From contig CM060732.1 of assembly GCA_030704615.1 (NCBI GenBank), forward strand, positions 14,818,001 to 14,882,000: a stretch of DNA of 64,000 bases, written 5' to 3'. The translations under genes and the position numbers were made by a program. Below, piece by piece: positions 1-64,000 of this stretch. Position 1 is the first letter of the stretch. Each line of letters begins with the position of its first letter. The notes beneath the pieces were generated by a model. That model had not been told where the DNA came from. It searched no databases and saw only the letters and a list, made by a program, of their open reading frames with translations. This DNA is from Takakia lepidozioides (Eukaryota > Plantae > Bryophyta).

Positions 1-590
1 CACTGCAGCTGCATCCAGCAACACTGCTGACCCAAGCCACGACCGGACTTGATGCACACTGGCCATCACCCTGGCCCGAGAATCACCCATCAGTGGTACA
101 TTCTCCAAGATGTATGCTGGAGATACAGCTTGATGAAGCTGCAAGCAGCGCAAAATCCGCACCATCTCCCAAAACAGACCCGTCCTCGAGTCTCGCAATC
201 CATTGCCATGCCCGGCTGATGAATGCCCTTGGCAGGGCCAACCTGCCACTATCAGATCAATGGAGCCAACCTGCTCCAAATCTTGCGCCCCCAACAAGGA
301 AATGTCTGCTGGCAAGGCTTGTTGGTATCCACGAACTGCAGACACAGGCAACAAGTCAGGGTACTGCTGTACCAACTGAGCCACATGGCGCAGTGAGACA
401 CGTCGTGCAGTCTCATCCCTCTCCACATACAGGTAACGCCTTACCCGCACACCTGCCTGTAGCACAGCAGCCAATCCGGTGCTGATCCCGCCAAACAAGT
501 CCAGAAGGCAAATGCCTTCATCCGGCCGCTGCCACACAAGAGGTGTGGTGTCCAATGGCGACAACTGAGGTGGCCCTGGTGCAATCACCG
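1..590 (-). pseudogene. C5 cytosine methyltransferase domain (motifs I-VI) of copy A, frameshifted
   Basis: Minus strand reads GICLLDLFGGISTGLAAVLQAG, AGWPCQGHSSAG and YILENVP; homologous to B ~17060-17630. Confidence 0.88.
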
Positions 591-874
591 CACTCTCCTC
601 CTCTCTGACGGTACAAAAGCTTCTTCCCAAGCTTGTTGCACCCGTCCATCAGCAGCTTGCTGCAAATCCTTGCTCGTACCCCACAACGGAGTGTGAGCAA
701 CCATGGCAGGCAACTCCGCCGTACCATGCATGTCATCCTGCTCTGCTGGAGGTGGCACATCCTCTGCATGGGCATTGCCTTCCAGCAACTCTCCAGGCCA
801 ACTAACGGCAGCTGTGAAGGCGGCTAGTGTTGGCATCTTGCCCCGCTGGGCAGCTGCAATACCCCCAATGAATG

Positions 875-1570
875 TCACAGGGAGCTGTGCACGGCGACCA
901 TCCCCGACTGCCATCCAGGCCTGTAGGATGCTGACTCCTCCCAGAAATCCAGGGTGAAGCCCATGGGGTATAACACTGCCCCACCAACGAGGACATCGTA
1001 AGAGACCGCGTCTGTCACAATGGCCTTGGCTCGCATCACTGAGCCATCTACAGGATGATCCGGCTGCAGTCTAATAGCCAACTGATGTCGTGTCATGCCG
1101 CGAGCCTGCTCTGATCCTCCCAGAGATGTCTGTATCTGGAAAGGACAAGGCTCCATATCCGCCTCCATGAGGCCCAAACCTGCAATAGCAGCTCTGCCCA
1201 ACATCAGTGGCTGAGCTCCTGAGTCCAACAAGACCCGCAGTGGCCGGTACTTCTTGCCTGCCGGTCCACTCAAAGTGAAAATGCCTCCCTGGTTGTCTAA
1301 CAAGACAACTCCAGGTGTCACCATGGCGCGCTCAATGGCTGGCCTAGCTGGCAGCTCCGTCAACCTGGCAGCTGCAACTTGCCATGGCGCAGCCGTGGCA
1401 GTCTTGACCCTCAAATCCGAGGATCCCTCTGCCACTACACCTTCCACTAACTCCGCAGAAGATGAAGTGACCTCCCCACTCTCACAAGTGTTGCTGCTAG
1501 TCTGAACACTGCAGCTGGTCTCACCCCCGGCGTCGCAATCATTGTTGCCGAGAACAGTGGGGCCTGACAC
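875..1570 (-). CDS. Retroviral-type aspartic protease of copy A
   Basis: RVLLDSGAQP catalytic motif and YDVLVGGAVL C-terminal motif. Confidence 0.88.
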   Translation of the reverse strand: MSGPTVLGNNDCDAGGETSCSVQTSSNTCESGEVTSSSAELVEGVVAEGSSDLRVKTATAAPWQVAAARLTELPARPAIERAMVTPGVVLLDNQGGIFTLSGPAGKKYRPLRVLLDSGAQPLMLGRAAIAGLGLMEADMEPCPFQIQTSLGGSEQARGMTRHQLAIRLQPDHPVDGSVMRAKAIVTDAVSYDVLVGGAVLYPMGFTLDFWEESASYRPGWQSGMVAVHSSL

Positions 1571-3247
1571 ACAGAGGTGGCTGCCCCCAATAACACACCG
1601 GCCGCACTAGCCTTGGCAGCAGGAGTCAATGCTGCACGTGTAGCTCTCCCCAATGGCATAGTAACCTCCGCCTCGGTAACAGTCGGGCGAGAACTAGGTG
1701 CCATGGATGGCGTCGACACAGTCTCCGCCAATGTGAATGACTGAGGAAGCCTTGCCTGACGGCTTGCCTCCCCACGCTGTGGATCCAATTCCACCTCTGC
1801 ACCTCGTGGCTCAGGAACTCGTGCTGCTCCTCGAGTCACGGCTGCAGCAGACTCCACCTGCTCTAGTGGTAGTGCTGCTCCGCACATAAATCCCATGCCT
1901 CCCATATCTCCTCCCTCAGGAGCAGGAGGTGGACCATCCCGCCTGGGAGCCGGTACCGCCTGAGCTATAGCCATGGCAGCGAGCCTCTGCTCTAGCTGCT
2001 GAAGCCGGTTGGCCATGCCTTGATCAACGCCCTGACCACCGCGTCCTTGGCCATGTTGAGCTTGCCCTTGGCCTGCACCTCGTGCCCGACCACCTCGTCC
2101 TCTCTGGGCTGGTCCACCTCGCCCCCGGCCACCATTGTTCCCTTGGAACTGGCCTGGGCGCAACTCAGGATGCAAGTCATAACACTGCGCATCTCCATGC
2201 CCATACTTGCCACAATGCACACACTGCAACTGTGCAGGCTGTGCTTGTGCTGGCCTTCTGCCACTCTCTGGGCAATCTCTCTTGACATGGGTCCTCCACA
2301 TGTCCAACATATCACCCCTGGTTGCTGTTGGCCTGCAAAAGATGCCACGGGCCTCTGCACCTGAGGTCCCCTGTAAGCTCCATGGAACTTGGGCTGGGCA
2401 ACCTTGCCCCCCTGACCACGCTGTTGGGCAGTCCCTTGTGCCTGTGGGCTGACAGTTGTGCCCCGTACAGGCATGTCCTTGCCAAATCCAATTGTAACAA
2501 CTCGCTCCTCCACCATGTTGAGCTCAATCCGCTCAGCCAGTAGAAACACATCTGTTAATGTGGGTTGGGCTGCTTGTAACAGGGTTGCATCTCGCACCCT
2601 TCTCTTGAGCTCCTTGTCCAGAATTCCATACCAAAACTGGATTGCCTGAGCTTCAGTAACCCCTTGGGTCACACTTATCAAGCGCCTCATACGAGTGTAC
2701 GCCTCTCGCAGGCTCTCACTGGGTTTGCGCTGGAAGTCTTGCAAACTTCGCAGCTTCTCTGTCCGTACACCTTGGTAGTTCCTCCGCAAATCCTGGAAGA
2801 ACTCCACCACCGGGTTGAATCTAGGCACATGTGTTGTAGTCGTGGCAGGAGGAGTAGTAGCACCTTTTGAACTGGTACCACCTGCAGAAGTACCAGCACT
2901 ACTTGCTCCACTACTAGTGCTGGCAGTGGGAGCTATTGGTACTGATGCAGCTACTGGTCGCGTCGTGCCTCGAGTAATGGAGACGTAGTCAGGTGACCAA
3001 TACATCCTCCACTCCTCAATCTCTGCTTCATGTCCTCGCCTGAACTCGTGGTAATCGTCCATAGGCGGGCCTTCCAAATGCTGGAACAGTCCCTTCCACG
3101 CCATGAATGGGGTGAATAGCTGTGGATTGCGCATCTGCTGCAAATCACACCAGCTGTCAAACTCCTGGATAAAGTCATCCAACTCATTGTGCCCACAGCT
3201 CCAGAGTACCTACGAGGCCCCTTGGTAGCTCCATACATCTCCTCCAT
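1447..3247 (-). pseudogene. Gag of copy A (capsid-like region, CCHC knuckles, RGG linker), frameshifted
   Basis: ORFs 1992-3182 and 1447-2310 contain LQDFQRKPSESLREAYTRMRRL and CVHCGKYGHGDAQC. Confidence 0.88.
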
Positions 3248-3982
3248 GTCGTCCCACAACAATGGCGAATGAAAGTGCACACTTGTTGATGAAGCCTCCG
3301 AGTCTGTGTCTGACTCTACAGTAATTGAAGGTGGCGGTGAAGGTGGTCTGAACCGAATACCTCGTCTTGTGAACCCACTCTCACTGTTACTGCCTGTAGC
3401 CGTACTCCCCTCAAAACCCTTGGGTAACTCCGTAATGACACTCACAATGTGCACCTCCTCCACGTGACACTATAAGGCTCTAGTACTAATCTAATAGTGA
3501 CACGGGTGGGCACCTGTTGCAGTTTAAGGGTCATATCACAATGGCTCAGGGCACCTGCACCTGCATCCACCGCAAGAACTCCTATGGTTGGCTGGTCATC
3601 AACCCAGCCTCACCATAGAAGAAACACTGGTGGTCTTGCTGGTCATCACTCCAGCCTCACCACCGACAGCATACTCTAGGATTGACCGGTGATCAAATCC
3701 GGCCTAATCCCTATGAAAGCAAGCGCCCACACAAAACCAACATGGCGCACAGTCAAGCATGCAGGTGTTGGGGGGGATCCAAACACAAGAAATCAAAACA
3801 TCAACACCCCCACACCAAAATCCAGCTGCAATGCTGATCCTGCAGAATATCCCAGCCCAAAACCCCGGACTGACTGGCCTCCACCAAGAGAGGCTTTGGC
3901 AACTACGAGTACAAGATAATGAAAATAGTACAGAGATGGAGGGGAAGAATAGAAGTTCGCCCAAGCAAGATCTAATCCTGAT

Positions 3983-4774
3983 CTATGCTATCAACTTCCA
4001 GACTTCTCTCAAAGTGCCTCGCTCTGCGTGATGGTAAGGTGTAGGAGGTATATCTATGTCCAGAAACCTGCCACTAACCTTGTCCCAAGCTACAGTAGCT
4101 CGCTCTAACCAACCCTCCCCCTCTTTCTGCCAGGTAGAGACAAAGCAATACTCCCCTATCTCCCGCTCACTGAACACTAAAGAAAACAAAGGTAGGGTCT
4201 GATAGTCTCTCAACTCGAAAGCTTTGAGACGGTTGCGGGTGTCTTCATTGCGAATGACTGCATCGCCTTCAAACAGAACAAACTTGTCCTCGCTAATGAA
4301 CCCCCGCTCGTGGTTGCCTTGTGCAGAGCGTGTCCGACTGCAACACTGTCTAATTGCACAAACTTGTGTAGCTCCTGCTCCTCTGCTCCAGTACACCACG
4401 GCCTTGTGACTGAACACCTTGGTCCCCGGGGCTGTCTTTGGCTGTGTTCCAAGCCTAGCTTTCACCCACTTTGGTATTTCACCTACAGCTGCAGAACTGC
4501 TGGCTCCAACAGAGTTCTGACTGTCCAAGGCGATATTGAGGCCCTCAATGCCAACTACAGCAGTCTGTTGTCTACTGCTAATGCCTGACTCCCAGTATGC
4601 AATCAACTCGTCCAACTGTTCTCCACTCAAATCAGTCTGAGTTCCTTGGGAAACATAAATCTTGTCCCCTTTGGTGCACAGGCTAAGAGAAGAGACCTGC
4701 CCTTCAAACGTCCTCATTTCCCCCAGCCATACAAGGAGTACATCCACAGATTTGTCTCTAATATAGACCAGCAC
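3983..4774 (-). CDS. Extra ORF upstream of gag in copy A, function unknown
   Basis: 263-aa frame, also open and highly similar in copy B (21024-21773). Confidence 0.7.
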   Translation of the reverse strand: MLVYIRDKSVDVLLVWLGEMRTFEGQVSSLSLCTKGDKIYVSQGTQTDLSGEQLDELIAYWESGISSRQQTAVVGIEGLNIALDSQNSVGASSSAAVGEIPKWVKARLGTQPKTAPGTKVFSHKAVVYWSRGAGATQVCAIRQCCSRTRSAQGNHERGFISEDKFVLFEGDAVIRNEDTRNRLKAFELRDYQTLPLFSLVFSEREIGEYCFVSTWQKEGEGWLERATVAWDKVSGRFLDIDIPPTPYHHAERGTLREVWKLIA

Positions 4775-5539
4775 AGGTTCTAGAGACAGATTGTGGATCT
4801 TTCATGGCACACTCACACTCTAAAAATTCCATAGATTTTTAGCAGAGTCCCAAAAACAGAAACCAGGTCTAGATAGGTAGATTTCCCCTTTCTGCAGCTA
4901 TCCCCTCAAAAACTGGGTCAAACAGAGTCCATTTGACAAAGATATGACCAATTTGGCTTTACATCATTTAAATTAGATCAAAATGCCCTGTTTTTTTTTT
5001 TTTTTTTTTTTTGAAGGTTTTCAAATTTAAAAATTTAAAGTTACCCAAACTATCTGGTAACTGGTTCCCAGTTCCCTACGTTCTATATGGTTTCCTAGGT
5101 TCCCTGGCCACGTGCCCTATAATTCGCACCTTGCTCCAGTCTTCTGCATACCGAGAGTGAGAGAGAGAGAGAGAGAGGGAATTGTGGCACTCAGTAGTGT
5201 CTTGTTGTGAAAGAGAGTGGATTCCGTGATTGCTTGCAGGCTTGCGCACCAAGAGAGGGGGAGGAAAGACATGTTTATGGACATGTTTATGGACGCCATG
5301 TACAGGCGAGGGGTCACTCACAGTCTGCTCGAGGCCTTGGTGGCTAACGATAAATCACTGAGGAGGATTACCAGCGGGAAGCACTGGACTTTGTGCTGGA
5401 GCTTGCGGGTCCCCGGCCCATTCCAGTTACGGGGGAGAAAGCCCTGGCTCCTGAATCGCCCGTCTATCCCCAGCGTAGCTCGGCTCCGCCGTTCCCAAAC
5501 CCGTCGTCTCCATCCTGCAGCTGAAACTCTAGCACTTTT

Positions 5540-6320
5540 GTGAATGTGAACTGCTTACTGCAGGGAAGTGGGTATATGGGAGCATTCGAGTCCATGGATG
5601 CAACACCGCTTGATCAGGTCATCAACGATGCAATTGACTGGAGTTTCCGTAAGCAGAATCCAGAGGGCTATTGGGCGGGCCAGGTCGAATCAAGCTGTAC
5701 AATGGAAGCGGAGTGGATTCTGGCTATGCATTTCCTGGGCGTTACAGATGACCCAAAGAAAGAAAAAGTCGTGCGTTGCATTCGGAGCCTGCAAAGAACT
5801 GACGGATCCTGGGACACTTATCATGAAGCTCCTGCAGGTGACCTTAGCACCACCGTCAAGTGTTATGTGGCCTTAAAAGCGTCAGGATCCCAACCCAATG
5901 AAGCATCCATGGTAGCGGCTCGAAAATGGATTTCTGAACATGGTGGACTTCAATCTTTACGACTTTAGCTGCTGGGCAAGGGAAACAGTCGTCCCCCTGA
6001 CCATCCTTTCTGCTCGGCGCCCTGTACGTCCGCTGCCGCTCGACTTTTGTTGTCATGAGCTCCATGAACCAGAGGACATGAAACAACGTCAAAGCAAGAA
6101 AACTACTCTTTCAAATCTCGCCAGACATGTCTGTGAAAGTTTATTCCTCTACTTCGACAAGTTCCTCATATGGTATGGTAAGAGCCGTTCCAAGCCTGGC
6201 CGTGAGGTGGCCATCGTATGCTGCTTGGCCTGGATCCTCCGGCGACAAGATTCTGACGGCACTTGTTGTGGTGTACAACCTCCTTGGGTGTACTCGTTGA
6301 TGGCGTTGAGCTATATATCG
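5540..6320 (+). pseudogene. shc: Captured squalene-hopene cyclase N-terminal fragment
   Basis: QNPEGYW, MEAEWILAMHFLG, QRTDGSW, GDLSTTVKCYVALK, WARETVVPL and QDSDG..GVQPPWVYSLMAL. Internal deletion/frameshift near 5960; stops before the DXDD catalytic motif. Confidence 0.88.
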
Positions 6321-6971
6321 CCTGCTTACTGTAGGGAATCAGGCCAGAGTACGTTCGTCGTTCGTTTCTGCTGAATTGGTCAGAAGACAATTCCAAGCCC
6401 GGAACCTAGGGCGCATACAATGCAGCAACCCCAAGAACGGAAAGCGCAAAGTTCTGCTATTGGCGAGGCTCCATAGCAACCATATACACGGAACTCCGTC
6501 CTCTGCGCATTGCGAAGAGGATGCCGCTTTTCTGCTCCATAGCCCTACCCCTTAACCCGCTGCATGGCGCTCTTGCATGATCAAAACAAATGATTGACAA
6601 AGAAGCTGAAGCTAAATTTTGGTCCAAGACCAACCCCGATACAAGAATCAATTGCAACAGCAGGCTCCTCTATAAGCTTACTGGTGAAACGATCATCCAG
6701 CTTCAAGGATCATGCATAGGTGCCAACTAGCATTTGCTGCTGCATTTTTAAGTATCTCCTTGTGTACCCCAAAGCCTCTAGTGACTTGGTAGCTTCAGCG
6801 ACTGCAATAACAATGGCGGCTCTGGCATCGTCATCCTCCAGGCGTTTCAGGGCACGCTGAATCTAATGATATGCTTCTCAAACTAATCACTACTTATACG
6901 CAGGTAATCTTGCAAGTGCTAACCCTCAACTCCTACCTTGCACTCACAGGTAAGAGAGCATCTTTCTCGAG

Positions 6972-7319
6972 TGATAGAAATCCAACGAACACACTGTGAC
7001 ACAAAACATGAAAACCAAACCATCACTCTTAGAAAATAGTAGTCGAGCCATGGGCACCCCAAGCTATGGGGACTCCACCCCACAACAACCTGTACCCCTA
7101 CATAAGCACACTCAAATCTAAACACATGCAGGAGCTCGGTCGCGCAGGCTCAACTCGAGAAAGATGAGCTGCGCGACTGCCGCTCTCGTGAAGATAAGAC
7201 GGACCAGGTGTCAAACTAAACTTGACACCTGATTTAACACTTGACCTAAATCCAAGTGTTAAATACAAATAACTAGTTTTATTCTAGCTGTTTTCACACT
7301 GTGCTTATTTAACTTGACA
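6972..7319 (-). repeat. 5' terminal repeat X of copy A
   Basis: Diverged homolog of 23748-24097 and 12454-12799; same hairpins and TGTCAAGTT start on the element strand. Confidence 0.88.
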
Positions 7320-7469
7320 AGACAAAGAGAGAGCAAGTTGATGAAGGGTGCTGCAATCATGGGCAATAACTTGCATTGTGCACACCAACCATCCACAACA
7401 ACACAACCGTTTTTTTGGTGGGTTCATAGAACCCAATTATTATTGGTTTTTTGAAATCCGGTTCAGGGT

Positions 7470-8540
<1,071 letters not shown>

Positions 8541-9840
8541 TCAGAATTGTACTAATCTCTAACAATGGTCCACTTGAAATTCTATTGCCAAGATGGGGAT
8601 ACCACACCAAACAAGGTGCAAAGAACATCATCATGCATCAACTTAAAATGCCATCAGCAAGGCTCTAACGGGGGTAACATAGAAATCACCCCTAAACGAC
8701 AGTGCAAACACGAAAGAAGGGTGGGAACCAAAATGAATGTAAGACCAAACACAAAGCTACCAACCCTTCTCAATTGAATCGTTTGGGAAAAGATAGCAAA
8801 CAAAGGCCGGAAGATAAGCCGAGAAAGTGGCCGGAAAAGTCAGAGCGGAGAACAGAAAGGACAATATGCACATACAAAGGTTTGCGAAGCACTTTATACT
8901 CAGGACACGCACACGAGGCGGGCCCATAGATTCGAAAAATAGGCCCTATAAAATCATATGGAAAAGGACGGACTGCAGGAGCAACGAAGGCCGAAACGAC
9001 AAGGAAGGCAGCAACCAAGCGCAAGGAGAGCATAAAGTAGGAAATCATAGAAGTATTTAAGACTTCAACTGCTGCACAAGATTATACTTTCCAATGTAGG
9101 CATGTAAAACGCAATGACAACAAAACCCAAGTGGAATAAGAGACAGGGAGTCCGAACGATAACACCGCTAGGGTAATCACAACGAACAGTACGAAGTAAG
9201 TAAGACCCAATGTTTGAAAAGCAGCATAACGGCTTCTGGGACAATGCACCGGACAGGCTGATGCAGGGAATAATAAGCACCAAGCGCATAACAGACAATT
9301 TAGCAACGGCTGAAGAATCACATACCATGAAGACAACAGCCATCAGTGAGAAACGAAAGCGCAAGCAAGGTACGAAAATACTAAGGTCAATTGAAGCTTA
9401 ACACATACCTCCGAGATCACATAGTGCCGAATAACAAGGGATGTAGAGAATAGGGGCAACAAGAATTCCCACCACGATCGACAAGCGAGAAGAAGCAGAC
9501 GATTGAGCGCGATCTACAAAGCTCCCCCTTCCCCTCATAACCGACCACTCCCCTCGTATCTCAAATGAACGGTTACAAACAGCTGGAGTGGGTCCGATGT
9601 CCTTTGCACATGGATGAAAAGACGCTGGACTGCTGATCATGCATCCACTCGCAACCTACAAGATTCAGGAGGACAACTTTCTTGTTGAAGAGCTTTGCAA
9701 ATTCTAAATACACACTGTCAATCTTTCTGTCTGCGATGTGAACAAGGCCCTGAATGTGAGAGATTATCACATATCAGCCAAGACACAATGTTGCCAATCA
9801 TTCAGAAACTGGATATGTTTAATACGCACGAGAGAGAGAG

Positions 9841-11421
9841 TGTTATATAGCATGTCAAAGCTAGACAAGGAAACACTAAGCACATTGTGCTGTGTTTGCC
9901 TTCATTTAACGACATCAGACAGCCTAATTTAGGCACCATCAAACTGTCTCTACCCAGATCTGCCTCCATACCTCCCTTTACATTATACCCTTGCTGGAAA
10001 ACCAGGTTTAAGGTCTACTAAGTGGCAATCACATGCACACTAGGTAGGGCCTTCTCATAAACAAATCTACCTCCTCACTTTCATATCATAGGAAACAACA
10101 GTAGAAGTAGGAAGAGCACAATTGTCTCCTTACAAGTAACTCCTTTCTATGTAGGTACCAGCTCATAGATCCATCAAATCAATAGAGCAAAAACAGCAGT
10201 AGTATGTGTACAATCAACGCATACAAACATATTTGAGGTTTGAGAGAGCTCAAAGCCTCGCTCCCTTAGTCTCTTGCCCTTAGTACATTTCCTGCAACAA
10301 AAGAAGGTGAAGTGGCATCACCTGGATCCATCATAGCCAACCAACCAAGCAATAGGTTAGTGATCCCTGTGGAGCGCCAGGCTTAAACCCCTTCACATTT
10401 GTTATCAGTGTCATCCCTGCAACAAGTCATACTAGCAAAGAGAGGAGAGGTAAGAGAGGTCCTTTCAGCCATTCAACATAGGTACAAAACTCAGTAACAC
10501 CTATTTCAGCCCATGCTCCAGAGGGAGGGGGGGTGGTCTCATGTCTGTAAGCACCCATTCCCAAAAGGAAGGTGTCACTAGAGCCAAGTACTCAGCAAGG
10601 GGACACATAGAGGCCTTTGGTTTGCAAAAGTATTCAAAGAATCATAGTAGAGCTAATCATGTCCATGTAAGTAAACATGACAACAAGCATCTATCCCCAA
10701 AAGGAAGACCAAATACTCAAGCAAGGGCATATATAGAAGCCCTTGGTTTTGCAAAAGTATTCATTGATTCAGAGTAGAGCTTAGTCAAGTCCATGTAAGT
10801 TCCTCATAGTGTCAACTCTCTTTATGTTGCCATCCTAAGCAGCCCATCATAATGTTGGAGGAGTCTGAATGGATACCTTGCTTGTAGACATAGTGTAGTC
10901 AGCTCCTTCAGCTCTTGCCTGCTCCTCTTCCAAATGAGAAGAGTGGCCAAGCATACTAACCATATAGGGCAGCAGCTTTAGGTTGAGACCTCTAGGATGA
11001 ACCCTAATGAGTCATCCTAGTGAGTCATCCCGTTCTAAAATCCCCCGTTCCGTTCTAGACAAAAAAATCTGAACAGAAGAATGGGATCAGACAATTCTTG
11101 AATGTTGTCTAAGAAGATCTTAGCAACATTAAGGAGAGAAAGAGACAGAAAAAAATTCCTCGAGCCTCTCATTTTTAGGTTTCCTAATGCTGATACAAGA
11201 CATTGGCTATAGTAGAGCAGCCAAGAGAGCAATGTACATTGACCGGATCATGTAGAAGGTGTACACATATACTCTATTATGCTGTTGCTACAGGGCCTAG
11301 CACAAGATATCATGTATTAGTTTGCCATCCAATGTCCCTATATGTTCAAGGCTGGAGAAAGAGTCAAAGGGATCAGGCAGTTCTTGAGTGTTGTTACAAA
11401 GAACATATCCACATTCAAGTA
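9841..11421. repeat. 1.6-kb direct repeat, copy 1 (3' pseudo-LTR)
   Basis: Near-identical to 27452-29044; internal ~125-bp tandem duplication and repeated TGAGTCA motifs. Confidence 0.9.
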
Positions 11422-11674
11422 TAAAGAAAGAGAGAGAGAGAGAGAGAGAGCCCACCACCATATCCCATGGTGGTCACCTCCTCCATTAGGTGAGATGGTA
11501 TGCATTCACCCAATAGGGGTGCACACCATTCTTCTCTATGTAATATTACATAAACTTCTCCTCTTCTAGCTAACACATAATGACACACCATATGCCATTC
11601 ATAACCATGATAGTTATGTGTGTAGCTCTCTTAGGAAACTGAAAAGGAAATGCAACTATACGTTGATTCCATTT

Positions 11675-12366
11675 TCATGAGTAAGAAGATAGATAACTTA
11701 GAACACCACACAAAGCCAGATCTGAATCATGATATTTTAGGAAAAAAGAAAGGAGGAGCATATGTGCATACCTTTGAGTAATGAAAGAAGAGAGGTGAGG
11801 GAGAAACGAAGGTTGGGGAAGCCTTCCCTCCTTCAGAAAGGCAATGGAAATCCGTAGAAGAGAATCCCTTCGGAAGCCATTGGCTTCAAGAATACGAATG
11901 AGATCAAAGATCTCTAGGAAGGCGGCACTCACTGAACTTGACAAGTAGAGCAATGGAAAGATTTGTGAAATGATGGTGTTGTAAGACTGCTTCACGGGTC
12001 TGTTAGACCTCAACATGATGGACTGAGTATATGAGAACGGGATGAGTCTTCTCTTATCATACTTTTGAGCTATAAAAAACCCAAGAGTATGATCAGTCAC
12101 TTCTATTTCCATGTTCATAAAATGGGCTTTGACCCCTCTCGTAGGATCACTAGGGGAGTAAGAAACCACTTCAGGTTTGATCTCCACAAACTGTAAGGGA
12201 TAAATCCAGAAGGGATTATCCTTATTGCGGATAGCATTTGGGTTTAAGAATAGCATAACATCGCCAACATTAAGCCAACAAATATCATCAATGTATCTTG
12301 ATGCATGACGGAACCTTGCTATGAAATCAGCATGGCCAAGTGAGGCTAACCGATTTATGAAATTGA
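11675..12366 (-). pseudogene. PLE reverse transcriptase, C-terminal part
   Basis: RYIDDICWLN, AHFMNMEI and KYDKRR (RT palm/thumb). Confidence 0.82.
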
Positions 12367-12886
12367 TGTCGTGCGCATACGTATCGCTACACAACTACAT
12401 CGCTGTCCAAACCACACCACACATATATGCACAATAAAGTAGTCTGCCACAATAGATTGAAAACTAAACTCACACTGTTGACACAAGGACATGAAATACA
12501 ACACCATCACTCGTTAAACTAAGAGTCAAGCCAGGGGCACCCCAAGCTATGGGGACTCCACCCCACAACATCCTATTCTCCCTTCATAAGCACATTCAGA
12601 TTCTAAGCAGTGAATGAGCTTGGTCGTGCAGGCTCAACTCAAGAGAGATGAGCCGCATGACGAGCTCGTGAAGATAAGATGGTTCAGGTGTCAAGCTAAA
12701 CTTGACACCTGACTTAACACTTGAACTAATTCCAAGTGTTAAATACAGATAACTAGATTTATTCTAGTTAGTTTCACACTGTGTTTATTTAACTTGACAG
12801 CTGTTGTGCGCATACGTATCGCTACACAACTACATCGCTGTCCAAACCACACCACACATATATGCACAATAAAGTAGTCTGCCACA
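12367..12886 (-). repeat. 3' terminal Y-X-Y block of B: Y2 12367-12451, X2 12454-12799, Y1 12802-12886
   Basis: Two 85-bp Y copies (1 mismatch) flank a 346-bp X that matches 23748-24097. Confidence 0.93.
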
Positions 12887-12900
12887 ATCGCCCCCCTAGC
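12887..12900 (-). promoter_or_regulatory. Polypurine tract of B
   Basis: Element strand GCTAGGGGGGCGAT directly before TGTGGC; identical motif in C at 59622-59635. Confidence 0.8.
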
Positions 12901-13149
12901 TGGTGGTTAGGTCCCTGTAACGTCAGATAGCTACAAGATGTAATAGCCACAACCGTACTAAGTCCTCTATCACTGTCCCTATTGTACTCAAACTCTATAG
13001 ACCAAGAGGCCGGGTAAAAGAGTAGCCCCATCGTTGGTCGCCGTCTTGCAATCTGTGAACTTGAGCCAGGATCTCGTGTGTTCAAGGTCTCATAGTAGCT
13101 TGGCCTTGCATTTCTTGTTAGCATTCCATGGTTGTATCCACTCCCACTA

Positions 13150-15358
13150 TCCAATGCAATGTGGACATAACCAATCCCCATCAGGAACCATCTCAAGAGG
13201 TGGAGTCAAGCATCCCATATGCCAACCTCTAGAGCATTGATCATACCACCAGCATGGTGGCTGCCCCTCTAGCAGACCCACACAACATGCACCTCAAACT
13301 TGCAGGTACCATTGCCAGGTTTGGGTCAACCCTTCCATCAACATTTGGAAGGTGACATGGCGCACAATTACGCACATGGTCCTTCCAAATCATGCCATCC
13401 CGACCCTCCAAGATCAGAACTCTTGAGGGCAACACCTCTCGAACCCTCAAAATAATACGTCCTGCAGTCACATCCAAGGTCGTAGGAGCAGTCTGCTGCA
13501 AATAAACATAGTCACCAGGGTTAAATCTCCAAACCCCAGGACGATAGCCCCCACCACGTATGGTAGCATACCTCAACGTATCACGATGTTGTGCAATGGC
13601 AAGGTTCTCAAAAGCCATAGGCATGACTTTCTTAAACAACTCTGCACGCTGATCACATGCACGTGCCCACACGTCCGGATCATCAAGGTTAAGAACTGTA
13701 GCAGCTTCTCTACGAATGGATGTAGGCAAATCCGGCTCTCGGCCAAAGAGAAGAAAATATGGTGAGAAGGAGGCAAGTGATGCTTGCTTGCTGAACCTGT
13801 AGCCCATGGCTAACCAGGGTAACTGAAGGTCCCAATCTCCTAGGTGTCCCTTCTGCAAGCCATACTTGCGCAAACCCCTCTTTACTGTCTGAACAACCCT
13901 ATCTGCCAAGCCATCGGCCTCAGGATGATCCCGAGAAGTGGTGCGGTGGTCTACCAAGGCCTTGTCACACAAAGCCTAAAACTCCCCCAATAACTCTCTC
14001 CCTTGGTCCGTGAGTACCTCAGCTGGAGCACCGAATCGGCTAAGTACACAATCCAAGAATGCATACGCAGCTTCCTCACTAGCCTTATCAGGCAATGGAA
14101 CCAACTCGATCCACTTGGAGAAGTATTCCACCATCACCAACACGTACTTGTTGTGGCGCATGGTTAGTGGCAATGGCCCTGCGAAGTCAAGACTCCACCT
14201 GTAGCCCAATTCCATGATCGGAAGAGGGTGCAATTGTGGAGTAGGGGCGTTGAATGAAGCACGCACCCTGTCACACACCATGCACCTAGCCACAAATTGT
14301 TGCACCTCTGTGTGCATACCACCCCACCAATACTGCCCCTGCAGTAGACTATGAGTGCGTCGCACCCCAAAATGCCCCAACTCCTCATGGGCATGCCGCA
14401 CTAACCGTGCCCGCTGTGTTGGGTGAGGCACAATCCTCACTCGACCATCCTTCCACTCTCGGAGCAGGTGTGTCCCCTCCCACTTGAACCTCTTGGCTTG
14501 TTGTAGGATCCGATCCCTTTCCTTGGCAGTCACAGTGGCTGCCGTGTCTCCACTGCGGAGGTAGTCCAACACAGCTGAATCCTCATGTATATCTTTGGCG
14601 CCACCTTGCTCATTGCTAGCCTCAGGGTCCTCAGACACTTGATCTACCGTCATCTCTGTTGCAGGTCCAACCTGGCATTCCGCTGCCAAGATACACAGAA
14701 ATGCAGATGCATGCCATCCGGGCACCATCTCCTCGTCCGTCTCACCATGCCACCGAGCTCCAGTGTCATCTTGCTGGCTCGTGCATGGATTGCGACTCAA
14801 CCCATCTGCATCTCGATTGACCAAACTTGGTCGATGCACAACCTGAAAGTCATACTCTTGAAGGATGAGTGCCCACCGTGCAAGCTTCCCCGTAAGCTTG
14901 TCTGACTCCATCAACAACTTGAGTGGTTGGTGATCCGTGACAAGGGTGAAGAGATTGCCGTATAGATAGCACCTGAAGTGTGCCACGGCCCACACTGCAG
15001 CTAAGCATTTTCCTTCATATGAGCTATACTTAGACTCTGCAGCGTTGATCAAGCGGCTAGCATAAGCCACTACGAACTCTCTTCCCTCATCATCCACCTG
15101 TGTGAGCACCGCTCCAAGCCCCAACATGCTCCAATCTGTATGCAGCTGAAAAGGACGCCCCCTGATAGGTCGTCTCAAGATGGGCGCCGAGGTCAACCTC
15201 GCCTTGAGCTCTTGAAAAGCTTGTTCTTGCTTATCTTCCCACTGCCACTCCTGGTCCACCTTGGTCAGTTTGGTTAGAGCCTTTACAATGGCACTAAATC
15301 CCTTAACAAACCGTCTATAATAGTTAGCTAACCCCATGAAAGCTCGAACTCGGCTCAC
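13150..15358 (-). pseudogene. RNase H, integrase (HHCC + DDE) and C-terminal PHD finger of B
   Basis: LHTDWS, VTDHQPL, HAHEELGHFG..CMVC, WSLDFAGPLP, LTDQG, HPEADGLAD and CMLCG...; premature stops near 13976 and 13241. Confidence 0.93.
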
Positions 15359-16155
15359 ATCCGTGGGCGTGGAATCTGTGCAATGGACTCTACCTTAGTC
15401 TGCTGTACCCCCAATCCTCCAGGATATATCATGTGACCCAGATACTCAATTTGGTTGTGAAAAAACTTGCACTTCCCCGGATGTAACTTCAATCCGTGCG
15501 CCCTCAAGCGCTCAAATATCACCTGAAGGTGTCTCTCATGCTCCTCCACCGTAGCACTAAAGATGATGATGTCATCTATGTAGCACCGAGCAAACTCCAC
15601 CCCTGCTAGAATCCTGTCCATGACTCTCTGAAACTCTGCCGGAGCGTTCTTAAGCCCAAATGGTATGAACCGCCACTAGTATAGGCAATCCTTCCCGTGC
15701 TCATTGATCCCCCAGAATGTCGTCTTCTGCTTATCCGCCTCCTTGATCAGCAACTGGTGATATCTGGATCGTAAATCCAAAGTGCTAAAGACCTTGGAAT
15801 GCCCAATGGCATCAAAGATCTCCTCTGGTGTCGGCATGGCATACCTATCGGACTTGGTCTGACGATTTACAGGCCGGTAATCACCGCACATACGTCTCTC
15901 CGTCCAATTGCCATAGACATCCTTCTTGGCTGGCATCACTGTGGTTGAAGCATACTCTCCCCCAGATAGCTCCACCAAACCAGCCTCCCAAAGGTCCTGA
16001 GTTCTCATCTGAATCAAGGACCTCTCCATGTCACTATATCTATAGGGTCTCCGAAAGATTGGCGTGTCAGTAGTCAATTCAATGCGAATCTCTTGACCCT
16101 TCAGTGCTCCTAAGTCCTTCAAACTAAAGGTAAAGCAGTTCTTGTAAGCCCTCAA
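15355..16155 (-). pseudogene. Gypsy-type reverse transcriptase of B
   Basis: RMCGDYRPVN, FSTLDLRSRYHQ, MPFGLKNAPAEFQ and CYIDDII; in-frame stop at 15676. Confidence 0.95.
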
Positions 16156-16372
16156 GAACCGCCGTATACGTCGTCTTTCTCCTCCAGTGACTATAGGTCC
16201 AACATCAGGCTCCCAGTTGTCCTCCGTGACTGCAACCTTGAGTCCAGCAGGCTTAGAGGTAGAAGACGCGTCTCGTGGTTGCTATGCTGCAACCTCTTGA
16301 GCAGTGACCACTGCCTCCTCTGTCAGTGACAATGTCTCATCCTGCCCTATCATCCCATCCTTGAGGACCTCC

Positions 16373-17827
16373 TCAACCAGAGAAAAAATCCCCAACCTCA
16401 TCCATCACGGCCGCCTTGGCTGCCAACTCCTTTTGAACCTCGAGCACCTCCCACGTGTGCCATGGATGCGGCCTGCACCTCGTGGTCCTCACCTGTTTGC
16501 CCCCACTCGCTGCCTGTACCGTCTCGGTAGGCAGGGAGACCATCAAGGGAAGTGTACTCCGTCCTCGGTGCTGCTCAGCCATAGCCAAGCTGATAATCCA
16601 GGTCAAGCAATTGAGATCCATTGCTTGCCCCAACACCTGACGACGTGATGCCTCAAAAAGAGATGGCACCGCCGTGGTACCAGTGGTAAAACCCATCGCC
16701 CGCTCGCGCTCGTCAGCATTGGGCTCCACTAATTGGTGCAACTGGCTATCCCACAAGAGGCCAGGTCCACCATCCCGAAAAGCATGGGATCCTGGAAAAC
16801 TGAGCAGTGTAGGCAATGTGGCTCGTGGGTGACCCACCTTATTGACCACTGCCAAAGGTGATCGGTCATCGTGTCTCACACGCTGAGACTGTCTCCATCG
16901 CTGAGACTGTCTCCCTATGTCCAAAATGCTATCCACCGTCAGGTGTGGTGGCCTCTGCACCCCATCAAATGCACGCTTGAGCAGTGCAGGTGGCATCAAG
17001 TTGGTCCACCATAGTCGTGGGCGATGAGCCCGTGACCCCACTGCAGCTACATCCAGCAACACTGCTAACCCAAGCCAAGACCGCACTTGATGCACACTGG
17101 CCATCACCTTGGCCCGAGAATCACCCATCAATGGCAGATTCTCCAAGATATATGCTAGAGAGTCTGTCTGCTGAAGTTGTAAATAGCGTAGGACCCTCAA
17201 CATTTCCCAAAACAGGCGTGACCTTGAGTTGTGTAACCTATTGCCATGCCCGGCTGATGAATGCCCTTGGCAGGGCCAACCTGCCACTACCAAGTGAATA
17301 GGGTCAACCCGCTCCAAACCATGCGCCCCCAGCAAAGAGATGTCTGCTGGCAATGCTTGTTGGTATCCACGAACTGCAGACACTGGCAACAAATCAGGGT
17401 ACTGCTGCACCAATTGAACAACATGGCGCAGTGAGACGCGTCGAGCAGTCTCATCCCTCTCCACATATAGGTAACGTTGAACTCGTACACCTGCCTGCAG
17501 CACTGCAGCCAATCTAGTGCTGATCCCGCCAAACAAGTCCAGAAGGCATTTGCCTTCATCCGGGCACTGCCACACAAGAGGTGTGGTGTCCAATGGCGAC
17601 AACTGAGGTGAACCTAGTGCAATCACCGCACTCTCCTCCTCTCCTGACGGTACGAAGGCCTCTACCCAGGCTTGTTGCACCTGTCTATCAGCAGCCTGCT
17701 GCAAATCCTTGCTCGTACCCCACAATGGAGTGTGAGCAACCATGGCAAGCAACTCCGCCGTACCATGCATGTCATCCTGCTCTGCTGGAGGTGGCACATC
17801 CTCTACATGGCCATTGCCCTCCAGCAA
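16373..17827 (-). CDS. DNMT3-like C5 cytosine methyltransferase domain within pol of B
   Basis: Motif I LDLFGGI, II YVERD, IV AGWPCQG, VI ILENL, VIII AHRPRLWWTNL, IX ERERAMGF and X LGQAMD, in canonical order in one open frame. Confidence 0.93.
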   Translation of the reverse strand: MLEGNGHVEDVPPPAEQDDMHGTAELLAMVAHTPLWGTSKDLQQAADRQVQQAWVEAFVPSGEEESAVIALGSPQLSPLDTTPLVWQCPDEGKCLLDLFGGISTRLAAVLQAGVRVQRYLYVERDETARRVSLRHVVQLVQQYPDLLPVSAVRGYQQALPADISLLGAHGLERVDPIHLVVAGWPCQGHSSAGHGNRLHNSRSRLFWEMLRVLRYLQLQQTDSLAYILENLPLMGDSRAKVMASVHQVRSWLGLAVLLDVAAVGSRAHRPRLWWTNLMPPALLKRAFDGVQRPPHLTVDSILDIGRQSQRWRQSQRVRHDDRSPLAVVNKVGHPRATLPTLLSFPGSHAFRDGGPGLLWDSQLHQLVEPNADERERAMGFTTGTTAVPSLFEASRRQVLGQAMDLNCLTWIISLAMAEQHRGRSTLPLMVSLPTETVQAASGGKQVRTTRCRPHPWHTWEVLEVQKELAAKAAVMDEVGDFFSG

Positions 17828-17949
17828 CTCCAGGCCAACTAACTGCAGCTGTGAAGGCTGCTAGTGTTGGCATCTTGCTCCGTTGGGCAGCAGCAACACC
17901 CCCAATGAATGTCATAGGGAGTTGTACATGACGACCATCCCCTGATTGT

Positions 17950-18401
17950 CATCCAGGCCTGTAGGATGCTGACTCCTCCCAAAAATCCAGGGTGAAGCCC
18001 ATGGGATATAACACTGCCCCACCAACGAGGACATTGTAAGAGACCGCATCTGTCACAATGGCCTTGGCTCGCATCACTGAGCCATCTATAGGATGATCCA
18101 GCTATAGTCTAATGGCCAACTCACGCCGTGTCATGCCCCGAGCCTGCTCTGATCCTCCCAGAGATGTCTGTATCTGGAAAGGACAAGGCTCCATATCCGC
18201 CTCCATGAGGCCCAAACCTGCAATAGTAGCTCTGCCCAACATCAATGGCTGAGCTCCCGAGTCCAACAAGACCCGCAGTGGCCGGTACCTCTTGCCTGCC
18301 GGTCCACTCAAAGATAAAATGCCATCCTGGTTGTCTAACAAGACAATTCCAGGTGTCACCATGGCGCGTTCAAAGGCTGGCCTAGCTGGCAGCTCCGTCA
18401 A
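17950..18401 (-). pseudogene. Aspartic protease of B
   Basis: RVLLDSGAQP; premature stop at 18102. Confidence 0.88.
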
Positions 18402-18416
18402 CCTGGCAGCTACAGC

Positions 18417-20322
18417 TTACCATGGCGCAGCCGTGGCAGTCTTGACCCTCAAATCCAAGGATCCCTCTGCCACTACACCCTCCACTAACTCCGCAGAAGA
18501 TGAAGTGACCTCCCCACTCTCGCAAAGTGTTGCTGCTAGTCTGAACACTGCAGCTGGTCTTACCCCCGGCGTCGCGATCATGGTTGCCGAGAACAGTGGG
18601 GCCTGATACACAGAGGTGGCTGCCCCCAACAACACACTGGCTGCACTAGCCTTGGCAGCAAGTGTCAGTGCTGCACGTGTAGCTCTCCCCAATGGCACAA
18701 TAACGGCCTCTGTATCTGTCGGGCGAGAACTAGGTGCCATGGATGTCGTCAACACTGTCTCCCCCAAGATGAATGATTGAGGCAACCTAGCCTGACGGCT
18801 TGCATCCCCACGCTGTGGATCTAACCCCACCTCTGCACCTCGTGGCTCAGGAACTCTTGCTGCTCCTCGAGTGACGGCTGCAGTAGACTCCACCTGCACT
18901 AGTGGTAGTGCTGCCCCACACATAAATCCCATGCCTCCCATGTCTCCTCCGTCAGGATGACGCTGCTGAGGAGGAACAGGAGGTGGACCCTCACGTCTTG
19001 GAGCTGGTACCACCTGAGCTGTGGCCATGCCAGCAAGCCTTTGCTCTAGTTGCTGAAGTCGGTTGGCCATGCCTTGGTCAACTCCCTGACCTCCACGTCC
19101 TTGGCCATACTGTGCTTGCCCTCATCCTACACCTCGTGCCTGACCACCTCGTCCTCTCTGAGGTGCTCCAGCTTGCTCTCGGCCACCATTGTTCCCTTGG
19201 AACCGGCCTTGCCGCAACTCAGGGTGCAAGTCATAACACTGGGCATCTCCATGCCCATACTTGCCACAATGCCCACACAGCAACTATGCAGGCTGTGCTT
19301 GTGCCGGCCTTTTGCCACTCTCTGGGCAATCTTTCTTGACATGGGGTCCTCCACATGTCCAACATATCACCCCTGGTTGTTTGGCTTGCAAAAGATGCTA
19401 CTGGCCTCTGCACCTGAGGTCCCATATAAGCTCCATGGAATTTGGGTTGGGAAACCTTGCCCCCCTGACCACGCTGTTGGGCAGTCCCTTGTGCCTGTTG
19501 GCTGGCAGCTGCGCCTCGTGCAGGCATGTCCTTGCCAAATCCAATGGTAGCAACTCGCTCCTCCACCATGTTGAGCTCAATCCGCTCAGCCAGCAGAACA
19601 CATCTGCTAATGTGGGTTGGGCTGCTTGTAACAGGGTTGCATCCCGCACCCTTCTCCTTAGCTCCTTATCCAAAATTCCATACCAGAACTGGATTGCTTG
19701 AGCTTCAGTAACCCCTAGGGTCACACTTATCAAGCGCCTCATACGAGTGTAGGCATCTCGCAAGCTCTCACTGGATTTGCGCTGGAAGTCTTACAAACTT
19801 TGCAGCTTCTCTGTCCGTACACCTTGGTAGTTCCTTCGCAACTCCTGGAAGAACTCCACCACCAGGTTGAATCTAGGCACATGTGCTGTAGTCGTGGCAG
19901 GAGGAGTAGTAGCACCTTTTGAACTGGTACCATCTGCAGAAGTACCGACACCACTTGTTCCACTACTAGTGCTGGCAGTGGGAGATATCTGCTACTGGTC
20001 GCGTTGTGCCTCGAGTAATGGAGACGTAGTCAGGTGACCAATACATCCTCCACTCCTCAATCTCTGCTTCATGTCCTCGCCTGAACTCGTGGTAATCGTC
20101 CATAGGCGGGCCTTCCAAATGCTGGAACAGTCCCTTCCACGCCATGAATGGGGTGAACAGTTGTGGATTGCGCATCTGCTGCAAATCACACCAGCTGTCG
20201 AACTCCTGGATAAAGTCATCCAGCTCGATTGTGCCCACAGCTCCAGAGTACCTACGAGGCCCCTTGGTAGCTCCATACATCTCCTCCATGTCATCCCACA
20301 ACAATGGCGAATGAAACTGCAC
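18417..20322 (-). pseudogene. Gag of B, multiply frameshifted
   Basis: Fragments 19966-20322, 19398-19763 and 18417-19070 are homologous to A gag. Confidence 0.88.
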
Positions 20323-21023
20323 ACATGTTGATGAAGCCTCCGAGTCTGTGTCTGACTCTGCACTAGTTGAGGGTAGAGGTGAAGGTGGTCGAAACGAACA
20401 CCTTGTCTGGTGAACCCACTCTCACTGCTACTGCCTGTAGCCGTACTCCCCTCAAAACCCTTGGGTAACTCTGTGATGACACTCACAACCCGCACCTCCC
20501 CCACGTGACACTATAAGGCTCTAGTACTAATTCTAATAGTGACACGGGTGAGCACCTGTTGCGGATTAAGGGTCATATCCCAGTGGCTAAGGGCCCTTGC
20601 ACCTGCATCCACCGCAAGAACTCCTATGGTTGGTTGGTCATCAACCCAGTCTCACCATAGAAGAAACACTGGTGGTCTTGCTGGTCATCACTCCAGCCTC
20701 ACCACCGACAGCATACTCTAGGATTGACCGGTGATCAAATCTGGCCTATCCCTATGAAAGCAAGCGCCCACACAAAATCAACATGGCGCACAGTCAAGCA
20801 TGCAGGTGTTGGGGGGGATCCAAACACAAGAAATCAAAACATCAACACCCCCACACCAAAATCCAGCTGCAATGCTGATCCTGCAGAATATCCCAGCCCA
20901 AAACCCCGGACTGACTGGCCTCCACCAAGAGAGGCTTTGGCAACTACGAGTACAAGATAATGAAAATAGTACAGAGATGGAGGGGAAGAATAGAAGTTCG
21001 CCCAAGCAAGATCTAATCCTGAT

Positions 21024-21773
21024 CTATGCTATCAACTTCCAGACTTCTCTCCAAGTGCCTCGCTCTGCGTGATGGTAAGGTGTAGGAGGTATATCTATGT
21101 CCAGAAACCTGCCACTAACCTTGTCCCAAGCTACAGTAGCTCGCTCTAACCAACCCTCCCCCTCTTTCTGCCAGGTAGAGACAAAGCAATACTCCCCTAT
21201 CTCCCGCTCACTGAACACTAAAGAAAATAAAGGTAGGGTCTGACAGTCTCTCAACTTGAAAGCTTTGAGACGGTTGCGGGTGTCCTCATTGCGAATGATT
21301 GCATCTCCTTCAAGCAAAACAAACTTTTCATTGCTAATGAAGCCCCGCTCGTGGTTGCCTCGTGTAGAGCGTGTCCGGCTGCAACCATGTCTGATTGCAA
21401 AAACTTGTGTAGCTCCTGCTCGTCTGCTCCAGTACACCACGGCCTTGTGGCTGAACACCTTGGTCCCCGGGGCTGTCTTTGGCTGTGTTCCAAGCCTAGC
21501 TTCCACCCACTTTGGTATTTCACCTACAGCTGCAGAACTGCTTGCTCCAACAGAGTTCTGACTGTCCAAAGCAATATTGAGGCCCTCAACGCCAACTACA
21601 GCAGTTTGTTGTCTATTGTTAATGTCTGACTCCCAGTATGCAATCAACTCGTCCAACTGCTCTCCACTCAAATCAGTCTGAGCCCCTTGAGAAACATAAA
21701 TCTTGTCCCCTTGTGTGCACAGGCTAAGAGAAGAGACCTGCCCTTCAATTACGTCCTCATTTCCCCCAGCCAT
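21024..21773 (-). CDS. Extra ORF upstream of gag in copy B
   Basis: Homolog of 3983-4774. Confidence 0.7.
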   Translation of the reverse strand: MAGGNEDVIEGQVSSLSLCTQGDKIYVSQGAQTDLSGEQLDELIAYWESDINNRQQTAVVGVEGLNIALDSQNSVGASSSAAVGEIPKWVEARLGTQPKTAPGTKVFSHKAVVYWSRRAGATQVFAIRHGCSRTRSTRGNHERGFISNEKFVLLEGDAIIRNEDTRNRLKAFKLRDCQTLPLFSLVFSEREIGEYCFVSTWQKEGEGWLERATVAWDKVSGRFLDIDIPPTPYHHAERGTWREVWKLIA

Positions 21774-22083
21774 ACAAGGAGGACATCCACAGATTTGTCT
21801 CTCATGTGAACCACAACAGGTTCTAGAAACAGAATTGTGGATCTTTCATAGCACACTCACACTCACACTCAAAAAATCCATAGATTTTTAGCAGAGTCCA
21901 AAAAAAACTAAAACCAGGTCTAGATAGGTAGATTTCCCCTTTCTGCAACTATCCCCCCAAAAACTGAGTCAAACGAAGTCCATTTGACAAAGTTATGGCC
22001 AATTAGGCTCTAAATCATTTAAATTAGATCAAAAGGGTTTTTTTTTTTTTTTTTTTTTTTAATTCAAATTTAAAAATTCAAAT

Positions 22084-22200
22084 GAAGGTGAAAAGTTCTT
22101 TGGAAACTTCCCCTATCCTTACATGAATGGACTTCTCCACCTGGGTCATGCTTTCTCTCTGTGTAAGGTGGGGTTTGCATCTGCTTATCAGCGTCTGAGA
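22084..22200 (+). pseudogene. Captured cytosolic leucyl-tRNA synthetase fragment (HIGH motif region)
   Basis: Manual translation [39 protein letters not shown]. Confidence 0.85.
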
Positions 22201-22941
22201 GAGCGGCAAGAAGCAGGGTAGGAGAAGCAGCAAGTCGCAGCGGCGGTGGCTGGAAGGAACGGTGCACTCCGTGCGCTAGCCAAGCGAGTGTGTGATGCAC
22301 AGCAGGTGCTCGAGGCGAGTGTGGAGGAGATGTCGGAGTTCAAGCGCGGCCGGCTTGTCAGCAGCTTGGATATATAGGAGCTGGTCTCATATGCACACAA
22401 AATCAGCTATACTACATTTGCCCCACCTGAATTTGCGTCAGGTTTAGTCCCGATGCGAAGTGCCTTGCCTCCTGCCCCCCAGGATGAGCAAATGCATGCC
22501 TCCATGCTGTATCAAGCCGATGGCCTGGATTTGGGTCTTCCCAAATTGGTAGCTCCTGTACCCTCCCCGCTTGTACCCACTGAAGATGCGGTAGTTGTGA
22601 AGGTGGAAGGGTCTGTCACAGCACTGGAACCTGTGGTGCCTGCGGGATGGCAGCCTGGGATGCCTGTTCAGCTGCTGTCAGAGCTACCGCCAATGCCAAC
22701 AGGTTGGAAGATTGGTGATCCCATTCCATTACCCCCGGGTTTGGATATGCTCCCTTTGCCTCCAGGGTGGAAGGCTGGGGATGCTGCTCCAGTTTTTGCA
22801 GGCTTGCGGCCCAAAGCTCCCGCTGCCCCCGCCCCTGCACCAGGAGTCATTCACGTGTCATTTGTCCAGCTCGACCTCAATCTTGAGCTGGAAGATGACT
22901 TTGGCAGTGACGAAAGCAATTCAGAAGAAGATGATGAGTGA
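22201..22941 (+). pseudogene. MED4: Captured Mediator subunit 4 C-terminal region, intronless
   Basis: YAHKISYTTFAPPEF..ALPPAPQDEQMHASMLY..DLGLPK, PAGWQPGMPVQL and an acidic tail; two in-frame TAG stops. Confidence 0.85.
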
Positions 22942-23139
22942 TTTGCGTTTTTCTACTGCTGCATATCAAATGTTACTCGAGAAGGCAGGAGCTGAATCCT
23001 AGCACCACCCTGCCCATTCTAGCCTGTACATCCTCGTCAGCAGCTATCTTGGCATCTGCGCTTGTTGCTACCTACGGTGCTTCTCCGTTATCAAGCCATG
23101 GCTTGTTCACAGTCCCGCTCAATCCATTGCTCGATTAAT

Positions 23140-23445
23140 GCGGCTGCTGCTTCTGAGCCTTGTTGACCTGTATGTATGAAATGACGAGCGTGTTGACAGC
23201 AAGACCCTTCACCTCAACATTGCTCTTTGTTTTCTTCAACAATCCAAGCAAGAAAGTAGCATACTTCACAGGCCATCGTCCCTGTCCATTAGAATGTCGC
23301 AACTTCGCTTGAGCTGTGCGACGAACACCGCCACAGAAACGGCGGAAATGAATCGTTTGTTTGTAGGCGAGCACATCTTCCAAGTACCGCTTGGCCTTCG
23401 CAAGCTCAAAGTGCTTGATTGCTTGTGCTGCTTCTCTGGTGTTCT
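23140..23445 (-). pseudogene. RPL17: Captured 60S ribosomal protein L17 (uL22) internal fragment, intronless
   Basis: [54 protein letters not shown]. Confidence 0.9.
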
Positions 23446-23747
23446 AATGCATTGCAGCTGCGGCTGACGAGTTGGCAGATCACATGAACAAAAATGCCAG
23501 AGCCTGCACAATGAAGAAAGTTGAACAAAGTCCGCACTGGAACTCTACTGTTGATGATGCGCTTGACATCTTTCTAACTAAAGATTACCTGAACACAAAT
23601 AATCACTTCTCTGTCTCCAACCAGCTTGTCACAAACATGATCTACAAACCACCATAATTTTCTTCTCTCACTTTCAAAACAAAAACCACAAGTGCTAAAA
23701 CTAAACTCACCTCTGGCACTCACAGATGCAAGCTCATCTCTCTCGAG

Positions 23748-24097
23748 TGATTGAAAACTAAACTCACACTGTTGACACAAGGACATGAAATACAACACCA
23801 TCACTTGTTAAACTAAGAGTCGAGCCGGGGGCACCCCAAGCTATGGGGACTCCACCCCACAACATCCTATTCTCCCTTCATAAGCACACTCAGATTCTAA
23901 GCACTGAAGGAGCTCGGTCGTGCAGGCTCAACTCGAGAGAGATGAGCCGCACGACTGACGAGCTCGTGAAGATAAGATGGTTCAGGTGTCAAGCTAAACT
24001 TGACACCTGACTTAACACTTGAACTAATTCCAAGTGTTAAATACAAATAACTAGATTTATTCTAGTTAGTTTCACACTGTGTTTATTTAACTTGACA
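23748..24097 (-). repeat. 5' terminal repeat X1 of B (350 bp)
   Basis: Matches X2 (12454-12799); no Y repeat adjacent. Confidence 0.93.
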
Positions 24098-27000
24098 TTG
24101 AATTCATAGTAGAGAAAATACAGATTACACCAAAGGGGGGAGCACGAGAAGCCCATGTGGATACCAGTAATTTGCTTCCATACTCTATCCCCCAAGCTGA
24201 CAAAACAATGGTTCATCAACCATAGAGCAGTAAGTCGATCTTGTGTGAAACCAATCCACAAGTCAGATTTTGATTTAGGGGCACTATGTCCCCACCTTGT
24301 CTTTTCTGCTTTCATTGTACCATAATTGAAGTTGACCCACAAGTAGTGGTCAGCCCTCGTGTGGTTCCTATGGTATTGTCTAAAGGCCATTGAAATCACA
24401 TGGGATATAGCAATGCCTAAATTATCAGTCCCCTGTAAAGGGATAGCCTCGTAGCATTGAGCGATATTTGCCACAAATATATCATGAATATGGGTAGGCA
24501 GATTGAGGCTGAATTCAATAATGGAGTCTACAATCCAATACATTGAAGATTGAACTCCAAGGAAGACTGAAAATTTCTTTTCGAACCCACATATCCATTC
24601 CTTCACAAGGGGCAAGAGAGCCATAGTGGCAACTAAAAGAAGTTGTGCCACAGTTGAGAAAATACAGTTGTGGGCATTCGTAAGCCATCTATACTTTTTT
24701 CTTATGCTCTTTCTAGATTGCCATGAGATAGGGTAGAGACATAGCCGCAATAGGGAGTTTGGGGATAATACCTTCAAGCTCACTATTGATGTTAGCACAA
24801 ATGTCTCTAGTGATTATCCAAGAACCCTCAACCATACATGGTTTGAAGTCCTTACATTGTAGCCGGTGGAAGGCTTGTACCCCAATGTGCTTAATACACT
24901 AGAAACAAACGTTGTTGTTTGCTTTGTCCACCCCGGAAATATAAAGATGACTTAGGATCCAATTTAGTTCATCTACCACATTTGGGCAGTTTAGCACTAT
25001 TGGTCCAGAGACTTTGAGGCCACGGGCATTTTTCCCTGCGGCTTTTTTAAGTATCTCCCAACAATAGTCGGTGAGCCACATATGTGCAGCTCCCAACCAT
25101 TCACATGAACTCAGGTTTAGCAAAGTACAGACCTGGTCCCAAGCAAGTTGGACTGAAGTGACAACCTCATGCAAGTACGAAGGACGCATGGGAATGTGAT
25201 TCAGCCCACAAGCAAACAAATGTCTCAGTTGTGTATGTCTTATGATATTGACATCCATAGACCTTACATGTGCGAATGCTTCTGAATTCACAGCATGGAA
25301 TTCATCCCTAGTCAAAGGATCAACAAAAGCTTGCAATCGCTTAGACTTGAAACAACCACATGTATTCAAAGGGTCGAAAAGCTCAACAAAAGTGAACTCC
25401 CTGAATACATCACTTGGTTTATAGATTGATCTACCAAAATGGTTATGATATTTCCAACCAAAGAGAATATCATTGACCAGTAGAGCCAATTCATGTTGCT
25501 CAAAAAAACCAAAAGTGGCTGAGATTACCTCTTTAACACAAATCCATTCCATTGTACGATTAGGATATAACACATGAACATATCCAATCTTCTTCTCTTT
25601 TACTGGAGGTAAAAGGTAGAGACGTCCTAGTATATCAGATGTAAGTCTCATGTCACACATCTCTGGAAACAGGAAGACATTCCGAAAAAGACTATTAAGT
25701 TGACATCGTATCTCCAGATCAGTACTTCAAAGAATCACCACCGTAAGACACGTGCTTTGAGTGGAGACCTACTAACAGACCCCTGACTACTAGAAGGTAT
25801 ACGATCAGAACCAATGTCAATTGTAGTCTCAGAGGAAGATGGAGACCATCCATCTTGCACCCTAGGAATAGTAGGTGCTACAGTAGAGTTACGACCAGCG
25901 CCAACATGTCCACGGCCACGTGAGTAAGTGCGGCCAGAATGACGTCCTCCTGCTCTGGCCCTCCCACCAAACTGACCTCCTCTCGGGATGAGCGGAGGAG
26001 TGTTGCTGAAGGAGGTTCGTTGTTTCTTGTAGTAAGGAACTGAGCCAGGAATTGGCGAATTGAGGGAAAAACTCGGTGGTTTGATCAGCCTCTCAATCGT
26101 TCGTACCCCCGACTTCTCTCCATGCTTGGCCAAGAGCTTGCTAGATGGCGCAGACACAAACTCAGTCGCAGCCTCTTTCATCAAATCTCTAGTACACATA
26201 AAGGTGATGTGTGCCAAGACCGTTGTCTTTGCAGAACCAGCCAACCAAATACAAAAAGCAGTAAATTTGGTTTTGAGAGACGGAAATTCAAAAGGATAGA
26301 ACTCCACCAGATTGTTGACCATGTACCAAACAACTTGGTCAAACCACAGTAGACTACCCGTGCACCCACCTTCTTTTGAGTTCGCCGAACTGCAAGGGCA
26401 TCTCAAAAAGGGCCTATGCCGATTCCACCATGCTGTTCGGTGGTTATCATCACGACGAGCACCAGTATTCATGTTGCCCTTAGTGCGGACATGAATGCGT
26501 GTGCTCATCGCACATCTTGGGATCGTAAGCAGAAATTGGAAAGGCACTGGGGATTTCCACAATAGCCTTTAGAAACTGAAATCCATCAGCTGCTTTGGCC
26601 TTACAATCATCCACTTCAGCCTGTGAGATGTTGGCCCATGTCATCCACAGTGCCAAGAGCTGCAGGTTAAAAAGTGTCCACATACGGTGACATTTCTCAG
26701 TAACCATCAATTCTACCGCCCTTGGAGAAGTGAGGGGAGCCACTGGTTCCTTTCCCCCACTACTAATCAGATTGTTCCTTGACAGCTCAATTTGTGAGCT
26801 CTGAATCCCTTCCACATACTCTTCCAATGTGGCTCGATCCACATCTGGGATCGCCATCTTGGCCAAGAGAGGGTGCACTCGTGGTTTATCATTGAAGTCA
26901 AAAGCAGAGTTAGCACTGATGTTGGCTGTGACAGGAGTATCCGTATTGCTGGAATTAGCACGTTCGATGGCACAGTCAATGTCCTTCATCAACTTTTCAA

Positions 27001-27334
27001 TTTCACATTGGTCATCATAGTCTTGTTGGAGCAAGTCCCCTAGCTTAGAGTGTACATCACATAGAGTTTTCAGAGCATGGGGCCGGTCTGAGAAACATAT
27101 CATCATGAGTCGCGTCCATTCTCCCAAACCAAGAGTCTCAAGGAGTAAGGGTTCATGCACACCTTCCTCATTGATGTCATTCAACGATGCCTTGTCCTTC
27201 TCTTGAACAAAGGCATGGAATGGAGGAAAGTCGACAGCAGCCAAACTGGCCTGCACACCAAGGATAGGAGGTGGGAGAGGAGCCCCATAGCCAAGTGCCA
27301 ACAAATCATTGTGCCAAGCAAGGCTATTTTGCAT
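24098..27334 (-). pseudogene. PLE ORF, N-terminal part and RT fingers (fragments 26480-27334, 25735-26562, 24899-25660, 24098-24798)
   Basis: Naiad-like pre-RT motifs (WKYHNHFGRSIY, CGC, HVRSMDVNII..LRHL..GLNHIP). The upstream ~550 aa is unassigned. Confidence 0.72.
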
Positions 27335-27451
27335 CTACACATAAGTAAATATACCATGTTAGAAGCAAAAAGGAAAAAGACAGAATGGAGTAAGAAACTG
27401 TTTGATGGTGTATTCAACGACCAAGAAGAATACTGGATAAAGGAGAGAGAG

Positions 27452-29044
27452 TGTTACATAGCATGTCAAAGCTAGACAAGGAAACACTAAGCACATTGTG
27501 CTGTGTTTGCCTTCATTTAACGACATCAGACAGCCTAATTTAGGCACCATCAAACTGTCTCTACCCAGATCTGCCTCCATACCTCCCTTTACATTATACC
27601 CTTGCTGGAAAACCAGGTTTAAGGTCTACTAAGTGGCAATCACATGCACACTAGGTAGGGCCTTCTCATAAACAAATCTACCTCCTCACTTTCATATCAT
27701 AGGAAACAACAGTAGAAGTAGGAAGAGCACAACTGTCTCCTTACAAGTAACTCCTTTCATGTAGGTACCAGCTCATAGATCCATCAAATCAATAGAGCAA
27801 AAACAGCAGTAGTATGTGGACAATCAACATGTACAAACATATTTGAGGTTTGAGAGAGCTCAAAGCCTCACTCCCTTAGTCTCTTGCCCTTAGTAGCATT
27901 TCCTGCAACAAAAGAAGGTGAAGTGGCATCACCTGGATCCATCACAGCCAACCAACCAAGCAACAGGTTAGTGATCCCTGTGGAGCGCCAGGCTTAAACC
28001 TCTTCACATTTGTTATCAATGTCATCCCTGTAACAAGTCATACTAGCAAAGAGAGGAGAGGTAAGAGAGGTCCTTTCAGCCATTCAACATAGGTACAAAA
28101 CTCAGTAACACCTATTTCAGCCCATGCTCCAGAGGGAGGGGGGGTGGTCTCATGTCTGTAAGCACCCATTCCCAAAAGGAAGGTGTCACTAGAGCCAAGT
28201 ATCCAGCAAGGGGACACATAGAGGCCTTTGGTTTGCAAAAGTATTCAAAGAATCATAGTAGAGCTAATCATGTCCATGTAAGTAAACATGACAACAAGCA
28301 TCTATCCCCAAAAGGAAGACCAAGTACTCAAGCAAGGGCATATATAGAAGCCCTTGGTTTTGGAAAAGTATTCATAGATTCAGAGTAGAGCTTAGTCAAG
28401 TCCATGTAAGTTCCTCATAGTGTCAACTCTCTTTATGTTGCCATCCTAAGCAGCCCATCACAGTGTTGGAGGAGTCTGAATGGATACCTTGCTTGTAGAC
28501 ATAGTGTAGTCAGCTCCTTTAGCTCTTGCCTGCTCCTCTTCCAAATGAGAAGAATGGCCAAGCATACTAACCATATAGGGCAGCAGCTTTAGGTTGAGAC
28601 CTCTAGGATGAACCCTAATGAGTCACCCTCATGAGTCATCCTAGTGAGTCATCCCGTTCTACAATCCCCCGTTCCGTTCTAGACAAAAAATCTGAACGGA
28701 ATAACGGGATCAGACAATTCTTGAATGCTGTCTAAAAAGATCTTAGCAACATTGAGGAGAGAAAGAGACAAAAAAAAATTCCTCGAGCCTCTCATTTTCA
28801 AGTTTCCTAATGCTGGTACAAGGCATTGGCTACAGTAGAGCAGCCAAGAGAGTAATGTACATTGACCGGATCATGTAGAAGGTGTACACATATACTCTAT
28901 TATGCTGTTGCTACAGGGCCTAGCACAAGATATCATGTATTAGTTTGCCATCCAATGTCCCTATATGTTCAAGGCTGGAGAAAGAGTCAAAGGGATCAGG
29001 CAGTTCTTGAGTGTTGTTACAAAGAACATACCCACATTCAAGTA
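27452..29044. repeat. 1.6-kb direct repeat, copy 2 (5' pseudo-LTR)
   Basis: Near-identical to 9841-11421. Confidence 0.9.
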
Positions 29045-29070
29045 GAGAGAGAGAAAGAGAGAGAGAAAGA

Positions 29071-30969
29071 GTACTCATAAGACGTTGTTTGCCGTAGCCT
29101 TGTGGCCATTGACCCCGCGCCCAGTTTGAGCGGAAACAAAAGGGACAGAACCTACCTCTGACAGGGGCTGACGTTGGTAGTAAGACTTACCTTCATATAT
29201 AGAATTAATCCGGGTTTTCCAGATATCCTCTAGAAATCCCTTCACACAAGCATCAATCTGCTGTGTGTGATTTGCCCAAAAACTAGGCCCTAGGAGGGCC
29301 TGGGCTTTTGGCTCAGCCTCGAGACTTTCAAAGTTGGTAAACAGAAGTACAGACACAATTCCCTTGATAGATTTGAAGAGAGCGTCTCTTTGGTGAGAGA
29401 ACCCCGGACAGCGTATCAGAAAATGAATACTGTCTTCAGGTTGCCCTCACAACGGGCACTTGCACTCTCCCTTTCCTGTCTGCTTCTGTTTGCTGTTCAA
29501 AGATAGGCTTCCTGCCCCGAGTTTAAATTTCAGTCTAGTGCCGAGAGTGGGTAGACCCTTGAGGTCATCCAAGATGCCCTCCCCCATGTCACAGACTGGA
29601 AACAAGTTCAGGGAAGTTTTCTGCCTAACTTCATTTTCATCAGACAATCTCATGGCAATAGACATGGCTTTGGACACTACAGCCTCTAAGTCAGATTTAT
29701 CTAGCAGGGTAAAGACTTGCGGTTCCAGGTCCTTGAGAATCTCTTCTACTCTCTTCTTCCAAGACTTAGCCTGTTTGACAGGGCGGTCCTGTTTCCAAGA
29801 TATAGAGTCGATTAACTTAGGATATCTGGTGTTGGACATGTGTTGCACCTGACCCCACCATCTGACCTTGAATTCATCTCGTCGAGAGCTTAAGGACGGA
29901 ATGCCAAACTCACCCCGAACAGCCACATTGGCTGTTTTGGAGCATGCTGACATACACTCCTTAAGCACCCCCACTTGAATGGATTCTAGAGACTTAGCCT
30001 GGTTGGAGTTATCAACCCATATAGCAGATCCGTACTCCAAGGCAGGTCTAATAACGCGACAAAGCATGGTTTTCTTAACCTCAGAGTTGACCCCTCTGTA
30101 GTGGAAAATTTTAGTGAACCCTAGAGCTTTGCCCTTGCCAGTTTGAACAACTTTCCCGGATATGTGCATCCCAATTACAATTGGAGGAAAACTCAACGCC
30201 CAGGCAAGTGAGAGAGAGAGATTGTACTCATAAGACGTTGTTTGCCGTAGCCTTGTGGCCATTGACCCCGCGCCCAGTTTGAGCGGGAACAAAAGGGACA
30301 GAACCTACCTCTGTCAGGGGCTGACGTTGGTAGTAAGACTTACCTCCATTTATAGAACTAATCCGGGTTTTCCAGATATCCTCTAGAAATCCCTTCACAC
30401 AAGCATCAATCTGCTGTGTGTGATTTGCCAAAAAACTAGGCCTCAGGAGGGCCTGGGCTTTTGGCTCAGCCTCGAGACTTTCAAAGTTGGTAAACAGGGG
30501 TACAGGCACAATACCCTTAATAGATTTGAAGAGATCGTCTCTTTGGTGAGAGAACCCCGGATAGTGTATCAGAAAATGAATACTGTCTTCAGATTTCCCA
30601 CACAACGGGCAATTGCACTCTCCCTTTCCTCTCTGCTTCTGTTTGCTGTTCAAAGGTAGGCTTCCTGCCCCGAGTTTAAATTTCAGTCTAGTACCGAGAG
30701 TGGGTAGACCCTTGAGGTCATCCAAGATGTCCTCCCCCCATGTCACAGACTGGAAACAAGTTCAGGGAAGTTTTCTGCCTAACTTCATTTTCACCAGACA
30801 ATCTCATGGCAACAGACATGGCTGAGTGAGAGAGAGAGATTGTACTCATAAGACGTCGTTTGCCGTAGCCTTGTGGCCATTGACCCCGCGCCCAGTTTGA
30901 GCGGGAAAAAAAGGGACAGAACCTACCTCTGTCAGGGGCTGACGTTGGTAGTAAGACTTACCTCCATAT
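29071..30969 (-). mobile_element. Three head-to-tail 5'-truncated RTE/RTEX-like LINE copies (29071-30210, 30221-30823, 30839-30969)
   Basis: Shared 3' end ...GTCTTATGAGTAC(AA)TCT; copies separated by (GA)n; ORF2 C-terminus CPLC..HFLIHC. Confidence 0.9.
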
Positions 30970-30979
30970 GAGAGAGAGA

Positions 30980-31012
<33 letters not shown>

Positions 31013-31516
31013 TCCACAAGAGGGACAAGTGATGTCTGCTGCAATTGAAGAAAGTCTTGCAATCATGATCTTCATCAGGAGAGAAGTGAGGCAAATACTA
31101 ACATAATTGAGGTGGGTTTTTACTTTCCGTCAATGAATAAATAAAAGCCCTTTCTTGGTCCTGCCAGGGACGGGGGAGACACATGAAAGTGATATCTGTA
31201 CAGCAAATGAGTTGAGAGAACTTCCGCTGCGTGGCCATCTAGCTGATAATGCCCTTGTTCCCCGGCCTTTACGTCATGAGCACTCACTGGCATCCTTGCA
31301 CAGCGTGCAGCAACACTTCTTCCTTATGCAATTGCTCACAATGCCTATGGATAATCGATGTGTTCCCCTTTGCAGGGTTTTCATGGCTAGAGTAGCTGTG
31401 GTCATCTCTCAAGAAGTTCATCGTGCAAAGCTCTCTTTAGGCAGGTTATAGATGAGCTCAATCAACTCCACAGAGGTTGCCTACGGACTACCTGAGAATT
31501 GCCTAGATGTGTTGAA

Positions 31517-34500
31517 CTACCCTGCTCCACCACCACGAGGCCTTTTAAATGAGTTGACACGAGTCATTCCCACATTCCCTATGCTGGCTAGTTGGCCATT
31601 CCTGCCTAGCACTTGTAGCGTTGGCTCTTGACGGTCCCCCTTCCCATCCCTCACTGGCGCATACTGCTGGGAGATCCCACCCCGATAGGGCAAGCCTCCA
31701 CTTCCTGCATGATGGCCATTGGATGCCATTGCTCCAGAAACTCTGCCCCTCCCACTGCAAGAAGTACTTGACAAATTGGGGAGGCCCCCTTGTAGCCATG
31801 CCTTTTGATCTAGCTGTTGTGTAACCCCCTTTTCATTAGAAGCACCATAGCCCTTAGCAGGCATGGGTTCTATGCCTAGTGACCCATCGTACGATAGCAG
31901 GCAGGCGATGGCAAAGACAGATGCTCCAAGAGTGGGGGGTAGATTTGACCGTGGGTGTTTCACCTGTTCACATAGAGTAATACAACCATGTCACCACAAG
32001 CCATCTGAGATGCATGTGTACTCTTTTGGTTGTTAGAGTTAACAAGAAGCTCTGAAAAGGGGTCACATTGGTTGAAAGCTGACCTTGAATGCCAAAGCTG
32101 AGGCCAGCCTTTCTCGTAAGCAATAAAGTTGGGCAGCTTCAACTGCAGTGGCCCTAAAGTGGAGCCAGCGATCTATTATCACTGCAATTGATTTGTCTGG
32201 GGCTGACATTAATTGCTGCTGCTGCCGGTCCGCCTTAGTGGAAGGCCGAGTTTTCACCTATCACAAGGAAAAACGATGGCTGTGAAGTGAGTCAAACTTG
32301 CTTTCCTCAAAGCGAAACGTCACTAATTGGACAGCATACGGGGAGAGATCATTGGGGTTACCTCTTCTTCATCTTGACTGTCATAATCTTCCTCCTCCTC
32401 CTCAGGCAGAGCCCCTGGTGGTGCTGGTGGCCTATCCTCTGGTTCAGACTCAAGGGGGGCCACCACCATTTCTGTGGACATAAGAAGCAATGGGTGTGGT
32501 TTCACCAGGGTGCTGTTGCGAATATACACCTGAAACAGAAAGAAACTCGTTAGCTTGGACATATATCTTGAGGCCACATGAGAAGATAAACCTCACAATG
32601 AGGCAACCCACCCCAGAATAAGTTGCTCACAACTCCCAGTACAGATTGACAGTTAGCCGCCCTCAACCAGATACACGTGAAGTGACTATCAAGTGCATAC
32701 TATCTATATCAGCCCCTGAACCAGATTTGTACAATCCTTCCCATCTGAATTGAATTACTCTAGTTACAAGGTACTAAATGAGAGATCTCTAACCGTGCAA
32801 ACCGCAAAGGATGCATCCATGAACTCTACATCTCAAGTCATCTTCCATGTGGAAAAAGGTTACAACCTCTCCCAATCCAAGGACAGGTCAAGTTTCTTCC
32901 ATGTTTTCAACAACAATTATTTCCGTAACGCTTCCCCTCCAAATAGGTAATCTCAGCCTCTACCAGGCCAATGCTTGTACGGCAGATACTAAGCCTGACA
33001 AAGCGGCTCTAAAGTGGACAGATTGAACACATTGTGGGTTATCAGAAGTCTTGAGGACGTCTCCCTATCATTGAAATGACCATGGAAAACCTGTGGAAAA
33101 GATTGTACTCATAAGACGTTGTTTGCCGTAGCCTTGTGGCCATTGACCCCGCGCCCAGTTTGAGCGGGAACAAAAGGAATGGAACCTACCTCTGTCAGGG
33201 GCTGACGTTGGTAGTAAGACTTACCTTCATATAAAGAATTAAACCGGGTTTTCCAGATATCCTCTAGAAATCCCTTCACACAAGCATCAATCTGCTGTGT
33301 GTGATTTGCCCAAAAACTAGGCCTCAGGAGGGCCTGGGCTTTTGGCTCAGCCTCGAGACTTTCAAAGTTGGTAAACAGGGATACAGGCACAATTCCCTTG
33401 ATAGAGTTGAAGAGAGCGTCTCTTTGGTGAGAGAACCCCGGACAGTGTATCAGAAAATGAATACTGTCTTCAGATTGCCCACACAACGGGCAATTGCACT
33501 CTCCCTTTCCTCTCTGCTTCTGTTTGCTGTTCAAAGGTAGGCTTCCTGCCCCGAGTTTAAATTTCAGTCTAGTGCCGAGAGTGGGTAGACCCTTGAGGTC
33601 ATCCAAGATGCCCTCCCCCATGTCACTGACTGGAAACAAGTTCAGGGAAGTTTTCTGCCTAACTTCATTTTCATCAGACAATCTCATGGCAACAGACATG
33701 GCTTTGGACACTACAGCCTCTAAGTCAGATTTATCCAGCAGGGTGAAGACTTGCGGATCCAGGTCCAGGTCCTTGAGAATCTCTTCTACTCTCTTCTGCC
33801 AGGACTTAGCCTGTTTGACAGGGCAGTCCCGTTTCCAAGATATAGAGTCGATTAACTTAGGATATCTGGTGTTGGGCATATGTTGCAGCTGACCCCACCA
33901 TCTGACCTTGAATTCATCTCGTCGGGAGCTTAAGGATGGAATGCCAAACTCACCCCGAACAGCCACATTGGCTGTTTTGGAGCATGCTGACATACACTCC
34001 TTAAGCACCCCCACTTGAATGGATTCTAGAGACTTAGCCTGGTTGGAGTTATCAACACATATAGCAGATCCGTACTCCAAGGCAGGTCTAATAACGCGAC
34101 AAAGCATGGTTTTCTTAACCTCAGAGTTGACCCCTCTGTAGTGGAAAAATTTAGTGAGCCCCAGAGCTTTGCCCTTGCCAGTTTGAACAACTTTCTGGAT
34201 ATGTGCATCCCAATTACAATTGGAGGAGAACTCAACGCCCAGGTAAGTGTAGGAAGGGAGGACCGGGATCTCTTGGCTACCCCACTGCCACTTAAGATCA
34301 CTTCCTCCCTCTCCTCTGTTGTTGAATGCTACCACTGCACATTTGCTGACATTAGCCTCTAGCCCCCAAAGATCAAAGTATCTCTTCGCGCAATCAATCA
34401 ACTCCTGGAGATTGGTTGGAGTTTCCCCTATGCCTGCGAAGTCATCCGCAAACATGAGGGCTGGTATGGTGGTATCACCCACCCTTAACCCAAATCCCTC

Positions 34501-37500
34501 ACTTTCCACATCCTCGAGGAGTTGATTGATGAAAACATTGAAGAGCAGACGGGAGAGATTGTACTCATAAGACGTTGTTTGCCGTAGCCTTGTGGCCATT
34601 GACCCCGCGCCCAGTTTGAGCGGGAACAAAAGGGACAGAACCTACCTCTGTCAGGGGCTGACGTTGGTAGTAAGACTTACCTCCATATAAAGAATTAATC
34701 CGGGTTTTCCAGATATCCTCTAGAAATCCCTTCACACAAGCATCAATCTGCTGTGTGTGATTTGCCCAAAAACTAGGCCTCAGGAGGGCCTGGGCTTTTG
34801 GCTCAGCCTCGAGACTTTCAAAGTTGGTAAACAGGGGTACAGGCACAATTCCCTTGATAGAGTTGAAGAGAGCGTCTCTTTGGTGAGAGAACCCCGGACA
34901 GTGTATCAGAAAATGAATACTGTCTTCAGATTGCCCACACAACGGGCAATTGCACTCTCCCTTTCCTCTCTGCTTCTGTTTGCTGTTCAAAGGTAGGCTT
35001 CCTGCCCCGAGTTTAAATTTCAGTCTAGTGCCGAGAGTGGGTAGACCCTTGAGGTCATCCAAGATGTCCTCCCCCATGTCACTGACTGGAAACAAGTTCA
35101 GGGAAGTTTTCTGCCTAACTTCATTTTCATCAGACAATCTCATGGCAACAGACATGGCTGAGGACACTACAGCCTCTAAGTCAGATTTATCCAGCAGGGT
35201 GAAGACTTGCGGATCCAGGTCCAGGTCCTTGAGAATCTCTTCTACTCTCTTCTGCCAGGACTTAGCCTGTTTGACAGGGCGGTCCTGTTTCCAAGATATA
35301 GAGTTGATTAACTTAGGATATCTGGTGTTGGGCATATGTTGCAGCTGACCCCACCATCTGACCTTGAATTCATCTCGTCGGGAGCTTAAGGACGGAATGC
35401 CAAACTCACCCCGAACAGCCACATTGGCTGTTTTGGAGCATGCTGACATACACTCCTTAAGCACCCCCACTTGAATGGATTCTAGAGACTTAGCCTGGTT
35501 GGAGTTATCAACCCATATAGCAGATCCGTACTCCAAGGCAGGTCTAATAACGCGACAAAGCATGGTTTTCTTAACCTCCGAGTTGACCCCTCTGCAGTGG
35601 AAAAATTTAGTGAGCCCCAGAGCTTTGCCCTTGCCAGTTTGAACAACTTTCCGGATATGTGCATCCCAATTACAATTGGAGGAGAACTCAACGCCCAGGT
35701 AAGTGTAGGAAGGGAGGACCGGGATCTCTTGGCTACCCCACTGCCACTTAAGAACACTTCCTCCCTCTCCTCTGTCGTTGAATGCTACCACTGCACATTT
35801 GCTGACATTAGCCTCTAGCCCCCAAAGATCAAAGTATCTCTTCGCGCAATCAATCAACTCCTGGAGATTGGTTGGAGTCTCCCCTATGCCTGCGGAAGGG
35901 CTGGTATGGTGGTATCACCCACCCTTATCCCAAATCCCTCACTTTCCACATCCTCGAGGAGTTGATTGATGAAAACATTGAAGAGCAGAGGGGAGAGAGT
36001 ACATCCTTGAGCTACACCTTGGTCTATGTCAAAGAAGTTGGACTTCTGTCCGTTAACAGTGACACAGCTTTTGGTGTGAGCATACAAGTTGTGGACAACT
36101 CTCCACATCTTTCCCTTGATCCCACAAGACCAGAGGCGGAACCATAGGCCATCTCTCCACACTGTGTCATAAGCCCTTTTTGACATCCGAAAAAAACATA
36201 AGTGGGTTTCCCTTCTTTTTTCCTTCCCTGAATAATCTGGCTTAGAGTGAAGATATGATCCACACAGCCCCTGTTTCGCCGAAAGCCAGCTTGGCCTTCG
36301 TGGAAACAACCTCTAGACTCCAGATCAACCTCGAGGCGAGTACTTATAACTCTGCAGAATGTCTTGCCAACAGCATTGAGGAGCGTGATGCCACGGTAGT
36401 TCCCCGGTTCTTCTCTGTCACCCTTCTTGTATAGATTGACAATGACCCCCTGTCGCCAGCGAAAGGGGATCATTTCAGTCTTCCAGATAAGGTTAAAGAG
36501 GAGAACTAGGGCCTCTATCATGGGATCGCCACCGTGCTTGATAAGCTCGTTGACAATACCATCAGGTCCACCAGCTTTATATCCATTTAAATGTTCAATT
36601 GCTTCCACAATCTCAGAAGAACTAATGGGAGCGTTATAAGCCATTGAAATATACTCCAGTTCATCAGGGCTGTTTTGAATCATAGGAACAGTTTTTCCAA
36701 CTGTGTCCCTCCATTCAGCAGAAGACCCCTCACTGTTAGACCTAGAAGTTCTGCCAAGGATACTGTAGTGATTTTCCAAGGTTTTGACAATGTCAACCGA
36801 TGAAGTCACCACTGCACCTTTAGTAGTCTTCAGCGCTTGTACTTGCTGACCGTTTTTAGGCTTGTACAAACATTGAAGGGCCAACCAGAATTTCTTGTCA
36901 TTACCACCATGGTGGTTTGAGTTTATTTCACTGTATAACTTATCCCAGTATAATTTCTTCTGAGACCTAACAAGCTGATTGATATCTTTACGGAGCTGGT
37001 AGTGGAAAAGAAACATGTGGAAAAGAGACTTCACCTGAGCTTCGCCTCGTGTTATTTCATCGAATGCTAGTAACAGCTGGTTCAAGTCTCGACTTCCTTG
37101 ACCAGAGGGCTGAGCCAGCCGGAAGTTCGAGGAGTGGGGATGGATTCGGACCTTTTCCCCCCGAGCAGTCTGCACCACCGCTTTTGCACCACCTGGGATT
37201 GGTGGCAACAGTAAGCCAACCATTGGGTACATTCCGGCAGCCAGCACTGCCCTAACAATGCCGGGGTCCCGGGCATTTAGACTACAGGGGTGCGACCCCC
37301 GTGGAATAAAACCTTTCTGAGCAAGCTCCGCCTGCAACTGCTTCCGCATTCCAGCCAGCATTGCCATTGTACCCCCTGATAGGAGACAAATGTATTTTCA
37401 TCACAAGTGCTTTGATTAAGGGTTAACTCATGCTCTTAATGATTAGTTTTTTGCACTGCTCTCTTGGGTCTTATAACAATGTAAAAACATGAATGCCAAT

Positions 37501-40500
37501 TGGTCCTCTCCTTTAGCTATTCTCTTCAGGGAACCAACAACATCAGCGCATAAAATCTCTGATCATGAAAGACATCTATTGTGTTGACATCTCCCGACAC
37601 CCATCCCCTTTGGAGACTTCAGACATGAACTTGTTCAGAACAGACGTTAATTGTTTTTGAAACAGCTCAAGAATTCATTCAGGATCCAATCTGAAACTAC
37701 AACCAGATCATAAATGGTCAACATCAAGAGTGCATGGTGTCATCCCATGATTTAGGCATTGAAAAACCGTAAAAAACTACTCTACACACTGACAGAGATA
37801 TAGTACAGCTATACCTGAAATGAAGAACTGAGAGCAGAAACGGTGTTCCTGGCCCTTGGCCTTAGCAGCTTCCCACCCATCAAAAGCTGCCACTACTGCT
37901 AGGTGGTCGCTGTAGCCACCATACATCGCAGCAAGCTCTTGCCTTGCTGCTACAGCCCGTTTCTTCTGGTCAGGGGCCATGGGCAACACAAACGGTTCCC
38001 GGTAGCCAGCCGCACAAGCCACTGTAAGAGCGGGGTCGAAGCAATTCAACACAATGGCCAGAAGAAGCATCTTGCTTGTTGAGGGGTGGACTGGCAAGGA
38101 GCCCAGCTGCTTTCCAAGATCTGTAAGTCTTTCATCAGGGGTAAGCGCACCAATATCCTGTAGCAGTACCACTGCATTCCGTACTGCTAGACCTAGGGGT
38201 GGGTCAATGGCCTTTTTAATGAAATCCCCAATTCGGCCATGAGGTTCGAGAAGTTTCACCTGAGAAACAGTGAAACAGACAAGACCATCTTGGTTGAGTC
38301 TTAGAACCTGTACTACACTGGTATCATGGTAAGAAGCTCAGTGTACACTTTTGAACAAAGTCACACAATGTTTTCTCATTTCCCCCACAAGGTCATATAT
38401 ACCTTCAATTTCACACTTGGAAGATTAAAGAAGAGAAAAAACAAAACTGTGGCTCAACCTCCGATTTGAGTGGACCTCATGGTTAATAGAACAAAACAAA
38501 CATTCTGTGGTGCAATATTCTGGTTACAGTGGACTTCAGATTCAATGGAATAGTCACACCCAAAAACCACGCTCTGCACACTTCTGTTAACTTTCAATCT
38601 TCAGAGTGCTGACTGCAATCTTATATACTGCTTCCCACCTGAAGGCAAATCTCCTCGAGAGGTGTGCGCTTGATCTCGGGCAGCTGGAAGTCAGCTAGGG
38701 CCTCCATTCGCACTTTGGAAAAGAGATGATAGCAAACTCCAGGGCGACAACGACCCGCACGCCCCTCACGTTGCTTGGCACTAGCTTTAGACACCCAGGC
38801 AGTCTGCGTAAAGAAAACAATTTTAAGACAAATTCTTCCCCCCAACCGCTGTGTCCCCTTCAGGCTTCCAAAACCTTTCATTTATTCTCTACTTCTTTTC
38901 TCTCCCTATAAACTCCAATCCCCATTCTTCCCTATTGTCTATAAATCCGCATATATACATCTCAGATCAGACGCACACAGAGAGGCAGGTGCAAAGTGGC
39001 CACTTTCATGTTGTTTGCCTCTGAATAGTGCTCTAGGAATGCATGGAAGGGTCCTGTGTCGATGATAACTTGAACGACATGAGGTATTCTTTCTAAGGAA
39101 CAGGACAACGATCAAAGCCAGCTCAGAAGTTGTTTGTGGGAAAAGCAATACCACTTACATTTGGTATGAAAGGGGCAAGTCCTAATATGGTAAACATGCC
39201 CTGTTTACACGCCCCCAATGCTTACCTGCAAGGTGGAGACATTGCTATAAGGGTCGTAACTCTTCTCCTTCATTCGCCCACTGTCGATAACGTAAACCAC
39301 ATCATCTATAGTGATTGCAGTCTCTGCAATATTGGTTGCAAGTACAACCTTGCGAATTTCACGGGGCGGCCGTTGGAAGACCTTCCGCTGCTCATTGGAC
39401 GGCACCATGGAATGCAAAGGCAGTAACAAGAACCGGGACGGATCACCAAAGACAGGAGAACTTTGTAAGCGTTCACGAGCCCTGGTAATATCCTCCCACC
39501 CAGGAAGAAACACTAACACTGCCTCTGTGGTGGCTGAGTCGCCCCCTTCTGATGTGCTACATATTTTCTGGAGCAAACGCTCAATCAATGCCACATCTAC
39601 TTCCTCCTGTACATGAGAGAATGGACTAGTCAGGCTTACAATTCTGCTGGAAGCTCTTACTGAATATAATATAACCCTTTGCCAAAGAGGCACCTAACTT
39701 CGGCATATACTGGCAGCCATGTGAATGACTCTAAAACTAGATAGCACCCTCCTGTCACATTCACTCCAGAAGCTACATTAAGGCCCTTATACGCTCACAC
39801 ATTGGAAACGACGTGGCCACAGTAGACAATCCCAGCTCTAATGGATATCAACAGGGGCTTGCATCACCGGCTTCTTTCTTACCTGATCAACTGACATGTG
39901 ATATGTCTCTAATAATGCAGCCTCTGCTGCCACCAAATGCGGCTCCTGCTCCACCCTGTAGTTCTGGAGAAGATCTGCAACTTCTACCTGCCCATACTTT
40001 TTGGCCCAATCAAGTGCCCTACTTCCATCTTGGGAAGTGATTGAGATATCCGCTCCCAGAGATAGCAGCAAAGAGACATCGTCAGCCCGGTCCTTACCAG
40101 CAGCCACCATCAATGCAGTTGCTCCAGTCAATGAGTGCTGGTAGTCACATAGACGTAGACTTGGAAATTCAATGACTGTGTCCATTAGTGTCTCAAAATC
40201 ATTTTCCAGCCATGCAAGGCTCAAAGCTTCATCCATGGTGTCTGCATCCTCTTTAGTGAAGGATCCCAGCCTCCCACCACTAGTGGAGCTACTCTCGGCT
40301 CCATTACTGCTGGGCATCTCCATCAAAGAGAGCACATCTTCCAGGTAATATGATTGCACCTGCAGAAATAAATGACAGATTACCATTCAAATAGTGTTGC
40401 CAGAAACATGAATTATGCCAAGTGTTCTGGAGCAGGGTGAAAACGCATCTTACTGGGTGAGTAAAACCAGGAACACGCACGATTGGGCAGTCATTGAAAT

Positions 40501-43500
40501 AATTTGAAAATAGCTCCGCGTCAAGCGTGGCACTCATAAGAATCTGTTCAAGAGACTTGCAACTATTAGTACAAACAAATAATCTAGAAATCACAACCAT
40601 CACTTGAACCCCTTACTGGAGTGGATGTGCATTCCAGAGAAAACTATTAGATCTCGATGAAATTCAAGCCCACAATAGGTGGTGAGGAAAGCAAGGAGAA
40701 CTGACCAGGCGCAAGTCCGGTCTCAATGGCAGCAAATCCCTGCAAGACAAAATCTTCACATCAGAGGCCGTCAAACGTGCGCATGAAATCTAAACCTGAC
40801 ACAAAGTGGCAAAAGAGCCAACAACTTGTAAGATTTCAACAGCAAGCTCCCACAATCTACTTCCGTAGTTTCAGGAAATTGTCTGTCTTCCATCACAAAA
40901 TTGCTTGAATAGAGGAGGTTTCATCTGCATTCATCATAATCTGCACTATATAATGCAGCACAAAGACACCTATGACTAACCACCTGAAGTATAACAGTGT
41001 ACCTGAGCACAATTAACAAAAAGTCGGCATTTCTATCGCGTTCATGGATCTCATCCTGTATACCACCACAACCAGATACCACAGTAACACAGACATCCTC
41101 AAATCTGCACATTTTCAGATGATGCAGAAACTTCACAAAAGCCAGGCAGATACAGCAACAGTCAACCAACCAGAGGAAGTAGCAGAGCAGAAGACACATG
41201 TCAACCGCTGCATCTTTCCTCCTACAAATGTGTTCATGGGGAGCGAAGAAGAGGAAAGAAGGAACAGACTGAAGAGACCACACCTGCTATGACTCATGAC
41301 ATAGGCCCACCATTAATGGGGGCTTGGAAAAGCTAGGGGATGTTCACAGACAACGCAGTTTAATTGAACAGCTAATACAAGAACCATTCCATTATAGTGG
41401 TTTTCTGTGGCCCGTCCCCTACATTAATTTCAAATCAGTTAACCCAACGCCATGTAGTAAGCACTAATGCAGTCCTTTTCAGGAGCAAAGGAGAGCCCAA
41501 AAATGGGGGGGAGAAAGAGCAGAATGCAGGAGCAGTGGAAACAGCGAACTTACCACAACAATATGGGTAGCATGGAGCCTTGCTGACTCATCCAGATAGT
41601 CTTGATCTCTGCCTACATCTATATCATCTGCTGCTGCTCGGCTTCCAGACCCAACAAGCTTGCGCAGCAGTACTCCATTTGTGCAAAACATAACAGAGGA
41701 ATGTTTTCCACCTTTTGATTCCAATCTTATCTGCCACCCACAGCACAAGCATGCATATATACTGTTTATCTCCTTTGTGCTTAACACCATTGGAAAGGCA
41801 TAGGGTGTACAAAAGCACCTCTCAAAATCTCATCAGCAGATGCAGCTAATAATAACATGGACCATTTCCAATGTTCCCCTGTATGCCTTGGAATTGCAGA
41901 AATTGCCAAAGCACCTCTATTGAGATATCCAATGTCCCAAACCCTGAAGACAATATCAGCAGTTGCAACATGGACCATTTCACACTCAGCAATAAGAACA
42001 GCAGCCCTTGGAATTATAGACTTCCCCATGACTGTTTAATTGTTTACCAAGAAATAACTATATTGGAGGTTGTCTCTCACTGACAAACATTGCATGGTTA
42101 CCTGAGTGACGAATTGAGTTTTGACGTGGTTTCTTATATTTAAGTTCCTTGTCAAACAAATCAAGTTTCAACTTCCTGCTACAAGCAGACAATGTTCACA
42201 TAAATGTAGGAATACTGGACTATATCTTGAAACACAGACAAACTCCAAAGTCTATCCATCACTTTTGCAAGTCCATCTCCTTTCATCCCTCCATTTGAAT
42301 TGAAGGACATTACACATGCCCATGCATATATGAATTTGTAAAAGGAGATGAAAATATCTGAGAAGGACAAGTACATGGAATCTGGGGACACGCACCTGAT
42401 AGCCTACAGTTTCACCAACAGGTTCTCCACGTTCTGCAGCAATGCGTTCAGCAACTGCAAGAAAAACACGACCATTTTTCTAACACGCGGCTTGCTGCCA
42501 CTCAGACTTTCTGGCCAAGAGCCATAGTCATGACTCTGGAATTGACGTATATGTTCCTTGAAAACGTCTAGTCATTTAAGTGGTCTGCCCTTGGATGGAG
42601 CAAGAAGTGAATCTCAATACAGGACTTGTGATCAGGACCAGAAAGGTCATAGAAAGATATCAATGGTTTTCCACCATGGACCATCCAACGCTTCCTAGTC
42701 TACAGGTGAGATAAGGACCACATTGACGAATGGAAGGCCACTAGCTCGCAGTCAGAGGTATCCCATCTGACCCTTCTCTGGCGACTTCAACTGTTGTTGA
42801 GGATGAAGGGTGAGAAATCTCCATACTGCTTCAACCATACTCAACTGAAGCATCCTGGCAGTGGTGCCTACGTTTAGACACAAGAAAGACCAGGGAGAGA
42901 GGGACGTAATGATAAGAATGAGGGAGAAACCAATAACTAGATAATCCGTCTTAAAGGTGACGCAAATAAACAGCCAGTGGGCATGACCGTGGACCTGAAG
43001 TGGCGGATATACGGCGAGGCTGTGTGCAGATAATTCTGCAAGGGTTGCCTTGGTTCCACATGTGATCAAGAATAAATTGTGGCACCTGTATGTAAATCAC
43101 ACCCATGAACATGTTTATAAGAATAATGTAGGGTGGGAAGTCTACATATAAGTTGTTCTGAGATACATGGTACTGGTGTACTACTCTATGACAAGTCAGT
43201 TAATGTTGCACCATAAACTTACAGGTTACAAATATTGCAGTGATTCGATCTTCTAAATGCTGGAGATAACAATTCATAAGCTTACTCTCATAGTAGATGG
43301 CATAAAGTGCTGTAAAGCTAGGTGCTTTCTGTGTCAACAATAAAGACATACTACAATCACACCCAGGTGCTTCAACTCTGAAAATCAATAGAAAGATCAT
43401 AAGCAACCCTACTCCTCTAGCTTGCTATCTCTCAGATGCTGTCCCTCAGTAGACTTCTTCTCTCTCCTACCTGTAGATAAGCTTTCTTAAGAGTGAGACT

Positions 43501-46500
43501 CAGACAGAACTGCCATGATGACTCAATGCCAGACCATCACCATCATGTTTCTTGAGACACACAGCTGCATGTAAAGGTTGCATCAACAAGAGGAACACTT
43601 TTACAAGTTTGAGGTGTTTTGAAGGATTTTGTCTCAAATAGGATAAGGTCCACGAGGGTTACAGACCAAGATGTAAACCTTGAAGGATCCCAGAAGACCA
43701 ACAGATCATGTGCTTGGTTGGCACAAAAAGTGTAGGTAGGTCACTAGACGTACGCTGTATGTGTGTGCATGTAAATAGATGGCAACCAGGTAGGCCACAA
43801 AAATTGTCCTCAGAAAGCTACAAGGCACAGTAATAGATCTAATGATTCACTGCTGATCCAGTCATGCTAGTTACAACTTGTTGAGTTGGGTTTGAAGTCC
43901 CCTGAGGTTAAAGAGACAAGGACAGAAAGCCAACCTGTGTAGTCTTCCCACAGCCTGTCTCACCGGCAATAAGCACCACCTGCGCTGCCATCCAACAAGC
44001 AACCCGTAAATGAAAGAAAATGAAGTTTTGAATCATATGTAGATGCACAATTGCAGATGTGCAATCACCTCTAGCTGCCACCCAGAAAAAGGGAGAGCAC
44101 ATTGCTCAGACATTGGAGATTGTGTAGGTTGCACTCACTACATATCTTGTGGCAATCACAACCAAAATTAGTATCACACGTACACAAGAGCCACTGGATA
44201 AACATACACGTGGTGGAAATGAAGATTATAACTCAAACTGAAGAAGACATGATAATTGGACTTAATCCTGAAAGTTTGACGGGTCTGCAAACTGGTAGCT
44301 ACTTGAATCATTCTGAAATCCATCAAGGCAAAGTCAAACTTACTCCCTCAGAGATCGTCTGTGTTTCTTAGGCCAGAGCAGGCATTCACTAGCAATAACC
44401 TTACTTCCTAAATTCAAGTACTAGACATAACTCTTACAGTAATGCTGTTGAGAGTGACCTCTTATAAGGAGTCCCATATCAAAACAAAGTAACTATTACC
44501 TGATTATTTTCCACAGCTGATGTGATTGCTTTCTTAAAACCGGCGATAGGAAGCCTTGCCCTCTCCTCGGCAATCTGAAATCTTATCACAAAGAAAATCA
44601 TATTTGCAAAAGGAAACCCGAGACAATAGAGAACAAACCATCCAAAAGTATCAGTCATTGATTCCCTACTTGGGTTCAGGGACACCTACTCTTCATTGGG
44701 ACTAGCTTTTGGAAAATAAAAACTTTGACATGACAGCTTCTAAAACATTGAGAAACACCAACCAATTATATATCATTAGAAGGCTCTTCATTGTACCGTT
44801 CTTCTCAATCATGTCTTGACAACTTGTTTTGTTATATATTCAGGTATCTTTTGTAGAATTCAAAGCTTAAAAACTATGAGGACAAAATCTACGTTGTTTT
44901 CTTTGAATATCTGATTCTTATCTTGATAAGTGAACACAATAAAGGAGGAAACTAGTGTGGGAGAGAAAAATGAGGAAGAAGAAGAGGGTTCTTTTACTAT
45001 AGAAGTCCCATCCCCACAAAAGCAAAGCTCTAAGTGTAACCTGACAAAAGTCGGTCCAAAGATCACAACCTGTTGCAGCATTGGCATTTTTCGGAACCGT
45101 GAGGCCAACATTGCAGCTTGCTTTGCAACCTCATCTGGCCCCATGGAGAAGTGGTTCTGGGCACGGGCACCATCACCATTGCTACTGCGAGGATCATTAT
45201 TCCATCTGCCTGAGGCTTTACCTGGAGTTGCTCTACTTGGCGGAGGTTCAGAGTTAGCTGCCTTATTAATAAGTTCGTCTTCAGTGGGAGGGAACCGGGT
45301 GAAAAGGTCACATATTACTTCCTGTGCCTCGGCTGAGAGGGACAGAGGTGTCACTGAGGATTGGCCCTTCCCTTGTTGGTTCCCCGATTTGAACACAGTG
45401 ACACGCCGCTGATCCCCCTTACTGCAAACAAAATTCCAATATCACAACAATACTTCACTCTATGCCATTACGCCCTGCTGTGCAGTGCTTTTCATGAAGC
45501 TTTGGAAGACGAAAGAGGGATCCAGGAAGAGCAGGTACTCATTTGTCAGATCCCTGAGAACATTGCCAAGAAGCACCTCACAGGGGTAGCTCCCCCTGGT
45601 ATATCAAAACCTTCGCAGAGCCAGTTGTGATGTTTCTACCACCAGGTTATAATGCTATGCCAGTCATGCCACGAACTGAAAGGTGGGGCGTGAAGGAAGA
45701 ATGCACAATAGATAAAACACGGCACCCTGCGTTTTAATTCTATGAAAGCTTAAGCCACAAGGATCCAAGCTTACACGCACTACCGTGAGCAAAACCAGTT
45801 GGGTACCAACACCCTGGATGTCTGAACCCAGGTCCTCAACACTTGAAGACATAGTCAGAGAGCCAAGTTCAATTGACATACCCACGACTTTTTGACTTGA
45901 ACCCCATTTTCTTGCAGAAGTCGTGCACTACAGCTCTGTCATGGTTGCTCAAGTCTGCTTCAAAAGTCATCTCTGCAATTACGAGGGCCTAAGCAGTTAG
46001 AACTGCTCCAAGCTTGGCATCCCAACCTCTGTCTTGGTTTCCAATCTCAGTCCTGGTATCCAGAACATCATTGTCTTGGACCCCAGATTGCCATACTATC
46101 TGCTAGGTGGAGCTTTGAGCATCTTTGAGATGCCGTAAGACTCTCACATTGTATCTTCGCCTGCATTTCGAATCACTTAGTTTGAAAGAAAAGACGTACT
46201 CATTGTGAGTTGTGAGATTTCAGTTATCAGGAGTAGGATGGCCAAGCCAACCACGCTGAACATTCTCCCAAAGCTTTATTACGTTGACTCAACAAGTATT
46301 TGCATCTCTTAATTTCAGTGGCAGGAAAAAGCAACCTTTTGTATTACTCGATCGGAATTGCTCCAACCTATCGGCGATGCTGATGCGGTCTGCTTCAGAT
46401 ACCGGCCGTCTGCCTGCTGACATGGCTCCCCTCCCCCTGCCCCTTCCTCCCCTTCCTCCCCCGCCAGCGAAGCCTTGAGCTCCTCGGCCCACTTCTCCAT

Positions 46501-46525
46501 GGTTAGGAAGTCCATGAGCATTCAT
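31517..46525 (-). CDS. DExH-box RNA helicase with R3H, ankyrin, HA2 and OB domains (DExH6/HVT1/NIH-like; YTHDC2 family), multi-exon
   Basis: Exons encode R3H (~45887-45972), [10 protein letters not shown] (~43935-43980), CTQPRRISA (~42995-43086), DEIHER (~41005-41056), MSAT, ankyrin (~39883-40359), [21 protein letters not shown]2 (~37815-38259) and C-terminal exons 31517-32530. GT-AG borders seen. Confidence 0.92.
33103..37015 (-). mobile_element. Tandem pair of RTE/RTEX-like LINE copies (33103-~34555, ~34559-37015) in a helicase intron
   Basis: [31 protein letters not shown] and FADD. TSD TGTGGAAAAGA at 33092-33102 and 37016-37026. Confidence 0.92.
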
Positions 46526-48481
46526 GTCGTCACTCTCTGAATCGCAAGAGAATAATAAAATTCCGTAATCTGTCCTCCGCACGAGGTATCAAGGTATGCT
46601 TTTGAAGCAGGTCCCGATCCAAAACCTCGTGCCAGACTCTTCAATGCCTTCTTCCCAAAAAAAAAAATGTATGCACTCACCCCCGAATCTCACCACTTTC
46701 ACGATGAGACACGTAACAAAATCTCTCACTCCACTTCCAAATTTCCTCTACCACAGGCTTCAAAAGATCACTTCTCCAGTCTTCTCTCACAAGACCTTCG
46801 ATCTCTCTACTTCTCGTACTTAATTCTGTAATGATTTGTGAGCCAAATTGAACGACGTTGCAAACACACACTATAGACTCGGTAACCTCCAGTGAATTGC
46901 TGTTGCACAGGGGCAGTGGGTTAGCTTATGAATGGAACCGTAATCCGTCTTCGACGGCAGTTGTCATCCGCGATAACTTTCTTGAAGTTAGTTCTCATGA
47001 AGATCTCTTCATAACCCATTCATTTCTCTTAACGCACATACTTTTGGAATGGGGGGGTTATGGGCTGGATTGTTCCTGTGGGTCATGCGGTTGCCTTTGG
47101 AGAGATGATTTCCTTTGGCGAGATTGTGTGGGCCCTTACGCACCCTAAGAGGTGAAGTTCGCGCTCAAGTGTTTTTCCGAAATTGAGAATCCGAGGGCAG
47201 GATTAGAAGATATGTGAAAATATGAGAGCAGGAACTTAACCTGTCTTGAAAACACGGCTGCATGACGGCAAACTCTGCCAATGCCTGGGGGAAAAGCTTG
47301 AATGTGAAACTCCACATGTCTGGGGATCAACGAGAGTTGTATTTTCCATTGTGGAAGGCTTATGTGGCATCTAACTCTTCTGGCACTCGATGGGTTTATG
47401 GGGACACTAAATGAGAGGGCCGCGAGTCAACTGAATATCCTTTGATGTAGAGTTGGATGCTTGCAAGTGAGTAAAAATTGGCATGGCAAGGCTCGCAACA
47501 GAGCAACTTAGGAGCCCTGGAAATGGGCGAGGAGGTCCAGGTTGACAGCATGCCTCACCATCAATAACCAACATCACCCAGTCAATGGATGCACATGACA
47601 GACCCAGGTAAAGCAAGACAAAGTTTGCCAGCCCAGTGCTTCCACTTTGATTTCAGTGATCACAATTTCCTCAAGACATTTTCTGTTCCACTGCTCCCAA
47701 GCGCAATTTCCAATCCCCTTGAACAACACCTCTAACCTGTAATGCCATGCATCATCATTTTCAGAGAAGCAATTTCCATCTCTTTTTTTCATTCCTGTGG
47801 GTAGAAGTCCCTCCAGAGCTATCCCTCCAGTGATTTCAGTGACTTAAATTTATTTGATTGTGAACTACCTCTGGCAGAGTTGGATTGCGGAAAGGTACTC
47901 CTACCGGGCTCGTATGAAAACTGTTGAAAGTTAATATTGAAGGATCATGTCCCAGCTGCTGGTTGAAGTGCCAGATTTTACACAAGAATAGTTTGTTGAT
48001 GTGATAGGTTCAACGACAAGTTCTAATTGTGAGACTTACATCCCTATATATCTTACACATCCCTGGATATTATTCTCTTCACCAACAGTGTACACTACTT
48101 TGGAGAAGCGTTTTTCTACTTAGAGGGCAGAGCCATTAAGCAACTCGATCTGTTCGTTTTGGTGCAGGGGAGGCAGCCGCAGAATCTTGATCACCTGCAT
48201 TATCCCACCTGGTCCAGCTGAATCAGATATAAGTATCGAGATATCTCCACACTTACAATTAAAGCCAACCAAAAAAGAGGTATTGAGAAGATCTGATCTG
48301 CGGTTAGAGGCATTTTCAGAAGAGAAACCCAGAAACAAACAGCTAGGAAAAGGGAAACAGAGACAAAAAAAGACAACTTAGAAAGAAAAAGAAGCCAGGA
48401 CAAAATAGACAGCTGAATCAGATATAAAGTGGGAAGTGAAAAAGATAAGATGGTTGCAAGAAATTGATTGCAGTAAAACCA

Positions 48482-50763
48482 CTACCTGCTACTGCGATTC
48501 CCATCTCTGACACTCAGCTTCTGCAACTCGCGCTCGTGCTTTCTCCTCAGCAAGGCAGTCTCCATTTCAATAGCACCAAGGTCTGTCTCCAGCCACCTCT
48601 GAAATGTACCAGAGATCACCCGCCTCTCTGCTTGAGCCCAATCAGATTCAGAATTGCCATGGACCCCCCTCTCACACCTTGATTCATAGATTTGTACTGA
48701 AGTGCCTGTAATTTCCTCCTGTCTCCCGTCTAAAAGCCTCCTTCGTACTTCTGACCAGCACTCCATATAAGGGTGAGCAACTTTGCGAGCAGATTTGACA
48801 TGTCCAACAGCATGATCAACTTCCCTGCCCTTCACAAAAGTTAGGTAGCCAACTACGGTCAATGTTGCCCGATTGATGCCCGCTGTGCAGTGCACATAGA
48901 CCTTCAAGCCTCTTGCAAGTAGCATGTTGAGCATGCGAACTGCGACCGGAAGCATTAACGTCTGGTCTCCATGATCAAAGTCTCGAACAGCCACTCGCTC
49001 TAGCAATATTTCTCGCTCCACCTGTGTGCACGATAGTTGAAGAGTGAGAAAATGATGTAAGGAGAGAAGTTCGGGTACAGAGAATACATGCTCATTGACT
49101 GTTTCCAGTAAAAGTGGACTAGGGAATTTTTCTTCAGAGCATAGTGTGGTCCCCGCACCCCGAGATGGTTACCTTCTTGTAGCTGGCTGCGTGGTTCCAG
49201 CCCACTCGAGTCCATGAACTCGGTCCAGCATTGGCATTGAACTCATGATAGCCAACAATCGGGGTTCATGAATTAAGTGTTGATTAGAAGCTGGATTACC
49301 TCACACTAGAAAGCATGGGGTTGATTCAAGAATTATTGCACCAGGACAGAGAAGGATGTGAATGAATTGCTGGTCACACAGCTAAGGAACGGTGCTGTGA
49401 AGAGAGATGCCAAGTATTAACTGTTCCCTCTGATTTGCCAAAGTCATTGAGAACAGCCAATGACCATCCAACTCCGAGGACTCGGAGTGATTAATTTGGG
49501 ACCTGGTGTAGGAATCATGCTAGAAAACACAAAGTTGATTCCAGTACCTCTGCAGCTCCAGTGTGGGCACAGATGGGACATAGCAACACTACTAAGTAGG
49601 AGTTCTGAAAAGTGTCAATACAGATCCACACGGAGAAGAAGCTGGTCATAGTCTGCGTCAAGTCTCTGGCACAAGCTGACACCATCCATGTCAACGTATC
49701 ATGGAGAGATTAGTGGAGTGGATTGAGATACAATTCTGGAGCCACCAGCTCTCTTCAGAGGACACCTAGGGTGAACATCCATACGCCATTGCCTGTGAGA
49801 TCTACAGCAGCTCCACACTGAGCTTGCCAACCCACCTCTCTTGTCCTGGCAAGAGCTGAGTTATTTCATGGAACATAACACCAGCTGAAAATTCTCTGGG
49901 ACGAACTTCACACAGCACCGCTGGAGTTCGAGGCCTGACTCAGGTTCATCACCTTCCCTGGATGAACCAAATCGCTGACAGGCCATTGACTGCTAGCAAG
50001 AGCACTTCACACCTCCCAGAAATTAGCCCCAGCAGGCTCTCAAACAATCCAAACTCACAATCTACAATCCACACACTATATTCTAAAAATATGCCAACCC
50101 GTTTTCATAACCTTTCTTGGACATTATGAGGTGACCAACGATTACCGCTCTGTTGCGAATGGCGTCGAACGGTATCTTGAGGGCATCGAAACAAAGATCA
50201 CATTGCAGGTTGAGAATCGCATCAATACCAGCTTCCTCCACCAACCTATCAATATCACCGGGGCTCCGGGGACACGATCCCACGAGTATATTGGGTGTGA
50301 TTGCATCCCAGTTCAGTGTCCATTGCCAAGTGAAGGGACCCGCATTCTGTGCCTCTGCTGCCTCACTATTGCGTTTCTCCCACCCATCTTTCTCGGCCTC
50401 GCTCATGGAGGCCCAATCTGTCTGTGCAGTGCAAGCCACATTTCTGCTACTTAACCCAAATTTTTCCCCTAGGCTTAACCGGTAGTCCGAACCAAAACTA
50501 GAGCCAGAGAACATCGACGCATCAGAGACGGAAGCTGCTGGAATTGTTAGTTTGGAACCCCACAGCGATGTACCTGACCTCAAACTCGACGCCGTATAGG
50601 ACATAGAGTATGAAACTGGCGAAGCGTTAGCTGATGACATAGGCAGAAGTTTGAAAGAAAAGCTTGGAGAAGTATGCGAGGAGAAAAAACAAAAGGTGGA
50701 TGGTTGCAACACTGGAGATGTTGTGTACGACACTCGAGACAAAGTTGTCATGGCGACAGCCAT
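48482..50763 (-). CDS. Dual-specificity phosphatase, SEX4/LSF/laforin-like catalytic domain, probable plastid transit peptide (exons ~50146-50763 and 48482-49021)
   Basis: Ser-rich N-terminus; ITPNILVGSCP, ILNLQ, RDFD and the HCTAGINRA signature. Confidence 0.85.
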
Positions 50764-51886
50764 GGCTGTAGGCCGCAGGGAGAGCCAGGAGGTCTACAGT
50801 GTGTGTCGGTCTGACGGTTACACCATGTTTACAAAGAGAACAAGAAGAAAAGAAAGCTGGATTCCACTACCTGCTAGACTAGAAAAGAGAGAAAGACACG
50901 GAGAGAGAGAGACAGAGAGAGCAGTGCCTAGCAAATGTGATCTGCTCATTCCGCTGCTCCCTACGAGGCTCTCCTACCCACTCCATTTTCCAGAGATCTT
51001 CACTGTCCTCAAATCCTCTTCCTCCGTCCGCCTCATCACTCTCTTAATGCTGTCTTGTCTGGTCCGGGAGGAGCTGGGCAGGCTGCATCCACAGAAAAGC
51101 AGGGGAGGAGGTGGCCTCCAATGCGGCAGTGCCATGCTGCCATGGCCCCACCCCTCCACCCTTCCAAGTTCTTGTCAATTTGCTCCCACCGCTGCTTGGG
51201 CAGCATCGGATTGAATCATGCCCTGTATGAAGATGCTTCAGGCATGAATGAAATCTATCGTCATCCGATCGCCATTCATTACTGGGAGTCTCAATCGTCG
51301 GAGAACAAATAAATAAGACTCTGAATTTTCGGGGGGGGGGCGGGGGGACGGATGGCGGAAGCCCTGTTCGGAGCTCCGCATTTCGCGGTGAGTGGCGAGA
51401 AAGGACTTAGAATTTTTCTAAGCTCCGCGGCCTCGCTATCCCCTCCCCCCAACCCTCCCTTCGTGCTACACGTCCCGCAAATAGAATCGCCCTGCTTTGC
51501 TGGCTCACTGCATGATACTGATGTCTTATTTTGCCCACAGTCTGGGAACTGTGAAAGAGGTTCTCCTCTCACTATCAAGGGCCTGATTTGTGAGCTCCTA
51601 GGTGTTTCCCTTCTGAAAATAAATAAAAATGGTTATTTAGTGGTTTAGCTTAGTTGGTTTAGTGTTAATTAGCTTAGGGGCTTGGTTGTTTGTTTGTTCG
51701 TGAGGGTTATTTTTATTTTTTGTTACTTTAGTTATTTTTGTTTGTTTGTTCGTTAGGGTTTATTTTTATTTTTATTTTTATTTTTAAATCTTAGCTAGTT
51801 TTGTTTGTTTGTTAATGTGTTCTATGGTACCATCCCTGTTTTTTTTGCTTCTTTTGAGGTCATGCGTATTTGTTTGCATTGTAGGC

Positions 51887-54500
51887 ATGGCCCCAGATGA
51901 GGACCAGACCCCTCGTCGCCCTCCTTCCGGGAAGAAGAAGAAACAACATGACAACTTGGATATGGCCCCGCGCATAACTCGTTCGACAAGGAAGAGCCGC
52001 GAGGACTGAGAGCCTCGGCGGATGTTGTTGCCTGCACCCCCTGCGGCTGCTGGTCCTGCCCCCGGAAGGCCCCCCCCCTTGCGACATGCCCCCGGCCCCC
52101 CTGCCCATCCCTCCGGCAACTTTTTATGGTACCACCCATACCACTTTATTGCAGCATGTAGTGCATGGTCCGGCAATCGCATCTGCTCATGCCCATGAGT
52201 TAGAGGTAGGGCTCACACCACCCCTATCTCCTGGGATCATTGGGGAGGGCCCTAGGAAGGGTTACCTCGATATCCCAGATGGCCCTAGCCCTACATCGCA
52301 TATAAAGGCTATCATGGAACGTTCAAGGGCAGCCCTGTTTGAGGCAACAGAGAAGGAGAGGGTGGAGCGGATGTCATCACGTACTTTGAGCCTTGGGTTG
52401 GGGTCAGAGGTGGAGGGGGTGGTGGGGGGAGTTCATCAGGGCAACATGATGCCACCACCGAGGTTGTGGTGGCGGCTATGTTGACTTTGTCCCCCGGTGA
52501 TGCGGTGCCCTCTCCCTCACATGTTCATGGGAGCACCGGTGGTGTTTCCACCTCGACTAGATGTCGTTTGGTGGATGCCGACAACCTCTTGCCAAGTTGG
52601 AATGTCGCCTCTCCCACCGAGAAGGCGGCGCTCTTGGCGCAATTGGGCATTCCCCTTGCGGCAACCATTGCCTCTGACCACCAGGTAACATATCTTATTC
52701 AAAATTGTTCTTAGTTTTTCTCGTCTTTTTTGAACTTGTGTTTAATTTGCATATGTTTTTTGAACATGTGTTTAATTTGCAGGCTGCGGCCTCTTTCAGC
52801 TCAATGCAGAGTCAGACGATGGGGGTACGGCCCCTTAAGGTCCCTCTTGTCATTGATGAGGGGGCTAGAGAGAGATGCAGGCAGAGAGAGAGAAAGTGAG
52901 GCTGTTGTTGGGAAAGGAAAAGGCCCATCAGTAGAACCCCCAAAGAAGAAAAAGAGGCCTCGCAAGGATGTCGTAGAGGTCAGAGATGTACGGGTGGGGG
53001 AGGGCACTAGTGGTCAGCCCTATGTGTCGGGAGATACAAGTGGGATTAGTGGGAAGAGCTCTGATGTGGTAGTGCCCAGTAGTGGCAAGGAGGGAGACCA
53101 AGAAGCGTAAAAAAAAAAGGAGAGAATGTTGTACTTCAGATCCCACCTTTAGAGGTGAATCTAAATGGATATCCTGTGGGGGATTTTTGGGAGGTCATGA
53201 AGAAATATGTCTTCCCAAAGGCATCTAGGTGGTTCCCTTGGCATGTAGAGTGAGACCAAATTCTACGGCGTCGTAGAGAGTTTGTGGATGAGGTAGAAGA
53301 TGTCTTTGGGGGTCATTGGCGTGAGACCCGGCTAATGGGGTTGATCGGGAGGAACTTGAGGAACAAGCGATACCGTGCGAGGATGGAGATCCGGCGGCAA
53401 CAAAGAGGGGGTTCGTTCCCGAGAGGCCTACAACCTGTTCGCATCGTCATGCGACGGATAGGGCGTCGCAATAAAACTGCGACGCTTATGGGTGCCCCCG
53501 TAAGGGGTCGCCTCGTGTGACGGGCGTGGCGTCGCAATTAATGTGCGATGCATTTTTAGAGGGTGGCGCATATATGCGATGCTCGAGGCCTCGCAATAAG
53601 CCTGCGATGCTTGTTTTTTTTTTTATAAAAAAAATTGGTGGCTTGCATCTGCGACGCCCGCAGATGCCCGGGGCGTCGCATTAAACCTGCAACGGTTTTT
53701 TTTCAAATAAAATTTTAGGGCGGCCACGCCCAGGGTGTCGCAGAGGGTCTGGTTTCTTTTGTTTTTTGCATTTGCGACTCCTGGGAGGTCGCACCAGGCC
53801 CGAATTACGATTGGGAGTTTAGGGTTAGGTTTAAGTTTAGGGAATATGGGGATTGTGCATATTTAGTATAAATGAGAGAGCACCATATCATGCGCATGCG
53901 TATATACATATATACAAATGTAAAATTGACCTCAAAGGTCATGTACATCATCCCTACTACTCACCCTGGCCCTCCGAACTCCTGGGGCTAGATCCCTCAC
54001 TAGTGTCATCACCGCGGGGGTCACCATCACGGGCGGGGTCAGCATCTGAGTCGGTCTCACTCTCACTCACATGACTCTCATCACTCTCACTACCCTTACT
54101 ATCGCCACTCTTCCTCCTTCTCCTGTTCTTGAGCATCTTACGTGCCTTCATGCGTGTAATGAGGCCAATGTACCCATGGAGCTTGGTGTACTCCACCTCC
54201 TCAACGGAGGGATGTCTCCCAAACTTTTTTGCCTACACAAGAATAGAAACAATAAAATATTAGAAAGACATACATGAAGAAAAAAACATGTAAACAATAT
54301 TGATAAGGAATGAAGATCTTACAAAGCGGGTGGCGAACAATTTGGCTCCTCTTGGGCCAAATTTGTGCGTGGAATCCCCCTTCTCTAGGCGGACAGTGGC
54401 TGCCTCGCGACCCCAAGCAAACTTTGGCTTCTTCTCGGCATCGGTCTCCTCGGCAATGAGGACCTCCCAAGACTCCTAGGCATCCATCCTCGTTTTATTA
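51887..54500. mobile_element. Degenerate CACTA/En-Spm-like relic (TnpA-like fragments and GCGACG subterminal-type repeats)
   Basis: Spliced fragments on + (53150-53400) and - (53957-54500: SWEVLI..HKFGPRG..FGRHPSVEE..LH); GCGACG/CGTCGC cluster at 53425-53800. No TIRs found. Confidence 0.4.
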
Positions 54501-54589
54501 GTTCTTCATACACATGAAAGCATGCATGAAGAGGCTTACACATGGGAAATACAATGGAAAGACAAAAGACGAAGATAACATATAGAAAG

Positions 54590-57080
54590 CTCCTGCGCTT
54601 TGACCCTCGTAGCCTCAAGCTTGGTGAGATACCTAAGAGTGGGTGACTCATAGTTATTCCCTGCAGAAGACCAAACTTGAGCTAGCAGATCAACCCTAGC
54701 TTGAGATTTAAGCAGGGACGGATTGATCTTAAAATATCCCCTCCCCTTTGTCCTAGATCCAGGAACAGTGGATAGAGAGGCAATCTCAGCTTGATCAAAG
54801 TCAGGTAACACCGGACCTAGGGGAGGGGATGTAGCCCAAGAAACAATACCACTGGTGCAATAGATCATGTCTAACCTAGCCATAACCAAATCAGGGGGTG
54901 ACCTGCAGTTAGACCAAGAGAAATGAAGGCTATTATCTTTGGGCAATGAGATGGAGCGTAGTTACGGCGTGAGCCTAGCCGCGTGAGCCCAGGGTTTAGA
55001 GGAGGGAGAAACAAGTCCTATAATCGAGGACAGGGTTTAGAGGGGGTCCTATTACCGTGGAAGCGTATATTTTGGAAGAAGAGGTGAACACGGCAAAACT
55101 TCCAAACACGGCAAACACGGCAATATACGGCAAATACGACATATTGAGTCCCTTTTAGAAGCACGACGATTGACCCAATTCCCCCAGCCCTACTTCGTCA
55201 ACCCCAAGCACTCCCCCCCCAAAGCACTTCACACAGCTGGTCCCACCCTCCACCAGCCCCAAGCGCTCCACCCTGAGACGAGCCCCAAGCCGCGTCCCAC
55301 CTGGCCCCACTCTCACCAAGCCCCAACCTTCTCTGGTCACTATTCCTGAAGTATACTCATCCTGCAGCAACCACACCACTAGTGAGTTGCTTTTTAAACC
55401 CACCAATAATAGTAGAACTATCTAGAAAGTCAACTAGTGAACTAGGGAAGATGCTAATAACCAACCTGGGCCCGCGAGTAGCGGGTTTAATGGTTCTGGA
55501 CCTAGCTGCGGGTCCGGGTCCGGTTTTTAAAATGAACCCGGTCTGGGTCCGTTATTTTTGGTGATGGCACGGGGCCGGATCCGGATAGGTAACCGGACCC
55601 TAACCAGGGTTTTTCCTATGGGATTTTGAAAAGGGGTAGGAGTGGCTATCTATATTGGGGTGTAATTATGGCCCCCTCTAGGTAATTTTCCTTCCTCGAA
55701 TTGGTAGGCTACATGTATTTCCACCCTTGCCATATTTTTGCAAATCAAATGGATTTGATGACAATAGAAGGTGAAGTACAAAATAGTTGAAAGCCATAGG
55801 ACGAATGAAACTCTTTCTATGTGAAAACCATAGGCTAATTGGTACAAATGAGGTGTATAATTCTCGCAAGACTGGCGACGAGCATCTCCTTGGGAAATGG
55901 AGGAGGCCCCACAATCCTAAACCCACTCCTCATCTGGCCCGTCAGATCATCCTACATGGGGCCCGCCATGGCTACATCTGTGCTGCCCCCGTTGGTCCAC
56001 AGACGAGGACCTTTTTGAGACCCCCAGTTTTTGGCGAAAACTGCCTTATTTGGACCTCTTTTTCCTTTTGTTCATTCACCAAGGGGAATTTCAGGCGGCC
56101 AAATGGCGAAAAATCGCCAATAAAAAAAACGCTGACCCTAACAAACCGCCGGCCGGGTACCCGGGTGAAAATCCGGACCCGCACACCACTGTCGTCGATG
56201 TCGTCAATGATCATCCTGAAATCATGATCATGAAAAAATTGAGTGTGTTGACGCACTCAGTTCTCAGCGGGGGGGGGAAGCCCCCCCCCCCCCCACAAAA
56301 CCCGTGGGGTACCCGGGGTGAAAATCCGGACCCGCTCGACACTGACGTCGATGATCATCTTGAAATCATGATCATGAAGAAATTGAGTGCATTGACACAC
56401 TCAGTTCTCCGGGGGGGGGGGGGGGGGGGGGGGCGGGTGTGGAAACATATATATATATATATTTTTCCCCCCCCCTGTTTTTTTTTTTTTTCCCAACCTG
56501 TTTTCCTTTACGAACATGGCAGTTCGCTAAGGGTTTGGGTTAGGGTTTGGGTTTGCCGTGTGTGCCAATTTGTCGTGTTTCCACGGTAATGGGTACTCAT
56601 CCGCGGAAATACACCCTGCATCTTCCCCCATTCTCGTGCCACATGGACTGGGCTCACGTCAGGCTCTTGGGCTTACAGGCTACTGGGCTCGCGTGGCTAG
56701 GCTCACACTCTAGCATTCCCCATCTGCCAAAAGGAGATCCTATCAGCAATAGCATTTGGAGCATCAATATTAACAAAGCCAATTTTGATCCCAGATCCCA
56801 ACATTGATAGATGACCGAATTGTGCTCTGCCAATCATCCATGAGTGCACATTGAGACATAAGAGGCCAGGTATGGGGAGACGAGCACCGCCGTTCCACCC
56901 CGCGAATTCTCCATAGTTCTATTCCACCAAGCCAAGTTAGTGGACCAAATCATGTGCCCAAGAGAGGAGATCTTGGCATCATTCAACTGATGCTCCTGCA
57001 AGAAGATAATGAAGTTATAAGAGAGAGGCAGCCCAGCGTTTTAGTCAGACCCTATCCCCCTTATGTTCTAGGACCTAATG
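54590..57080 (-). pseudogene. L1-like LINE APE endonuclease relic split by an insertion (56715-57080 and 54590-54946)
   Basis: NIRG, IIFLQEH, GGTAVLV and GFVNIDAPN..FW, then FSWSN..ARLD..GRGYFKINPSLL. Confidence 0.7.
54963..56712. mobile_element. Non-autonomous TIR (hAT-like) element
   Basis: Inverted ends GTGAGCCTAGCCGCGTGAGCCCAG / CTGGGCTCGCGTGGCTAGGCTCAC and ATTACCGTGGAA / TTCCACGGTAAT. No TSD seen. Confidence 0.5.
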
Positions 57081-59878
57081 TTAAAAAACATCAGCAACAT
57101 AGCAAGGGCTCGAGGATAGTTCTCGAAATGATGGTCCTGTGGAGGAATGGAGGATGACAACTGTCTTGTCATTAAGAGGGAGGGAGGAAAACCAGAAGCC
57201 AAGAGGGGGTGGAGGTGACAAGAGAGTATATAATCCAACATGGATATGAATGGACTGTTCTACCCTGAGAACTCCAATCAGAGCAGTGATATGACTAATT
57301 TTCCTTGAAGAAGGTAAGCAATTCTGGATGAACATGAGGAGACCCCCATCACATGCAAAAGAAAGCAAGATTTGTTTGGCTAGGTAATCCTGACCCAAAC
57401 CTAAAGTTATGTGAGTTAAGACACATCCCTCTGAGTTCAAAAGAACCAGAACCTGGCATGTGCATGGTGCCTTGGGGGGAAAGCAACAGGAGGACAGAGG
57501 GCGGGCAGTGTAAGCAAAGCTTACCAGAGTAGGCGGCGAAGGAGCATAGGGCGAGAGCCGCACCGTCTTCGTGGTCCTTGCGTATAGAAGAAAACTTGCT
57601 CCATCTGCTTTACGAGCTGAGGGCGACAGGGCTGGTGAAGTGGCAGAGCCCAGGATAGCAATCACCAGCATAAACCCTGCAAAAAACACTTTGCTGCTCT
57701 TAGGGAATCCTCTTGCCGAGCCATAAAAAACCTCCTTCTTTGAGAGCCATTCAAAAGCCTTTGCCATCCCCGCATCTCTCACTATGTCCTCCCACCTTAG
57801 AGCAAGCAGAGTGTGCACTATGGAAGCCGAATCAAACGGAGTTTTCCCAGAAGGACCGAAAGTGGACCGTGGCATCGTTGGACTAAGTACTGGAACTGGA
57901 AGGGTTGCTCTGCAATGATGAGAGCTCGACCTCTTTGGAAGTTGGATAGTAAGTGGCGTAGTGAGTAGTGATCCACGATCCTGCCAAACCCTCAGGGCCA
58001 TTAGTCAGCAAAATAGAGGGGGGGTTTGAAGGGCCATTGAAGCGACTTTAACCACAGCCAGATTTCGTCGCACTGCACTGTTGTTGAGTTTGAGTTTGCA
58101 AGTTGCTTGTAGTGGCGGTAGAACTAGAAGAAGCCATTGCTACGAAGATACAAAACGAATCCTGCTCTATAGCAGCTAATAGACACAATGCACGCTTGAG
58201 ATGAAGGACATATGAGAGATTGAAAATTTACAAAGGGCTTGATCTTCCCAGCACTCATAACTAGTGCGTAGACCTGCCGTCTCTCTAATCTGCTAGTCTC
58301 TGCACTGCGTCCGTTCAACTTGTGAAACAACTTGGCTCGTTATATTGCTAATGTTGTGCATCTAAGCATCGTGCCATAACATACATCGCTGTCCACCACA
58401 CAATCTAAGCACACAATCCTAGAAAGCTATGCCACAATTGATAATGAAAGTGAACACAAGGGAAACACTCCACTCATGAATCCACTCAATCACTGCTCTC
58501 TTGCAAAAAGAAAAATCCCTCACTAAGCACCACACTGTTGGAGGGGGTTAGTGACGCCCGAGCGACGCCAGGAACGTCGCAAATTGCGGATTTTGGGCAC
58601 GGCAAAAATCCCAAATCGGAGGCGTCGCATTTGCATCGCAGCGGTGACGTCGCAGAATCCACGCTTAAGGCGACGCCAGGGGGGTCGCACAATGCGCCCT
58701 CCAGGACTCCAGGGTTTGTGACGCCCTTAGCATCGCTACCACCTGCGACACCCTCATCGTCGCAAAGGGGGGGAGCGTGAGGTGCATGGAACGCGACGCT
58801 CCGAGCGTCGCATCGGAAAGCGACGCACTGTGCGTCATCCCTGCCGTCGTCGTTTCCGTGCGACTGTTTTATTTTGTGTTTTTAAATAAAAACTGTATAT
58901 TAAAATTTATTTTTGTTACATCTATTATTGCGACACATACTGCGTCGCAGTAAAAATGCGATGTTTTTTCATTTCTTTTAAAATAAAAATTATCTTTCTC
59001 AAGCTGCTCGCATGGGCGACGCCCTATGCGTCGTAGTAAAACTGCGATGCCTTTCGGGTAATTGTTTTTTCTTTTCTTTTTTTCTTTCAGGTGCCCCTCC
59101 TGTGACGCCGAGGACGTCGCATTAGAACTGCGACGCTTATAGGCGCCCAATGGGTGTCCCCCTGTGCGACGCACGAGGCGTCGCAGTAAACCAGCGACGA
59201 TTGTGGGGGGCACAATATGTGTCATAAACTAAGTCAAGCTAAGGGCACCTTTGCTAAAGGAATCCATCCTACAAAGCCCTCACCACACTCCTTCTCAATA
59301 CCTAGAGCTATGGAGGTGGGAGAGGCTCATGGAGGCTCAACTACAAGAAGATGAGCCCTCCTCAACACTCACAAGGGGAAAACCCATCCCCATGTCCCAA
59401 GTGAGGTTTGACACCTCACTTGGCATGTGAGACCAAATGAAGTCCCAACACACAAAATACAAATATAAATATCCAAAATGTCCTAGTTAACTAGAAGTAG
59501 GTAATTCTAGTTAACCATGACTAAAACCATGACAGTTGTCGTGCATCTAAGCATCGTGCCACAACATACATCGTTGTCCACCACACAATCTAAGCACACA
59601 ATCCTAGAAAGCTATGCCACAATCGCCCCCCTAGCAGGTGATTAGGTTCCTCTAACACCGGATAGCTGACAAGTATCCATCTCAATAAGATCATCGCTTG
59701 GTCTTCAATTGCACAAGTCCCAACACCTGAAGTCGATAGATCAAGATGTCGGGTGCAAACGTAGCCCCATCGTTAGTCGCCTTCATGCAATCCCTGATCT
59801 TCAGTTGAGTATCCATGGCATTGAAGCCCCACTAGCTAGACCTTGGATCAATTGTCCGCCTCACCATTGTCATGCCCA

Positions 59879-61270
59879 CTACCTATGTCCAAGGCATCGT
59901 GGACACAACCATTCTCCATTAGGAACCTCCTCAAGTGGCGGTGTCAAGCATCCCATGTGCCACCCCCTTGAGCATTTGTCACACACCAGCATGGTTACGG
60001 CACCACCAGTATGCCCACATAGCATGCAACGCAACCCTGCAGGTACCACTGTAAGGTTGGGATCTATCCTCCCATCTACATGTGGAAGGTGACATGGCGC
60101 ACAATTGCGCACATGGTCTTTCCATACCATGCCATCTCGACCCTCCAGAATCAACACTCCTGAAGGCAACACCTCTCGGACCCTTAGAATCACACGCCCT
60201 GCTGTGACATCCAAAGTCGTAGGTGCTGTCTGCTGCAGATACACATAGTCCCCAGGGTGGAAACGCCAAACACCTGGCCGATATCCCCCTCCACGTACAA
60301 TGACATACCTCAATGTGTCTCGGTGTTGGGCAATAGCAAGGTTCTCAAAAGCCATAGGCATGACTCTCTTGAACAACTCTGCCCGCTGGACACATGCTTG
60401 TGTCCACATATCCGGATCATCAAGGTTGAGGACTACTGCAGTCTCCCTGCAAATAGATGCAGGCAAATCTGGCTCTCGGCCAAAGAGAAGAAAATAAGGT
60501 GAGAATGAGGCAAGTGAAGCTTGTTTGCTGAACTTATAGCCCATAGCTAGCCAAGGCAGCTGAAGGTCCCAATCTCCTAGGTGTCCCTTCTGCAAACCAT
60601 ACTTGCGCAAACCTCTCTTGACTGTCTGAACAACTCTCTCCGCCAAGCCATCAGCCTCGGGATGATCCCGAGAAGTAGTGCGGTGATCTATCAAGGCTTG
60701 CTCACACAAAGCCTGAAACTCCCCCAAGAATTCTCTCCCCTGGTCCGTGAGTACCTTGGCTGGAGCACCAAAATGGCTAAGCACTCGATCTAAGAATGCA
60801 TACGCAGCCCCCTCACTTGCCTTGTCAGGCAATGCCACCAGTTCAATCCATTTGGAGAAGTGTTCCACCATCACCAACACATATTTGTTATGGCGAATCA
60901 TTAGTGGCAATGGGCCTGCGAAGTCAAGACTCCAATGATAGCCCAAACCCATAATGGGTAAAGGATGCAATTGTGGAGTAGGGGCGTTGAAAGAAGCCCG
61001 CACTCTATCACACACCATGCACCTTGCCACTAACTGTTGCACATCCGTGTGCATGCCCCGCCACCAATACTGCCCTTGCAGCAAACTATGAGTGCGTCGC
61101 ATCCCAAAATGTCCCAACTCCTCATGGGCATGGCGTACCAATCGCACTCGTTGTGTTGGATGAGGCACAATCCTCACTCGTCCATCCTCCCATACCCGGA
61201 GTAGGTGAGTCCCTTCCCACTTGAACCTCTTGGCTCGTTGTAGGATCCGATCTCTTTCCTTAGCAGTCAC
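59879..61270 (-). CDS. Integrase with intact C4HC3 PHD finger, copy C
   Basis: HHCC, DFAG, TDQG, GLAE and CMLCGHTGGAVTMLVCDKCSRGWHMGCLTPPLEEVPNGEWLCPRC. Confidence 0.93.
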   Translation of the reverse strand: MTAKERDRILQRAKRFKWEGTHLLRVWEDGRVRIVPHPTQRVRLVRHAHEELGHFGMRRTHSLLQGQYWWRGMHTDVQQLVARCMVCDRVRASFNAPTPQLHPLPIMGLGYHWSLDFAGPLPLMIRHNKYVLVMVEHFSKWIELVALPDKASEGAAYAFLDRVLSHFGAPAKVLTDQGREFLGEFQALCEQALIDHRTTSRDHPEADGLAERVVQTVKRGLRKYGLQKGHLGDWDLQLPWLAMGYKFSKQASLASFSPYFLLFGREPDLPASICRETAVVLNLDDPDMWTQACVQRAELFKRVMPMAFENLAIAQHRDTLRYVIVRGGGYRPGVWRFHPGDYVYLQQTAPTTLDVTAGRVILRVREVLPSGVLILEGRDGMVWKDHVRNCAPCHLPHVDGRIDPNLTVVPAGLRCMLCGHTGGAVTMLVCDKCSRGWHMGCLTPPLEEVPNGEWLCPRCLGHR

Positions 61271-61285
61271 ACTGGTTGCTGTCTC

Positions 61286-62233
61286 TCATGTACGAAGGTA
61301 GGCCAACACTGCTGCATCTTCATGCACATCCTTAGCATCACCAAGCTCCTCACTAATCTCCGGATCGTCATGCCCACCATCTACTTGACCAATGCTATGG
61401 GATGGACCAGCTTGAGCTCCCATTGCTAGGATGCACAAAAAGACAAATGCATGCCATCCTGGCACCATCTCCTCATTTGTCTCACCATGCCACCGAGCTC
61501 CAGTATCATCATGCTCGCTCGTGCATGGATTACGACTCAATCCATCTGCATCCCAATTGACAATACCGGCTCGATGCACCACCTGGAAGTCGTACTCTTG
61601 AAGCATAAGTGCCCACCGTGCAAGCTTCCATGTAAACTTGTCTGACTCCATCAACCACTTCAATGGTTGGTGATCCGTGACAAGGGTGAAGAGATTGCCA
61701 TAGAGGTAGCATCTGAAATGTGCCACTGCCCATACCGCAGCTAGACACTCCCCTTCATATGAACTATACTTTGCCTCGACATCATTGTTCGAGCGGCTAG
61801 CATATGCCACTACAAACTCTCTTCCCTCATCATCCACCTGTGTGAGCACTGCTCCAATCCCCAACATACTCCAATCCGTATGTAGTTGGAAAGGCCGCCC
61901 CCGAATAGGCCGCCTCAGAATAGGTACAGAAGTCAATCGAGCCTTGAGTTCCTCAAGGGTTTCCTCCTGTTCCTCCTCCCACTGCCACTCCTGACCCACC
62001 TTGGTCAACTGAGCCTTTGCAATGCTGCTAAATCCCTTGACAAACCGTCGATAGTAGTTTGCCAACCCCATGAAAGCATGAACTCTGCTAACATCTATGG
62101 GGCATGGAATGCATGCAATGGCCTCCACCTTTGTCTTTTGAACACTATACCGGTAGGGCCTTCGAAAAATTGGCGTGTCACTTGTCAAATCAATACGAAT
62201 CTCCTGACCCTTCAAACTCCCCAAATCCTTCAA
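61286..62233 (-). pseudogene. RT remnant (core deleted) and RNase H, copy C
   Basis: PIFRRPYRYS joined directly to VQKTKVEAI; LHTDWS and VTDHQPL present. Confidence 0.88.
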
Positions 62234-62789
62234 ACCGAAGGCAAAGCAATTTCTATAAGCCCTTAGAAATCACTGGATCCTCTGTCTCTCTCCTCCGGTG
62301 ACTGTAGGTCCAACATCTGGTTCCCAATTGTCCTCAATGACTGCAACCTTGGGTACACCAGGCTTGGAGGTAGGAGACGAATCCTTTGGTTGCTAGATAG
62401 CAACCTCTTGGGCCTTGTCCGCCCAATCTGACTATGGCATAGCCTCCACTTGCTCCGCCACAGCCACCTTGAGAACATCCTCTGAGCAAGAAACATTCTC
62501 AACCTCTTCAAAAACATTGGCCACCTTTGCTTCTAACTGATCCTCAGTGTATGGCTCTCCCCACTCCTCATATTGCTGCTTGAGAGATCCAAGGACTCTC
62601 TCTTTGCGCATCTCATCCCACATCTGCCATGGGTGTTTGCAACCCACGATCTTGTGCTCGCCTCCACTCACTGCCTCAACCGTCCCGGTTGGCAAGGAGG
62701 ATGCACCATCCAATGGGAGTGTAGAAATAGCCATCAATGCTTGCAATCTCCGTTGCTCCGCCATGCACAAGCCAATTATCCATGTCAAG

Positions 62790-63977
62790 CAATTTAGAAC
62801 CGTTGCCTAACCCAACACCTGGCGTCGTGATGCCTCTGACAGAGCTGGCACAGCTGTAGTGCCCGTGGCAAACCCCATTGCCCGCTCGCGCTCATCCGCA
62901 TCGGGCTCCGCCAATTGCTGTAGCACACTGTCCCAAATCAACCCAAGACCATTGTCTCAAAAAGCATGAGACGAGGGAAAGCTCATGAGCGTAGGCAAGG
63001 TTGTACGTGGTTGCCCCACTCGATTGACCACTGCTAGAGGTGGACGGTCATCATGTCGCACCCTCTGTAGTTGCCTCCCTTGGTCCAAAATGCCCTCAAC
63101 CGTGAGATTGGGTGGCCGTTGAATGGAATCATATGCTCTCTTGAGCAGCTATGGTGGTGCAAGATTGGTCCACCACAATCGAGGTCGATGCGTGCGTGAT
63201 CCCACCGCTGTTGCATCCAATAGCACCGGTGATCCAGTCCAAGACCGCACCTGATGCACACTGGCCATAACCCTGGCCCGAGAGTCCCCCATAAGAGGAA
63301 CATTCTCCAAAGATATAGGCTAGAGGTTGCACTTGCCTCGTCTGCAAGTCACGCAACACTCTCAACATCTCCCAAAACAAATGTGATCGTGCATCATGCA
63401 AGCCATTCCCATGACCTGCGGGAGAGTGTCATTGGCAAGGCACCTATCATTGTTGAATTGCTGAGAGAGGCAACAACTTAGGATACCAGTGTGTGAGCAA
63501 GGCGATGTGGCGCATAGAAATACACCGAGCTATCTCATCCTTCTCCACATACAAGTACTTGCGTACTTTAATCCCTGCTTGCAATACTCCTGCAAGCCCA
63601 GTGCTCATGCCTCCAAACAAGTCTAGCAAACAAATCCCTGAGTCAGGTGGTTGCCAGGTAATGGGCACTGTGTCCAAAGGAGCTAACTCAGGAGGTCCAG
63701 GTGATGTCACCGAACTCCCCTCACTCACCAATGGAAAGGCCTTCTGCCATGCTTGGTGCACACACTCGCCTGCTACTTGATGCAAATTCCCAACCGTACC
63801 CCACAGTGGAATATGCACAGGCACATGAGGACGCAAATCAGCCTTGTATGCCAATTGTTTGTCCTCATCAGGTGATGGTCTATCATCTGCATGGCTATTG
63901 CCCTCCAAGAGCTCACCACCCCAAGCCACCACCCCTGAGAATGCAGCCAATGTGGGCATCATGTTCTTATGATCCAC
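62790..63977 (-). pseudogene. Degenerate DNMT domain, copy C
   Basis: LDLFGGMSTG, PCQ*HSPAG, LFWEMLRVL and ERERAMGF, with frameshifts and a deletion. Confidence 0.85.
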
Positions 63978-64000
63978 CGCTACATTCCCAATAAACCACA

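Follow-up and report, generated by a model that had tools for sequence, protein, structure and literature searches.

The 5' leader of a Gypsy-DNMT3 retrotransposon of Takakia lepidozioides contains a variable slot at a fixed position, and both whole slots that could be read are filled with mosaics of host gene pieces. They lie in the window, by which we mean the whole stretch of 64,000 nucleotides analysed here. At a probability of about one half, we favour the reading that the cargo is RNA-derived, captured by loose template jumps of the reverse transcriptase (RT) and then amplified as a passenger of the element.

The element and the slot in its leader

The window holds one whole Gypsy-type element (B) and two partial ones (A and C), all on the minus strand. 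The order of element B is A1 - leader - gag-PR-DNMT-RT-RH-INT-PHD - PPT - B1 - A2 - B2. The features of the element and of the slot are:

12367..24097, minus: element B, a decayed Gypsy-DNMT3 copy of full length, bounded by TGTC...GACA and flanked by a 4-bp TSD (24098-24101 and 12363-12366)
23749..24097, minus: A1, 5' repeat of element B, 97.4% identity to A2
23932..23948, minus: predicted self-primer segment in A1 of B, perfect complement of the PBS-position 17-mer
23732..23748, minus: PBS-position 17-mer of B, directly after A1, putative Tf1-like self-priming site
22083..23688, no strand: cargo slot B, 1606 nt, GC 0.51
22038..22082, minus: conserved 3' border of slot B, a 22-nt AT-rich motif and then A23 in element sense
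21024..21845, minus: extra 273-aa frame upstream of gag in B, open in A and B, no family
13150..20289, minus: gag, protease, C5 DNMT (16556-17563), RT, RNase H, integrase and PHD, with stops and frameshifts
12367..12900, minus: 3' end of B (PPT 12889-12900, B1 12802-12888, A2 12455-12799, B2 12367-12453)
6959-6972, minus: PBS-position segment of copy A (14 nt), with complement 7153-7166 and A1 at 6974-7319
5040..6912, no strand: cargo slot A, 1873 nt
4991..5039, minus: conserved AT-rich motif and A22 tract of copy A

Pfam matches in the element (PF00145, RT_RNaseH, rve and Integrase_H2C2) place a C5 DNMT within a Gypsy polyprotein of PR-RT-RH-INT order. P0195 and P0136 were used as tblastn queries, and the first, a Klebsormidium protein, aligns along element B. 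The A-coding-B-A-B repeat layout is present in element B and likewise in the metagenome loci L055, L073, L074 and L078; 4-bp TSDs were seen in L055, L073 and L074. Among named proteins the DNMT domain is closest to those of Marchantia (72%), whereas Sphagnum (46%) and Klebsormidium (43%) rank lower. The lineage is broad, giving 737 matches at E<=1e-10 in a representative search, which yielded nothing about the slot. By its sequence the element fits the KnitGypsy-Dnmt3 type, the Dnmt3 label being taken from similarity to the Klebsormidium protein (43%).

An extra frame of 272-273 aa lies between the A-tract and gag in both copies (3983-4801 in A and 21024-21845 in B, minus strand), and over 259 codons the two versions differ by 17 synonymous and 33 non-synonymous changes. 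The frame has no match in 80 metagenome loci and no family in Pfam, PDB or Atlas. Viral contigs scanned with this frame, RPL17 and the DNMT gave nothing useful, and L081 is a 14-residue chance match.

The flanks of element B rejoin to a single open RT-like frame (11678-12366 and 24102-27334, minus strand, in frame when rejoined), which by its YIDD motif we take to be Penelope-like. Element C has the same B1-A2-B2 arrangement at its 3' end as element B. It is a more distant relative (58352-64000, minus strand, about 80% in pol), in which a deletion of about 630 nt removes most of RT and A2 is split by an insertion of about 650 nt with inverted ends and a direct repeat of about 10 nt. Elsewhere in the window, a histone H3 gene with introns, seen by eye at about 7480-8450 on the minus strand, stops some 160 nt short of where element A has its 5' end. 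The segment 9832-11450 is duplicated at 27443-29071 (96%). At least five LINE-like copies, all truncated and tailed by (GA)n, are stacked at 29057-37400 on the minus strand; they resemble each other at 94-98% and adjoin DEAH-helicase and ankyrin pieces (37000-40400). An uninterrupted 228-aa frame at 48485-49168 (minus strand) carries a dual-specificity phosphatase domain (Pfam E 3e-12).

By self-BLAST, copies A and B are colinear on both sides of a single interval: 1-5039 matches 17039-22082 at 91.6% over 5073 columns, and 6913-7319 matches 23689-24097 at 84%. Within the interval, slot A against slot B gave one 19-nt chance match with blastn (word 7, E 0.03) and zero matches with tblastx. The original prediction had described the copies as colinear around unrelated contents, with slots of similar size (1.6-1.9 kb) next to a shared poly(A/T) tract, and all of this is borne out. 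The T22 (4991-5012) and T23 (22038-22060) tracts sit 22-27 nt outside the slot edge on the gag side, and slot B starts 43 nt behind the predicted self-priming site and stops 22 nt before the A23 tract. The GC content is 0.51 in the slots compared with 0.37 in the adjoining constant leader. Element B keeps gag through PHD; the cargo lies in the leader and replaces no part of an ORF. Rfam gave no match over 4800-24200, a bacterial promoter scan was uninformative, and counts of ATG and AATAAA showed no clear difference between the strands.

The pairing between A1 and the PBS position is 17 nt long in B, a length reached by 0 of 200 shuffles, and 14 nt long in copy A, with a compensatory change on both sides relative to B. 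Metagenome relatives have a different 17-mer with the same pairing and context (examples at the A1 end are L045, L050 and L055). The pairing reaches 17 nt in 3 of 20 of them, at least 10 nt in 12 and at most 8 nt in 8, and in two of the 12 loci with at least 10 nt the best partner is a second site. The centroid fold contains the A1-PBS pairing; the MFE fold prefers a local hairpin instead (z -4.2). The covarying pairing is the signature of Tf1-like self-priming and points to such priming in the Gypsy-DNMT3 lineage; in plants such priming has been predicted for Tcn1 and TAR, according to the available portion of PMC6317226.

There were 80 metagenome relatives (DNMT 44-66%), in 34 of which the gag start could be located and in 23 of which, one being the reference, the whole leader is present. 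All 23 whole leaders are of a constant 1.1-kb type (81-97% to the reference), and one 165-bp insert is common to three of them and one cut locus. This insert, at leader position ~911, marks a metagenome subfamily (L043, L052, L057 and L059). Judged from these leaders, the slot belongs to the present family and not to the whole lineage. A variable slot at a fixed position of the leader is supported, both mosaics recurring in other DNA, and the constant leader of the related metagenome family weakens the original interpretation. Self-priming alone does not cause capture, because that family has the same PBS pairing and no slot.

Cargo of the two slots and its host donors

The pieces of slot B, and below them those of slot A, are:

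23452..23688, no strand: unassigned piece y, with a stop-free 69-aa frame on the plus strand, common to more family copies than the core
23140..23451, minus: RPL17/uL22 mRNA piece, codons ~25-129, element sense, uninterrupted, 6% off the host transcript
23008..23139, no strand: unassigned piece x, between the MED4 and RPL17 transcript edges
22200..23007, plus: 3' part of the MED4 coding sequence, running through its stop codon into ~65 nt of 3' UTR, antisense relative to the element, interrupted by two premature stops and 2.6% off the host transcript
22084..22201, plus: N-terminal piece of cytoplasmic LeuRS (HIGH-motif region), antisense to the element
5127..5445, plus: gene 1, from a host transcript without a name, comprising a GA-rich 5' region and an ATG frame, probably antisense to the element
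5463..6312, plus: squalene-hopene cyclase (SHC) 5' UTR and N-terminal CDS, antisense to the element
6313..6349, no strand: gene 3, third host transcript piece, 37 nt, joined bluntly to SHC
6350-6360: 11-nt filler (local duplication), followed by a multi-copy piece at 6361-6419

In slot B the LeuRS piece is recognised from its encoded protein (E 3e-11). The MED4 piece is 62-65% identical to proteins of the Sphagnum cluster over 236-252 aa; by cluster it is 68-69% identical to the two at the top, one of them with a Sphagnum protein, 50-59% to liverworts and 43% to Physcomitrium, values that suggest a bryophyte host, probably a moss of early divergence. The RPL17/uL22 piece corresponds to residues 28-127 (E 7e-41), and a 3-nt deletion at its start creates a stop; prokaryote genomes scanned with RPL17 gave nothing useful. 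Pieces x and y have no family, and y is without a match in Pfam, Atlas and PDB. A functional LeuRS-MED4 fusion protein was considered and rejected, as the two are in frame but stops follow within 6 codons.

In slot A the SHC N-domain gave matches at E 8e-38 and 8e-28. The piece lacks 110 nt of its mRNA at 5949-5951 (3-nt overlap), a frameshifting deletion. A splice acceptor in its 5' part was rejected, the site being inside a transcript contig. The SHC is of bacterial type: 12 of 298 candidates matched, the best at 54-63%, all three that name an organism are bacterial, and none of the 298 gave a plant match. A contig with the SHC transcript alleles is nevertheless present at single-copy depth in the DNA runs, and the donor is therefore probably a horizontally acquired and expressed host gene. 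A more divergent SHC copy is carried by an 11.5-kb DNA contig (86% over 154 nt). Gene 1 and the distal pieces of A have no family in Pfam, PDB (one chance match, E 0.9) or Atlas (first match 0.88, below the usable range).

The cargo was compared with contigs of sequencing runs, four over 20800-24400 and four over 5030-6930. X6 and X7 come from two studies and are RNA by guess, X1 and X2 are DNA from one sample, and X5 is DNA from another study. Contigs of X6 and X7 match MED4 (22200-23007), RPL17 (~23140-23451), gene 1 (5127-5445), SHC (~5463-6312) and gene 3 (6313-6349), that is five of six pieces at 94-97%, and run on as host sequence past the piece edges; for gene 1, contigs of both runs depart from the window at 5127 and 5445. 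Among the contigs listed, the divergence from the transcripts is 21/806 for MED4, 14/233 for RPL17, 41/826 for SHC, 8/225 for gene 1 and 2/37 for gene 3. Host-gene DNA contigs are absent over most of RPL17 and SHC, where a filter may remove them. X6 and X7 also leave the A repeat and the flank uncovered, a gap to which we give no weight.

About 2.4 of the 3.5 kb of slot sequence can be assigned to six genes, none with an intron, and the rest is unassigned or multi-copy. The contents named in the original prediction were right for both slots: LeuRS and MED4 (plus strand) and RPL17 (minus strand) in B, and SHC plus others in A, the others being two unnamed transcripts and filler. LeuRS, MED4, SHC and probably gene 1 run against the sense of the element, whereas RPL17 runs with it. 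Four of the five oriented pieces are thus antisense, which does not differ significantly from 50:50 (binomial p about 0.19). The MED4, RPL17 and SHC pieces are broken by stops, a frameshifting deletion and indels, and the cargo is without protein-level constraint.

In X1 and X2, single-copy contigs have a depth of 53-62 compared with 660-1150 for A-mosaic contigs. The latter differ from the window at 9 of 1402 nt (0.6%), compared with 5% from the SHC mRNA, which argues that capture preceded amplification. The A-type mosaic, at about 12 times single-copy depth and 0.6% divergence, speaks for secondary retroposition of the chimera, as measured by contig depth. The data suggest about 12 near-identical sisters for the A-mosaic core, with a maximum near 20 at 5127-5445, although depth is not a copy number. 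At the edges of slot A the summed depth rises to 6,000-17,000, and at 5116, 5125 and 6664 contigs turn off into different sequence. In element B the summed depth is 160-690 in the core, about 1400 in the LeuRS piece, about 2750 at 23644 and 140,000-550,000 in the element body and A repeat.

An RPL17 sister with a 15-nt deletion is found in X1 and X5, and a 157-nt contig of X5 spans the junction between x and RPL17 with zero mismatches. At several sites the runs carry only the non-window allele; they hold sisters, therefore, and not necessarily these exact copies. Over 5030-6930 the differences from sister contigs are strand-skewed, with A>G at 18 places against T>C at 3 in X1, equivalent to C-to-T on the element sense strand. 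The cargo is thus subfamily-specific, amplified after capture and nested, the outer pieces being more widely common than the inner ones. Of the position-specific capture cassette that had been proposed, the fixed slot and the expressed host donors stand, while each subfamily passes on and multiplies a cargo of its own, which is not refilled per copy.

Origin of the cargo

Intron loss, which the original prediction had named as a check, has indirect support from RPL17. This piece is continuous over 100 codons and includes a GAG|GT position (23213), the presumed site of a conserved plant intron. One X7 transcript contig skips a GT...AG 42-mer beginning exactly there, a joint which fits a host-gene splice donor at 23213 and could also be a slip on a 4-nt repeat. 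The X5 DNA contig crosses 23213 without an intron and with the 15-nt deletion, which is missing from the mRNA. L17 is absent from the accessible part of PMC3412847, and the one part at hand of the ribosomal-protein supplement of PMC1386722 is without intron marks in its text.

That the pieces are intronless, as originally claimed, is true of the sequence, but it weighs little for MED4, as DNA contigs of host-like sequence, where present, run colinear with the mRNA. The bacterial-type SHC may be intronless by origin, so neither MED4 nor SHC is a test of RNA origin.

Microhomology was scored at 4 of about 12 junctions. It is 0 nt between SHC and gene 3, 3 nt at the SHC deletion, possibly 4 nt between gene 1 and SHC and about 2 nt between LeuRS and MED4, the last value being taken from the protein consensus. 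Junction extras comprise the 11-nt filler and insertions of 9 and 12 nt. The range of 0-4 nt lies below the 6-bp median of microsimilarity at switch points in Tan 2016 (PMC5131818, seen in part), where the cargo replaces ORFs. LTR template switching is known to yield chimeras of several genes, bases added de novo at junctions and secondary amplification, as far as the same text extends (PMC5131818). When the minus strand simply switches onto an mRNA, the resulting piece is sense and has about 6 nt of microsimilarity (Tan 2016, same excerpt of PMC5131818). Transduced sequences are usually sense according to one review (PMC7264820, in extract), and Sirevirus and Pack-MULE captures show no orientation bias in the consulted sections of 10.1101/777037; antisense capture is therefore unusual but not new. 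The proposed switching of RT onto co-packaged mRNAs is in keeping with the host-transcript donors and less so with four of five pieces being antisense and with junctions of 0-4 nt plus filler. The antisense majority is not predicted by simple minus-strand switching, and a plus-strand jump is what we infer. Capture by a poly(A) tail at the A-tract was rejected, since 22 conserved nt separate the tract, which is hence not a junction, from the cargo, and the neighbouring piece is antisense N-terminal LeuRS.

In the favoured reading the element would prime itself, and minus-strand synthesis would end in the stretch from the PBS to the A-tract. Once the second strand transfer had taken place, plus-strand synthesis would restart there, and the A-tract would act as a pause site. 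A minus-strand jump onto a co-packaged mRNA would give a sense piece (RPL17), and a plus-strand jump, or a jump onto a cDNA in the same particle, an antisense piece (LeuRS, MED4, SHC and gene 1). The leader would tolerate 1.6-1.9 kb without loss of gag-pol, so that mechanism and survival may both favour this position. Later rounds would swap parts of the mosaic, leaving outer pieces in many copies and inner ones in few. Any pairing of antisense pieces with the mRNAs of their donors would be incidental.

The alternative that survives best, and which we regard as possible although rather unlikely, is filler capture at the DNA level. Breaks in chromosomal copies would be closed, through end-joining or synthesis-dependent repair, by stretches of genomic DNA or free cDNA that may face either way. 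Only copies hit in the leader, which is dispensable, would remain mobile and multiply, the fixed position being a survival filter. The antisense majority, the homology of 0-4 nt and the non-genic or multi-copy pieces in the mix (6361-6419) would be natural products of such repair, and the 11-nt filler with its local duplication and the 9- and 12-nt insertions suit end-joining equally well. The Sirevirus and Pack-MULE captures without orientation bias (10.1101/777037, consulted sections) also favour it. Yet roughly two thirds of the slot consists of exon sequence, in which no intron was seen, and RPL17 is probably spliced. Further, outside the slots the 3.4-kb leader and the non-coding part at the 3' side are colinear or carry no cargo, and the slots replace each other entirely, with no accumulation.

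We doubt that the cargo is a selected decoy or hostage cassette, in which antisense pieces would persist since housekeeping donors would be silenced along with the element, or since dsRNA would reshape the small-RNA response, possibly assisted by the element's own DNMT3. Housekeeping donors are indeed among the cargo (LeuRS, RPL17 and MED4), but sampling of abundant mRNA already predicts them. Both copies carry cargo of similar size and the mosaics persisted through amplification, yet donor turnover is complete, pieces go down to 37 nt, and the related DNMT3-bearing metagenome family is without cargo. Chimeric contigs bridge cargo junctions in both runs labelled RNA by guess, and maize shows cross-talk siRNAs with a small transposon advantage (10.1101/777037, as excerpted); the antisense share of four in five, with the p value given above, does not argue for selection. 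It is equally improbable that a dedicated refillable cassette behind the self-priming site, loaded with antisense host mRNA by plus-strand jumps, would be selected as a rotating hostage or guide array deterring or redirecting silencing in a DNMT3-encoding land-plant retrotransposon.

A nested Pack-type or Helitron element that brought the fragments into the leader is highly improbable: mixed-orientation multi-gene mosaics are typical of Pack-MULEs and Helitrons (10.1101/777037, sections at hand), but a search for TIRs and TSDs within 40 nt of the slot edges gave only direct or inverted chance matches of 6-7 nt, as the original prediction of no nested element would have it, slots A and B share no internal termini, and no Helitron-type end was seen at the cargo edges by eye.

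Significance and comparison with known systems

Should the slot be family-wide, it would offer many independent, datable captures at one position in one abundant element, and direct tests of the acquisition of antisense gene pieces by LTR elements. It would also permit a test of whether gene fragments shield a transposon from silencing (the epigenetic-conflict model) in a lineage with its own methyltransferase. If the cargo is neutral, the slot is a tidy additional case of a known process. Cargo of this sort also inflates gene-copy and pseudogene counts in bryophyte annotations. In the full-text literature, which leaves most subscription papers and bryophyte genome supplements outside its scope, we found no description of a fixed leader slot with subfamily-wise turnover or of cargo in Gypsy-DNMT3 elements.

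The nearest relative of the element by type is KnitGypsy-Dnmt3 of Klebsormidium nitens, described with DIRS-like repeats and Gypsy domains (de Mendoza et al. 2018, PMC5890265, seen in excerpt). The two share Gypsy domains, a DNMT in the polyprotein and DIRS-like A-coding-B-A-B repeats. They differ in the host, here a land plant, with the closest named DNMT domains in Marchantia (72%), and the excerpt of PMC5890265 mentions no cargo slot, extra upstream frame or self-priming.

Tf1/sushi, Tcn1 and TAR elements (Neumann et al. 2019, PMC6317226, available portion) likewise lack a tRNA-type PBS, and their PBS position can pair with part of the 5' repeat. The present element differs from them in being non-chromodomain, in its PHD and DNMT, in its split repeats and in a pairing of 14-17 nt, and its priming is a prediction.

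Gene capture by LTR elements is already known from Bs1 and others (PMC13317346, partial text). The chimeras of Tan 2016 (PMC5131818) and maize Bs1 (PMC13317346), as given in the same excerpts, resemble the present ones in that partial mRNA pieces of several genes are fused in an LTR element, with de novo junction bases and further transposition. There the cargo replaces part of an ORF and the median homology is 6 bp, whereas here gag-pol is whole, the borders in the leader are fixed, the pieces are mostly antisense with 0-4 nt of homology, and turnover between subfamilies is complete. Maize Sireviruses, Pack-MULEs and Helitrons (Muyle et al., 10.1101/777037, sections consulted) carry exon fragments of several donors per element, in Sireviruses in either orientation, with possible siRNA cross-talk. 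Of the Sireviruses 3% carry fragments and 15% of those carry at least two, and those sections do not mention a fixed slot, whereas both copies readable here carry at least three donors at one position. The slot is an unusually organised form of gene capture of the Bs1 and Sirevirus type.
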